Shown here one piece after another: positions 1 to 64,000 of a DNA stretch of 64,000 bases. The notes beneath the pieces were generated by a model. It ran no database searches and was not told the DNA's origin. It saw only the letters and a list, made by a program, of their open reading frames with translations. The DNA comes from Dudresnaya verticillata. Its lineage: Eukaryota. The stretch spans positions 1,860,001-1,924,000 of the forward strand of contig OZ374563.1 of assembly GCA_977862235.1 (NCBI GenBank), read 5' to 3'. The translations under genes were made by a program, and so were the position numbers. Within the stretch, counting starts at the first letter, position 1. The number at the start of each line of letters is the position of its first letter.

Positions 1-1959
1 AGCACCTCCGGAACTTTCTGTCATTGCGGGGTTCGCTGCGAGGAACTTGGCGTGAAGCTTCTCCTGTCGCGCCATAGCCTTCTTGAGGGACTTTAGCGCT
101 GACTTGCTCAGTTCATTACCCTCTGCATCTTTCGTAGGTAATCCTGTTTCCTCAAATGCCGAGTATTTTCCGCTGTATTGCTCTCCCTCTTTGAACATTG
201 CCTCTGGTGCTAATCGACCCTTCTCAAGGTCCTGGGCAAGCTTCGCCGCCTTTGCCGCCTTCTGCCGTTCGATTTCTTTCTTTCGCTTCTCCTCAGCCTC
301 TCGCTTTCGTTGGAGCTCCATCACCAGCGTTGATGCGTCCTCCAGTTTCCATACAGAGGCTTGATCCGTCCCACGATCTTCCAAACGCACTCCAATCGGA
401 GGTAGGACATCATCCCTAACCTTGTCGCTCAACGCCAATATCTCTCGCGTTCCCTCCGACTTCTCGACTCGAGCGATCTTCCTAACTGAATCTCTAAACT
501 CGCAAAACGCGTCCAACACAGGCCCAACAACGGATTCCCGTGACTGGCCCTCACCCGCACCACCATCCCCATAGCCAATCTCTCCGATGCTCTCACTGGA
601 AATACCGAAGACCTTAAACATTCTCGTAGCGTACCGCCCGATGCTCTCCAGAGCTGGACCATTGGGTTCCTCAACCTTCGCAGCGAGATACACGTTAGTC
701 GAACGGATGAGATTCTGTAGCTCTCGTAACGCTCCAGGTGTATCAAAATTATCTGCCAGGCAGTTGTGAATCGTGTCCTGGGCGCGTGCCAGTTCTTTGC
801 TCAGCTCCATTGCCATATCATCTGGCCTAACCTGATACGTTCTAGGGTCTTTTCGCGCAATCTCCCGTAGCCTAGCCTTGAGGTTGCCGAAGAAATCAGT
901 AAAAGAACGATCAAGGCTGATGCACTCCTCCATAGCATGTTCGGAATAGTTCATCGGGGCGTCATATCGATGACCGAGGAAGCAAAGGCGCATCTGCCGC
1001 GCATTGTATCGCTGAAGGCACTTCCGAATGGTGATGAAGTTCTTCAGTGACTTGGACATCTTCAACCCCTCAATATGCAGATGCCCAGCATGCAGAAAGT
1101 AGTTGACCCATTGATGGCAATCGTGATAGGCTTCAGCCTGAGCGACCTCGTTGGAATGGTGCGGGAAACGCAGATCTACTCCGCCAGCATGGATGTCTAT
1201 GTTAGGTCCCAAGATAGTAGATGCCATCGCTGAGCACTCAATATGCCACCCCGGTCGGCCTTCGCCCCAGGGGGAATCCCAAGAGGGCTCGCCTTCTTTG
1301 CTCTTCTTCCAAAGCACGAAATCGCCTGCGGACTTTTTCTGCGACTTGACGCACGATTCTGACGCGGTTAGCACACCTTCGCCCTCCGCAAGGAGCGCTT
1401 CGTTTCCGACAGACCAGGGTTCAAGCTTTCCATAGTTATGGCCGGCATGGACGAATCCCTTTGTGTCAAAGTAGACAGAACCGAAGCTCTCATACGCAAA
1501 CCCGTTCTTGATAATCGTCTCAATGTATTCGATAACCTCTGGAATAAACTCAGATACTCTGGTAACAAAGTCTGGGCGCTTGACGTTGAGGTTGTCCATG
1601 TCCTCCATGAACTCTGTCTCAAACATGCGGCCGATTTCCTCGAAGGGTATCCCTCGTTCATTCGCTCTCTTGATAATCTTGTCATCAATGTCCGTGACAT
1701 TCATCTGGACGATTACATCGTAGCCGAAGTAGTCACTCAGGATTCTCCTCACGACATCGAACCTTACGTAATTAGAAGCGTGGCCGACGTGGGCGGAATC
1801 GTAAACAGTCGGACCGCAAATGTACCAGGTGACTTTGTTGCCGCCGTCCTTCGGGACGAAAGGGTCTTTTTTCCCCGTGAAGCTGTTGAGTACTGTCAAC
1901 CGGCTCTTGGAAACATCGTCAGGCCCTTCCCACGGATAATACTTATTCTCTTCCGCCAT
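1..1959 (-). CDS. CARS1: Cysteinyl-tRNA synthetase, eukaryotic cytosolic type; 3' end runs off the window
   Basis: Not in the ORF track because it lacks a stop in the window. Manual minus-strand translation from ATG 1959 gives MAEENKYY...WYICGPTVYDSAHVGHA (HIGH), NVTDIDDKII, GRPGWHIECSAM, DIHAGGVDLRFPHH and KMSKSLKNF, open to position 1. Confidence 0.96.
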   Translation of the reverse strand, partial: MAEENKYYPWEGPDDVSKSRLTVLNSFTGKKDPFVPKDGGNKVTWYICGPTVYDSAHVGHASNYVRFDVVRRILSDYFGYDVIVQMNVTDIDDKIIKRANERGIPFEEIGRMFETEFMEDMDNLNVKRPDFVTRVSEFIPEVIEYIETIIKNGFAYESFGSVYFDTKGFVHAGHNYGKLEPWSVGNEALLAEGEGVLTASESCVKSQKKSAGDFVLWKKSKEGEPSWDSPWGEGRPGWHIECSAMASTILGPNIDIHAGGVDLRFPHHSNEVAQAEAYHDCHQWVNYFLHAGHLHIEGLKMSKSLKNFITIRKCLQRYNARQMRLCFLGHRYDAPMNYSEHAMEECISLDRSFTDFFGNLKARLREIARKDPRTYQVRPDDMAMELSKELARAQDTIHNCLADNFDTPGALRELQNLIRSTNVYLAAKVEEPNGPALESIGRYATRMFKVFGISSESIGEIGYGDGGAGEGQSRESVVGPVLDAFCEFRDSVRKIARVEKSEGTREILALSDKVRDDVLPPIGVRLEDRGTDQASVWKLEDASTLVMELQRKREAEEKRKKEIERQKAAKAAKLAQDLEKGRLAPEAMFKEGEQYSGKYSAFEETGLPTKDAEGNELSKSALKSLKKAMARQEKLHAKFLAANPAMTESSGGA

Positions 1960-2486
1960 GACTGCCGACAGCGATTGTTGAACGCACCAGAAAGAGAACA
2001 GGGGTTCAGAAACGAAGCGGTAGGCGAGAGCTCAGAAGGATGCGTGTAGAAGGGTGAGAAAAGTGTACTCTTCTCAAGCGCGACGAGCTCCTTGGCCGCT
2101 TTTCGCTGTCTTAAGTGTCGCCAAGCGTAATGCGTTGGCCGCTGAGAGTGACGACTTGGGCTGCAAATGGGGTGAGCAGACGAGCTCGGATGACCGGCGC
2201 CGGCGGTGACAGCGGTGCTACGGGGGCAAAATGGGGGCCGGCTCAAGGATTCAATCACCAAGAAGGGCAGCGAACGAAACGAAAACAGCGATGCAATTTT
2301 CACCCCTCGCACTCATGTCAACTCAATACTCGTGCGCCGCGTCGCACGGCAATTTCGGCACAACCCCGGACCAGCGCGATCTTCTCCTCCGCTGACACCA
2401 CTGCTGATCCCCTCCGGCACCAACCTTGCTGCTCCGCGCGGGGTCGTGCACGCCGGCCGCCATCCCGGCTACAACCTCAATCCGCC

Positions 2487-4937
2487 ATGGTGGGGCCGCG
2501 CGTTCCGGACGCCTCTCCGTCCACGCCATCCGCGCTTTCCGAGCTGGTGGGGAGCCTGAGCGCGGATGCGTCGCTGCGCGTCTTCCTCGACCCGGACTTC
2601 AAGCCGGAATCGCACGTCGGCCACGCCGTGCGCTCTGACCGCGTCGCAGCCGCGCTGGAGGACGCCCAGCGCGCTTCTTCGCTGCTGACAGCGAACGTGC
2701 GACAGGAGGTGATCCGTCGGAAGGAGGCGCTTCTGGCGGAAGTGGAGGCTGTGGATGCGCTGGAAAAGGAGGTCGCGACCGTGTCCACGGGTGTCGCGGG
2801 GCTCACCTCCGCCACGGAAGCGCTTTCCGACGCCCTGCAAGCCCCGTTCGCACCCATGGCGGCGGCTGTTGGCCGCATGCGCAACCTCACCGCCGCCGCC
2901 GACTTGCTCCGCGCGCTGCAGCGATTCCGCATCTGCACTGCTCATCTGACCGAGGCAGGGCTCTTCCCGGTGATCGGGCTGGCATCGGCCACCACCCCCC
3001 GTAACCTTCCGCCCGCTGCCGCGGCGATCCGCGAGCTTGAAGAACTGACTGGGCCGTCCGGTCCGCAGGGGCTGGACAAGGTGGATGGCGTTGCGAAGGA
3101 CATTATTGCCGTGCGGAAAGCAAGCAATGAGTTGCGGAAGCGTGCGGCGCAGATATTGAAGACTGGACTTGCTACCAGAGCCCAGATCGATGTTGAAGCC
3201 GCTGTCACTGCGTTTGCATCGCTAAATTTGTTGCACGACCGCGTCAACACTGAGATGGCGCGCCTCTCGCGCGAGACGCAGACTGCTGTACATCGTGGAT
3301 TTGAGGCTCCGCAAGGGGCTTCCCTTCCTTCGCGTGGTGCGCCCCGGCGAATGCTTCCCGGGATGGGTGGTTCATCTGGGGCTGGCGCACTGGATGTCTG
3401 GGCGAATGTGGACAAGATGTTCCTAACAGTTGCAGACTCATGCTTCAAAGCGATTTTGCTTCAGCAAGTATTGTCGAGGAAGTACAGCGATATCACGCAC
3501 ATGTCTCTTCTCCACGACACGATTGCTTCGAACTTTATTGATGCCGTGTCAAGGACTATGGCGGAGCAGGTTTCGATCACGTCACGCACAAGAATGCAAC
3601 GTCCTGCCGCGGCATACGTTTTCCTTGCGCTAGCAGAGGGGTATCCAAAGCTGAAGTCGTCACTCATGGACATGGCTTCTCGGGTGAGCGCCCCGGCGCG
3701 GGTATTGCCAATGCCAATCACGAAGATCAGTTCCAATGCAAAGCTACCTTTGATCCCTGATCATGAGTTCATTCAGAAGTCCTTCTTTGGTGCCTTCGTG
3801 GAAGTGGAGACACATTATCTCTCTGCTTCCTTGGAACGTCTAACCGCGACCGTCTCTTCATTTTACGACGGTGGGAAGAACGCCGGCGAAACGGAGGCTT
3901 TGACCCTAACGAAGGCTCTTGCTGCCGAGCTTTCAGCTGCGCGGGGTGATAAGCAGTTGTTCCATACGGCAATCAACAATGCTGCGACTGCACTTCGGTT
4001 GTATGCAAGTCATGCGGAAGATTACGCTGCAGCAACTGCGCCTGATGACGACTTCAGTGAAAAGGTTTTGGGAGAAGTGGAGGAATGGCGTCTGACGAGC
4101 CTATACAACGGAATTGTATCGTTGTCTGTATCGGCAGGCCGAGTTCTCGGTGAACGCGAAGACGGCTCAGGGCTGATTCCGCAGCCAATCGACAAGGAAT
4201 TGACCACCTTACGGCGCCTAGGCGATCTTCTGCTTGATGGTCCTTTTTCAACTTGTAGGAGTAACGTGCGCACAGTCTTGAAACGAATGCATACCGAGGA
4301 CCTAACTGGGGAAGGGGGTGAGGATGGATGCAGCGTTTACGTGATGGACATCACGGCACAACTCTCGCTGTTTGCGAACGGCATCATTCCAGGTTTGGCC
4401 CGCTCTCGTTCTCTAGGGACGAATACACTGGATTTGGCAAAATGGGTGTTGAATTCATTTGTTGGCAACGTCGCTCTTGTGTTCCCGCAGTCGGAAGCGG
4501 TCAAGATGAGACTATCCACAGATATGGCAAGAATTGAACTTGCTGTGGAGAGTTTGTGCCCCGCGCGGCTCCTCGGTGAGAGCTTTCACTGTCTTCGGGC
4601 CTTGAGAACTGCGATTTTGTTACCGACCGAATCGTTTGTTAAGATGGATGACGAGATCTTTGAACAGCTTCGCGCTCTCAAGCCCTCGACGATTGGCCAC
4701 TTGCTCCTTGCTCGTTCGAGTGAGGATAGTTTACGGCATCCACATCGTATCCAAGGGAAAGCTGCGGATGAGTATGTCTCCTGGTTGGACAGTCATTCTG
4801 AAGACGAGGCGTGGACATCGGTGCAGGCTGCGCTCGGGAAGTATACGGATGCAAAAGACTCTGGCACTGGCTCAGTACCCGAATACGATGCAATAGTTGC
4901 GATATGCTCCAGGCTACGAAAGTGTAAAGATAAATAA
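2487..4937 (+). CDS. COG5: Conserved oligomeric Golgi complex subunit 5
   Basis: N-terminal FLDPDF..LL..VRQEV..LL coiled coil; C-terminal GCSVY, KMRLSTDMARIELAVESLC, LRALR and YVSWLDSHSEDEAW motifs. Start placed at gccATGG 2487 inside the 2115-4937 ORF. Confidence 0.85.
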   Translation: MVGPRVPDASPSTPSALSELVGSLSADASLRVFLDPDFKPESHVGHAVRSDRVAAALEDAQRASSLLTANVRQEVIRRKEALLAEVEAVDALEKEVATVSTGVAGLTSATEALSDALQAPFAPMAAAVGRMRNLTAAADLLRALQRFRICTAHLTEAGLFPVIGLASATTPRNLPPAAAAIRELEELTGPSGPQGLDKVDGVAKDIIAVRKASNELRKRAAQILKTGLATRAQIDVEAAVTAFASLNLLHDRVNTEMARLSRETQTAVHRGFEAPQGASLPSRGAPRRMLPGMGGSSGAGALDVWANVDKMFLTVADSCFKAILLQQVLSRKYSDITHMSLLHDTIASNFIDAVSRTMAEQVSITSRTRMQRPAAAYVFLALAEGYPKLKSSLMDMASRVSAPARVLPMPITKISSNAKLPLIPDHEFIQKSFFGAFVEVETHYLSASLERLTATVSSFYDGGKNAGETEALTLTKALAAELSAARGDKQLFHTAINNAATALRLYASHAEDYAAATAPDDDFSEKVLGEVEEWRLTSLYNGIVSLSVSAGRVLGEREDGSGLIPQPIDKELTTLRRLGDLLLDGPFSTCRSNVRTVLKRMHTEDLTGEGGEDGCSVYVMDITAQLSLFANGIIPGLARSRSLGTNTLDLAKWVLNSFVGNVALVFPQSEAVKMRLSTDMARIELAVESLCPARLLGESFHCLRALRTAILLPTESFVKMDDEIFEQLRALKPSTIGHLLLARSSEDSLRHPHRIQGKAADEYVSWLDSHSEDEAWTSVQAALGKYTDAKDSGTGSVPEYDAIVAICSRLRKCKDK

Positions 4938-5374
4938 CAAGCGGCTTTGTCAACGCTCTGCACATGCAATAAGTCAGCTGGTGTCAGTCCAAACCATTTG
5001 GAGGAGGTTTCATGGCCAAAACGGATTCCCTTCAGTACCCCGTGGCGCACTGGACATACCTCAACTTCCACAGTAATATCGTAGTAACGTGGGGATACGG
5101 AAAAAGGAAGGCAGGAAGGCTTTCTTTGTGCAAAAACATCTCAATTAAACTTTGAAGTTGCTTGCACATAGCTCCAGATAGCTCCAGATTGCCTTCTCTG
5201 TCGTCCAGATGATGAAGGGTTACACCAATGGAGTCTTGAACCGAAGGGCCAGACAACCTGCTGTAGGCAGGTCCGAGCCACCCACGATTGCTAGTTGGAG
5301 AGCGGGGCAGGGTTTATCTTAAACCGTTGCCAGGTTCAGTCACCGTGATGGCTTGCGAGGTTCTATTGCTGCCA

Positions 5375-7132
5375 TTAATCGTCGAGGTCTACGACTATAG
5401 ATGCTGGCTGACGACGCTGCTCAACAAAAACTTGAGTTGTATCGTCAACATCCACATCAAATACGTTTTCAGCCTTGCGTGCCGATTGCATGTTTCGACG
5501 GTTTGAAGAGGATGCGAGTCGTCGACTAGGGTAAGGCGGCCCAGAGTGCTTAGGCGCATCATCACGGCCTGAGGACAATGTTTCTACGGTATCATCAATT
5601 CTGTATGATAATCTTCGTTCTGGCTCCTCGGATGCAACTTTTCTTCTCTTTGACGCGGGGTTGCCAACTTTTCTGTCATTAAGTCTGGCGGAACCTCGTC
5701 GCCCCTCCGGCGTGGACGCGTTAAGGTCTGGCGGAGTCGAAGGTTTGACTGTGTTCAGGGTAAAACTGGGGTACGCGCGTTCCGGCTGCCTTTCCGGCTG
5801 CCTTTCCGGGGAGCTGTAGCACAGCTCTGGGTGGTGTTCCAGATGGCGCGCGTTGCCCTCCGGCTCAAACTCGCTGGAGCTGTCCACGGCGTCCACGTCC
5901 ACAGCACCGTTGGCATACCCATTGGTAACGTCATATTCGGGCGGAGTGTACCCCATGGCGGCGGGGTCGCCAGGATCTTCGTCGGGCTCCGGCAACGGAC
6001 TACGCGAGCTCTCTCGTAGCTCGGTGCCGTCAAGGCGATAGCCCTTGCGCAGGCGGAAGAACTGGGCCAGTAGCGGGTATTTTGTGGCGTCGATTCGGCG
6101 ACGAATGCACTCGCCCAGCGACAGGTGGGGATCGTCGTGGTCCGACGAGGATAACTCCTCCTCGTCCTGTTCCTCTTCCTCTACTTGTTCTTCCTTGACC
6201 GGCGTACCCTGCTTCTTGGCAGCCCTGTGTAAGGCATGCTCCAAGTTGTGAAACGACACCGACTCGGACAAAATACAATGCGACTGGGCGGCGACACTGC
6301 GCAAGGCGTTCAACAACGGGTCGCTCTCCGAGCGAAAGTGGGTCGCGGCAAGCTCTGCAACGTGTAGGGCCTTCCGGGAGAGGACGAGGGCGGCTTTTTC
6401 CGGGGTGATGGCAACCACACCTGTGTCATAACCGTTGCAGGGGGCGCTGGGGCGGTGTGCAGGCTTTGCGGGACTATGCACAGCCGGGCCAAAGGTAGCA
6501 GCATCGTACAACGAAACGTTGACATACTCGTGGGCACCAGCGGGAGCAGCAGGGTCGGGGTGGTTCCCGGCGGGGTGGCTCCCGGCGTGCTCTGCGTCGC
6601 CAATGTCCCTGAGCAGGGCCGCAACGGCAGTCCTGAGCCGGGCACACTGGTGGTGCAGCGCGGCCTCGACTGCAGCGCAGGCGGCGACAGCGGGGAGCAG
6701 TGCGGCGACTGCGCGGCGCGGGCGTTTCGGGCGGCGCAGGCGGGCGCGCGGGCGCGGACGGGGCGGGGAGGGTGCAGAGGCGGGTGCGAGACGGCGCGGG
6801 CGCGGACGCGGGGCGGGCTGGCGCGCATAGGCGGCGGCGGCGGCGCGCACGGCTGCGACGGCGTCGGCGGCGGGCGGGAAGAGGGCGGCCGGGGGGGTGC
6901 GGCGGGGGTGCTTGTGCTTGGGCGCGCGCTGGCGGCCCTGCCAGCGCGCGCGCTCCGCGTCGGCGGCCGGGGCGCACAGGGCGAGGTAGGCGGCGTCCGA
7001 CGTGTCGTCCGACGACGCGCCCGACTCGTCCGGCGGCGGCGGGCGCGACGGGACGAACGGGCGCCAGGTTGGCGTGACGATCTCTGCGTGCGGCGCGCGG
7101 CGCGGCGGCGGCGGCGGCGGCGGCGGCGGCAT
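5375..7132 (-). CDS. Low-complexity nuclear protein with N-terminal PEHE-like motif (MSL1/KANSL1-like) and C-terminal SIM-like motifs
   Basis: EIVTPTWR...DDTSDAAYLALCAPAADAERARW resembles the PEHE core. Basic NLS-like KRRK; VFDVDVDD and IVVDLDD at the C-terminus. Start placed at MPPPP (7132). Confidence 0.6.
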   Translation of the reverse strand: MPPPPPPPPPRRAPHAEIVTPTWRPFVPSRPPPPDESGASSDDTSDAAYLALCAPAADAERARWQGRQRAPKHKHPRRTPPAALFPPAADAVAAVRAAAAAYARQPAPRPRPRRLAPASAPSPPRPRPRARLRRPKRPRRAVAALLPAVAACAAVEAALHHQCARLRTAVAALLRDIGDAEHAGSHPAGNHPDPAAPAGAHEYVNVSLYDAATFGPAVHSPAKPAHRPSAPCNGYDTGVVAITPEKAALVLSRKALHVAELAATHFRSESDPLLNALRSVAAQSHCILSESVSFHNLEHALHRAAKKQGTPVKEEQVEEEEQDEEELSSSDHDDPHLSLGECIRRRIDATKYPLLAQFFRLRKGYRLDGTELRESSRSPLPEPDEDPGDPAAMGYTPPEYDVTNGYANGAVDVDAVDSSSEFEPEGNARHLEHHPELCYSSPERQPERQPERAYPSFTLNTVKPSTPPDLNASTPEGRRGSARLNDRKVGNPASKRRKVASEEPERRLSYRIDDTVETLSSGRDDAPKHSGPPYPSRRLASSSNRRNMQSARKAENVFDVDVDDTTQVFVEQRRQPASIVVDLDD

Positions 7133-7614
7133 CGCGGGGCGGACGCGGGCGGCGGCGCGCGGGGGTGCGCGGTGTGTTGCTGGTGTAACTGTGATGGGGA
7201 AGACGCGCGATGGGAGTTGTTTGCGCAGAGGTTGAGCTAATGAGCGATAGCCAAGGAGCGAGAAAACAACGTTTTCCCAGAAAGCTCTGTCTGCGAGCGG
7301 CGATCCGCTCCCGGAGGCGCCCGCCACGCCGTGACGCGTGTTCCACGTGGCCACGGCGCCACGTTTCCACAGTGCCACGTCGCCCCTCCTGAATCATGAC
7401 AGTAGGGCTTACACCTTACGCTGCTGGCGTCATCGGCGCTGAGGAGCGGACCGATCGTCGCGGCAATAGTGCCTCCTCCACGCCCCCACGCGGCTCCCCG
7501 CGACGCCCGCGACGCCCGCGTCCCCCCTCCCCCCTCCCCGCGACGCCCGCGTCCCCCCTCCCCCCTCCCCGCGACGCCCGCGTCCCCCCTCGCCACCCAC
7601 CGCCGTGCCGCGCC

Positions 7615-10104
7615 ATGGCCGTGCTGATCACCGCGCTGCAGGCCTGGGCCGTCGTGTTCGCCCTGCTCAAGGCGCTGGAGCACTTCTCCGGCGGAAAGCT
7701 CTCGCCCTTCCTCTCCGCGCGGGACATCCACCTCCACTTCTGCTTCGTCTCCTTCCACACCACCCTGCTCAACTCCCCCATCGAGGCCCTCGCGCGCCGC
7801 CGCCGCCGCCCTCTCACGTACTGGTTCTCCATCGGCGTCTTCTTCGGCTTGGTCGGCCTGGTTCTCTCGCTGCTGCTCCTCTCCTCCAACGTCTACCTAA
7901 CCCTGCTCGACGCCCTGCGCCCGCTGCCCGCCCCGCCGCCGGCCCACCCGCCCGCGTACCGCCACCCGCAGCCGCCGCCGCACACGGCCGCGTCCGCCGC
8001 TGCCCTCGCGCGCGCCACCCTGCGCGGCCCGTCCGCCCGCATCCCCTTCCTGCACGCCGCCCCGCGCCCGTGGTGGGTCCCGGCCCCGCTCTGGGCCCGC
8101 ATCGCCCCACGCGACCACTCCGCCTGGCACTCGCACGCCCTCACCCGCGCAGCCCGCGACCTCGCCTCGCCCCATCTCCTCAACCCCACCCGCCGCTACT
8201 CGGTCCCGTACGGACATGCAGACCCTAGCGCCTTCCGCCGCCACCGCCGCCGCCACCGCCGCGGCCCTGGCCCCGGCCACGGCCCTGGCCACGGCCCCGG
8301 CCCCGGCCCCGGTCCGCATCATCACGGGCGCCCGCCCCCACACTCCGGTCCCCACCCCGGCAAGAAACCCTGCCGAAGAAGACACCCACAGACCCCATGG
8401 CGCACCAACGCGGATGCGCTTCCTGCACCCGCCGACCGCGACCACCGCGGAAGCAGTCGTGACGGCTCCCGCATTGTCGTGCCGCCCCCGGGCGCTGTCG
8501 ACGATAATAATGACCAGGACGATGTCGACGACGACGAGGAGGAGAGGGACTTGGTGCAGAACGGCGACAAGTCCGAGATCACCATCTCTTGGCGCCGGAA
8601 ACCTCCGCAGGACGCCAATGCGTCCACCATGCAGATCCCCTCTGTGGCCCGCTTCCAGGCCGTGCCAAACGCGTCCGAGACCCACCATGATCACTTTGAC
8701 GACGGTCACGCCCTTCCCAACCCGGGCGGCACACACGGTCAGCAGGAGGCACCGTCGCGCAGCTCGTTCCTCACCCCGCTCGTCCCAGGCGTCACCGTAC
8801 CCCCAGGCGACCTGTGGTATATGATTGCGGCCGTTCTCATCGCGGCAGTCGTGCACGAACTGGGCCACGCGCTCGCTGCGGGCATGCAGAATGCGCGCGT
8901 CAGCGGCGTGGGCGGCTTTGTCGCCCTAGCGCTCCCCGGTGCGTACGTGCAGCTCACCGGCATCGAGGACCTGTCCATCTTTGCACAGCTACGCGTGTAC
9001 TGTGCCGGTGCGTGGCACAACCTTGTCGCGGCCTTTGTCGCCCTCGCCGCTGTCGGATGGCTCCCGCTCGTCATGTCTGGCGGATACCACACCTCCTCCG
9101 GCGCCCTGGTCGTGTCGGTGCCCGAACTCTCTGCGTTGGTGGGGCACGTTGAGCCTGGTGATGTGATCCTCAAGCTCGGAAAGTTTGACGTGACAGATGG
9201 TGGGCCTTCGTTTCGCCGCGCAGTCAGCAATCTCATACTGACAAACGATTCGGTCGGCTTTTGCGTTTCGGAGGACTTGTACCGCAACTTCTCCAAACCG
9301 CGCTCCACCTGCTGCGATGAGGCGGTTATGCAAAACGTGGACATGAGCGTCGAGATGAAACACAAGTGTTTTCGCGTAGAGGGAATTGAACGCCGCACTT
9401 CATGCATTGACACGGCGGTCGTGTCAATACAACCCACGTGTCGGGCAACGCTCGAGTGCTCGCGCCAGCGAGTCCCGAGAAACTCAGGCGGTGTGACATT
9501 CTCGCGGCGAGAGGGCCCCGAGGTGCCGCAGAACGGCGCTGCTGGGCTCCGACTCGATACTGTCAATCGTGTCGCGGCACCAGTAGCTCCGGGGCTGCCA
9601 AGCGAGGGTAGTTTATTGCCAGAAGCAGAAGAAGATGAGCGTAGCAAGGCGAGCTGCTTCATCCCGGTTTTGCCACAACGGCAGCAGCTTGTAGACATTC
9701 GTGTGCGAGGGGCGCGAACGGGAGAGACTGTGCACTTTTTCTACCAAGGGTATCCGGAGGTGCTCGGGCAGTCTGTGACGGTGTCGAGCTACATTCCGCG
9801 AATATGGTATATGGCGCCATACTCCGTGCTACAGGCGGTTGCAATATTGGACATACCAAACATGATTGAGAGATTATTGCAGTACCTGTCCAGTATCTCT
9901 CTAGCGCTGGCGATCTTGAACATGGCACCCGTGTTCTTCTTGGATGGGGAGGTTTCGTCGATTTTGTTCGTGCGATTGTTTGCGCCGCGCATGTCGCACC
10001 AAAGTGCGGCTGTTGCAAAACAGGTCATCGTGTGTACAGGGTCTGTGTTATTGGTTTTGAACATTCTTACTTCGTTGCTTGAGGTGGAAGCGTGGCAGTC
10101 ATAG
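7615..10104 (+). CDS. MBTPS2: Membrane-bound transcription factor site-2 protease (M50 intramembrane metalloprotease)
   Basis: VVHELGHALA (HExxH), RVYCAGAWHN and LNMAPVFFLDGE (NxxPxxxLDG); PDZ-like segment VEPGDVILKLG; Cys-rich insert; several TM helices; gccATGG at 7615. Confidence 0.92.
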   Translation: MAVLITALQAWAVVFALLKALEHFSGGKLSPFLSARDIHLHFCFVSFHTTLLNSPIEALARRRRRPLTYWFSIGVFFGLVGLVLSLLLLSSNVYLTLLDALRPLPAPPPAHPPAYRHPQPPPHTAASAAALARATLRGPSARIPFLHAAPRPWWVPAPLWARIAPRDHSAWHSHALTRAARDLASPHLLNPTRRYSVPYGHADPSAFRRHRRRHRRGPGPGHGPGHGPGPGPGPHHHGRPPPHSGPHPGKKPCRRRHPQTPWRTNADALPAPADRDHRGSSRDGSRIVVPPPGAVDDNNDQDDVDDDEEERDLVQNGDKSEITISWRRKPPQDANASTMQIPSVARFQAVPNASETHHDHFDDGHALPNPGGTHGQQEAPSRSSFLTPLVPGVTVPPGDLWYMIAAVLIAAVVHELGHALAAGMQNARVSGVGGFVALALPGAYVQLTGIEDLSIFAQLRVYCAGAWHNLVAAFVALAAVGWLPLVMSGGYHTSSGALVVSVPELSALVGHVEPGDVILKLGKFDVTDGGPSFRRAVSNLILTNDSVGFCVSEDLYRNFSKPRSTCCDEAVMQNVDMSVEMKHKCFRVEGIERRTSCIDTAVVSIQPTCRATLECSRQRVPRNSGGVTFSRREGPEVPQNGAAGLRLDTVNRVAAPVAPGLPSEGSLLPEAEEDERSKASCFIPVLPQRQQLVDIRVRGARTGETVHFFYQGYPEVLGQSVTVSSYIPRIWYMAPYSVLQAVAILDIPNMIERLLQYLSSISLALAILNMAPVFFLDGEVSSILFVRLFAPRMSHQSAAVAKQVIVCTGSVLLVLNILTSLLEVEAWQS

Positions 10105-10329
10105 CACGAGGGAATGGGTTGACATTGTGAGTGGGGGATACCTTTCCGCACAAGTTCAACAGTGACCGGTGAACAGAAGAAAACGGACTACAAGCCGTGT
10201 ACAGCAATCCGACAAGTATATGAGCGAGAGTTTGCGAGGCGAAGCAATAAAATGTACATAACAGTTTATCTATTCTCACACACAGGCACAAAGACAAAGC
10301 TCGGGCATAACGGCGGAGCGGGCGTGGCG

Positions 10330-10869
10330 CTAAATGGTGCCATAAGGGCTGCCAATGCTCTGACTGGACTGGACAAAGGCCGAAAAGAGCGAGAGGGTAA
10401 GGATGATGGCGACCCAGAAGCGCCAGTCGCGGAACAGCTGCTGGCGAGACGGGACGTTTTTGGTGGCTTCGCGAATCTTGTTGACGGTGCGGGTGCGCGC
10501 CAGCTCCTCCTTGGAGACGGGCTCGCGGCCGCTGGGAGCCATGGAGCGCATGCCGTCCGACTGGAACTTGTTCCACTCCGAGTTCCAGTCGACGGCGCTC
10601 TGTGGGATGTCGTGCTCGTCCTTGGCGCCGTCCGCGCCCTCTGCGCCCTCTGCACCCTCTGCACCCGCCTCGCCCGCCTCGCCCGCCTCGCCCGCCTCGC
10701 CTGGCGCCTCGCCCGGCGGCGGCGTTGCCGCGCAGGGCTCCCACCGCACGCGGCGCGTCAGCCGCGCCGGCCGCGCGGGCCGCACTGCGCGCGCAGCCAC
10801 GGGTCGGCTGCGCAGCGCGTGGGCGGCACGGCACGGCAGCGGCGACGCCGCGGCGAAGCACGGCTGCAT
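10330..10869 (-). CDS. Hypothetical plastid-targeted membrane protein
   Basis: MQPCFAAASPL then an Ala/Arg-rich transit-peptide-like region, GEA repeats, DWNSEWNKF, and a C-terminal TM helix (DWRFWVAIILTLSLFSAFV). Confidence 0.6.
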   Translation of the reverse strand: MQPCFAAASPLPCRAAHALRSRPVAARAVRPARPARLTRRVRWEPCAATPPPGEAPGEAGEAGEAGEAGAEGAEGAEGADGAKDEHDIPQSAVDWNSEWNKFQSDGMRSMAPSGREPVSKEELARTRTVNKIREATKNVPSRQQLFRDWRFWVAIILTLSLFSAFVQSSQSIGSPYGTI

Positions 10870-11507
10870 GGTGGAGGTGGCTGTGGTCGCCGTTGTCGCC
10901 ATTGTCGCCGTCGTGGCGGAAGCAGCAGACGTGATCCCGTGGTCTTCTGGGCGCGCGCGCGCTTGGCTCGGCTGCAGCGCGGCGGGGCTCTTCCGTCCCG
11001 TATCTACAGCGCGCCGCTTCGCTGCCATCGTGTCTCGCGGAATCTCCGCGGACCGCCGCGCGGCGCGGCGCGTGCGCGCGGCAAACGGCAGCCGCAAGTT
11101 GCGACCGGTTAGGATATGCCGTGCGCACGCCGCGCGCTCGCGCCGCTTGGCGCCGCGCCGTTGGCCTCCGCCGCCACGTCGAACACGTGCACGTCGGCCG
11201 CGCCGCGCGAATCACGCCCACTCCCGCCAATTCGCTCCGCCCCACCGACCGCGCCTTCCGCACCAGCCACGTCCCACCGCCCCCGACTCTCGCCCACCCC
11301 CCGCCCACCCTAACGCCCTCCCCGCCTTGTCCCTCCCCCCCCCCCCCCCCCCCCCCCCCTCTCCTCCCCCCCGCTCCGCCCCGCCCCGCCCTGCCCGCGC
11401 TCCACCCCCCCGGCCATGTCCGCCCCCTCCCGCCCGCCCTACGGTCGACCCCGCCGCAGCTGACGCCCGCAACTACCCACGCCCCGCATCGACCTCCGCT
11501 CCCCGCC

Positions 11508-12290
11508 ATGACGAGCGAACAGCCCACCCCGTCGCCGTCGCCCCCGACCCCGCCGCCCGAGCCGCGCCCAGCCGCGCCCGCGCCCGCCCCTGCCGCGCCC
11601 ACCACCCCCGCCGCGCCCATCACGGGCCGCGAGCACGCCCCGCCCGTGGGCACCCGCGTCGAGGTCCTCTGGCACATCGAGCCGGCCGCCGGCGACGACG
11701 ACGACCACCCAGACAACGACGACCCTGCCGCTCCGCACGAGCGCTGGTGGGGCGCCGTCGTGCAGGACTGCACCCCCGACCGCGCCGGCCCGTCGCTGGC
11801 CCCGGCACACCCGCACGCCCTCGTCCACATCCTGCTGTACGACGCCTACTCAGACTTTGCCGAGGACACCGCTCGAGTCGTCTTCCTCCCGCAAGGCGTC
11901 CTCATCGACCTGGCCCGAGCCGCCGACGAAGACCGTGGCTTGCTCGACTGGCGCGTCGAGCAGCCCCACGACCCCGCCGCACCGCATCCCGACCTCCGCG
12001 CACAGCCGCTCTCGCTCGCCCAGGTCGCTAGCCACCACGATGACCTCGTGCGACAGGCCGGCCTTCCACGCGACGCAGACCTCACCGCCCTCAGCCAACT
12101 CCCCACCGATGTGCAGCTGCACATGACCTCGGGTTATCGCATGTTTGCGGATGGCGTCAAGGAGATGCTGGCGGAGCTCATGCGAACCAAGCCCCCCGGC
12201 TATGTCGTTACTGAGGCTGATGTCCAGGACATTTTTGCGAAGATTCAGGCCGCAAGGAAGAACGCAGCCCAAGTTGGTGCGGGCATGTGA
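11508..12290 (+). CDS. Hypothetical protein with Tudor/Agenet-like beta domain
   Basis: gccATG at 11508; PPVGTRVEVLW...RWWGAVV...HILLYD pattern typical of Tudor-like folds; helical C-terminus. Confidence 0.6.
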   Translation: MTSEQPTPSPSPPTPPPEPRPAAPAPAPAAPTTPAAPITGREHAPPVGTRVEVLWHIEPAAGDDDDHPDNDDPAAPHERWWGAVVQDCTPDRAGPSLAPAHPHALVHILLYDAYSDFAEDTARVVFLPQGVLIDLARAADEDRGLLDWRVEQPHDPAAPHPDLRAQPLSLAQVASHHDDLVRQAGLPRDADLTALSQLPTDVQLHMTSGYRMFADGVKEMLAELMRTKPPGYVVTEADVQDIFAKIQAARKNAAQVGAGM

Positions 12291-13127
12291 GCGCTGCGTC
12301 ACCATGTTGTCGAACACCTTGACCTTGGTCTACGCTTCCACGGTTGCATGTTGTTGCCGCACAGCTCGCCGCAAAGGACCGAGCAGACAGGGATAGTTTC
12401 GGGTTGGGGTAACTTTTTTGCCCCGGCGTTGTACGCACAAAACCAATGAGAGGCGCATAGGATACTTTCTGCACGCACGAAACACCAATGGTATGGTGAA
12501 AGGGCTTGTTTCGACGGCTGAAGACCTCAACACGTAGCAGTGTGCAGAAACACAACACTTCGAGCCATCACCAAACGCTCTCAAGACTCGATTAATGCTG
12601 GGACACCAGTCTGTATTCGCTGTCATGCACTTTGAGCCCTGGTGGTTTCCCCTGTGCAAGACTCTGGGTGCTTCGCTTAAACTAGTTTTGGGGACTTCAC
12701 TTTATGTGGAATAGTTGATCTGCACAGCACAACAATGACTGTGCCAAGTAGAGCTACAGATGGTTTATTAGAGCACGTCTATCCGTTGTGATAAATTGTA
12801 TTTCTGAGAATAATATAGCTTTCTAAATAGTAGCTATCCGTGGGCGTGTACCGCGGCACCCGGGGTGCGGCGGATGTCAGCCAACATCGCTGAGCCAATA
12901 GTCGTGCTACAGAAATAGAGCCACGTCACATATACTCAGTTGCTGATTGGTGGGGCTCTAGCCAATACATTTACTCTATACTCAAAACAACAAGTACTTG
13001 GCACATGTACATTGGATACCCACCCTTTTCGTCACTCCGAGTGTGACATGGTGCATTTCAAACACAAACCACCGGGCGGAAAGCGCGCGAAATGCAGCAC
13101 GGCGGACAGGCGGTATGCCCCCCCGCC

Positions 13128-13215
13128 GCCACCGTCGTCGCCACCGTCGTCGCCACCGTCGTCGCCACCGTCGTCACCACCGTCGTCGCCACCGTCCTCG
13201 CCACCGTCATCGCCG
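13128..13215. repeat. 12-bp tandem repeat (CCACCGTCGTCG), about 7 copies
   Basis: Directly visible tandem units with few substitutions. Confidence 0.9.
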
Positions 13216-13622
13216 CTGGTGATTCGCCGCCAACATCATCCGTCCAGCAGGCACTGGCCACCAAACCACCAGATCTCGGTGTGGTGTAGTGAAAGGAACC
13301 CCTCTAAGGAGAGCTGATCAGGCAATCCCAATAAGGAGTGATCTCACAGGGCACCAGGGTGGTAGAGCTTAGTTCGTAGACCGAAGGGAGTACTTCGAGC
13401 GGCAACACCTTTAAGGAGTAAAGGGACGCAACAGACAAGGAGGACGGTACAGTACCAGGGCAGCTACACCGGGACGGAGGTAAGAGTAATCCGTGCACGG
13501 GGCTGGCGACGGGAAACTGTGAAGGAGTATGAGGGTAAGGCTTAGTGTAGTAGTATGGCCCGTCAAGGCAGAAACCCGCCAACCGGCAAGGAAAGCTGTC
13601 CTGGCGGTGCACAACACACTAG

Positions 13623-14297
13623 TGTGGTGAAGCGTCCGTTTTGGAGTGCGGACGACGGTTGAGCCGACCCGCGCCCGGCGCAGTGGTGAGCTGGCGCCAA
13701 AAGCCGAAACGGAGTGCAGCGACACAGTAGCACTGTACGCCTTGCTGGAGTCTGCGCGCACCACCAATAGGAGTCAAGTAGTTGATTTATTTGTAATTAG
13801 GTAATTATAACCATTCTGTACAGTACGTAGTGTCAGCCGGCCAATAAGAATGCCGAGCATGTCCGCAACGGTGACCGGGACCAGTAGGGCCGGACCCACC
13901 TGGTGGACCAGACCCATTGGGGTCTGGGCCACACGGACCGGACCGCGGGGCGTATCTCCCAGTATATTAATGGGTGGCCACCGCGAGTCCTACAGTAAAC
14001 GGGTACGCAACCCTGGGCAAAGTGACTTACCCTAAGCCTTACCCTCATACTCCTTTACGGTTTCCCCTCGCCAGCCCCGTGCACGGATTCCTCCTACCTC
14101 CGTCCCGGTGTAGCTGCCCTGGCACTGTACCGTCCCCCTTGTCTGTTGCGTCCCTTTACTCCTTACAGGTGTTGCCGCTCGAGGTACTCCCTTCGGTCTA
14201 CGAACTAAGCTCTACCACCCCGGTGCCGTGTGAGATCACTCCTTATTGGGATTGCCTTATCAGCTCTCCTTACAGGTGTGCCTTTCACTTCACCACA
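13623..14297 (+). repeat. 5' LTR of element A
   Basis: Direct repeat of 24682-25356; TGTGGTG...CACCACA termini. Confidence 0.95.
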
Positions 14298-14304
14298 TCT
14301 TTTT

Positions 14305-14316
14305 GGTCTCCCGACC
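14305..14316 (+). other. Putative primer-binding site of element A (possibly tRNA-Tyr)
   Basis: TGGTCTCCCG 7 nt after the LTR, complementary to a ...CGGGAGACCA tRNA 3' end. The tRNA identity is inferred. Confidence 0.45.
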
Positions 14317-14461
14317 TAGAAGGCCGTCAAGGTAGGAGAATCTCCGTTGGACTCCGCTTCGGTAGGAGGTCAACTTCGTGACAACTCCGTATTGGTGTAA
14401 AGGCAGGACAAGGCAAAACACTCGTTGACTCCATTTTGGTAACCTAATAATAGAAGAAAAC

Positions 14462-17046
14462 ATGGACCCTACCGCATCGGATCAAGGTGAGGTGCCGTCA
14501 ACCGCGAGATCACGCCGCGGTGACGATAACACCGTCCCGGAGGTGCCCTCTACTGCGAGAACACGCCGCAGTGAGCCCACCGAACCGGAGGTAGCTTCAG
14601 CCGCGAGAACACGCCGTGGCGAGGCTGCCGACCTGAACTCCGGTATGGAGAACGCTGAAGAACTCCTTAAAGGTGTAACCAGTAAGCTTGCTAGATCCCG
14701 ACCTGGTTCCGACACTTCCCGCAAGGGTATATCCAAGCCAGGTGACTCCAATCGTGTCCATTGGATACTTTCGGAAGTCATCCCACGGGTGTTGGAGCAT
14801 CTCCGTATAGAGGTGCAACCTAACATGGTCAAGGAGGTTGAGACCACGCTCGCCAACACCGTTCCGGTTATAGTTAGCTCCTACCTGGAGAAACACCTTC
14901 CGGAGTTGGTACAGACGCTCATCCGTCAGAAGCGTCAGGCGTCGGAGATCGAGCAGATGCTCATCCCCGGACAACCCCTACCGGGACCCAAGGAGCAGCC
15001 CTTTTCTGGACCTACACCGATACGGAATAACTTCCCGGTCAAGGGAGAAACGACGTATATGCCAGAAATCCCCACTCAGGTGTTTCCACCCGATCCGGTA
15101 AGGACAGCGGCAGCCCCTGGGTTACCTACCCAAACTCAATACACCGAATTGGATCCAACACACCAACCCCAACCGAATCGGAGTACGGTCCTTGGACCCG
15201 CAGAAGTGCCTGCGGGGAAACGTATCACCGTGCCGGTGGCTTCGCGTAGAGGCAGTGAGCACTCTGATGGTGACTCCAAGAAAAACCAAGACCGGAGTGG
15301 TAGAGACAGTGCTGACAGAAAGGCCAAGGACTCCCACTCCGATAAGGAACGTGACCGTTCGAAACGGAGCAAACGCGCTTCGCGACGGGACAAAGAACAC
15401 TCCGGTACGGAATCTGAAGATAGCCAACACCGCAATAGGAAGAAGAACAAGCGCAAGTCGCGCCATAGGCGCCGAAAAGGGCATGACTCCTCCCATTTCT
15501 CCGGCTCTGATACGAGCTACTCCGATACGGATAGGGACGAGCGGCGTCGGGCCAGAAAACACGACTCCAAACACCGAGAGGTCGACAGGCCACTCCCAAA
15601 GGTGATCCGACCCCTGACAGGTTCGTGAAGGCGCTGGATTTCCGAACATACCGACTGGAGAAAAGGAGTTCATACTACAGCTCCAGCTTGTCCCAGAATA
15701 TGGGACGTATCCGCAAAAAGCTGGAGGTGCAAATGAAGTCCCACTCCTTTAACGGTACAGACCCCATCACGGTCCTTGGATTTCTCGCGAAGTTCAAGGA
15801 TGCGTGTAACATCAACTCCATTTCGGAAGGAACCGCACTGTGGTGTTTCCAGTTTTTCTTAAGTGGACAGGCTGAAGCTTTGCTTCAAGCCCGTCTCGCT
15901 GGTGGCACCATGGCGGTCGACGAGGAGCAAGCAGAGATGCTTCGCACCTATACCGAAGTGGTGAATTTTTTGCTAAGGACTTATGCTACCGATGAGGTGA
16001 TTGCCGAAGGGTATTCGGCCGTAACGTCGTTTCGACAAACATCGGCCTTAACGGAAGAGCAATTCTCCAACCAACTTTGGACTAAGGCACTCCGATGCGG
16101 TACTGTATTCTCCGACAGGTCCCTCAAGTCGCTGTTTGTGGAAGGACTCCTACCGGGAACGTGTCAGCAGATGCGCAATTATCTTGCAACACACCCCCAT
16201 ATGGATTACCAAGCCATCACACGCTACGCTAAAGGGCTTGGAGAATCCCATCGGGCAACCAGACGCCAAACCTCAGCGGTGCACGTCTTCGACGGAAAAC
16301 CTAAGAGTCAGTCACGACGCTCTGGCGTTCTATCGATTGGTTCTCCATCGGATTACACCTACTCGGAGTACCCCGCTGAATCGGAGGAGCACGTGCTCGC
16401 AATGGAAGGTGGCGCGGGTCGAAGCGCCGGCACCTCGTCGGGGGTTACGTTTACCACAGCGTACTCATCCCCACCGAGTAGTGTCTACCCTATTCCGCCT
16501 CGGACTCCCAACCCTCGCCCACCGGCGCCACGGATGCAACCACCCCGGCAACCCCGCTACGGACCGGCTGATAGCCGCTACGGCTCCACCACACACCGTC
16601 AGGGAACCACCGGGCAGCATCCCAGCCATATTGGCCACCCCCACGGCAACACGCCTCCCCGTCAAGGGCAGGGCGAACACCGTATTGGAACACAATCCCC
16701 TGCCGCAGAGCACACGGATCACACCTCACCGGATGTCAGACGCCTCTATGGAAGCGGCTACTGTCGCTTGTGCCTCTCCCCGGACCATGTAATTTGTCCG
16801 TATCTGAGCGACACCGAAAGGGGTCCCCTGATGGAAGAGCGCGAGCGCAACTATCAGGCGCTACTCCTCAAGCGGCAGGCCTTCGCCAACTCCAATACGG
16901 GAAATCGTCCGCCGGGCAACTACTTGCAACGCCCCGCACGGGTGCTGACTGTCGATGGTGGTGCGGTTGGCGAGCCCCCAGCTGATATGGTGGAGGAGGC
17001 ACTTATGGCGCACCCCGACTCGGAAAACGCCGCAGGAGACGTGTAA
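14462..17046 (+). pseudogene. gag of element A, frameshifted near 15620
   Basis: ORFs 14462-15628 and 15625-17046. KALDFRTYRL and FNGTDPITVLGFL are homologous to element C gag; CRLC...H..C knuckle-like motif. Confidence 0.8.
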
Positions 17047-20000
17047 GGGCGTTCCCGTCTCCTCAATGCGACGTGGTACGCCCACCAATACTGGCTTTGT
17101 CGGACTGTCAGTCCGCCACCATTACGGAGTACCCCCTTGATTTTGTTCCAGAAATCCCCCTTGAATTTCCACCACCCGGTGATTCTGTCTGTGTTCTACA
17201 GCGGCAGAATTATAAAATCCAGATTACCGTGGGATGACCTCATGTTACCTCTCATCACCGTTTTGGATTCTGGTGCTGGGCCAAATCTCATTAACGCCAG
17301 ACGGCTTCCACGCCACTGGTTGTCCTTGATTCGCCCCGCTGCCAGTCCACCTTTACGGGATGCGTCCAATAGGTCGATACGCCCGCTTGGTGTCATTCAA
17401 CTTTTTGTCCGTATCGGAGAATTGCGTACTCTAGTCCACTTCCTGGTGGTCGCGAACCTCGCTGCTCCGTGTATTCTGGGAACCAGTTTCATTGATCGCC
17501 ATGTCAAGGCGATCCTCCCACCGGCACGGAATGTTGTTTTTCATCACCACTCTCCGGTTTCGCTAATGGGACAAACCAGACACTCCAAAACGGTGGCTGC
17601 TTCTACTCTTCAGGACCCCCCTGTTTCATCCGCTTCGGTATCGCAAAAGCTCCGACTAGCAAAATCCCTTATTATCCCCCTATGACCCAATCCCTTGCAT
17701 TGGTCACCACTCCTACCGGTGGTTTGTGTTTTCTTCAAAACCATCCCAAACCCATCCATAAGCACCTCACCCTTATGGCTAACGGGGTTATGGATGTAAT
17801 CCCTAACAAACCCTTTAAGGTATGGCTGACTAATTTTCCCCCAAACCGGTGCGGCTACCCAAGTCTACCGTCGTGGGCCTCGCTACTGCTGCTCCCTCTG
17901 CCATACTCACCGTTAACGGTGTACCTCCATTTAAGGAGGGGGGAGGACATATTAATTCCTTTCCTACTCCTCCTAATGAAAGCAGCAAGGCTACACCCCA
18001 AGATGGATTCAAAGGAAACACCGTATCGGAATCAACTACAACCCCTGACACCGATTGGAAAGATAACATCCATATTGGTGCCAAGGATGAAAAACTCCGC
18101 GCTAAGGTGGTTACACTCCTCGAGGAGTTCAGCACTATGTGGAACGGCGAGTTAGGAAATATAACTGCCGCGAAACACCGTATTGAATTAATGCCTGGTG
18201 CCAAACCGGTGTATCAAGCACCATATCGGGCAGGACATAAACAGCGCGAGCTGGAGAAGGCAGAAGTGGATCGTATGTTGTCCGCTAAGGTGATCGAGCC
18301 ATCCGCTTCGGAGTGGGCCAGCCCTGTGGTCTTCGTTCCTAAAAAGGACGGCTCCATGCGGTTTTGTGTCGATTACAGGCGCCTTAACGCTGTCACCGTT
18401 CGGGATTCATACCCTTTACCCCGGATGGATGAATGTATCGACTCCCTTGGAGAAGCTACAGTATTCACCACTCTGGATTGTAATAGTGGCTACTGGCAAG
18501 TAGAGATCCCCGAGGAGGAGCGTGACAAAACTACCTTCACCAGTCATTATGGATTATACCGCTTCCGGAGAATGCCTTTTGGGCTCAAGAATGCACCCGC
18601 TACTTTCCAACGGGCGGTGGACATCATCCTATCTACGGTGAAATGGCAATTTGCCTTAGTCTACCTGGATGATGTGATTGTATATTCTAACACCGTCACG
18701 GAGCACTTCGAACACCTTAAGGAGGTCCTCACGCTACTCCGTTCCGCAGGTTTCACTCTGAAATTATCGAAGTGTGCCTTCTTCGACATTTCCGTACAGT
18801 ATCTGGGTCACATAGTGCGCCCGGGCCAACTGGAAGTGGAACGGAAGAATATCCTCGCCGTTAAGGAGGCTAAGCCACCTACAAACCAAACGGAGTTGCG
18901 CTCTTTTCTAGGGTTATGGAACGTCTATCGACGCTTCGTTCCTAATTTCGCACGTATTGCTTCGCTACTCAATAAGAAAACCGGCAAGGGTCTGGTATTC
19001 GAGTTTGGAACTCTCACCGAAACGGAGTTTAACGCCTTTGAGGAGCTAAAGAGACACTTAATCTCCCCTCCAATATTGGCTTTACCCCGTCACGGTTTCA
19101 ATTATACGTTGGATACCGACGCTTGTGATTACCAAGTTGGGTGTGTCCTTCTCCAGGAGCAACCTAGTGGAGATAATCTACCAGTGGGTTACTGGAGCCG
19201 AAGTCTAACCGATGCGGAAAAGAATTACACAACCACGGAAAAGGAGTGCCTTGCTGTCGTTTGGAGTATGCTAACGCTAAGCCCCTACCTTTACGGTGAA
19301 AAGTGTATACTCCGTACGGATCACGACGCATTACGCTGGATATTGAGTCTAGCCGATGCGTCTGGACGCTTAGCAAGATGGCGCTTACGCCTATCGGAAT
19401 TTGAGTTCGAAGTACAATACCGCCCTGGTATCAAGCACCAACTCGCAGACGGTATGTCGAGACTCCGAACAGGTGGTGTTGACAAAGCTGAGTTGGATGA
19501 GGAAGTGCCTTGCTTCGTTATGGAATCGACTCCTAATGGTGTAGTGCAACATGGTGTGCGACTAACCAATTGGAAACAAACCCAGCAGCCTGATGCCGCA
19601 AGCAGCCTTGTCCTAGGCGTTGAAAGTGGAGACACCGAAACGGATAATACGCCTGAAAAGGAGACAGTACCATCCACTCCACTCCGGCAAACGGTCATCC
19701 AACAAGAGGATATGCGCAATGAGACCCTCACCCGTGAGGAGTTCATAGCCGCGCAAGCAACAGATACTTTCTGCAAGCTTAAAGCCGAATCGGTGGGATC
19801 CCCTGGATCACAATTTGACTACGACCGACATGGGTTTCTTGTGCGCAAGTCTGCCCTCGACGGCGCACTCCAAAAGGTGGTACCGCAACAGATGCGCGGC
19901 AGGGTCCTGTATCTTGCCCACTACACCCTCATGTCAGGACACCCTGGTGGAATTAAGATGTACTACACCTTACGGAGAGACTACTATTGGCCACATATGG

Positions 20001-21412
20001 CTAACGATGTATTCGAGACCGTTCGGAGTTGCCGCTCATGTGTCAAAACCAAGGGCACGCGGTTTAGGCATCAGAAGTTCATGAAGCTATTCCCCGCGAG
20101 TGGCCCACTGGAGTTTGTCGCTACGGACATATTGGGCCCGCTGCCGAAAACCAAACGAGGATATGTCTTTGTACTGGTCATCACCGATCGGTTTTCTAAG
20201 CTAACACGGTGCATTCCGTTACGGACGATTACAGCCGTCGTGGTGGCGAACGCATTTTTAGACCATTGGGTGTATGCGTATGGCGCACCTAAATTTGTAC
20301 TCACCGACAATGGAAGACAGTTCACGGCGAAGTTCTTCGACGCTGTCTGTGCCCTACTCGGAGTGCGGCATTTGCTGACCGCCGCCTACCACCCGCAAAC
20401 CAACGGGCAAGCCGAACAGTTTAACAAAACCATAGCGCAGCGCCTCCGCCACTACGTCGAGGATCACCACACCGATTGGGATTTATATCTACAGCCGTTA
20501 ACCTACTCCTACAATATGCAGGTACACCGGATTACGGATACTACCCCCTTTGAATTGGTGTTAACTCGGCACCCATCGGATATTATTGTGCGTGGCACCC
20601 CTGTGGAGTTGGAAGAAACCGTTACGGAGGGGCGTATGACGCCCGTACTCCAAAAGCGGGGCACCATGCGGCGTTTGCGCTATGCCCTACAGAAGGCGCA
20701 GACCAAGCAAACTACAGCCCAGTTGAAGTCGAAAGCCCTCTTCGACCGTAAGGTGCGTTTCCGACCGGTGGTTCGCGGTGGCGATCAAGTTTACGTAGAT
20801 CGCCCGCCGCGTAATTTACGACCCACCGAACGGAAGGAACGCGACCGATTGGGTCAAGGCCCTGACCACGTCGGTGAGTTTGCGGAGCAAATGAAGAAGC
20901 TCCTCCCAAGATCGACGGGCCCCTATGAGGTGCACACCGCAACGGATACTGTAGTCACTATCAAGAAGGATGGCGTCCTGATTCCCATCAGCATCGATCG
21001 CATCACTAAGGTACCAATTGGAGTTCCCGTGCAACCGGCGCCGCTATTGGCTCCGCCGGTTACGCCACACACCGACATGGACGGTACAGTGCCCCAGCAG
21101 GCGGGAGGCACCACAGTAGTACCCCAAACACCAGGTGGTATTACTGTAACCCCCCAAACGCCAGGCGGTATCTCTGCTCCCGTGCCGGAGACAATTGATG
21201 CCGATACGGAGTATGTTATCGAGCAGATCGTGGGACACCGCGAAGAACCCACGGGCATGACCTACAAGGTGCGTTGGTACGGCTACCCACCAGACCAGGA
21301 CACGTATGAACCCGCTGAGGAGTTGCCGCAAAACTTCATACACCGCTATTGGAATAGAAAGCGCACGGCAGCCCCTGCAGCTCGACGTCGCAGAACTCCC
21401 GCACGTCGATAG
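17022..21412 (+). pseudogene. pol of element A: protease, RT, RNase H, integrase and chromodomain; frameshifts in the PR region
   Basis: VLDSGAGPNLI, YLDDVIV, DTDACDYQVG, GHPG...CRSC, TDNGRQF, YHPQTNGQAE, and chromodomain EYVIEQIVGH..YKVRWYGY..DTYEP. Confidence 0.93.
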
Positions 21413-21793
21413 CCAGTCGCTACTCACCCACGCAGTAGGAGATTTGGAAAATCGGGCATGACCCGTGGACTCCGTGTTACCAGAACCCTTGCTCAAGGGG
21501 CTCTACTCCATATCGGTGGCTTGGCGTTGGTACAAAATGGGCATGACCTCTGGACTCTGGAACCACAGAACCCTTGCCCAAGGGGCTCTACTCCATATTG
21601 GTGAATCGGCGGCAAGCAAGCAACCACTTCTGATATGAGGTGGTCGCCCACTTGACGCAAAGCCTTGTAGGGTGTAGGGTACCCCGCCACTTCGGAGCTC
21701 ACTCCACAGTGGTGTTATTCCACTTCCCCTCCGCCACCGGAAGGGGGGCTCACAAAAATCACAAGATTTTATTGACAAGTGGCATTTCTACGC

Positions 21794-24666
21794 TTACACC
21801 GCATTTCGTGGACGCTTCGCTGGCGGCGCCAGGTCAGCCTCCGTATCTTCTTCTTTCGCCGCACTCTCCTCCAAGTAGGGAATATCTTCACCATATACCC
21901 TCGCGGTAATCATGGTGAGTCTCCTGCCGGTGTCTGCCATGCGTCGACGCAAAGCGCGAATGGTACGCCGTAGGCGCACCAGACGCCCTACCCACAGCAC
22001 GGCGGTGTTAATGGCCTCGTTCGCCGACGCCGGAAGGGGCATGCCCGCATCTCTACACCCTTCGCGGAGTCGCTGCAGGGCAGCCCCATCTACGCGCAAT
22101 TCCGCTTCGGTCCAATTCGTCGTCTTCTTAGGGGCACCCTCTTCTTGCTTCACCGTCACGGGTCAACATGACGGGGTGGCCCTCCACCTGGACCCGCAGC
22201 TGCCACAAACGTCACGGAGTCACTCGACGCGGGTGACACCGGTTTGGCAACGGCAACTTCACCCCGCTTCGGTGTAGGGTTCTTCACTGCTACTCCAGGC
22301 CGTGTGATCGCGAGTTCCTCCACTTGGTCGGTCCCCACTGGTGTAGCGTCCTCTTCCATCTCGGAGTCGTCGTGCTCCCCGACGGGACCCAACTTAGCCG
22401 CGGCTGCCGCCACTACCCTGGGCTTCCCTACCGCTACGGTATTCGCCGCCTTGTCCAACTTGGTGTTCGCATTGACCCACGGCGAGACAACCGGTTTCGA
22501 AGCCCCGATTGATGTAGATGCTGCGGCCACCCCCGACAAACCCCCCTGCGCCTCGATCTCCGCTCCTACAGGAGGAGACTCCGTTACGGTCTTCTTGGGC
22601 GAAGAAGTCGTGCGGTCGCCCCACGCCTTTATGGCCTCTACACCAGGGGATTCTCTTGGCACGAGGACCATTGGGTCCCCGCGCCCCTTCTCAATCTCGT
22701 CAACCCCCACCGGTGTAATCTCGTCTGCAGGCGGACTGTCGAGGCGTCCCTGTTGATACGGCACACCGGATGGAGTACCCCACTCACGTGATGGCGGAAC
22801 CCTTGATGGCCCCTCCGTCATGGGGTAGAACCTTGAGCGGGCGCGCATCGCGTGCCAGTTGGACATCTTCTCGTCGATCAACCACGCCGGCTCGGGGTCT
22901 TCCTCCGATAGGAAATACGCCATACCACACCCGGAGTTTAGCGGTGGCACCGACAACACGCGGTCGTCATTCCAATGATAACCGATGAACCCTGGCGTTC
23001 GCTCCCAATTGGTGTCGGCGTGAATCGTGAAGAGGCGTGCCACACGCGCCAAGGGGTATTCGGTCCCCTCAACCAACCGGTCTAATCCAACTTGGTGTAT
23101 AAGGGTGACCACCGGTCCGGGTAGCTTGAATATACGCCCGCACTCGCCACCTTCCGGATCCGTTCTGCTCCGCAGGTACGCCCTCCAGTCGGTCATCTTG
23201 GTATTAGCTCTTACACCCCTGTAGGTGACCTGTAACCAGGAGAAGAGGACTAACATGGCCCATTCCGCTTGGAGTATCCGACCGAACACCGTCATCAGCG
23301 GATGGTCGATTGACTTCTCTCCGCCTGGGTGTGCAGCTTGCCAGTCGCGATGCTGAATGAACCGGTTGGAGAAGTACGCCACCACCGTCGGCGTTGGCAC
23401 TGACAACCAACGGGTGACTTCATACTCGGCCCACCAATCCGGAGCGGTGCAGTACAAGCGACGGTGTGCCCCTGGCGGCACCTGGAAGAATTCGTTGGTG
23501 TTCCAAGTATGGAGTATCGCCCTTCCGAGACGGCGTCCATCTCTACTCCGCAACCGGAGTCTATGCTCTTTCGCTGCGTCGTCGGACCACCGTGGCGGAT
23601 TCGCAAACCAGTGAACCCCTTGGTCATACGGCTTCTCGTAGCACAGGAACTCGACACCAACAGGATGCTCTCGCAGTCGATGGGCCATAGCCAACAATCG
23701 GCACACCTTATCGGGATAGCCTTCTTCTTCCTGACACCTTAGCCACACGATGTCACACCCGGTTGGAGTTCGCACTCTACAGTTTGAGTGAATCCACCTG
23801 GCCCTCCACATCTCCTCACGCCGATTTGGAAATGGCTTGTTGTTGATTAACCCACCGGCGTCAGTAACAGCACTGTATCGACGCCCCTCTAGGGTGCCAC
23901 CATAGTTGGAAACGAACACCGATACGGGCATGGGGAGATACCCCATATCGCGCTCCTCCTCGGTCCGCTGACGCCGTCCGGTGCGGTGATCATACTCCCG
24001 GCCTGGCCAAGTCCCCTCATCGGTGTACCCCGTCGAGTCCACACGCCCGTGGTAACTCCCCGGTGTCCGCGGTGCGTATGGTAATGAACCCGACGGTCCG
24101 CCGCCGACACCCAAGTGGAGTGGGGGTGAGGTTACTCCACCTCCAACCTGACCAACCTGGAGACCCTGCGCATACGCGTCATATCGCCCATGCGGAGTTG
24201 CACGACGATATCTTCCCAGCTCCATCTCGGCGTAACCTTTGGAAGGACCGGGCCGTTGTGCGCCCGGCCCCACTTGTCGATCCGGAAGCGGAGTCGGTGC
24301 CTGGCGAGCCTCGCCGCCGTCGCGCCGTCGCGGCACCCGCGGGCTACCCGCACGTGCTGGCAGCGTCGGCGTTGCGCCCGCTGTCGGCGCAACTCCCGTT
24401 ATGGTGTCCGCGGGCCCGCCGCCTCCTCTCTCTTCTGCCTCCGGCGCCGGAGCCGCTCCCACCGACGATGCACGCCGTGTCTGTTGGAATGGGCTCCGTG
24501 CGCGGTCGGTGTTCCCGCCCGCCATTGCTAGCGGTACACCGGTTTGGACCTGTCTGTTGGTCGATCTGCCTGAAGTGAAGTGTGCCAATGAGGCTCTCTC
24601 CGTTGTTGGGTACACCTGAGTGGAGTTGTAGAAGATGTGCTGGGGCGCACGAGGACGTGTCGCCAT
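21794..24666 (-). CDS. Antisense extra ORF of element A (836 aa, plus a probable 121-aa frameshifted tail), unknown function
   Basis: 2.5-kb open frame 22156-24666 with its ATG adjacent to the PPT/3' LTR; homologous to the antisense ORF of element C. Confidence 0.75.
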
Positions 24667-24681
24667 TTAAGGAGGGGGGTC

Positions 24682-25356
24682 TGTGGTGAAGCGGCCGTTT
24701 TGAAGTGCGGACGACGGTTGAGCCGACCCGCGCCCGGCGCAGTGGTGAGCTGGCGCCAAAAGCCGAAACGGAGTGCAGCGACACAGTAGCACTGTACGCC
24801 TTGCTGGAGTCTGCGCGCACCACCAATAGGAGTCAAGTAGTTGATTTATTTGTAATTAGGTAATTATAACCATGCTGTACAGTACGTAGTGTCAGCCGGC
24901 CAATAAGAATGCCGAGCATGTCCGCAACGGTGACCGGGACCAGTAGGGCCGGACCCACCTGGTGGACCAGACCCATTGGGGTCTGGGCCACACGGACCGG
25001 ACCGCGGGGCGTATCTCCCAGTATATTAATGGGTGGCCACCGCGAGTCCTACAGTAAACGGGTACGCAACCCTGGGCAAAGTGACTTACCCTAAGCCTTA
25101 CCCTCATACTCCTTTACGGTTTCCCCTCGCCAGACCCGTGCACGGATTCCTCCTACCTCCGTCCCGGTGTAGCTGCCCTGGCACTGTACCGTCCCCCTTG
25201 TCTGTTGCGTCCCTTTACTGCTTACAGGTGTTGCCGCTCGAGGTACTCCCTTCGGTCTACGAACTAAGCTCTACCACCCCGGTGCCGTGTGAGATCACTC
25301 CTTATTGGGATTGCCTGATCAGCTCTCCTTACAGGTGTGCCTTTCACTTCACCACA
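24682..25356 (+). repeat. 3' LTR of element A
   Basis: Direct repeat of 13623-14297. Confidence 0.95.
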
Positions 25357-25425
25357 ACTAGCTTAGGTAGCTCGCGGAAAAGGGGTTGGTAGAGACTTTG
25401 AAAGGCACAGAGCCTAAGTGAAAAG

Positions 25426-27124
25426 TGTAGTGCAACGATATTGCCCCTTTTCGTGTTACCACGTGATCAGCGCGTTACTCGCGAAGGTGTACACACGTGT
25501 GTTCGTTAGGTAGCACACGTGGCCACGCCGGCCCACTTCGGACGCGCGCAGCCCATTCTGGGCCTGCCCGCGCGCGCTCCCATTACTTACATTTCCCTTT
25601 ACAGTAGTCGACACTCAGTGTACACTAGGTACACTGAGGTGTCAGTGTTAGTTTATTGTAGGTAGTGTATGGTAGCCCTAACTATCCTACCGCCGTGGCC
25701 AGGGACTTAAGGCGAGTAGCCCCGGCCACCCTCAGTAAACCAACCCCCAAAGCATGGGCTCTGCAGTTGAGTTCCCCCGCGCCTGACCCACGAGCTCGTT
25801 GCTCGGCGTCACCGCGGGCTAAGGCTAGCGCAACCCGTGCCAACCGCCTGCCCGACGCTCCCTACGCGCACCTCCCTGCTTCTCCTCCCCGCGCCGCGCT
25901 CGGCTCCCTTCATTTCCCCGTTTCTACCTCTCCAGCACACCCCTTCCGGTCCTCCCCTTATCCCTTCATCCTCCCTTCACCTTTGGCGTCTACGCCCCTT
26001 CACTGGTGTTTACACCTACTTTTGGCGTCCACGCCCACACACAACCCGACGGTGTTTACAGTCCGCCGCCGGATTGCTTCCTAGCTCTACCATCGCGTTT
26101 ACGCGATACTCACGCGTGATCGCGCAGCTACCCTCCCGAGCCCGAACTCTCGTGGGTGTTCTACAGCCGCGTACGGCCATGGGTGTTCTACAGCCGCGTA
26201 CGGCCATTGTGTGGTGCAAAGCGTCTGTGACGATGGACCGCCGAGCAGTTCGGGGCTCGGTGGGGAGCTGCGCCCTCGGCGGTAGTAGTCCCACCGTGGG
26301 CGACTTGGTGGTAGTGCAAAGGGGCACGCCTTGGGCGGACTGTAAACGCCCGAGGCGGAAAGGAAGGAAAAGGTGAAGAGAAAGGGAACACGTCAAGGAC
26401 GATGGTGGACGTGGAAGCACGGGAGGTAGACGCTTAGCCGTAGGCAGCGGTAGAATGCGCGCGTGCGGAACGGGGAAGTCTGGACCAAGGCCGGCTTGCC
26501 CGGGCGTTTACTTGTTACGTCTGGGACGGCTTACCTAAGTATAGTACGGCGGTGCGGCGGCGGCGGTGCGTGCGCGTAGCGCGGGAACTCGTGACACGTG
26601 TCGTCCCGAGGCGTGTCTGACAGATTACACGTTGCATGCAGCCGCGCGCCTGATAGATCGCCGTACAGCCCCCTGTGTGGGTGCTTACACGTACACGTGG
26701 ACGCGTGTGCCTTACAGCCGTGCGTGCGCGCGCACTATAGAGCGTGCGCCTTGGATCTAATCTAGTACTTGTCCGATCCCGATCCCATCCGGATCGGGCC
26801 AGCAATGCGAATACCCGCAGCCTTACAGATGCGTATCTTACAGCTTAGGCGATCCAGATAGCCAATCTGGATGCCGGATCCGGATCGCATCCGGATCCGT
26901 GCTACAGCGCCCCGAGGCGCCATGTCGGCCCATCACCGTACAGTGCCCGCGTGGTGCGCGGCGCGCAGTGCACGCACGCGCCTCAGCAAGCCGTCGATGA
27001 CGTGTTCGCGCGCCAACGGCGGTGGTGAGCGCCGGTGGCGGTTTCTCCGTCGGTCGACGTATTTGGTCCGCCCGCTTTCAGCGAAAAAGGGCTCGCCTCC
27101 CCTTGCACCACACATTGCACCACA
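25426..27124. mobile_element. Solo LTR 'E' (about 790 bp), interrupted by solo LTR B1
   Basis: TGTAGTGCAA...TTGCACCACA termini; TSD AAAAG at 25421-25425 and 27125-27129. Confidence 0.8.
26210..27112. mobile_element. Solo LTR 'B1' (903 bp)
   Basis: TGTGGTGCAA...TTGCACCACA; TSD CATTG at 26205-26209 and 27113-27117; inverted copy of B2. Confidence 0.9.
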
Positions 27125-27247
27125 AAAAGGGGGGAAATGGGCGGCGCCACCCAGCTCTCACAGAGCAACCGTCGTGTGGAGGCAAGGCTCGTAAAGCACC
27201 TGAAAGGGAGGTTACGGTGAGTCCGTGAATTCCAGAAAAAGGGTAAA

Positions 27248-28157
27248 TGTGGTGCAAGGGGAGGCGAGCCCTTTTTCGCTGAAAGCGGGCAGACCAAATA
27301 CGTCGACCGACGGAGAAACCGCCACCGGCGTTCACCACCGCCGTTGTCGCGCGAACACGTCATCGACGGCTCACTGGGGCGGGCGCGCACACTGCGCGCC
27401 GCGCACCACGCGGGCACTGTACGGTGATGGCCCGACGTGGCGCCCCGGGGCACTGTAATACGGATCCAGATGGGATCCGGATCCGGTATCCAGATTGGCT
27501 ATCCGGATCGCCTAAGCTGTAAGATGCGCGCCTGTAAGGCTGCGGGTATTCACATTGCTGGCCCGATCCGGATGGGAACGGGATCGGACAAGTATCGGAT
27601 TAGATCCAAGGCGCACGCTCTACAGTACGCGCGCGCGCACGGCTGTAAGGCACACGCGTCCACGTATATGTGTAAGCACCCACACAGGGGGTTGCACAGC
27701 AACCTGTCAGGCGCGCGGCTGCATGCAACGGGTGATCTGTCAGACGCGCCTCGGAACGACACGTGTCCTGAGTTCCCGCGCTACGCACACGCACCGCCGC
27801 CGCTGCATCGCCGTACTATACTTAGGTAAGCCGTCCCAGACGTAACAGTAAACGCCCGGGCAAGCCGGCCTTGGTCCAGACTTCCCCGTTCCGCACGCGC
27901 GTATCCTACCGCTGCCTACGGCTAAGCGTCTACCTCCCGTGCTTCCACGTCTACCATCGTCCTTGACGTGTTCCCTTTCTGTTTCCCTTTCCCTTCCTTC
28001 ACACCTTCCGCCTCGGGCGTCTACAGTCCGCCCAAGGCGTGTTCCTTTGCCCTACCAACAAGTCGCCCACGGCGGGACTACCTACCGCCGAGGGCGCAGC
28101 TACCCACCGAGCCCCGAACTGCTCGGCGGTCCATCGTCTCAGACGTTTTGCACCACA
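27248..28157. mobile_element. Solo LTR 'B2' (910 bp), opposite orientation to B1
   Basis: TSD GTAAA at 27243-27247 and 28158-28162. The empty site is visible in the other LTR-C copy (AAAGGGTAAAGACCCG, about 45234-45249). Confidence 0.92.
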
Positions 28158-28640
28158 GTAAAGACCCGAAACCCACCGTGGGTTCTATTCAGGAGGCCCC
28201 TGCTGCTCAGGGGCCTATTAAGTATACAGAGCCGAAAATTCTCCTACCTCCTATGAGCTATTCTAAGTATTCTAGCTGTAATTATTAATCTAATTGTACT
28301 GTTGTCAGTTATAAATACGGATTAGTGGTAGTACCGCGTCGAGCCGCGTGAGCGGCCACAATTAATTACCCAATGGCAATTCGCCATCAAATGTGGTGCC
28401 AGCAAGGACGCCAGCGAGGCGTGTAAGGAAGTGCCTTTTAGGTCTCTTGTGAACTCAAAGAGTGCACTCAATGAGAAAGCCACAGAGCGGGTACCTGGTA
28501 GCGGTGGTAGAGCGGGAGAGACCCAGAGGGTAGACGAGGGCACGTAACCGGATTAGAAGCACGATACTGAAGATAGTTCACTGGGCGGGCGGTTAACCGG
28601 GCACGGGTGACAAGTGTGCTGCGGTGCCGATAGCTTGGAG

Positions 28641-31600
28641 TGAATAACTTGGCTTGCACAAGCCGTTCAGGTCACGAGGCTCATCGTACAAACGCGTAAC
28701 TTGGCTTGCACAGCCGTTTCTGGCTTGTCGTTCAAACGTTTATACAAGCTGATATTTGTTCTTCTGTTCAATGGAATACTGTTCTGTTGAAGCGTTACAT
28801 TGTTACGGTTAACTTTGTTTTATAGCAGTTCACGGTATTATGTGCAGTGTTCTGTTTATGTTTCTTCGAGTCTTTGTCATCATAGTTTGAATAGCTTTCG
28901 TAGTACTTTGGTCTATTTATACTGACCAAAGCTCGTAGTTCGGATGACCCAGCCATCGACAAACACACACACACTCAACAACAATTGACTGCTTCCTTTT
29001 TTACCACTTGCAGCACTCTACATCCACTGTTCTAACCTGTTTTCCTGCCGCTGCACCCGTCAATTTATTAGTTATGGGCCCAGAACTGCCTTCGCGCCCG
29101 AAGTTCTCCTGGACACTGAAGGACGCTCCATGGACTGATGGTCGTGGTACTCAAGAGGCGTACCTTGACGCCGTCAAGCTATGGAAGTCATTTCACGACA
29201 GGCTCCCTGACATGAATAGCAACAAAATTCCTGCTTCTCTTCAAGGGATTGTGCTACAGTCACAGCTATATGGTCGCGCACAGGACCTAGTCAAAAAGCT
29301 TTCTATGGATGTTATTCAAATTGAAGATGGTGCTCTTGCCATAGCAAAGGCACTACACAAGGATGATCCCCTCGCGGTTGTACATGACGTCTTCCACAAA
29401 TTTATGTCTGTTTTAAATACAACGCGTGGTGAGAATGAAGGATTCAAGAACTTCGAGCAGCGCTTTGATGCACAGTTGAGCCGTTTTAATGCTTCTGCTT
29501 CATCAGCCGAGCTACCGGAATCTCTTAGTTCTTTCTTGCTCTTGGCGAATTCTCGTCTGGACTCAAATCAGCGTGTTTCGATCCTTGCAGCTACTTCTAC
29601 ACGCACGTCTGCAAGAAATGATGCAGAGCCAATTTTGGACAGTATCAAGTATGAAGAAACAGCTTCCATCTTGCGTACATGTGACAAGCCTCGAGAGGTC
29701 CGCAATACTAGTACTGCTTTATCAGGAAACAGTGGGTTTACCAGCTCTCGTTCGAAAGTTAAACGGGGTTATCGGAAACCTATACGTGAGATGACGCCTG
29801 AAGAGATTGCTGATTTGAAAAAACGTTCTACGTGCCGAGCATGCAAGCAAAAAGGTCATTGGGAGGGAGATGCAGAGTGCTCAAAAACTGACTCAAAACC
29901 AAAGTCAGACGACACACAGCAAAAATCACCGAGTGTTTCAGGAAAGTCTCAAACCAAAACTGTGAACTTTAATATGGTTTCTGTTCAGCCTTTAAAAGGC
30001 CTTCCTCTTAATGTCCCCGGTCCACTATTGGACGATGGTGCACCATATGCTGGCATTGGACTGGTGGAGTTAAAATCGCTCGCGCCAGTACTTATTCCTT
30101 CCTGGAATGGAAAACTTCAACCCCTGCCGCCGTCTATATCTGATCGCCCTTATTGGCAATATGGACAGGGATCTCACTCTAGCCCCCCCCCCCGACGCAT
30201 TCTTGGAAGTGTTTATCTCAGTATGCGTAGTGATTCGGGTACTGTGGTGAATGTGAGGCATCTTGTTATTGACGGATGTTCACAGTGGATAATTGGAAAA
30301 AACGTTACAAAGCATTGTAACATTATTCACATTCAAGGGCATTTCCTACAGCTGCCAACATCTGATAAGAATGGGAATCCCGACAAGGTAACAATTGTGA
30401 AACACGATATGTTGGATTATCTACCCTCTAGTAGATTTTTTGTTTCTACACAGCCGTCTCTACATGATGCTCATGTTTCTGCATTGGTATCAAATTCAGT
30501 TAATTTGTCATGGAAGCAACTCAAAGCTGTTATTGACAAAGTTCACCGCCATGTTTGCGGTCACTCAAATTTTTATGATATCAAGACGCTTCTCCAGCGC
30601 AACAAGTTATGGACCCCTGAGTGTGTCTCCTACCTCTCCAAAGTTTTGAACGACTGTAGCTCATGCCACACAACTGACCTTCCTACAAAATCACGCAGTG
30701 TCTCATTGAACAATTTCTCTCGTGGTTTCAACGATTTATTGTTCGTTGATCATTTTTCCCAGAGAATGAGACGACATTTCACGTGATGGATGCGAAGACT
30801 CGGTACTCAGCAGGTGATTGTGCACCTTCGAAAAGCATGCAAGATTCCATCAGTGTATACGAGTCCTGTTGGATATCACCCTTTTGGTCTCCTGTTTCTG
30901 TGCAAGCAGATCCTGCTTTTGATAATGCTGATTTTAAATCACATTTATCTCGGTCTGGAACTTTGTTTCGTCGTGCGCCTCCGCGTCGGCCGAGTAAGAA
31001 CGCTATTGAATCGAAGCATCGAGTCATCAAATCTGTTTTTTACCGTCTTCGTCATGCCAACCCAGAAGCTGATGCCCGCCTGCTTGTACAACAGTCCATC
31101 CGAATTTCCAACGACCTATACGGAAACGATGTTGCATCTTCTCACGAGCTAGCAAAAGGTTATACACGTCCCGTCTGTACTGGTCAAGCTCCGGTTAAAG
31201 TTCCGAATGAAATTATCAAGGCTCATGAAGAGCTTTCCGCAAGGAGAAAACTCACATCCATTCTGCGATCCAAGGCTACCGTTGACAACCCTGTCAAAGT
31301 GGGAGATCTTGTTGAGATCTTTTTGAAACAACCAAACCAAAAACGTGGTGCTTGGACCAAACCCCGTGCTGTTTTATCAATTGACAGACGCGCAAAAACT
31401 GTCACTGTTCCAGGAACTACAGGTCGTACCTTATCTGCTGCTGTCGAAGACATCCGACCTGCACTACCTAGCAGTGCTGATTTTTCAACCTTAATTCAAG
31501 AGGCTATTGATGCCTGTTCTGAAGAGCTACTGGACACATTTGACCAGATGGTCGCCGATAATGATGACGACACTGTGGATACATACCACATAAATGGGAA

Positions 31601-33990
31601 TCAAGATGATGGTAACTTTGAAGACGAAGATGATGTTTCGGACGGGTACGGTGTTACAGAATCTCCTGTTGTAGGAGATGATGAACGTGCTACAGTACAA
31701 GAAGCCACTATTGACAATTATGAAGCTACAGGCACAGTTATTGCCGATGAAGATTTGACATACACGCCTGGTTCTGTTTCTGGTCGTGTTGGTGCCCGGG
31801 AAATTAATTCGCTTTCCCCACCCATTGATGATAGTGAAAAACAAATGGTCACTAGGTCACAAAGTGGAGCAGCAAATGCTGCTGACATCGTGTTACAGCC
31901 TGGTCGATCACTCAGCCGTTCGGAGCAGTTGCTCTTGGAACAATACTATGACAGGTTGGGCTCTAAAGAATTCCTTCTTTATGAAGCTCAAGGGTTGCCC
32001 CCATCCGTTACGCAAAATGCGTACATTACAGAAGAAGAGAGCTTTCTCGGTACCTGCGACACAGTTCCAGTTTCCAAGGTTCCACGCGATGCAAACATAA
32101 TAACAAGCCATGTTTTATATAAGATCAAGGTTCAAGATGATGGCTTCAAGAGATGCAAAGCAAGAATTGCCCCGCATGGTAACAAAGACAGAGAGCGAGG
32201 TAACCTCAAAACGGATTCAGCCTCGTGTCCTCCCCTAGGCTTCCGCATTTTGCTTTCAATAGCCACCCTTTTTTGCTGGTGCTTAACCAAAATTGACGTT
32301 AAGAGTGCATTTCTTCAGTCAGGCCCGGCCATGCGCGATGTTTATGTCATTCCACCCCGGGAATGCATGAAGAAGTCACTATTCTGGTTACTACTCGCTG
32401 CTAGTTATGATCTGGTAAATGCCAATGCAAAATGGCAGCATCACTCGGATTCTACCTTTTTTGAACTTGGGCTGAAGGCAGTTGTCCATCTCCCTCAACT
32501 GTTCTACCTGGTAAGAGATGGTGCGCTCGTGCTTTTTGATAGCAAAGGTGGTTGATGACCTTCTAGTTACAGGTACAAAAGAAGCAAAGAAGTGGTTTAT
32601 TGATGAGCTATGAAAAATATACACTCTTGGAACTATTGTACACCTCCCTGGTACGTTTTCCTTTTTTGGGCTTACCATAACACAAGATGATGAGGGGATA
32701 ATAACAATATGTGCTGATGATAAGTTGGAGAGGCTGACTGCTCATACGCTGAGCCGGGTTCGCAGAAGGCAAGGTGATTCAGTCTTGAACTCTATTGAGA
32801 AATTCCAGTTTGGATCAATGAATGGTTCCTTTGGATTCCTTGGACAGAATTTGAGTCCGTTTGCCGCGTTCTTTTCTAGTTTCATGCAGCAAAGAAGAAG
32901 CTATCCTACAGTACATGACATTATTCGTCAGGATGGGTTGCTGAGGAGACTAAAAAGGATGGGGACGTTATCGCGTTTCTGTACTCCAGCATCAGGGGAC
33001 TTCCCTGTAAGTGTCGCAATATTTTCTGATGCGGCTCGACCAACAACGCATGGACAGCTTGGATATATTGTCGGTTTGTTAATTGGGGAGCTTAAAACAG
33101 GATCCTTCTTTCACGTTTTAGGTTGGCGCTCACACCTATCAAGACGACCCGGCAAGTCTCGTGCTGCTGCTGAAGTTATGGCGGCAAGTGAAGCAATCGA
33201 TGATGGCAAGGCAATTGCTGCTATCTTCTCCATACTATTGCAAGGTGCAGTCCATTTAAGTCTCATTGTGGACTCCAAAGACTTATTTACTTGCCTTTCA
33301 ACTTGCAAAACTCCTCAGGACAAGTCTATTAGTGCAGATGTCCAGCTAATCCGCTACAACTTCGAGACGCATGCTCTTAACAGCGTTGTCTGGATTCCAG
33401 GAAAACTTAATTTTGCGGATGTTCTTACAAAGGTAGACAGCCCTTTGTCTGAGCGTCTTCAGCTACTGATGTTTGATGGAAAGGTCCCTTTTGATTTCAC
33501 GGAATCTGAAGCAAGAACATCGAACCAGTCCTTAGGGTAACAAACGCAAAAGAGGACGAGTGAATAACTTGGCTTGCACAAGCCGTTCAGGTCACGAGGC
33601 TCATCGTACAAACGCGTAACTTGGCTTGCACAGCCGTTTCTGGCTTGTCGTTCAAACGTTTATACAAGCTGATATTTGTTCTTCTGTTCAATGGAATACT
33701 GTTCTGTTGAAGCGTTACATTGTTACGGTTAACTTTGTTTTATAGCAGTTCACGGTATTATGTGCAGTGTTCTGTTTATGTTTCTTCGAGTCTTTGTCAT
33801 CATAGTTTGAATAGCTTTCGTAGTACTTTGGTCTATTTATACTGACCAAAGCTCGTAGTTCGGATGACCCAGCCATCGACAAACACACACACACTCAACA
33901 ACAATTGACTGCTTCCTTTTTTACCACTTGCAACACTCTACATCCACTGTTCTAACCTGTTTTCCTGCCGCTGCACCCATCAATTTATTA
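28641..33990 (+). mobile_element. Ty1/Copia LTR retrotransposon 'F', full-length, very recent
   Basis: 430-bp LTRs (28641-29070, 33561-33990) with 2 mismatches seen; TSD TGGAG; PBS GTTATGGGCCCAG; PPT AAAAGAGGACGAG. Confidence 0.95.
29074..33540 (+). pseudogene. Copia gag-pol (gag, zinc knuckle, PR, IN, RT, RH), with frameshifts near 30780 and 32540 and a stop near 32611
   Basis: CRACKQKGHW, LLDDGA, HRHVCGH..CSSC, KARIAPHG, IDVKSAFLQ, VDDLL, IFSDA and ADVLTK in PR-IN-RT-RH order. Confidence 0.9.
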
Positions 33991-34958
33991 TGGAGACCTA
34001 GTTGGGGCCGGAAGGTGCATACCTTTACTGTTCAGTGACCGCTACGGGAGATACCCTTATATGGTACTCCGACTGTCAGGCAGCACCCCTCATACTGGGT
34101 TATATACACGCCCCCTATCCTAAGCTATAAATTCTAAAATAAATAGACAGATACTAAGCTACTGACCTGCAGGGTGACACTTGGACCAATCGTAGGCTAC
34201 CTATCTTGTCCATGCTGGCGCCCTATAGGTAACGCTATTTGCGCGCATACACGGGGGCAGAGGGCCCACTTCTGTAAGCCCTTCACTGTATTACAAGGCG
34301 CATCGCCCTTACAGCGCACGGTGCTTGTGCGCGCCTTACAGCTTGAATCGCGTGGGCGTCTTACACCTCAATGCGCACAAATGACTTACAGTGAGCCAGC
34401 ACTTCTGCTGCGGCTCATTCTTCCACACGGCCCCCTCATTAAAGCTGAGAGACCCGCGAAGCCAGCAAGGCTGTTTCTATTGGCCCCGTCTTGGGCGAGC
34501 TTGAAATCCCAGTGGGGTATTGGGCCAACGGCTCACTTGTAACCGCCGCCACTGGCGGCCGTTGTGGAACCGTTCACAGTAGTGACAAATCACTTGCTTC
34601 GCCGTCCCAGTCTCGACGGCGACCGTCTTATTATTGTGACGAATCTTTTGTGCCTTCGCGCGGAAAGCCCCAACCGGCTGCATACTTCAGCGGCTTCACA
34701 GCGGCTTCCGCTACAGTTCCTTGGGCACATCCCCACATCGCACCACCATCTCCAACACCTCCGCGCTTTGGTCCGTCGAACCATCTAGGTGTCGCGTCCT
34801 TCTTCCGCTGCGGCGGTCTGCGCACGTTGCAGTAGCGGGACCCGCTGTACCCTGTCGCCACCCGTGCACCTCTTTCTACGGCCGGGCCGTCACGTGCGCA
34901 ATAGTCAAGAATAGCCACTGTGGCTGGATAGAAGACCTGTTCACCCGTGGAAGTCAAG

Positions 34959-37051
34959 ATGAGTTATAGCCAGATGGCTTATGGCGCTGCAGGTTCGAGT
35001 ACCGGTGTGCTGGGCGTTGATGTTGACGAGGTCGGCGTCCCCTTCTCCATCAAGGAGAGTCGCGATTGGCGCGTACGCACCGACTTGACGCACCTGAAAG
35101 CGCATGCGGGCGCTGACCGTTCCGACATTCGCCGTCGCGGGATGCGCAAGGCGCAGCGTCGCACGTGGCATTCGCATGCCCGTGCCCGTTTGTCCTTGTT
35201 GACGGGGTTGACCCGCCGCCTGCCCACCCTCACGGGTCCGTGGCAGTGGGATTTAGCGCATCCGCGCTTTCGCCATGAGGTGCGCTACACAGCCACCTTA
35301 TGCAACAAGCTCAACTTCTAGCTGGAGGGGATCCAACAAGTTCACGATAGTGGCCAGTTCGACCTGGGGATGGTAGCGCATGAGCGCCCGCTGATTCGCA
35401 GCGGAGGGACAACTTCCCTTATACCAAAGCGCGGGTCGTGCGCTGGGATGAAACGTCCAACTTCAAAGACGCGTTGTACAATCCCCAGACGGCCATGCCG
35501 TCCGACCTGGTACGCTTCGAGCGTAGGAATCGCCACCGTACTGGCTGTTTTGTGCCAGCGCACTGCCAAGAGGTCCCCTCCATCAAGCCGGATTTCTATA
35601 AGGTCAAATACCCTCAAGTTACGGGCGACCACGCGGATCTGGAAGTCTCCTCTTCCATGCCAGTGGGCACGCCAACCATCATAGCCTATCTTGGCTTAGA
35701 GATGATGGACGGTCATGCCGACGAAAACCTCTTATGGTCGATATGTCGGCACGAGTGGGTAGTCATGGTGACTCAGGTGTTTGTCTACGAAGCCCGGCGG
35801 GGCCTGCTGTACTTCATCAGCACTCGTCTTCGTGGAGCCATTCGGGCCATAGGCGCGGCCGCCTTCTTTGCCAACTCGGCGGATGCCGAGGATCTGGACC
35901 AGCTATTGGTGTTCTGTGAGCGTATCCGCTGGAGCGGTATCACCAAGCGCAATAGGCACTTGCCAGAGAACACCGGCCCGTGTTCTCTGGACCCCGATGA
36001 GGTGCCTCGTTTTGACGACACCGTCGATGGGGAGACTCAGGGGCCGTATGCCCCAGTGTTGCCCCATCATCATCGGGCTGACGCCGAGATTAGGGATCTG
36101 TTTGGTCGGAGGGGCTTGGCCATCCGTTTGGCTGCCCATTGGGGCATTTATTCCCTCAACCTTCACAGTCTTGCTGACTGGTTGGAGGACGTCTTAGCCG
36201 AATATGAGGCTCATTGGATTGGCACCCCTGGTTCCATTGAGCGTCTCCTGGCTCATCTGGAGAAGTTGCCCCCATTGGGCGGCCTAAAGGAGGAGCCGGG
36301 TGTCCAGATCAAGAGAGAGCCTGGCTCTAAGGTTCGCCGCGGCATCGGCTACGGGAAGCCGGGTTCTTCCGCCCAAGGCTCGTCCGGAGCCTTCCTGGCG
36401 CCTGACGCTCGTAAAGCCACTGCGGCTGATGCGTCTAAGATTCCGCGCGAAGAGCCGTCGGCTGGGGTCTCTAACGAGGGGTTAACTATATCCTCCAAGA
36501 CCACCGGCGGTCCGGCTCAGCCACCGGCTTCTCGAGTTGGAGTCCCTCTGCGCTCCGTGCTGCCAGGCTCCATGCCTACTTCTAGCGGCGCGTTACCACG
36601 CGTGGCGCCATCTGGGTCGTTGCCGCCGCAGCCGCCTGCTACAGGCGAGGGGGTGGAGGCTTCGTCAGGGCCAAGCCCTACAGTGGCACCGCCGCCTATG
36701 TCGAGTCAGGCTGAGCTGATTTCGGATGGGGCCAAGGAGGTTTCCTCGGCGCCTCAGAGCGACGAGCCGATGGCTAAGGACGACTTGGTCGTCAAGACGG
36801 AACTGGTCTTCAAGGAGGAGGAAGAGTTGGCTCCTGTGGAGGGCGATGTTACGCCGATGGATGTGGACCCGACGACAGCCAACGAGGCTCAAGGAACGGC
36901 AATGGAGGGTACCCGCCGGGGTCGTGGACTGCGTCATGGCCAGGGTCGGCGGATCATCCGCGAGGTGCGCCGCATCGTGACGACGCGGGCGCCTTCTGCG
37001 CCTAACCCGCCTCTTGGTGATGACGAGGTCATTGACCTCCTATCGGATTAG
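34959..37051 (+). pseudogene. Antisense extra ORF of element C, with a stop at 35319 and a frameshift near 35430
   Basis: Same position and orientation relative to the 3' LTR as in element A; shared motifs EV....V.TPT..AY and EW. Confidence 0.7.
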
Positions 37052-38499
37052 CCGAGCTAAGCCCCTTGTCTTGAGGCATCGAGCCTGGTAGGGTTAGAAG
37101 CCTACTCCAGCGGCTTAACCGCTTAGTAATAAACTTCGTCTTGTATGCGTAACACACTGCTATGGTAGGCTTCGAGCCTTCACATCCGGTGCCACTTTTC
37201 TTCCTAGTGAGACAGTGGTGCCCCTCCTTGCTCGGGTACCGTGGGACAGTCTATCATTGGCTGACCAATACGCCTCCCTAGCGTCTGTCGCTGCCTGAGA
37301 GCGTGCCAGCAATTTCCACAGTGGTTCTACAGTACATTGCGACGCACTGTAGTGTATTTTGGCGCGAAAGCCGTTAGGGCTGTTAATTGGCCACACCGCT
37401 CCGCCACCTTGCTGTAGCCTTTCTGGCAACTCACGGACTGTGCCCATCGCCACAACCAAGAGGTATTAGTCAGCGGCATCGGCTTCTTCGACCACGTGGC
37501 TTCCAGGATTCTCAGCGTCAATACGCTTGGCGCTTACTCCTCCCTATCAATGGTGTCTTACGCGGTTCCACACCTCCCCAGCAGATGGGGGAGTTGGAGT
37601 ATCAAAACGCATCAGTCTAGGATGTGGCGTATTTGTGCCATACACCCTCACTGGGTTTGACGCGAACGCCCTTTTTGTGGGAGGTAGTTGGATCCTCCTC
37701 GTGCTAATGTCCCGTCCATATTGTAGCGTATCGCTTTTGGGCAGTCCAGCCGCCCTCAAGCGTCATAGTGCTGGAAGTTATAATTGTAATAAATTATCAG
37801 TTGGCCATCGCCACTGTTCCTCACCGGCACCGAGGGGAGAGTGGTCGCCATAGCTTTTGCCTTTTCAGGATTGAGTCCTTGAGGTAGCCATGTTCCGGCC
37901 ACTCTGCCCAACAATAGTCTCTGTGCTCGAGGTTAGTCTCAACCTGAATCCGGTCTTGAGCCAGGTTGATAACCTTATGCATATCGTTAGTCGCTGTACA
38001 CGGTTCCCCTCTAACGTAGGATCAACTCCTAGCTCTGAAGCGCCCGCTCGCTTTCGCAGAACTCATCTTTCTGAGTTCACCTCTTGATTACATCTATCCA
38101 TTTCTATGCATCCATCCAGGATCCAATCCTTCTAACGTCTATCCATGAGATACATCTATCCAGAGTCTTGACTCTTCTTTCATCTATCCATTTCCACATC
38201 TATCCAGAGTCTTGACTCTTCTGTAGCCATCGACATTGGTTCATCTTCTTGAGAGGCTAACCCCTACTTCCGGGTTCGGTAATCGGCGAAAGCCGACCTT
38301 AGCTCATAGGCCGCGTTCGTATTTGCGCGAGGACGTCGGCTTCGGAATCCAGAACCAAGTTCTACCTTAACTCATATGAGGTGAGTCTAACAGTCGGGAG
38401 ATCCGACTTCATACAGCCCAACTGCTGTTTTGGGTTGGGTGTGCCCGCTTGAGACCACTCATAGGCCCGGTGCCTTGTTCAACGCGCGTATTTGCCTTG

Positions 38500-41400
38500 C
38501 TAATTATCAGGGAAAGGTATCCCTTTTTGGCGGTGATACCTTGCAACTAAATTGTGAGGGAGATGCCCCTTTGGCTCCCATGTGCCCTTTGAGGCCGGGC
38601 TATGGAACCACCGCACACGATAGAGATGTGTGTCGGGGTCGTATGAAACGATCCTTTCGTACACGTGTTCGCGTGGTGGCGCCTTCTTGAAGCGCGAAAA
38701 TTTGCGGCTTGACGTCCCTTCCGCCACTGTCGGTGCAGACGGTGGCGCGTCCACTTCATCGTCCATAGGAGAATTCTCCTGGGTTTGTGACATAACAGGC
38801 GCCGGCTGGGCACCGCTAGGTTGCCCATCCCCAAGTGTGCCGGCCGGTGTCTCGGCTTCAGCACCAGGTGCTTCGGGATGTGCCGGTTCATTACCGCCTG
38901 ATGCGGTGTTCATCGGGGGCCCAGTGTTGTTTGTGTTGGGCCCGTCGGTTGGCCCAGTTGGGCTACTTGAAAGTGCCGCACCTGTCTCCGGTGGCATTTC
39001 CACTACCGTGGGACTCATATCTAGTGCCAGTGGCGCTTCGTGTGGCGATGGAGCCAAATTGACTCGGTCCGAAGAGATTGTTTCTCTGTCGCCCTTGATG
39101 TCGAGAACCACCACATGGGTTCCTCTCTCGAGAACCTAATATGACCCAAGGGCTTTCGGGAACAGTTTCCCTTCCCTCGCCACACCTGAAGCGTCCTTCA
39201 CTTTGGTTTCCCGTTCGAGGAATACCCATGACCCAGGACGTACCCTTTGGTTAGCCGGTCGAATGAGGTTATTAAAGTTGGTTTCATAGCGCTTTTGCGC
39301 TAGTTGCATCCTCGGCAGAGCCGTATCCATGAGCTTTTCCAGCCGAGCGGTTAGGCGCTTCTTGACGTTTGTAGCGGGTATCCCATCAATGTCTACCGTT
39401 TCCGCTTGTTCCAATAGTAGGAAAGTCGGCGAATTTGACAAAACCAAGTCAAAAGGGGCTAACCCTGTAGCGCGATGCACTGTCGTATTGTAAGCGTATG
39501 TGAGCGCTGAGGTGAACTCGTCCCAGTCCCTCTGGTCTTCCGCTATGAAGTGAAGGCCCGCTAGGATGGTGCGGTTGAACCTCTCTGTTTGCCCATTAGT
39601 TTGGGGATGATATGTCGACGTGAACATATTCCGAATCCGTAGGATATCGCACACGGCGAGGAAGAACTTAGAGGCAAATTGAGACCCATTGTCTGAAAGG
39701 ACGTAACGGGGCGGTCCATAGATAAAGACCCAATGGTCGCAAAACGCCTTCGCCACTGTATTGGCGGTTACCGTTTTCATCGGTATCGCTCGCGTCAGCT
39801 TTGAGAAGCGGTCCGTCATAACCAACAGGAACTCGTTTCCCTTCCCAGAGCGGGGTAACGGGCCCAGGATATCGATTCCTACAAACTCCAACGGCATGGT
39901 CGCCGGGAAGAGTTTCATATGCGGAGCATGTTTCCGGAACTTCACCCGCTCTTGCGCGCATTTGACACAATTACGCACTGTGGCGTACACATCCAATGCC
40001 ATCTCTGGCCAATATACCTGTCTTCGCAGGTTATGATATATCCGGGTTCCACCTGGGTGTCCCGCCATCTCGGGGTAGTGGGCTAGGTGTAACGCCCTTT
40101 CGTTAAGAGAACTAGGTATGAGAACCTGTATCGCCTTGTCGATATACTACTTCCGGACTAGGCGTCCTCGTTCGTCCTCGAGATAACAACCAGGCTTCCC
40201 GGCCTCGAGGTTCCTTCGGACCCAGATACAGAATTCATCTGTTTTCTGCTCACGGAGCAACTCTTCTGTGGTGATGAGGGATAGTCTCTTTTGTCCAGAT
40301 TCCTTCTCGGCCACTTGGGCGATGAACATTTCGTCATCCGAATCGGACTCATCGACGGGTTCGATTTCCCACGCTTCCAATGGTCGCGTGTTGGGCTCTG
40401 GTCGCGACCTTTCGCAGAGTTCGTCCCTCGGATCAGTCTCGAGGACTAGACACGGGATCTCCAGGTCCGGTTCCCATGGCGTGAAGCCATACGTGGGCAA
40501 CCGAGATACGGCATCAGCAATCTGATTCTTTTTGCCTTTTCGGTACTGGACCGTGAAGTCGTATTCCAGGAGGCGTAATCTCCAACGGGCCAACCGTCCC
40601 GAAGCATCTGTCATGCTCATCATCCATTTCAGCGCTTGATGGTCTGTATACAGGTCAAAGTGGGACCTTTCTAGATAGGGTCTGAGCAATTGTGCCGCCC
40701 AGATCACTGCGAGGCACTCTTTTTCGCCTACAGAATAATTCTTCTCTGCCTTCGTCAGTCCTCGGCTCCAGAAGCCTATCGGGTGTCGAGTCCCGTCTTC
40801 TTCGGCTTGCATCAGCGCGCAACCAATTTGGTAGTCACACGCGTCGGTATCCACCGATAGCGCCTTACCCTCTTGTGGCAACCTAAGAATAGGAGGCGCT
40901 ATTAGAGCTGTCTTCAACAATCCGAACGTCTCGCGTTGACGTTCATTGAACTGCGGTAGTTCAAAGCCCACTTCCTTCTGTAGGAGGGCATTGAGCGGAG
41001 CTGCCACACGAGCGCAGTTAGGCACGAATCGCCTGTAGACGTTGCATAGACCGATGAAAGACCGCAACTGGGTCTGGGTGGTCGGCTCCTTGAAACCTTC
41101 GATGGCTTGCGTATTCTTAGTCGCCACTTCTAATAAACCCGGACGGATGACGTGCCCTAAGTAATCGACACTCTTTGTGAAGAAGTTACACTTCTTAAGT
41201 TTCAAGGAGACCCCTGCTTCTTGTAATACAGAGAGAATCTCTCTTACGTGCGTGATATGCTCGTCAACAGTCGCAGAGAATACGATAATATCGTCGAGGT
41301 ATACGAGGCACGATTTCTATCGAAATACTGATAAGAGGATGTCAACCGTTCGTTGAAAGGTCGCCGGAGCGTTGCATAGCCCAAAGGGCATCCTGCAGAA

Positions 41401-43030
41401 TTGGAAGCAGCCCGCGTGGCATGTAAAAGCAGTCTTATGCTTATCCTCCGGGGAAACCGGAATCTGCCAGTAGCCTGAGTTGCAGTCCAAGGTTGTAAAA
41501 TATTGGGCCTCGCCCAGGGAGTCCAAACAGTCGTCCATGCGCGGCAGAGGATACGTATCCTTCACTGTAATTGCGTTTAGTTTGCGATAGTCAACGCAAA
41601 AGCGGAGGGACCCGTCGGGCTTCTTAACCAAAACGACGGGGCTCGCAAACCCAGAGTGTGCAGGCTCTATAAAGCCTTCTTTGAGCATTTTGTCGACCTC
41701 ATCCTGTTCTGCTTGGCGGGCTTTAGGGCCCGACCGGTAAGGTTTCGTAAACACAGGTTTCGAACCTTCTTGAAGGTCATTACGGTGTTCGGTCACCTTG
41801 ATGGTGCCGAGTTGTCCGTCCCACATACCGGCGAACGGTTTCAGCATTTTGCGTACGCGACGCCGATCCGAAGTGGACAGGTGTGCCAGCGCGAGGTCAT
41901 CGACCGTAATAGCGGTTGTCGCTGATGTCGCGATTTTGATTCCAGGCTTAGAGTCTATATCCGTCTTCAGAGCAGCAGCAAGACCCGCCCCCTACATCGG
42001 AGAATGTTTCGGACGAGGGAAGCGAGTCACTGTCAGGAACATTATCCTCGATGGAGACAGTGTAGACCGGCGTCTGCGTGGGCGCCGGTACAGCCTTGCC
42101 AAGGATTTGATTCTTGGAAAGCCGTTGAGGACGCGAAGAGAAGTTCGCGACCTTGAGGTGGAAGAGAGGGTTCTCTTGAATGTTGACGATTCCATTCGTC
42201 AAAACGACTTGACGGCGTTCGTATAAGCGTGGAAGGGATTCCAGGAAATGTGTTCCTTTGGCGGAACAGGTAACAGGAACCCATGACTCACTGCCGGGCA
42301 GTAACTTAGTAGTTTGTGCGACGCGAAGGAGTTGCGAGTTAGGTAACGGGGGAACGTCCATTGGTTCGTCAGACCTGCCCTCACGGGGTATACCGCATAG
42401 GCGGCGTAGAATTGGGTGAATGGACCCGTCGCGAAGAACTATGTTCTGTTGGCGGACGCATAACCCTTCCACGTGGGTATCGATAAACGTGCAACCCAAT
42501 ATGGCATCTACTGCCAATGCCCTTACGACAACAAAAGGTTGCCGAACCGTGTAGGATCCGAGCCTGATTATGAGGGAGACTGTTCCCAGTGTAGTTAGTC
42601 GGTGACTTGACGCGGAGGTCAAGTTCACAATTGACCGCGTTGTAGAAATCCGTTTCTTGTCTTTCGGTGATAGAACATCCGCGCGGATGAGATTAGGGCC
42701 TGCCCCTGTATCCAGTACGGAGAGCACACGAGTAAGATCGGCAACAGAAGTCCCGATGGACGCAGCTACTTTATAGTTGTAGCGCGACAAGGAGCAAACG
42801 GGATCCTTACAATACTCATGATACTTCCGTCCAGGGGGTAAGCCCACGGGACGCGCTAAGATCTTCTTGGGAAGAGAAGTGACAGATTCACTGACAACCG
42901 GTCGATCCGTTGAGGAGAAGCTTCCGAAGCTGTATCTCGAGGAGCTTGATTCAACGTACCGATCGGGGGGTTCCGATGGCACCTGAGATATGTGGTGTAT
43001 CGAAACCGGTTCCCCCCTCGCTAGTTTTTT
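38500..43030 (-). pseudogene. pol of element C: PR, RT, RH, IN and chromodomain, with several stops and a frameshift
   Basis: VLDTGAGPNLI, YLDDII (about 41285-41302), DTDACDYQIG, GHPGG..CVKC, SDNGSQF, YHPQTNGQTER, and chromodomain YERIVSY..YRVRW..TWEP. Confidence 0.92.
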
Positions 43031-45135
43031 GCCTTCATTGCGGGCGACCGCGGTAGCGGTGGAGGTGGTGGAAAGGGACGAGGCCCTTGGCGTGGTGACC
43101 TTGGCGTTTGCCTCGGAGCCTCGATGGGGTGGTTCAGTCGAGGTTGAAATTGAACCTGCCGATTTCCCCCTTGACTTGCGCCCAAATTTTGACGGGGATC
43201 CATCCGTTGCCCTATGGGCGGCCCGGCGGGCACTCGCTCGTTAGCGAACTCCGGCATTCGACCAACAGTCGCCAGCCACGCTTTTTGCTCGTTTGATAGT
43301 TGATGAAACTGTCTTCTTTTTAAAGTCTCAAAAGACTGCTCATCGGTTCGAGCTAAATGTGGACAGTTGGGCTTTTTATGGCCAGTGCCGTAGCATTCGA
43401 AGCAGATATCATTGGGTTGGTCTTCAACCGTCACCCACCCAGGGCGTTGTGTCCTGGTTGGCTGTGCCCAGGCTGGGAGCCTATTATTGTAGTTCTGCAG
43501 TACCGCGTCAACTTCACCGTGATACGGTTGGTCGTAGTAATATGTGTCGACCACGAATCCGATTGGATCGCTGTTGATGGTGGCGCTTCGTTAGCGATGG
43601 CAGCCACGACTGCGTCTTCGCTTTCCGCATCAGAGCCGCTGCTCTTTGAAGTATCCGAATCGGAGGCGGATGCATCCTTCCCCTGGCGAATTAGGAGCGC
43701 CCGTCCTGACTTGTGGGTACGAACCTTCTTCAAGGTCTTCCTTGGTAGCGTCCTATTCGCTTTTGGCGTTCGTCCGCCACCTACTAGCGCCCGATGGGAA
43801 TCTCCCTGTGCAGTCGCAAGCTCGACGTAATCCGCCAGTCTGGCAGTCCTTGGATCCAAGGACGACGTACTTAAAAGCGGCTTCACCGCTGGTAGCAAAC
43901 CCCGAATAAACCTGGTTATCAAATCTTGTTCGGTGTATACACCAGCGACTCGACGCGCTTTGTTCTGCAACCTTCTCGAAAAGGTCACTTCGTCCTCATC
44001 GGGCTCCTGTGCCATTGTGTCCATCTCAGAGGCAATCCTCTCAATATAGACGTCCTTGGCATATGTTCGAAGAAGGTAATTCACGGCTTCGGGCCATTCG
44101 GTGAAACCACCATTGTCGTCACCCGCAGCGTCAAAATTCGCTTCAAACATATCCTTCGCATCCTTCTCGAGGAACTCGGGGATGACGAGGATAGCGGCAC
44201 CTTCGCTGATATGAGCTTGATCGAGCTGCCTCTTCACCGTGGCTAAGAAGCCAATAATTGACACCGGGTCACTCCCGTCAAAACGGCGACTCCGCATAAC
44301 GGACTTGACACGTTTGATTTTCTTCGTGGTCGTCTCGGTCACCTCGGGCCCGCGGTAATCATCCAGGTTCAATAGCCTATATCTTCTATAGGATAGCACC
44401 TATATGAAGGCGGGATTCCTAGGAGTCAGCTCCTTAACATCGGAACGTCGGGGACCCCTCCAGGAAGACCACGAAGGTCTGGTGTGCGAACGGGAACCCG
44501 GTCCTTCTGCATCCGATGGACCTGGATTAGGGTGAGACCCTGACCGAGGATTCTCTTCGTGACGATGATTCGAATATCGGTCACGATGAGAATCCACTTG
44601 CTCGCGGTGCGCGGAAGACCCAATTGGTCTGGTGCACTGGCAACCCTGTTGGCAACGGCCTCCATCCCCTTCACCTCGGGACCGACTGTCCGACCCCCTA
44701 TGGGGTAGCCTCCTACGCCTGTCGCGCGTGCCGCGAGGAACCGGTGAGCGTCGTCTCATGACTTCAGGGACAGTGTCCCTTTCGCGGATTACGCGCCGCA
44801 TCTGTAATTCCAGAAAAGCGACACAACGCTTCTCCTCATCGAGTTCTTTCCTTAGGACCTCGATGGCTCTGTCCTGTTCAACGCACCGTGCGTTGTCTAC
44901 GTTAAATTGAACGTCCGCAATAGCCATTGCGGCTTCTGTCCTGGAAAGGTCGGCAGCCTTCGTGGCTTCATCTAATTCAAGATGAACCGATTCCAACTGG
45001 TCCCCCATTGAGTCCACTTGGGCTTGTAGGGTCTCGACCCTTTCCTCTTCTAAACCCCTCAAGGGGCGTTTTTGGCAACGAGAAGTGACCATGTCTTGGC
45101 ACTTAGCCAGTAGCTGGTCGTCTCGACGAGCGGTC
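43021..45135 (-). pseudogene. gag of element C, 5'-deleted and fused to the truncated 5' LTR
   Basis: FDGSDPVSIIGFL and CFECYGTGHKKPNC (CCHC). Homology to the gag fragment at 56.9 kb stops abruptly at the LTR junction near 45135; no PBS remains. Confidence 0.8.
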
Positions 45136-45136
45136 C

Positions 45137-45620
45137 CCAGCTCGCACAGAGCAACCGTCGTGTGGAGGCAAGGCTCGTAAAGCACCTGAAAGGGAGGTTA
45201 CGGTGAGTCCGTGAATCCCAGAAAAAGGGTAAAGACCCGAAACCCACCGTGGGTTCTATTCAGGAGGCCCCTGCTACTCAGGGGCCTATTAAGTATAGAG
45301 AGCCGAAAATGCTCTTACCTCCTATGAGCTATTCTAAGCTATTCTAGCTGTAATTATTTATCTAATTGTTCTGTTGTCAGTTATAAATACGGATTAGTGG
45401 TAGTACCGCGTCGGGCCGCGTGAGCGGCCACAATTAATTACCCAATGGCAATTCGCCTTCAAATGTGGTGCCGGCAAGGACGCCAGCGAGGCGCATCGCC
45501 CTTACAGCGCACAGTGCTTGTGCGCGCCTTACAGCTTGATGCGCGTGGGCGTCTTACACCTTAATGCGCACAAATGACTTACAGTGCGCCAGCACTTCTG
45601 CTGCGGCTCATTCTTCCACA
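45137..45620 (-). repeat. Truncated 5' LTR of element C
   Basis: Matches the split 3' LTR pieces; starts TGTGGAAG on the minus strand at 45620. Confidence 0.88.
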
Positions 45621-48251
45621 CTTAGGGTAATGTAGTATAGACGTCGGGTCGATCCGAAGTCTGATACTAGCTGGTCCGAAACCGCCACACAGACCCGTCG
45701 ATGGGTAGCTGTTGGCGTTGGTAGAGCGGTGTCGGCCGCGAACACAGATTTCCGGGTTTTCAGAATCTGTGTTCCGAATCAGTCGGAAAAAAATGTTAAT
45801 GGAATGAATATTTCTATATTGCGTTGGACTGGGGAGGGGGAGCTGAGAAGAATGGTGGAATCAGTTTTGGGATAGCATGCACGGTTGCGGAGTTACAGCA
45901 TGCCGCATATACGGGTAAATGTCCCCGAAACTTTCGTGAAAGTTTCGAAACTTTCGGAATTTCCGAATTAAAATTTATCCAGAAATTGAACTGCCGCCTG
46001 CTGCCCTCCCGGGCGCGCCTGGCAGCGCACCGACGCTCGTGCTTCAGCACGCTTGGCCCCGCCCGCCGCATCTCCGCCCCGCCCTGAGCTGTGTTCAAGG
46101 GCGCAGTGTCGCCCCGCACGACTGGTACTGCTTGGCCTCCAGGGTAAATCTGGAGTATCCCAGTCGTGCGCGGCGCTCACGCACTCACGTGCTGGTACCA
46201 GTACCACCCCTTCCCATGCCCATCATTCCACTCCAAGGTCCACTGCGGCGCGCTCCTCGCGCAGCACCTCCTCCCCGCATGCCATATCGCATCGGGTATC
46301 AACCCCAACACGCCCCGCCGCTGCCAATATCCCCACCTCGCCGCGCCTCTGCGAATAGGCGGCTCCCTCTTGTATCTACCACCCGCCCTCACTGCGACCT
46401 CCAGTCGCGCCGCCATGCGCGCCAGCGAGTCCACCAGTCCGAAGACTATGCCATCATGACCACGCGTGAACGGCAGGCTTCCCCGGCTGTGCAGAACGCC
46501 ACATCTTGGATTTTCATCACTATGGACCGCTCAAGTGCGGCACTGCTGCTGGCTATGTGCCATGGGATGCCTTTTTGCGTTGCGTCCCGTTTATCGGACC
46601 AGTTGCGGGTGTCCCGGGCGCATAATTTGTGCTGGATGAGCTCATACGTGAGCAGGTCGGGCGTGATGTAGGGTACGAGGCGTCAGCAGCCTTCCAGGAC
46701 TGCACACAGAACGGCTCCACCTGTTCAGAGCGACAGATAACCAGACGTCTCCAGAAGAAGCGACGAAGCGCAGTCAAGCCGTTGCAGCGGGCTTGCGCCT
46801 GCGACGACCTTTTCAGTGCATGGGTAGTGCCAATAGTGATGGTGCAAGTCACAAGATACGTCGTTTCACAGTGATCTGTTTCCTAACTTGGTAAATCTCT
46901 ACCTTAGCCGGAGGTACCAGGTCTTTTTTCCGCGGTTGGCAGGAATCGTTATGTCGTAAGGTTAGGGGCCGTCGCAGATGTGCCCACGACAGAGATACCT
47001 GCCTTGATGCGCGCACGCATCTGTCATGGGCCTCTTCAAGTACATCTAAACTTTGAGGAGAAGGCAGCCATTAATGGGGTATATGTTCTTCGCTGGGAAG
47101 AGAATGTGGGAGCAGGTTCAACCTTCCGAAATTTTCGCCAAGGGCGTGAAGCGGATCCGGCAAGACCCAACCCTATCCCAATACGCGGGTATGCTCATGC
47201 GGCAATTCACAGAAAGGCAGTGGCTGCTTTTGTTCAGCCTTCTCGAATTCATAAAGCAGCAGAAGCGCAACAACTGGGCTCATATTACGGGGGAAATCGT
47301 AGCTGCCCACAAACTCCGCGTACAGTTGGGCTTTTGTAGCTCGCGTCAAGTGATACACTAGTTACAACCACAGCAGTCTCATGTGTCGGAGCTTAGCGTC
47401 AGTTCGGATACTGCAGCCGAAACCGTCATGGTTGGTCGGGAAACATCAGAGATTCGCATCCTTACTTACGCACGCAACACAGACTCATTCGGAACGAGTC
47501 ATCTACGCCACTTCTGTCAGTCGCGGCACATACCACTACTACCCGTTTCCCATGGCTGAGGAGAGCAACAAAGAAACAGGTTTCCATGACCTTGCTGCTC
47601 TTCTGGCATGCCGAGCGGAATACCCAACTACTCAACTGGTACGCAGACACAGCTGTGTTGGAAATTTTATTGTGCGTCACTATTGCAGCGAACGGCCTAG
47701 TACACTACGTCCCAGCGTCCCTCTTCTTCTTGCAGGCAGCATGGATTGGGGAGACTACATGCAAACGGCTTGGACTCGCGATGGGACACACGGAGTCGGA
47801 GGATGCGAAGCGACGCCGAGCCAATCTTCTCGCATTTGCTGCGCAAGCTCATGATACAATCGCCGCAGCTCAGAATGTTCTTGGGAGGTTGAACAGAGAG
47901 CTTGGGAAAGTGCAGTGCTTATTCCTTTGGGGTTCTGGAGAATGGCAAAGCCGGGGTGCAGTCGGGGTGCTAGGATGTGCAGGCCTCATTTTGCTTGCAA
48001 TTCCATCGCAGACGCTGTTTTGTTGTTCTTATTCTTCATGTTCTTTAAGCACTTCCTGCCCCCTACCAGTCGGCAATTGAAATATTGGCAGGCTTTCCAT
48101 CCCTTCGTGGATAGAATCGCGACTGAAGACAATCGAGAAAGGAGTTCATTAAAGACATAAGGTTGACTTCCCATTCTGTCTCAGTAAATTTACTCAACCC
48201 CGTTTTCTACTCTATCTATTCATTGCTATCACTGACATTCTCTCTACACGA

Positions 48252-48560
48252 TTAAATCCTCTTCTTCTTCTTCGCTGCTAAGGGGTTCGTGCAGCTCCAC
48301 AGTTCCGCGGACACCGAACAGACAGCTCTGGCGACAGCTGTCCTAACCGCCGTCGCTTCCCGCCTCAAGTGGCGGTAGCAGTGCATGAGGAATTCGAATT
48401 CCTCCATGCACTCGCGAGCCTCGCTTAAACAGCGCTTGACGATGTCGTGCTGGGCGCGAACATCGATGCGAAGTAGTACCACTTCTTCGTAGGCTTGTCG
48501 GATTGAATTGCGGTTCATGGTCGATGTTGGCTGTGCACGGGGAGGGAGGTCGACTTCCAT
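48252..48560 (-). CDS. Small helical orphan protein with C-terminal KKKKR
   Basis: ATG-initiated 102-aa ORF with amphipathic composition; no recognised family. Confidence 0.35.
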   Translation of the reverse strand: MEVDLPPRAQPTSTMNRNSIRQAYEEVVLLRIDVRAQHDIVKRCLSEARECMEEFEFLMHCYRHLRREATAVRTAVARAVCSVSAELWSCTNPLAAKKKKRI

Positions 48561-49066
48561 CTTTAATACTGTGGACTGTGGACTGCCGCAGACAAAGCCG
48601 GTCGCCTGGTGCGGTGGGAACCAGTACCTGAGCAGGGGTGGGGGGCGTCAAGTCAGCAGATAAGTGCTAACAGTAATGGAATGCCTTTGCTGCTCATCTA
48701 CACGAGACGTCCAAGTCCTGCCATTCGCTTTGCCCTTCGCTAAAGGCAATGTTTCATTGCGCCAATGCCTCGGTCTGTGCACCCTGCACCAGAATATGCA
48801 TGCGTTGGACGTCCTCGTGAAGGAATCGGGCATGCTCGTATGTCACTGTGATGTCGTCACAGTTCATTTCTGGGGATGCAGATACCTCATACTAGGTAAA
48901 AGTTGGACAATGCAGTGGAAGAGGATTTCTGGGAGCCTTTAATATCTGGGAAGAGGAAAAGAACCCCTGATATCTCAAAACAAGGAAACGACAGACTACC
49001 CAATCGTTACTACCTTTTTTCTTGGTGTTAGTAGTAGTACTGCTGCCAATACCTTCACGGAGCGCC

Positions 49067-49630
49067 TCATTCGTACATTCGAGTCAAATTGTTGACCTGA
49101 ACTGTGAGATGCCTGACTTGCAGCAACCGGATCTCCCTTGCGGTGTTTTCATTCATCTCTACATATCTGGTCTTGATTAATAGACGGCAGAACCGGTCCA
49201 AATGAAAAACCTCTTCTCCAGCCCTGTGGACTGTCTCAGATGTATAAGATTCCAGTAACAGAGCATTTTCCCCTGCATAGCTTCCCTCCTTCACCATTCG
49301 GACTTTTCGGCGTAGTAGGCGATACAATTCGCTAAGACTCCTTGTCTCGTGTCTGTGGTTTCGCGCTTCAGCGTGCGACAGATTCTGGCAGAAACGTTGA
49401 AAAGCTTCACTGTCCCTGCCCTCGACCAGTTCGATGCCTGATTCACTCAAAGCTTCGTGAGCCCACTGCCTCGACTTTCGGGCCATCTTCATGGACAAAC
49501 TCCCGTCAAGCGTTTTGAACATGGCATCAAGGCGATCCTCAATTGACTCGTCCTGGCATTTTCCATCGAATGGTGCCCCGTCGCGATCCACGCTAACAAT
49601 AGACATGGTTGGTGAAATGTTTGGTTGCAT
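49067..49630 (-). CDS. Orphan protein (about 187 aa)
   Basis: Protein-like composition from MQPNIS; no recognised family. Confidence 0.45.
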   Translation of the reverse strand: MQPNISPTMSIVSVDRDGAPFDGKCQDESIEDRLDAMFKTLDGSLSMKMARKSRQWAHEALSESGIELVEGRDSEAFQRFCQNLSHAEARNHRHETRSLSELYRLLRRKVRMVKEGSYAGENALLLESYTSETVHRAGEEVFHLDRFCRLLIKTRYVEMNENTAREIRLLQVRHLTVQVNNLTRMYE

Positions 49631-50433
49631 AGACGAGGAGCGCTTTGTGCAACATGCAGCAGTATCCTTGCTGTAGCAACTATGTTTTATATGACCCGTA
49701 AATCCATGTCCACGATTTTTCTGCACAAGAATGTTACGAGGAGCAAACGGACCGCAACAGTTGCGATGTTGTATTGGCGGGAAGTGCTCTGTGTCTGACG
49801 CACACGTTATTATAGTATTACGGATGTTGTTGGATGACGAACACGGGTTAGAAAATGGAATACTATGCGCAGTTACGCCACTGTACGGTTTTAACGGAGC
49901 GGGGTCTCTTAGGGACAAATAGGGGTCGAGACGCTTGACCGTATTAACGTTATGCCTGTACGGTTCCTATTGTACACCATGACCATGGATGGCGCTGAGG
50001 CCCTCACGAATTATTTTTATAGCAGGAAGTGTCTGCTGAATCAGCAGGGGTCGTTGGGGTCGTTCCCGGTTTATCTGCACAGCTCAATACCACGCGTAAA
50101 TTATGATGTCACCTGACTAATAACGTAATATACTAATCAAACTGTTACGAAGACGACGGAAATTGAGCCACAATACGACGATGCTAGTACATAAACTGAT
50201 CCCGTCACCCTGCTGTAATCCGTCAGAGGATCCAGAGACTGTCGTCCGAGTAGTAGACGTACTCGTCGCCATGAAACAAAATTGTCCTATACTGTTCCGT
50301 ATGATGAACGCAGTCGTTCTAGTACAGGAGCAGTGAAATATTGAATGTGATAGTAGTCAGAAATGGTTGGGTTGTACACTCCCACTATTAGGACACAGGA
50401 AATTGAACTTTATCAAACTGTTGGCTAACGCCA

Positions 50434-50976
50434 TCACTCCAATGCTTCTTTCAGGTCTTGTAGCCTTTTCTTCAAGAATGGCACATGAACGCAGCACCCG
50501 GTGCTTCGTCTAATCAGGTTCGCTAGGCGCCGCGGATTTTCCTCGGACTTATCTCCCTCACCATCCATAAATCCACAGTGAGGGCCCTTCCATAGGTCCA
50601 GCAGAGTCAGCCTTTCTATCCGCCGCCGCTCATAAAATTTCTTTCCTCTGTAACTGAACTTATAGTTTCCGTCGAAGTACTGCTGAGAGACGGAGAAGTC
50701 TGCACTTTCAATTGCGCTGACGCCGTACACCCTTTCATGAAACGCTTTGAAAATAGACGTGTCATAGAGACGTATTCCTAGCTCTTCCAACCCGACGATA
50801 CGCATCTGACGCTGTCTTGCCCGACTGACTATACCCACAAACCTCTCCTCTCCCATACGCTTGACTGCCTCCTTTAAGCTCTCTCCTCTCGAGTTCTTAA
50901 AATCGTTTAGGTTCAGGGTCTCCCCTTGTGAGTTGTCGACTTCTTCTCTCCCTCCAGAAGCGTTGTGCGACGACAT
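50434..50976 (-). CDS. Orphan protein (about 180 aa), divergent from the ParB-MTase gene
   Basis: aaaATG start and protein-like composition; weak resemblance to the 49067 ORF. Confidence 0.45.
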   Translation of the reverse strand: MSSHNASGGREEVDNSQGETLNLNDFKNSRGESLKEAVKRMGEERFVGIVSRARQRQMRIVGLEELGIRLYDTSIFKAFHERVYGVSAIESADFSVSQQYFDGNYKFSYRGKKFYERRRIERLTLLDLWKGPHCGFMDGEGDKSEENPRRLANLIRRSTGCCVHVPFLKKRLQDLKEALE

Positions 50977-51710
50977 TTTTAACAGTAGTACTCCACGGAA
51001 TAGGTGCAACCTCTGGGCATTCGCTAGAATGAGTACGGGTGGCTGTGAAGCGCCTGGTTTCGAGATTCCAGCGCTCATGATTTGTGCACAAAAGGGTGGA
51101 GAGTCCGACTTTAAGGGTGCAGGCATTTCTGCACAAATGTACAGAGAGGCATCAAGATACGCAGTGTCACCATAGTCACCCGAGACAGTTTCGGTTGGTT
51201 CCGAGTTGGCGCCAACGCGTGGTCTAACCTTGAGTGTGGATAGGAGCTCAATCCAAATTGCTATACCTATACAATCGTATGACCTGCGACTCGCAGCCAT
51301 GCGCATGATTTGGTCGTGAATATCTCGCAGCCTGTTTTTCGGGTAGCATAGGACTACTGTACGGACTGCAGCCCGGATCTCTGTTGTACTGCAGACCCCG
51401 CATAGTAGTCACATCCTGGTCGGGTTTCGCAGTCCTGAGACTGGAGAGTTTAGTACCGAGACTGTAGCATGTATCTGTCCACGATTGGTATGAGCAAAAT
51501 CCATGCACAAGCGGATGAGGTCAATGACAGCGGCTGAGTCACATGGTTTTAATTTAATGCATATTCTTTCTCTCATGCAGTGGGAAACGTTGTACATGCA
51601 TGTATGGGGCAAGGGCGGAAAGCTGTGTCCGACAGAGGCAGTAGTCAGAATTCATTCAGACATCCCATCCAGAACTTCGGCTTACCGGTGCACACGATAG
51701 ACTGAGAAAT

Positions 51711-54643
51711 ATGCCACCGAAAAAGAAGAAGGCAGTGGCGGTGAGGTCTGTATCCAACACAGGACAGACCTCAGCAGACGTAAGAGTGCCTGTATCATCT
51801 GGGAATGATAGAGTTCTGTTCGGAGATGTCGTTAATGGAGCTACGCACAAGCGAGTCGACCCTCGTTCATGTGTCCCGTTGACCTACGTCCGCCCGATCT
51901 GCAGATCGGGCGTCGAGCGATTGAAGCGCATTTTCCGGGGGACCGACCGGTACAGTTCAGGGACATTGAAGTCTCCCGTGGAAGGAGCTCCGGACTCTAT
52001 CGGTTACGTGGCTGGTAGTGATATGCCTGTCGTTGTGCCATTGACAGGGGCATTGAGAAGCCGTGTGTCCGATTATTTCAGGTCACAAACAAGGAAGGAC
52101 TGTACGCGTCGTTCCGAGAAAGAAGTTCAGGACATTGTGAAATCGAGGGGGAAATGGTACGGAGTAGTTGATGGAATGCATAGATTGGCAGCTATTCGTG
52201 AGCTGCTTGAAGAAAACTACAACCAGTGGAAACCCTTTGACTGGCCTGTGCTGGAGCTGAACCCGCGGACCGACGTAGTCCTGAAGCAATTCGCTCGACA
52301 TCAGAATCGTAAGCACGATGCAAACTGCTTCGTGGAAACTACCCTGTATAACACATTGAAGGGTCTGAAAGATGAGGCTGATCGCCTTCAAGCGGAGGGA
52401 AATGGTATCAAGCCGACAGCAAAAGCGGTTGCGTCCGCTTACGATGGGGTGCTCATATGCACGAGAACACAGTGAGGCAGACAGCGCAAGTAGCTCTCCG
52501 ACTAAGTCATCGTGTCATCGATGCGATAGGGGAGATAATGGGGGAAGAAATACCGTAGCTTTCATTGGCTTCACGAAATGGAAGAACTGCTAAATCAGTA
52601 GCAGACGATGCCCTGATGTCGTCGATGGACTGCCGGGATTTCCGGAAGTTTATTACTCTGAACTCACTGAAGGCTGCCACAGAGTTCATGCGTGCGGGCC
52701 AAATGAGTGGCGTGGTACATGATGAGGGTGTGGAAGTCCAGGTCTCGACACTCTACCGCATTCGAGAAGTATGCAGGAGGAACGGGTTCAGGCCCGTTCT
52801 TTACGGGGTCACCAAATCAGAGTTCGGGAAGGCTAAAGATGCGCTAGCAGAGGTTCGCAAAGTCGAAGGCCTTCGTGAATCTGAGGACTGGCCGGGTCCC
52901 ATGGACACGATGCGGACAAATCTTCTGCGATCCGAAACGTTTGATGGCGATATCATGCTTAACAGGGGCAACGACACATTGATTTTGCAATGCATTCTGG
53001 ATATGTACAAGGACTGCTGTCCGGAAGACGCACCCCTGAAGATTCACAAGTACCATTCTGTTAGAGATAGGAACAGAAAGGAATGCGATGAAGAGAAGAA
53101 TTTAGACCGGGAGTGTGTGAATGAGATTACGACTGGAGTGCAAGATTCAGGGGGGGTCAATTCCGATCAGGTAACAACTGCTGGAAACAAGGACCATCCC
53201 TCTGACGGACAGATCGAACACGATGACGTTCCCTCTCCTTCTGTGAACGTAGATTCGTTACCTTGCAGTCGAGACCTCGGTTCTCCCGGAGACCATCACA
53301 ATCATGATGCAGAAGATATGCAGGGATCGGCTGTAAAATCTGCTGTGACGGTGAGCACGGAAAAATCGGAAAGGCTGGCTGTACGTGGGGACAAGCACGG
53401 ACCTGACGACCATTTGCAAGCTGATATCTTGAAGTCGTACAGAATAACCTGCCATCAGATGCGGTGGCAGGTATACAATAAGAATATTCGCGAGGGTGTT
53501 GGTGATCTATACGACATAGTTCTTACCGACACACCGTATGGAACGCCTGAATCACAGTCTGGTGCAGGGAAACACTACGACAACTATATGAGTGATTCTG
53601 AAATATCCGAGCTTGCAGAAATGTGCAGGGAATCCGTTGTACCGGGAGGGTGGGTGTTCATGTTCGTGTCCTACCAGACATTCGAACCTATAAGGCAGGC
53701 TCTTCTGAAGGCCGGATTCACTTGCCCAACGTACGCCTTTTCGATTGCGAAGGATACACACACGGTGCAGGAGAGGCGAGGAAATGACTGTCCCCAAAAT
53801 GGCCACGAAATTGCGGTCATGGGAAGAGCCCCAGGACAACACCCCAACGGATTTAAAGTGGATCTTCGAAGCCCATATCAATTAGTGAAGGCTTCGGAAA
53901 AGAGAAAGTTTGCGTGCATGTCTCAAATTCCCGTTTCTAAGAAGAAGCTCCTTAAACCGGGTACAAAATCCCCGGTGCCTACTGAGGAGAAGAATGTTTA
54001 GCTTTTGGTGGAATTGTTAACGACCTTCTGCCCTGAGGGGGGGGCCATTTTGGACATGTATGCTGGAACGATGACAGCTGCAATTGCAGCCGTGCAGACT
54101 GGTAGGAAATGCACCTGTATAGAGCAGAGCCTACAGACATACAGGCTTGCAGTTGCACGCCTGAAAAGGATAGCAAGTGATCATCGCAAGTTGTCGGAAG
54201 GAATGGAAGGAACACCATTGTGCCATGGTACAGCGGGAGAGGCCCTGGGAGAAGACCAGGGAGCGGATGTGGAAAACCCGCAACAGAAACTGCTCAGGAA
54301 TGAGGCGAAGAAGAATTCGGATTGTATCACTGGCGGCGATGCAGTTGTTCTGTACGTTGGGAAGAACGCTGTTGGGAAGGCAAAAGTCCAATTCGGGGCA
54401 AGTCCTGATGAAAACGTTCGCAAGCAGATTCATCTGAAACCCCTGTCGGAATACGAAAAGCCAGGACAGGAACTCGTTGCGGTGTACGCCTTCGAATGTG
54501 ATTCATCCTTTGCCACCTCAGCATATCCGTATAACTTTCATGTCCCGAACGGCCGCCCTTCCACGATTCTAAGTGAGCTAGACGGATTTTTTGCATGGGA
54601 TATCCATGCGATGAAAGCCCAGGAGCGGTGCGACCAGAAATGA
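51711..54643 (+). pseudogene. NLS-ParB/Srx-HTH fused to a beta-class N6-adenine/N4-cytosine DNA methyltransferase plus a C-terminal Tnp1/EnSpm-like domain (about 975 aa if repaired)
   Basis: MPPKKKK; ParB motifs MPVVVP and YGVVDGMHRLAAIREL; HTH-like TAKAVASAYDG..ENTVRQTAQVA; motif IV YDIVLTDTPYG (53528-53539); PTEEKN; motif I ILDMYAGTMTAAIAA..GRKCTCIE. Lesions: frameshift near 52450, TAG at 52556 and TAG at 53999. Confidence 0.82.
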
Positions 54644-55105
54644 GGGTAAAGCAGAGTTGAGCACAATAATCGTTCGCTTCACTAGTTTCCTACGCCATAG
54701 CGCAATATCGTAAGCCATAATCACATGCTACTCCTCGCTGGAGACACTGTACTGCCATCGACAGTGCTATCCCGGTAGAAGTCCACAGCGCAAAAGTTGC
54801 ATCATCGCTCGGTCCCATTTCCGCAGCAACGTCTCTTTCACACTGTCGAATCTGCAGAGTTCCATCGAATTATAGCTCTTGCAGAGCATGGGATGAATGT
54901 CGAGCGGCATGGAAGATCTGCCAGCAAGCATCTACAGGAATGATGCATCCACGGCCCCGGTAGAGTAGTAGTAGCGAGGCGGGTCGGGTCACAGCACGGT
55001 GAGAATACCGAGAGCTTCGATTTGCAGGTAGGTGCACTCGAGCAATACACTTGCGTCTCATCGCGGGACGAGTGCCCGTAGTTCCGAAATTACTGCAATC
55101 GCGTG

Positions 55106-55390
55106 AAAACCTATCCAATATTATGGAGAATGACCAACAGCTTTTCGGAAAGCCGCACGTAAATTTCTATTAAACAGCACATACACTGTACGAGATCTAA
55201 AAATCTATGATAGGTTTTCCGAAACGTGAGTGCTCATGTGCTGTTTAATAGCTTTTTGAATCTCACTAGTCGAAAAGCTGTTATAGGTTTTGCGATTGCC
55301 TCGGGCCAAACACCTTTTTGATAGAAACTACGTTTGATCGACCCCAGGACCTATTCCATATTATGGAGAATGCAAGATAGCTTTTCAGGT
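55106..55390. repeat. Cluster of short direct and inverted repeats
   Basis: ATATTATGGAGAATG twice; AAAACCTAT/ATAGGTTTT; AACAGCTTTTCG/CGAAAAGCTGTT. Confidence 0.7.
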
Positions 55391-55900
55391 CGCGCGGCAT
55401 AACTCTCCAGGATTTTTTCCACAAGATTTATCGCTGATTCCCTTCTGGGACTTTTCTTTCGGAACACCTGGGTCCCTCCACCCATCCGGTTGCTGCCCAG
55501 CGCCCTCCCAAACGCAATCGCAACCGAACCGCCGCGTTTCGCTACAACCCCCTCCCGCCCGCCCCCCGCGACTGGCGCCAGGTCGCGCCCCACCGCACCC
55601 CACCGACCCGCACAACTACTGTGCTTCCCGTCGCACTTCCGCACCACGCCCCCGAAGCTGCATTGGGGCCTTTTTATGCGTTGCGTGCAGTCCAGATGGA
55701 AAGAATATCTCCCCGAGCGGTGAAGATGATCTGGTTTCGATCTGGTGCAGAAAGTTGTGCGAACACGTCTGGTCGAGGGTGAGGTGCTCTACATAGGAGT
55801 ATACAACTTTCATCAATTGCCGCCTCTGTGATTGATGCACCAGCGACCGCATTTTGGTCAGGGCGGCTTGTCGTCGCCACAATTCTCGGTTAGGGTTTAA

Positions 55901-56621
55901 ATGGAGGTATTCCCATGCGTTTATCGCCGTATGGAGCGCTTTAGGGGTCGCGCCACGGAAAGCTTGCTCGCGAAGAAGAAGCTGCGATACTGTACGCCTC
56001 GCAGTGGCCAGGAGCAATGGGAGATAGGTGTTACTTTTCTATTGCTACCGTTCCTGCTGATCACGCTGACCTTGCTCACCATCGTCGTGTGCGTCAGCGT
56101 GTGGGCAAGCGTGTTCCGACGGCAACTCTTTTGAAGTTATTCACGGCCACCCGCCAGAGGAGGCCGGAAGCGGCTCTGCTCGCCGGGACAAGCTTTCAGA
56201 AACGGAGGTGAACGCCATGTTTCCCTCCTTTGTCTTCACGAATGGTGAAACGGCCGCGTTGGGGGCGACCGGCGATGTGTGCTGCTCGGTGTGCTTGTGT
56301 AGCTTTGAGGAAGGGCACATGCTGCGGCGGCTTGCATGTGGACATTGTTATCACTCGACGTGCCTGGACCAGTGGCTGTTGACGAATGCAACGTGCACTC
56401 GATGTCGAAAGTCGGCAAGGATCAACGGTGAGGCAACACGGTATTCGTGGTTCTCACGGCGGGTGTTTTCTCGTGTGTTTGGCAGTATAAGGTTCCCAAC
56501 CAGATTGCTCCCACCGTTCTTGAAACCGCGGGGGAGAGACATTGGGCTGTACGAAACAGTAGAGACAGAGGAGTTCTTATCGGAAAGCGATTTGTCGAGG
56601 CTCTTCGGCCCGGGTCCATGA
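55901..56621 (+). pseudogene. TM + RING-H2 (ATL-like) E3 ubiquitin ligase, frameshifted in a T-run near 56130
   Basis: TM segment FLLLPFLLITLTLLTIVVCVSVW; LSETEVNAMFPSFVF; CSVC..CGHCYHSTC..W..CTRC. The 5' boundary is uncertain. Confidence 0.75.
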
Positions 56622-56896
56622 CGTGACGGTTGGGTGCGAGCATTGGCATTTTTGTGATACACATATAGAGCTATTTATTACTCACGGGACGCAGAATCGT
56701 TTTCGCAACAGGGTTGGCTGAGAAAATAGACAGACGTACCAAAGGCTAGAATGAGGACAGAAGAGCCCCCGCTGACATCGGGGAGAATGACGGTTCAGGC
56801 CGTAGAATGATGCCGCCGTCCCTGGCGTTAGTCAGTGTTCAAGCTATGGGCGGATGAGCCCAGAAAGAAGAAACTCCGGCAACCCCGGACGAAGGG

Positions 56897-57912
56897 TTGC
56901 CAATTCGAACGAAGTATCATTCGTCTGATATCCGATGTTTCACGGAGCGCGAGATTGGACGAATGATCGAATTAGGCATCGAGAGATCCTTAACGACTAG
57001 CGTCGTGGCACTGTTGGAGAGCCAATCCGATGATAACTTTTTAAAGGTCAAGAGGTACATTGATGAGGCATCCGCGCGCCACGATGATCGCCTCCTGGCG
57101 AGGTGTCAGCAAGAGATTGAATCTCGAGGTCGACCAGGTCCTCCCAGAGGATTAGACGAAGAAAGGGTCGAAACCCTGCAGGCGCAAGTGGATTCCCTCG
57201 GGGACCAAGTGGATACCGTCCAAGAGGAACTACAGGCGCTCAACAAGGTCACAGACCTAACAAGAACAGAAGCCGTAATGGCTATACAAGACGTTCAACG
57301 GAACGTGGACGACACAAGGTGTGTCGAACAAGATCGAGCCATCGAGCCCTTACGCAGAGATCTCGATGGAGAAAGACGGAAGGTCGCGTTGCTAGAAGCA
57401 AAGATGAGGCGACTTAATCTTGAAAGGGATTTAATCCCTGAAGTCGAACGACGACGCTCCCCTGTGCCTCGAGGCACCAGGGACCGTCGCAAGATGCCAC
57501 AGTCTCCGCGACGTGACTCGGGAGGGGAGTCTGGAAATGGCGACTTTGGTCGTGAAAGGACGGAACACCCTCGGTGTGATTGCCGGGCGACACACGTTTC
57601 CAACGTGGGCGCAGCCGAATTGACTCACGTCAAGACCGGTACTCAAGCCGCAAGGCGGAAGATCAACGCCGAAGTAATTCCTACCCTGCTCCGAAACACT
57701 CGGATGAAGATGAACCCACCTCGCGAGGTCTTTCCCGACCGTCAAGGAGCTCTGGGAGAGGCCCACGTCGGACGGGACCCAAGGAGTTGGCTCCACGAAA
57801 CCCTGCCTTTGTACAGGTTCTTTCGTACCGACGCTATCGGTTGTTGAATGTCGATTCATATCGAGGACCGGAAGTAACGGAAGCCACGTCCAAGAAGATT
57901 AAACGGGTTAAA
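56897..57912 (+). pseudogene. Truncated gag fragment related to element C
   Basis: RGLDEERVETLQAQVDS, RRRSPVPRGTRDRR and LSYRRYRLLN..YRGPEVTE..KKIKRVK are near-identical to the 43.4-45.1 kb proteins; no LTRs seen. Confidence 0.85.
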
Positions 57913-57954
57913 TACGTAACAGACACAGGACAACGCTGTCGGGAACGCGGGATG

Positions 57955-58727
57955 TTTTGCTCTTGCAGCCTGGGCTGCGGTCTGAGGGGCATCAGTCATC
58001 GATTCATCCGCCTTCAGGCCCGGAAGCTCTGCAGAGACGATGAACTTGACGCCGTCCTTGCCGACAACTTTGATACAAAAGCGGGGCTGGTTGATGACGA
58101 GACGCTTCTGGACCTCAGCGATGCACTTGCGAATGACCACTAGGTCATCGTTCAAAGTCATATTCTTCTTCCAATAGCGATCAAGCGTCGATAACACAAA
58201 GTACTGTGCATACCCTTCCGCGGCGAAAGTGAGCTTATGTAGCGTACCGAGGTAATCGCACGAATACAGCGACGGGCCGTCGCCGTTGGGCAGTGAGTCG
58301 TACCCCGCGATCATGACATTGCACTGATGCGGCGCTTTTCTGCTCGCAACACACGGGAAAACATAAGCAGGAAGAAAGGTTAGAGCGGTGACCTTCTCGC
58401 GCAATGGGACACGCAAAACGAATATGCATCCGCGGTATCCCTTTCGTAGCTGAGGAACTTGGCGAGCTCGCCGCGCGTGTAGTTCGCGACGGCAGCGGTG
58501 GACATGGTGATGCCAGAGCGCAGGTTGTACAGTCTGACGTCCTTCTACACGTGTTCGGTGAACTTTGCAACGTCTCCGGCGACACCAGCGGCGGCGAAGA
58601 GTTTGTACTCGTCGAGTGCGCGGATCTTGTCCATGTCCTCCTTCATGAAGACGACGGACCCGGCACTGGCAACATCTGCGGCAATAACAACGAAGTCGCC
58701 GCCCTGCAGCGCGATGATCGACTCCGT
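57955..58727 (-). pseudogene. PSMB2: Proteasome subunit beta type-2 (beta-4/PRE1) pseudogene with retained intron
   Basis: (ACG)ESIIALQGGDFVVIAAD..MKEDMDKI..V*KDVRLYNLRSG..ANYTRGELAKFLR / KAP..NVMIAGYD..PSLY..DYLG..GYAQYFVLSTLDRYW..CIAEVQKRLVIN. Start ATG>ACG, internal TAG, and an intron (about 58340-58450) with donor GT>CT, CTAAC branch point and CAG acceptor. Confidence 0.9.
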
Positions 58728-59049
58728 TGTGGATTTGCAGCGGGGCGATTGGGGTGTGGCTAGGCTCGAATGCTGATGGTGTTGGCGGGGCGGCTTGGGG
58801 CAGGCGATTTGATGGAGGGGGCGGAGGTTCCAGCGCGTTCAGGCGCAGCGCTGGATCGCCTTGGCATTGCAGTGCCTGACGTGGATCGCGCCTTACAGAA
58901 TAATCTCGAGTTGCTATTCGCCGCGCAGCCCGGAGCATCCACCGAAACGAAACACGACCAGCATCGCACGCCTACTCGCGTGCTTCGCATACCATCCCTT
59001 CCTGCTCTATGTCCTGCTTCGTGCCCAACCTCCTCCGCTCCAAACCACC

Positions 59050-59214
59050 ATGTCTGCCCTCCTCTCCCCGCCGCGCCCGGTGCGCACGCGCTTCAAAGTA
59101 CCGGGCGAGGGCGCATATGAGCTATGCACGGAGCTGCCGCCACCGCCAACTCTCCCACCGCCACCCCCCAAAACGCCCGCTACGCCAACCCCAGCCACGC
59201 CCCCACCTGGCTAG
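59050..59214 (+). pseudogene. 5' fragment of a gene divergent from PSMB2, possibly WDR20/DMWD-like
   Basis: accATG, then MSALLSPPRPVRTRFKVPGEGAYEL, resembling the N-terminal 'T.F...EG.Y.L' motif of WDR20-like proteins; truncated after a Pro-rich stretch. Confidence 0.35.
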
Positions 59215-59682
59215 TGACATCTTGCGAAGGGAAGGAATCCTCGGGACTTAAAAAGGCGTCAATGCTGTAGCGTTGCGGCAAGCAACGAATTGGGGATCTC
59301 ACTTTCGGTTCTGCAGAGTTAACTCTGGTCCATCATCCGCAGGAAGGATGGCGTCTTTTGATAGTATCGCAAGGTATCATACTATTCAATCACTGGCAGA
59401 CTCACCTCTGGGCTCGTTCAACACAATGGGAGAGAGAATTTTCTCAGCCTCATTGCACTCCTGCAACTCCCGTGGCGTGTCGGGAAAGCTCCGAGTACGG
59501 GAATCTGCAGTTAGAAGAACGGGGCGGCGGCTTTGGAGGAAAGAAAGGCGGACGCGGTGTGGTAGAGGGGCCCAGCGGAAAGGCAACCTAGATGACGCGA
59601 GAAACGGCTCGGGTCGTGACGTGCGCTCAGAAATCTTTACTAATGGCGGCTACCGTGACATGGAGGTTCCGGAACAGATCTT

Positions 59683-60215
59683 CTAGGATTCGGAGCGGGA
59701 GGATCGTGGGCTGGATTGGGCCTCCACAGATGTCATCACCGCTTGTAGGGCAAATATAGCCTGCGATAAAGCCAATGTTATACTGCGATGGACCCGATGG
59801 AAGACACTGCCAACCATGCGCAGAGCCGCTCGCTGCAGACGGGCAACCAGCTGACGCAGCTCATCCTGAGCGCTCCTAAGTTGCTGGAATTCTTCTTCAA
59901 GCTCAACGAGCTGCGCTTCGACATCTTCAAGACTTATGTCTTCCGTTTGCATCAGGCTTGTTCTGTGACTTCAGACTCCTCGTTTCTGCGGGCAAGGTGG
60001 CGCTGCAAAGCCGCGATATGTACCCTTGCTTCTGTAAGTTTCTCCTGGATGAAGACAAGCAGACGGTTGATTTGGCACACAACTGGCCACCCTAGTCGCT
60101 GAAGCTCACGCGACAAGTACGATACCGTCACCCGAATGGTCCTGATCTCCCCCTGTAGTGTTGCTATTCTCTCCTGAGCGGAATGCAGCCTCCCTTCTCT
60201 TGTCTCTTGATACAT
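59683..60215 (-). CDS. Two abutting small coiled-coil ORFs (87 aa and 89 aa) joined by a TGATG overlap
   Basis: Heptad-rich sequences; the stop of the first ORF and the start of the second share base 59952. Confidence 0.4.
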
Positions 60216-60988
60216 GTTGTGCGTAAGGTAGAGTCTGGAATGTTTGTCTCACGGCGAACTTCAAATTTGCAGACTGGTACTTGATGCACAGGTTGGTGCA
60301 TGTTCGCAAACTGGTGAAAAGCCATCTGTAGCCCACGGCAGCTCATTGGATTGACTTGTCCTTCTTCTGCAAGAAAAATCACGGGGTATCGAGACGTAGA
60401 CACCAACGCAGCCGGCAGGCGGGGTCTTACTTCTCAGCCCCTCTCGATGCTATTTCTTATCCTTGACGCCCATCAGTATTACCCGCTTGCGGTCGCATGG
60501 CGGAATAGAGCAGTCTGCAGGGCGTACCCTTGCAATACAGAGTACTGCTTCTTGATTGACAGGGACTCGAGATTCGCGACTTGTCCGTTCTGATTGGTAA
60601 CATGGCACGCTCGTCTCTCGAATCAGACTGTTTTGTTCGCACTGGCGCTATAGTGTATGGCGGAATGGAGTGGTGCATACAGAGCGAGAGGGAAGCCCTT
60701 CCAATACCAGTCGTTTTAACTGGGATCCGTAGCAACTGTGGGCATGCGCAAGCCTGTCATGCAGAACGCCCCACCGCCTCTGGAACAGTATTATATCGGT
60801 GACGTTTCAGAAGCGCCCTCGCCGCTCCCGAGTATTTCAGCTCTTCAGAACAAGTAGCGCACAGCTATCGCGCCCTAGCGGGAACATCGATTTTGTTGCT
60901 TCACTTCGCCCGCCCTGAGTGCAAGGAGCATCTTGCACTAGTGAATTGCAAAAGGCTCAGACTCCCCTGCCGAAAGGGGTAGTAGGGC

Positions 60989-63900
60989 ATGGCCCAAGCC
61001 TCATCTGGGCAGGTTTCGAAAGCAGCAAACGTTCCAGTTCAGAATGACGACGATTTCGGCGATGAGCTGCTTCCCGGAACAAAGCCCGGCGCACGAGTCA
61101 TGCTCACTCTCAACGGGGAAAACGTTGCTACAGCAACCCTGCTACGACCTCATGATTTTAGGGAGGGTGCCGTTGATCCCAGTGGTCGATTCACCACATA
61201 CCTGCACGGGCGCAACCTTGGGCCTCAACAACGTGATGGAGAAGTATGGGTTGTAGTTCACCTCGTGCGATTCCTCCACAACTGCAATTCCTACGAAAAC
61301 CCGTTCCAGTACAAACCAGGCAGTACGCCTTGTCCGGAGACACTGAGTCGAATGCAGACTGGAAAACATGCCTGGGACCTATTCCAGATTGAGGATCTCG
61401 TAACCATCTACGATACAGAGCGCAGAAAAAGCTCAGGTGCGACTGTCTCGGCAGTGGAAAAACGTGCGGTGGCTGACGCTAACCCACCAACACCCCCTCT
61501 GCTCAGGGTTCGCAAATCCGCTCCTCACCCAAAAAAGCAGCATGGTGCGGAAGAAATGGCAGCGGTTAACAGCCCTTCAACACCACCGCCAGAGAAAGTC
61601 AATGAAGAGGAAGATGTCACAAAACTTCTGCAATACACACCTGTACGCCGGCCCCCTATGCGTGAACGACCCCAGAAACCACCCAAGAATAACGTCCCGG
61701 GCGCCTTACCAGTCTCTTCGGCCCCAGTGTCTCTTGAACCCACGACTACACCCTTGGAAGAGAGATCCTCGTGTAGGCGTGACAGACAGAGGCGATGCAG
61801 ATCTGAAACAAAACTCTACTAGTGCTGTCGGATCTATTCCTTCTCGAGGAAAAGGAGCCAGCGACGAAGAGAACTGTATCACGCCCCAGCCATGCCCTGC
61901 ACACAATGTCAGACGTACGCCTGAAAGCAGTTCGGGTTTTAGTAGTGGCGCACCAGAACCCGACCCTGATGCTACCCCGGCGTTGGCCGCGATCACTAAC
62001 ACAAAGGGTGACGTGGAACGAACGCCAGGTGCTGATGGCTCGGAAATAGAGCATGGTGAGGAGCAATCAGATGCTGTGACGTTGGATCTGGTGAGCGACG
62101 CAGAAGTGGAAGGTGGAAGTGATGGAATATTAGAAGACGAAGATACTGGAAGCGACCAGGAAATTGAGGACCTCACCAAGGACGCAGATTACGTGCCAAG
62201 TGCGACAATTGCACGAAGACGCACGGCAGCATATGAGGCTGAACGGGTCCCGCAAACGCCCAGAGTTGCTGAGGATGAGACCAATGGCTCCCGAAAGAGA
62301 AGGTACCGCTTCTACGCAGGACAAAGAAAGAAGTTGAGGGTTGGTGATACTGCATTGCAAAAGCGTCGCAATGCTGCTCTGGAAAGGCTTGATGAAGAAG
62401 ACTGGGGCTCCAAGGAGTGCGGCATGCGGAAGCAATGCTTCAAGAGGGTATCTATTATGTACATGAAAGCCGAGATTCGCAAACTGTTGCGTATGGACGC
62501 CCATGATCGACGAAACTATTTGCACGGGTTGTTGCAGCGCCCGGGATGGAATTATTACTTCGACGGAAAGCCAGTATGCTACACGTTCCTGGAGACGGCG
62601 TTTGGGTTTTCCAGGGACCTGCAATATTCAGTCAAACAGTTTGGTGGAAGCCGGCCTATGGAGGGTGACAATGCCGTGCCGTATCAGCCTCCGAGTGAGG
62701 GCAGGGATAAGATACTAAGTTACCTCAACCGGCTTGCTGAGATAACAGCAAGCTGCATGCCCGACGCAGATGAGAAGCATCTGCCGTACTTTGATAAGGC
62801 TGCGGTCTACGAGAACTTCCTTCTGGACCAGGAGAGACTGTATCCTGGAAAAGACCCGCCTCGACTAAACTACTTCTACCACGTCTGGAAGCAGCACCGC
62901 AGTGACATAAAAGTCCGCAAAATCCAACGCTTCACAAAATGTTCGGAGTGTGAATAATTTCGTGCTGGACTTGCCAGGGCCGGTACAAACCGCAGACTTG
63001 CGGAGCCGTTCCTGCTCCGTAGAAAGGAACACTACAAGCTGGTTACAAAGGAGAGGGTGTACTACAGGGAGAATACGGAAAAAGCTACTTTGTATCCCTC
63101 CGAGTACTGTTCACTGATAATTGATGGCTCGGACCAGAAAGCGTTCGGAGTACCAAAGTTCGTGGTCAGCACGAAGGCTACGCGTGGACATTCCATAGCA
63201 AGCAAAGTTGTGGGCGCATTGGAACACGGTTCATTGAAGCACCTATCCCTGTTCGTCATGACAGGAGAGTTTGAGACTGGCGCAAATCACATAATCGAAA
63301 CAGTCCATCGCCTTCTCACAGTCAAGCATAACCATGGCACTCTGCAGCCTACGCTGTTACTGCAGCTAGACAACTGCACCCGGGAGAACAAAAATAAGTA
63401 CATGCTTTCTTACCTGGAGTGCTTAGTCGCGTGGGGTGTTCTGCATGAAGTGCAGGTTTCCTTTCTCCCAATCGGCCACACCCATTCCGACATCGACCAG
63501 GCCTTCAGTTGCACAAGCAAGAGGGTCCGATCAAAAGACATGCCGACCATGTCTTGCCTTCTCCGCGAACTAAGCATGCAATACACGCGTCGTCCATCGG
63601 TGGCAAGGTTGCTGCAGGTAGCCAACTTTTCCGGGCTGTGTGACAAGTTTGCGTGTATTGGCAAGAATGAAGCATTCTCACACTACAGATTCTTTAGAAT
63701 TACTCGCCAACGTGGGAAGGGAATGGGCAGAAAAGCGAGATTCCGCACGCGATGCCTCGTCAAGATTCAGTGTGGAGATGAGTGGAAACCTCTTGTAACA
63801 GAAGCACGTGGCAACTCTCTCAAACAGGAAGGCTTCATACTATTCACCCCTGACCTCGTTAAGACGCCAGAGACCATAGCGCGATGCCCACCTGATATGA

Positions 63901-64000
63901 AGGAGGTCAATGATCGCATACGTTGCACCGAAGTCCGAGCGCTCAAGGCGTCGCAGATCACCGAACTGGAAAATCTTAGGGATCACGTCTATAGAGATCG
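60989..64000 (+). pseudogene. Sola1/DUF7869-like DDD transposase with N-terminal Tnp1/EnSpm-like domain; frameshift near 61800, TAA at 62955; runs off the window
   Basis: RFTKCSECE; manual in-frame read-through gives CSLIIDGSDQ (D 63123), ETGANHIIE, LLLQLDNCTRENKNKY (D 63369) and SFLPIGHTHSDIDQAFS (D 63489/63495). Confidence 0.8.

Follow-up and report, generated by a model that had tools for sequence, protein, structure and literature searches.

Hardly any transposons are known that make epigenetic changes to their own DNA, VANDAL being the sole example named in the available portion of bioRxiv 10.1101/2025.02.11.637652. The closest described systems come from algae. In the brown alga Ectocarpus, the 21.5-kb element Sola1-1_Ec32 carries a 1104-aa protein combining ParB and N4/N6 methyltransferase domains, and a role in binding and modifying the element that encodes it, a form of self-marking, has been suggested for this accessory protein (PMC12477816). 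A giant element with captured host genes has also been described in Ectocarpus (PMC12477816). In red algae, the Plavaka protein PAG2 combines PF01555 with a SET domain, and PAG3 of Bostrychia joins a ParB-like N-terminus to a 2OG oxygenase and has inverted-repeat arrays beside its gene; both PAG2 and PAG3 move between transposon superfamilies (bioRxiv 10.1101/2025.02.11.637652). The N4CMT enzyme of bdelloid rotifers has an SPPY motif, writes 4mC, carries a chromodomain, and has been shown to be active (PMC10406627, PMC8885841). Beta-class enzymes work as multimers (PMC10406627). Finally, in algae and chytrids, chlorophyte-type Dam proteins, which belong to the M.EcoKI/M.TaqI group, carry a helix-turn-helix (HTH) of the ParB type fused N-terminally (PMC4738411).

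Here, we describe a locus of the alga Dudresnaya verticillata, located in a stretch of 64,000 nucleotides that we call the window (assembly GCA_977862235.1, contig OZ374563.1, positions 1,860,001 to 1,924,000). Like Sola1-1_Ec32, with which it is compared by description, the family of the gene at 51711–54643 unites ParB-like and N4C/N6A methyltransferase domains in one chain of ~1000–1100 aa. The gene of Sola1-1_Ec32 lies on the strand opposite the transposase, whereas here it is on the same strand as a transposase-like gene. Sola1-1_Ec32 has 282-bp terminal repeats, whereas no ends were found in the window. The available portion of PMC12477816 makes no mention of a C-terminal barrel shared with transposases or of a palindrome array, both of which we describe below. 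PAG2, as presented in the same portion of the preprint, has PF01555 in common with our family, but the SET domain is missing from the window protein and from all 48 long relatives scanned. PAG3 is alike in its ParB-like N-terminus and adjoining repeats, but here the second enzyme is a methyltransferase and not a 2OG oxygenase. What PAG2 and PAG3 hold separately, the window family joins in a single chain. N4CMT is likewise a beta-class enzyme of bacterial type that occurs in a eukaryote and bears a small module at its C-terminus, and it matches our structural model (Z 19.9); it differs by its SPPY motif and its chromodomain, and the accessible text of PMC10406627 mentions no ParB domain. The chlorophyte-type Dam fusions share a ParB-type HTH and an adenine methylase, but they fall outside the circularly permuted beta group (PMC4738411). 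The core idea of self-marking is therefore already published for Ectocarpus, with the red-algal Plavaka cargo being related, and it is still a prediction. A preliminary description of the locus, made from the sequence alone, had overstated the novelty of both the fusion and this idea, which are in print for Sola1-1 (PMC12477816).

Structure of the Decayed Gene

The features of the gene, all on the + strand, are as follows.

51711..54643, +, ParB-like/helical/beta-class amino-methyltransferase/small-barrel pseudogene of ~977 codons
51711..51731, +, basic N-terminus MPPKKKK, a putative nuclear signal whose exact string is not conserved
51813..52316 (approximate), +, predicted ParB/Srx-fold domain with DGMHR at 52170-52184, mapped from residues ~24-192 of the relative P0013
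52386..52504, +, predicted HTH segment, split by the frameshift, placed from helices of the P0013 model (HTH label putative)
52446..52449, +, frameshift in a GGGG run
52556..52558, +, first in-frame TAG
52559..53030 (approximate), +, all-helical middle domain, conserved, of unknown family, with a linker predicted to be disordered after it
53513..54151, +, beta-class N6-adenine/N4-cytosine methyltransferase domain PF01555, by profile and fold
53528-53539, +, motif IV DTPY, within the PF01555 domain
53999-54001, +, second in-frame TAG, between motif IV and motif I
54053-54070, +, motif I DMYAGT, 3' of motif IV
54329..54622, +, C-terminal ~100-aa predicted beta barrel with weak SH3-like matches, common to the N-termini of DUF7869 proteins

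Three-frame translation places the start ATG at 51711 (MPPKKKKA) and the final stop TGA at 54641–54643, and it reads VVDGMHR in frame upstream of the frameshift. Because intact relatives align across all the breaks, the three ORF pieces are one gene; the preliminary description had assembled them in the same way, at about 975 aa. With a frameshift, two TAG stops and DTPY in place of DPPY, the window copy has neither an open frame nor an intact catalytic motif IV, and it is dead, as had been proposed; the two stops would suffice for this even if the frameshift, situated in a homopolymer, were a sequencing error. An intron at the frameshift was ruled out, as the relatives have residues there and the candidate GT-AG stretch is just 17 nt long. 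Recoding of TAG was ruled out as well: the relatives do not agree on the residue aligned with either stop, the two sites are unlike each other in this respect, and TAA is found at a break close by.

A Predicted Beta-Class Methyltransferase

The PF01555 profile matched the separate window pieces with E values of 0.054 and 1.4e-4. On the C-terminal 729 aa, with the two TAGs read through as X, it scored 41.1 bits (E 2.6e-10; cut-off 26.7), and on three relatives 45.7–51.9 bits against the same cut-off. Motif IV precedes motif I in the window gene, which is the beta-class order and had been read correctly at the outset. The AlphaFold2 model of the intact relative P0013 (mean pLDDT 79.6) has ordered domains at residues ~20–435, 555–815, and 900–999. 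Its top VIA match is CcrM (Z 24.3, rmsd 3.1, 228 aligned), and M.BceJIV, M1.HpyAVI, and CcrM came out on top both with Foldseek and in a profile search of solved structures. The family resembles these three enzymes in its fold, in having motif IV before motif I, and in DPPY. On profile and modeled fold, the second of the three ordered domains is thus a beta-class amino-methyltransferase of prokaryotic type, in agreement with the preliminary description.

Compared with prokaryotic beta-class enzymes and phage fusions, the identity is ~20–27% and limited to the methyltransferase domain, and the family forms a separate branch. It has in addition a helical middle domain, long disordered linkers, a basic N-terminus, and the C-terminal barrel. 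Matches to phage proteins were likewise restricted to the methyltransferase region, at 23–32% identity.

A ParB-Like Fold at the N-Terminus

Pfam ParBc and ParB HTH profiles matched neither the window piece nor any of the 48 long relatives. Weak matches were obtained with DndB profiles (E 0.075 and 5e-4) and with PHROG ParB-like profiles (E 0.03–0.06, in two of seven proteins). As Pfam ParBc gives no match, the ParB assignment rests on the fold. Residues 18–192 of P0013 match six ParB/Srx structures by VIA: PadC (Z 9.0, rmsd 2.9, 98 aligned), Pnob8 ParB (Z 8.5, rmsd 4.4, 214 aligned, over residues 23–362), KorB (Z 7.3), two sulfiredoxins (Z 7.1 and 5.9), and SerK (Z 6.5). The four matches with Z below 8 are unspecific taken singly, but all six converge on one region of P0013, the one containing DGxHR. 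Phage ParB/Srx and Spo0J entries are among the viral-library matches to the model, and a phage entry annotated ParB/Sulfiredoxin aligns over 804 columns of it. According to the model, the N-terminal domain has a ParB/Srx fold. The ParB/Srx core previously proposed from VVDGMHR therefore stands as a predicted fold (best Z 9.0) and not as a member of Pfam ParBc. In other words, profile searches on the repaired frame recovered the methyltransferase above its cut-off but not ParBc, and structure prediction recovered both folds.

In the P0013 model, helices 225–233 and 242–252 flank a nearly invariant Gly and may form a ParB-type HTH; the Pnob8 ParB alignment (residues 23–362) runs across them. Of the 49 relatives, 13 have a basic motif within their first 60 aa, against 76 of 686 other 60-aa stretches. 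The SV40-like string read earlier as a nuclear signal is present in the window as MPPKKKK, but its exact string is not conserved. Among Atlas look-alikes of the N-terminal half are unnamed viral clusters and the fungal DUF3723, at 0.94 with 143–161 shared features. We regard these as a lead, and a literature search found no paper treating DUF3723 and ParB together.

A Large Family with Frequent Loss of the Catalytic Motif

The 729-aa C-terminal part matched three proteins out of 7997 scored candidates, and their clusters contain intact members; six proteins are 45–52% identical to the N-terminal window piece. Intact relatives are 944–1010 aa long, are 33–52% identical over the matched parts, and possess DGMHR, DPPY, and D.Y.GT. 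An exhaustive search of clusters made at 50% identity gave 546 with E ≤ 1e-3, among which 213 reach E ≤ 1e-10 and 81 reach E ≤ 1e-30; individual entries cover the best 150 of the 546. The family alignment takes in 49 of 56 proteins at least 750 aa long, after exclusion of five near-copies, of P0004 (replaced by P0015, a longer member of its cluster), and of P0026, which is without its N-terminus. A Pfam scan of 48 long relatives found PF01555 in 47 (E ≤ 0.05), and SET and ParBc in none. With profiles built from the very rows that were scanned, the N-terminal, middle, and methyltransferase domains were detected in 47 of the 48 long representatives and the C-terminal domain in 15. Tails vary across the hundreds of divergent clusters. 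The window gene is thus a broken copy within a large eukaryotic gene family fusing a bacterial-type ParB fold to a bacterial-type DNA methyltransferase, for which P0013, P0166, P0002, and P0015 are now available as candidates with intact sequences.

No member of the family turned up when 185,579 prokaryote genomes were scanned twice by motif, and 0 of 296 pattern matches in a first metagenome scan were confirmed as belonging to it; the patterns were narrow and these blanks are weak. Viral motif scans, also with narrow patterns, listed no loci with family members, one scan having counted two relatives. A second metagenome scan, covering ~2 of 64 parts, gave 76 loci in which the methyltransferase domain alone matched (20–41% identity). 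None of them contained the other domains of the family, and they served solely as outgroup. A quick tree built from 127 methyltransferase domains points to no donor; in it, the 52 family rows are separated from 75 metagenome rows by a branch with an SH-aLRT of 97. The window copy belongs to a branch of seven rows (SH-aLRT 96) that retains DPPY, motif I, and DGMHR across ~50% divergence. As the six other rows are all DPPY, DTPY is best explained by decay of the window copy, which bears out its earlier reading as an altered DPPY.

A canonical-like motif IV is found in 19 of the 49 long relatives. The 30 others are without the canonical motif, yet they keep open frames of 750–1190 aa, and the motif IV state changed at least five times on the family tree. 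Methylation is therefore not the universal job of the family. DGx[HY]R is present in 20 of the 49, and its status agrees with that of motif IV in 42 of the 49. A coupled loss of the two motifs, for which supported branches provide just three independent pairs, is not significant.

A Barrel Shared with Transposase-Like Proteins

The C-terminal domain of the protein and the motif array downstream of its gene were both absent from the preliminary description. A profile built solely from 15 methyltransferase C-termini was compared with 1504 pieces of the window. Besides the gene itself, it matched only the start of an ORF at 60986 (E 1.5e-13), which belongs to the following gene.

60986..64000, +, broken DUF7869 transposase-like gene that runs off the window, its later part matching DUF7869 (E 1.5e-44)
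~61082-61393, +, N-terminal domain of this gene, homologous to the methyltransferase C-terminal domain

This gene is located 6.3 kb downstream of the methyltransferase gene, on the same strand, with other genes between them. We found six intact DUF7869 relatives of 1057–1239 aa, the best of which aligns to both parts of the broken window gene. The barrel profile matches the N-terminus of four of the six (E 5e-24 to 4e-17); the best of 300 shuffles scored 4.2 bits. The DUF7869 proteins may be DDE transposases, perhaps Sola-like.

The predicted fold of the C-terminal domain is a small beta barrel (pLDDT 95.8) whose weak matches are SH3-like barrels (KOW, Tudor, PWWP, and PsaE; best VIA Z 4.5). 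Foldseek returned no match better than E 1.1, no Pfam family was common to more than 1 of 21 members, and there was no PDB sequence match and no Atlas match. A possible resemblance of the barrel to Tnp1/TnpA-type domains of plants was dropped, as nothing in the searches supported it. The barrel probably ties the methyltransferase family to a transposase lineage as an exchanged module. The carriage by a transposon previously suggested gains indirect support from this domain shared with DUF7869 transposase-like proteins, but neither ends nor a target-site duplication were found in the window. The eukaryotic setting is supported by the recurrence of the barrel in the eukaryotic-type transposase gene of the window and by a GC content continuous with the neighboring elements.

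Motif Array and Genomic Surroundings

Around the methyltransferase gene, we distinguished the following features.

49067..49966, −, orphan ORF with sub-cut-off matches to AbiJ_NTD3 (E 0.002) and MULE (E 0.047)
50434..51408, −, orphan ORF, possible further cargo, facing away from the methyltransferase gene, with no family match
55105..55386, no strand, private 9-bp motif array in both orientations, candidate binding sites or subterminal repeats
55200-55218 and 55273-55291, no strand, two imperfect 19-bp palindromes within the array

The array lies 460–740 bp past the methyltransferase stop and contains seven of the eight exact 9-bp matches of the 64-kb window. The 9-bp pattern was derived from the array region itself, and a motif-blind test was added: it counted 9 copies, whereas none of 200 shuffles had more than 5, and the region ranked at the top of 120 tiles with GC ≤ 0.55. 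Two pairs of half-sites with a 1-bp spacer make up the imperfect palindromes. These are candidates that could be parS-like sites for the ParB-methyltransferase protein or subterminal sites for the transposase; the array could also mark where another element ends. Another repeat cluster at 45.7–46.0 kb is weak, 8 of 200 shuffles being equally high. No Rfam family was detected at 45–64 kb. A pair of terminal inverted repeats, a target-site duplication, and a further copy of the gene were all looked for in the 64-kb window and not found.

To the left of the methyltransferase gene are orphan ORFs (48.2–51.4 kb) and then a broken host-type membrane-protein gene (46.2–48.1 kb); to the right are a RING gene that is likewise broken, a Gypsy fragment, and a proteasome beta gene interrupted by a stop and by a frameshift. 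All three host-type genes at 46–59 kb are broken. A Gypsy element ends near 45.6 kb and, from there to the end of the window, nothing recognizable is intact. Third-position GC is 0.52–0.54 for the methyltransferase gene, 0.55 for Gypsy pol, 0.58 for the transposase-like gene, and 0.59–0.70 for the three host-type genes. The window also carries long intronless host-type ORFs and LTR elements. These surroundings fit the decayed remains of a single giant element that had captured host genes, or several adjacent relics.

Proposed Function and Alternatives

The explanation that we favor, with a probability of roughly 0.6, is that a giant DNA transposon of algae carried the window gene, now dead, as an accessory gene whose intact form bound repeats of that element and wrote N6-methyladenine there. 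What is observed in its support is the architecture, the intact relatives, the modeled folds, the domain shared with the transposase, and the adjoining motif array. The broken host-type genes at 46–59 kb also fit, because captured cargo would be broken, and so do the published parallels in Ectocarpus and Bostrychia. Speaking against it are the lack of element ends in the window, the 6.3 kb and other genes that separate the transposase-like gene, the failure of Pfam to detect ParB, the 30 of 49 long relatives without a canonical motif IV, and the presence of the barrel in just 15 of 48 long representatives. Beyond the domain architecture, we infer every step of the mechanism. The ParB/HTH half would recognize the 19-bp palindromes at 55.2–55.3 kb in a parS-like manner, and may use them as loading sites or as starting points for spreading. 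The methyltransferase, probably dimeric as are other beta-class enzymes, would mark adenines on the element; the likeness of DPPY to CcrM suggests adenine more than 4mC as the target, though motif IV by itself does not decide the base. The methyl mark would sustain the activity of the element or label it as self. Through the small barrel, swapped between the transposase and the accessory gene, both proteins may attach to a common DNA site, chromatin mark, or partner. The many lineages of the family that later lost catalysis would act as binders only. A more complete scenario, which we put forward tentatively and with considerable doubt, is that of a phage-style self-marking module, a clamp-like ParB loader at palindromes coupled to a 6mA writer and wired to the transposase by the barrel, that has repeatedly decayed to catalytically dead binders serving as decoys or shields. 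The corresponding decayed element would exceed 18 kb, from ~45.7 to beyond 64 kb, and comprise the methyltransferase, the palindromes, captured host genes, and the transposase.

The open frames of the 30 of 49 long relatives without a canonical motif IV, with at least five changes of state, could instead indicate an accessory protein that binds or bridges DNA for end pairing, loading, or shielding, in which the methyltransferase fold is a dimerizing DNA-binding scaffold and the array is bound by the transposase. The resemblance of the array to a subterminal repeat block and a barrel common to transposases, which points to the transposition machinery, go in the same direction. We nevertheless consider such a mainly binding role rather unlikely, as the branch of the window copy retains DPPY, motif I, and DGMHR over ~50% divergence and 19 of the 49 relatives retain a canonical-like motif IV. 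The position of the gene among dead copies of host-type genes would also be consistent with a dead duplicate of a host-domesticated chromatin enzyme that, like the rotifer N4CMT, marks or silences transposons; the C-terminal small barrel recalls the N4CMT chromodomain, as presented in the available portion of PMC10406627, and the weak fold matches of this barrel include chromo, Tudor, and PWWP barrels. The hundreds of divergent clusters, the variable tails, the frequent catalytic loss, and the domain common to transposase-like proteins make such a host enzyme improbable. The third-position GC of the gene, near that of Gypsy pol and below that of the host-type genes (though the transposase-like gene reaches 0.58), also argues against it.

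The nature of the substrate and the origin of the DNA raise two other alternatives. METTL3/14, MTA1, and N4CMT are in the same fold class and PF01555 does not tell 6mA from 4mC, so that the intact enzyme might methylate RNA, for instance the element transcript, or cytosine N4 rather than DNA adenine. This is very improbable: the nearest solved folds and profiles are the DNA adenine enzymes M1.HpyAVI, M.BceJIV, and CcrM, motif IV is DPPY as in CcrM and not SPPY as given for N4CMT in the accessible text of PMC10406627, and no RNA-binding domain was found in the Pfam scan of the 48 long relatives. Both main domains are of prokaryotic type, as they would be if DNA of a bacterium or phage had been merged by contamination into a eukaryotic assembly, an explanation to which we give almost no credit. 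The 52 family rows are split from the 75 metagenome beta-methyltransferases (SH-aLRT 97), phage matches are limited to the methyltransferase (23–32% identity), and the two narrow motif scans, over 185,579 prokaryote genomes, yielded no member. Moreover, the C-terminal domain recurs in the eukaryotic-type transposase gene of the window, and GC is continuous with the neighboring elements.

Implications for Self-Marking Transposons

Four observations are new: the C-terminal barrel common to DUF7869 proteins, the private motif array with its palindromes, the loss of the catalytic motif in 30 of the 49 long relatives, and the three broken host-type genes around the gene. We found no mention of the shared barrel, the size of the family, or its catalytic decay in the portions of the literature available, and the supplementary sequences of the Ectocarpus and Bostrychia studies may contain members. 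By supplying intact candidates, a candidate binding site, and a transposase-linked domain, this analysis makes the self-marking idea directly testable. If an accessory protein of a giant algal transposon does mark its own element, it would represent a source of eukaryotic 6mA independent of MT-A70 enzymes, and a route of counter-silencing borrowed from phages.

Retrotransposons and broken host-type genes around the methyltransferase pseudogene

Features of the window
22159-24666 (-): long antisense ORF (836 aa), 3' end of an LTR element
28638-33990: Copia-type element, 433-bp repeats 99.5% identical to each other
35384-37048 (+): long antisense ORF (555 aa), 3' end of a second LTR element
38500-45620 (-): broken Gypsy-type retrotransposon
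46177-48080 (+): broken host-type gene, hydrophobic C-terminal region spread over several frames
55660-56621 (+): gene with a RING finger and a hydrophobic segment, frame broken by stops and a frameshift
56858-57915 (+): diverged 5' fragment of a relative of the Gypsy-type element (70% identity)
57920-59050 (-): proteasome beta-subunit gene copy (PF00227), in-frame TAG and frameshift

Proteasome beta-subunit genes are, as a rule, essential. As the copy adjoining the Gypsy-type 5' fragment is nevertheless broken, it is probably a dead copy, captured or duplicated. Those pieces of the 46177-48080 gene that were scanned against Pfam gave no match, nor did a Pfam search with the two antisense ORFs. 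The Copia-type element is a young insertion, with frames broken despite its near-identical repeats. The terminal repeat of the Gypsy-type element was found again at 28158-28421 and 34296-34428. Both labels, Gypsy and Copia, are tentative and go by characteristic motifs.

Modules of the ParB-methyltransferase family and of DUF7869 transposase-like proteins

Fungal DUF3723 is among the language-model look-alikes of residues 20-435, the ordered N-terminal part of P0013, an intact relative of the window gene. DUF3723 is a cargo carried by Starship elements. A ParB-like origin common to the two is possible.

Four DUF7869 transposase-like proteins (P0168, P0169, P0171, and P0172) also have in common a conserved domain at the C-terminus, beyond the catalytic region. 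All matches to it were weak and under the cut-off; one of the proteins, for example, matched BAH at E 0.043.

Two ParB-methyltransferase family members, P0021 and P0030, end in a cysteine-rich, zinc-finger-like tail that replaces the C-terminal barrel. The C-terminal module of this family is therefore swapped.

Follow-up and report, generated by a model that had tools for sequence, protein, structure and literature searches.

Two genes of the window (the whole 64,000-nucleotide stretch that was analysed), one related to DNA methyltransferases (MTases) and the other to transposases, raise the question of whether the C-terminus of the first and the N-terminus of the second are the same domain, and of what such a domain would do in a mobile element. 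The features concerned are listed in Table 1, where domain A designates the MTase end and domain B the transposase start.

Table 1. Features of the window, in positions counted from its first nucleotide.
Feature	Positions	Strand	Score or remark
ParB-like (DGxHR) + N6/N4 DNA methyltransferase + shared domain, pseudogene	51711..54643	+	
Domain A, ~100-aa module at the MTase C-terminus, predicted SH3-like beta-barrel	54326..54628	+	pLDDT 93.5
9-mer AYAGVTTTT array, both orientations	55106..55385	.	8/9 of the window's matches
RING-H2 gene fragment	56070..56621	+	zf-RING_2 E 2.5e-9
LTR-retrotransposon gag-region remnant	56858..57918	+	
Proteasome beta-subunit pseudogene	57856..58727	-	
DUF7869 transposase pseudogene, continuing beyond the window	60989..64000	+	PF25273 E 1.5e-44
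Domain B, same module at the transposase N-terminus	61076..61399	+	pLDDT 88.0

Both the MTase and the transposase are pseudogenised in the present copy. The MTase possesses a frame break near 52450 and in-frame TAG codons at 52556 and 53999, and its pieces, split by stops, fall below the cut-off of N6_N4_Mtase (PF01555). This assignment is carried by the homologs (922-1003 aa when intact), which exceed the cut-off, have motif IV (DPPY) before motif I (DxYxG), and match PDB 8urk (E = 6.9e-9). The window gene shows the same motif order, that of the beta class, with motif IV reading DTPY as against DPPY in its six closest homologs; the motif is also degenerate in several MTase homologs. The putative ParB/Srx-like region contains the DGxHR motif, with no more than weak matches to DndB/DGQHR. 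The transposase is interrupted by a frame break between about 61400 and 61850 and by an in-frame TAA at 62955. Its core scored 152 bits against PF25273 (DUF7869; cut-off 26), the sole Pfam match at E≤0.1, and a canonical CACTA transposase was rejected, as neither CACTA TnpD/Transposase_21 nor Plavaka matched at that threshold. Domain B and the DUF7869 core lie in different frames; as P0008, the closest transposase homolog, and P0010 carry both in one polypeptide, B corresponds to the transposase N-terminus severed by the frame break.

Among the intervening features, the RING-H2 fragment probably represents captured or decayed host sequence, and the gag-region remnant shares 70% DNA identity over 356 nt with a gag-region ORF at 44705-45059. 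The proteasome sequence lying between the MTase and the transposase has ACG at its start codon, an in-frame TAG (58547-58545) and a probable retained intron; that it is an intact gene of the host was rejected. The 9-mer array region, whose pattern was chosen after the region had been viewed, additionally contains a 16-nt perfect inverted repeat and a 38-nt direct repeat, and is a candidate binding-site array or sub-terminal repeat.

In the window translation, A (54323-54613; CITGGDAVVL...AWDIHAM) and B (61079-61390; TKPGARVML...AWDLFQI) were both in frame. Their direct similarity was marginal (BLASTP E = 0.030, 21% identity over 61 aa; shuffle test p = 0.02 for local and 0.0044 for global alignment), and an unrelated ORF near 22349 outscored B against A in a pairwise scan of the window ORFs. 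An HMM was then built from the C-terminal 112 aa of six MTase homologs found in databases, to the exclusion of both window stretches. Run against 1258 window ORFs, it yielded 90.9 bits for A, 43.0 bits for B (E = 2.8e-12) and at most 5.1 bits for any other ORF; of 5000 shuffled versions of B the highest scored 7.2 bits, and reversed B -1.3. As sole query, B matched three MTase C-termini (E = 1e-12 to 1e-9). The MTase-class and transposase-class profiles aligned in hhalign with a probability of 99.9 (E = 1.8e-35), a value that is not independent, as the members were collected with a profile holding both A and B. The two domains share about 20% identity and do not form sister branches in the domain tree, B having more in common with MTase domains from other records (29-31%) than with A; concerted evolution of A and B was rejected. 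The profiles thus settled what the weak direct pair could not, and homology was accepted: A and B are confirmed, at the level of sequence, as diverged copies of one mobile module of about 100 residues. The original observation of a domain of this length common to both termini therefore stands on the MTase-only HMM, its pairwise alignment having proved weak for the direct pair and strong between profiles. A resemblance of two short beta-rich stretches that arose by chance or convergence would accommodate the direct E-value and the equally high pairwise scores of unrelated window ORFs, but is vanishingly improbable and was rejected in view of the MTase-only HMM with its low-scoring shuffles, the domain scores of ten transposase homologs (48-91 bits) and the common predicted fold.

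The module matched no named family in Pfam, NCBIfam, PHROGs and PDB sequence searches. Structural models obtained from separate class alignments showed a common strand order with high confidence for A and B (Table 1), so that the fold comparison also agrees with the expected kinship: both are predicted to be SH3-like barrels of the Tudor/PWWP/KOW class. Of the top 50 VIA entries, 35 were common to the two models and comprised KOW, Tudor, PWWP, chromo and Sm folds. The best structural match had a Z of 4.7 for A (rmsd 2.8, 52 aligned residues) and 4.2 for B, none reaching Z ≥5, with the top matches tied among Tudor/PWWP/chromo, KOW, Sm and PsaE; Foldseek returned nothing at E≤0.001 for the module models. 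About 50-60 core residues of both models superpose on KOW (5ohq), Tudor (6wau, 3lgf), PWWP (6kco, NSD2/3), chromo-barrel and Sm structures at an rmsd of 2.3-4.5, and no family stands out; unlike these barrels, the module has long loops inserted that bear YPY and PP motifs. The H, YPY and WD motifs are conserved in 102-123 of 129 domains, the residues conserved across domains being H, Y, Y, Y/F and W. Median net charges of -3, -3 and -2 in the three host classes described below make a peptide or protein ligand a better fit than naked DNA. Many SH3-like barrels have no reader role.

The spread of the module was searched with a profile of eight domains against 1.84 billion proteins (E≤1e-3), giving 201 proteins. 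Seven were dropped as false positives with long repetitive matches (P0135, P0161, P0164, P0191, P0199, P0237, P0242); five of them were checked and resemble bacterial repeat proteins. Among 168 proteins with the domain, the module was C-terminal in 40/40 MTase-class proteins (a count that includes near-duplicates) and N-terminal in 18/18 transposase-class and 10/10 ParB/oxygenase-class proteins, the other 100, mostly fragments, being unclassified. This third class consists of ParB-like/2OG-oxygenase-like proteins with a DGxHR region and, in all five full-length members, an HxDF/Y motif followed by HAG; it had no Pfam or PDB sequence match, and the middle of these proteins aligned with the MTase N-terminus (hhalign E = 7e-6). 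All 72 transposase homologs belong to PF25273, and only ten of them bear the domain. The domain is thus present on both gene classes outside the window as well, with most transposases (62/72) lacking it and a third class possessing it. None of 80 transposase loci encoded the domain in any frame, including those of the close clade (L001-L008) with ≤6 kb upstream. For domain A, a word-index search gave no match and an Atlas search nothing usable, while the Atlas DUF7918 clusters retrieved for B (scores below 0.9) were treated as noise. No relative of the MTase or transposase appeared in viral contig scans, nor any in a metagenome scan with the MTase alignment. The hosts of the related transposon proteins are likely seaweeds or other algae.

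In the domain tree, B, P0008 and P0010 grouped with the MTase domains and outside the principal transposase clade, which has 12 members. Well-supported branches force at least three changes in the presence of the module on transposases, and the best tree has seven. The tree suggests two independent fusions to transposases; a single origin of all transposase-borne domains was not rejected (AU p = 0.171).

Whether the two window genes belong to one element is a separate matter, and we consider it somewhat probable that they do in the present copy. No element ends, terminal pair or target-site duplication was detected in 44000-64000, the right end lying beyond the window. ParB-MTase genes do accompany DUF7869 transposases, and three transposases (P0014, P0023, P0038), all without the domain, are probably located on the same contig as a domain-bearing MTase. 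The four candidate same-contig pairs included no domain-bearing transposase paired to a domain-bearing MTase, and one of them (P0130/P0029, as a single 4334-nt contig) was rejected because the two genes do not fit. The view of A and B as co-evolved parts of one element is thus borne out as regards the joint travel of the genes, but not as regards the domains, given their low identity and separate positions in the tree.

The explanation we tentatively favour, at slightly less than even confidence, is that the module is a shared address tag, its ligand being either a chromatin mark or a single protein partner common to all carriers. It is fused to the methyltransferase, to some transposases and to a likely oxygenase, the elements probably being giant DNA transposons of algae. 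The ParB-like methyltransferase of an intact copy would place 6mA or 4mC on the DNA of its own element, for which it may load at the 9-mer array. Methyltransferase, oxygenase and any transposase fused to the module would be directed by it to the same chromatin, in a manner comparable to the guidance of chromovirus integrases by chromodomains. Self-methylation, the ligand, the algal host and the single element are all putative in this account. Its placement at a free end of three unrelated enzymes is consistent with an accessory module for targeting. The structural matches are unspecific, most transposases manage without the module, and the missing ends, the two broken genes and the degenerate motif IV of several homologs also count against an address tag.

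It is unlikely, by comparison, that the module is a self-associating dock through which methyltransferase, oxygenase and transposase bind each other and so assemble on the element as a single complex. In its favour, the same module is found on up to three proteins of one cassette type, oligomerisation is known for some SH3-like barrels (Sm, Tudor tandems), and the window contains both copies at a distance of 6.4 kb. The divergence of A from B, the three contig-sharing transposases without the module and the lack of linked domain-bearing pairs argue the other way, and docking of the MTase to the transposase, originally put forward as a possibility, is unlikely as an obligatory arrangement, the domain being absent from 62 of the 72 transposase homologs, those three included.

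Sequence-specific DNA binding, with the module recognising the 9-mer sub-terminal array, appears improbable. CACTA TnpA-type accessory proteins bind sub-terminal repeats, and the motif order of the module appears to resemble that of plant Transposase_23 (Tnp1/En/Spm, PF03017)/DUF8039, VA.G.V ... HG..L ... V.V ... P ... TL ... G ... W over a similar length. Neither A nor B matched PF03017 in Pfam at E≤0.1, and none of the 113 members scanned from the alignments (54 + 27 + 32) did so with E cut-offs of 1 or 10, in searches where the HMMER filters drop weak matches. The array, with its two orientations, follows the 3' end of the MTase at a distance of 0.5 kb and some KOW/PWWP barrels bind nucleic acid (6kco is among the matches), but the domains are slightly acidic and no such array was seen in L001-L008 or L010, although these loci lack the domain too. 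Recognition of the array would be explained more simply by the ParB-like region, in line with the proposal made for PAG3 (10.1101/2025.02.11.637652).

Equally improbable is that the module serves the cassette enzymes only, the transposase copies being an exon-shuffling by-product without shared function and the window genes perhaps separate insertions. The patchy presence, the grouping of B, P0008 and P0010 with MTase domains, and the 6.3 kb of decayed unrelated sequence and repeat array between the genes would agree with this. The retention of the core motifs in the transposase class across deep divergence, the possible single origin and the still foldable sequence of B (pLDDT 88.0) speak against it.

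By analogy with Sola1-1_Ec32, DUF7869 is presumably linked to Sola. Sola1-1_Ec32 is a giant DNA transposon of Ectocarpus with terminal inverted repeats and a 4-bp target duplication, and carries a ParB-like + N4/N6 DNA methyltransferase gene (PMC12477816, in the parts available). By description rather than by sequence, it resembles the window in combining such an MTase (about 1000-1100 aa) with a transposase in an element of >10 kb with broken genes and nested inserts; its MTase lies on the strand opposite to the transposase, whereas both window genes share one strand, and these parts mention no shared terminal domain. In red-algal Plavaka elements, PAG2 is an N6 MTase with SET and PAG3 a ParB-like protein with a 2OG oxygenase, inverted-repeat arrays lie beside the ParB gene, and the genes are mobile between TE families (10.1101/2025.02.11.637652, same limitation). 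The MTase and ParB/2OG-oxygenase cargo is alike, and our third class has the PAG3 layout (DGxHR, HxD...H), compared by layout rather than sequence. The window MTase differs from PAG2 in having a ParB-like region and a barrel but no SET, and the transposase is DUF7869 rather than Plavaka; the available text reports no shared module and contains no mention of 'SH3' or 'shared domain'. EpiLTRs and chromovirus integrases, according to the accessible part of 10.64898/2026.05.21.726589, join a chromodomain on the mobility enzyme with DNA methyltransferases in the same element. The small barrel on a mobility enzyme, here predicted and with a proposed reader role, together with a DNA methyltransferase, is similar, but those are retrotransposons with a known reader family, whereas here the element is a DNA transposon and an uncatalogued module occurs on three proteins.

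Giant DNA transposons of algae have thus already been described in publications as carrying ParB-methyltransferase cargo, and the portions of PMC12477816 and 10.1101/2025.02.11.637652 available propose that ParB-methyltransferase or ParB-oxygenase cargo modifies the DNA of its own element. They name no factor that would link the cargo enzymes with one another or with the transposase; a small module, predicted to fold well and present on all of them, offers a direct handle. A bolder and rather doubtful extension is that, in giant DNA transposons of algae, one undescribed reader domain labels the enzyme that writes DNA methylation, the 2OG oxygenase as its putative eraser, and also the transposase, and was repeatedly re-fused to transposases, coupling self-contained marking of the element's chromatin to transposition; the plant CACTA Transposase_23 module would then go back to this algal domain, which would also account for the function missing from that module. 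The address module itself may explain the plant module. The window copy is dead and its value is as a pointer to intact relatives, the module providing a marker with which such cassettes may be found across transposon superfamilies.

The likeness between the C-terminal domain of the window methyltransferase (MTase; domain A) and the N-terminal domain of the window DUF7869 transposase (domain B) was marginal in direct comparison (BLASTP E 0.030; shuffled controls p = 0.02 local, p = 0.0044 global). Both stretches were present in open reading frame, and an unrelated ORF near 22349 scored above the A-B pair in the pairwise scan. The read-through MTase used as a query retrieved seven homologs, six of them close, and the shared domain formed the end of all six close homologs. 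An HMM built only from these six database C-termini, run on the 1258 window ORFs, scored A at 90.9 bits and B at 43.0 bits (E 2.8e-12), against 5.1 bits for the next ORF and 7.2 bits for the top of 5000 shuffles, which upholds the original prediction of a domain common to the MTase end and the transposase start. With the same HMM, 10 of the 72 DUF7869 transposase homologs showed an N-terminal copy of the domain (48-91 bits), among them the top homolog P0008, so B is the transposase N-terminus, split off by a frame break; the other 62 scored below 2 bits. The module is real and absent from the domain catalogues searched, no family name being found in Pfam, NCBIfam, PHROG or PDB sequences. It may resemble Transposase_23/DUF8039, and DUF7869 may be linked to Sola.

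When 1.84 billion proteins were searched with an eight-domain profile (A, B and the copies from six MTases), 201 matched at E ≤ 1e-3. Of these matches 150 were taken up, seven repetitive false positives were removed, and the domain was present in 168 of 244 collected proteins, 100 of which, mostly fragments, fell in no class when classes were assigned from sequence outside the domain. It was C-terminal in all 40 MTases (near-duplicates counted) and N-terminal in all 18 transposases and all 10 members of a third class. The class domain profiles matched one another with probabilities of 99.8-99.9, their members having been gathered with a profile including A and B. Whole third-class proteins (1150-1380 aa) possessed a DGxHR region akin to the N-terminal part of the MTases (hhalign E 7e-6), with an HxD...H motif in all five full-length members, and had no match in Pfam or PDB sequences. 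Two proteins (P0118, P0204), possibly other architectures or fragments, carried the domain after a long low-complexity N-terminal region, with no recognised catalytic domain. P0007, a distant 795-aa protein with a ParB-like region and an N6/N4 MTase on a 15-kb contig, lacked the C-terminal domain.

The third class has the layout that 10.1101/2025.02.11.637652 gives for PAG3 (ParB-like region plus 2OG oxygenase), an accessory gene of red-algal Plavaka elements. ParB-MTase and ParB-oxygenase cargo of giant algal DNA transposons is already known from that paper and PMC12477816. A module shared with the transposase is mentioned in none of the passages covered from these two papers or from PMC6431247, PMC4738411, PMC12730594 and 10.64898/2026.05.21.726589; a literature search for DUF7869 returned no paper, and further searches listed none on the module.

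The predicted models of A (alignment of 54 MTase-type rows; pLDDT 93.5) and B (27 transposase-type rows; pLDDT 88.0) shared one order of elements: two strands, a loop bearing a short helix, then a long strand, another loop with a helix, and two strands. Foldseek gave no match at E ≤ 0.001, its weak rows being PWWP, CAP-Gly, LSm, KOW-type and small phage barrels. Among 48,161 chains, the best VIA scores were Z 4.7 for A (5ohq KOW, rmsd 2.8, 52 aligned) and Z 4.2 for B, with 35 of the top 50 entries common to both. Judged from strand order and common VIA entries, both models may be read as SH3-like at the core and enlarged by long inserts, and no one family stands out. Conserved among 129 domains were H (119), YPY (102/106/119), W (123) and D (116). 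Net charge had a median of -2 to -3.

The domain tree comprised 52 rows (14 near-duplicates, 65 domains without class and partial domains excluded) and its bootstrap had not settled. Twelve transposase domains formed one clade (99/95), A grouped loosely with P0084, P0097, P0005 and P0102, and B, paired with P0008 (98/84), was placed with P0010 among MTase domains; a single origin of all transposase domains was not rejected (AU p = 0.171). In the transposase tree (84 rows, one short homolog left out), the 14 domain-bearing rows needed seven changes, at least three on strong branches. Some transposases lacking the domain may be truncated gene calls; in eight loci with transposase homologs (L001-L008) it was found in no frame of the DNA covered. 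A and B are only 20% identical, whereas B shares 29-31% with P0002-P0004; concerted evolution is therefore rejected, and the proposed co-evolution of the two found no support.

The window is repeat-rich eukaryotic DNA in which host-like genes, poor in introns, stand beside several remnants of LTR retroelements (see table). Gene style and the agreement with published algal elements suggest a florideophyte red alga as the host. Intact MTase relatives measure 922-1003 aa; the window MTase is broken by a frame change near 52450 and by stops at positions 52556 and 53999, and its motif IV reads DTPY. The transposase has one frame break, a stop at 62955, and continues past the window end. Both are likely non-functional, although sequencing error could have caused the breaks.

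Features in the window
Feature	Position	Strand	Remarks
MTase gene	51711-54643		ParB-like region, N6/N4 MTase, shared domain
Two long ORFs, 299 and 324 aa	49067-51408	-	Divergent from MTase gene; neither ORF clearly matched Pfam, NCBIfam or PHROG; possibly additional cargo genes, e.g. PAG1 equivalent
9-mer array	55106-55385	both orientations	0.5 kb downstream of MTase; 41% GC, A+T-rich
Proteasome beta-subunit pseudogene	57856-58727	-	Probable intron retained; abuts gag-region remnant; read as genomic duplication or captured host fragment
Two adjacent short ORFs, 95 and 98 aa	59683-60248	-	Coiled-coil-like; divergent from transposase; Pfam matches weak, coiled-coil only
Repeat, 96-98% identical	45136-45621		Pieces at 27150-27247, 28158-28421 and 34296-34428 flank retroelement ORFs (28948-33540); probably LTR pieces
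Long unassigned ORF, 836 aa	22156-24666	-	Beside Gypsy-like element; W-rich middle region similar by eye to that of the 555-aa ORF; possible extra ORF of adjoining retroelement
Long unassigned ORF, 555 aa	35384-37051	+	As for the 836-aa ORF

That both genes belong to one element, as originally proposed, is moderately probable. By exact length and source of the carrying contig, 4 of 17 MTases agreed with one of the 72 transposases (about 0.06 expected). Three pairs have room for both genes (P0005/P0014, P0117/P0023, P0111/P0038), and P0005 and P0014 sit in the tree groups holding the window MTase domain and window transposase, respectively. This indirect test can mislead, since the fourth pair (P0130/P0029) could not fit on one contig. 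Gene order at locus L010 also favours linkage: there an MTase + SET gene immediately precedes a DUF7869 transposase in the same orientation. The L010 genes (1332-9466 of a 9.6-kb metagenome contig) lack the shared domain and comprise an N6/N4 MTase of PAG2 layout and a distant transposase with CA/TG-rich introns, and so the cassette may reach beyond red algae. Against one element, no terminal repeats were found around the window pair, and the 9-mer array could be an element end. The array holds eight of the nine window matches to a pattern chosen post hoc (1.9 expected window-wide), together with a perfect inverted repeat of 16 nt and a direct repeat of 38 nt. In favour of one element, only broken pieces were found between the genes (RING-H2 fragment, gag-region remnant, proteasome pseudogene), resembling the nested inserts of giant Ectocarpus elements described in PMC12477816.

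Of the possible roles, a shared address tag is the one we tentatively favour, at somewhat under even chances. A self-associating dock, an idea suggested originally, is unlikely; the three plausible linked pairs, whose transposases all lack the domain, speak against an obligatory dock. Binding to DNA of the 9-mer array and passive spread by shuffling are each still less probable. As an address tag, the module, a slightly acidic barrel at the protein end in which aromatics are conserved, would recruit its carriers (a writer, a probable oxygenase and some transposases) to one chromatin mark or partner as its putative ligand. Loading at the repeat array would fall to the ParB-like region, and marking of the element, presumably by self-methylation, to the MTase.
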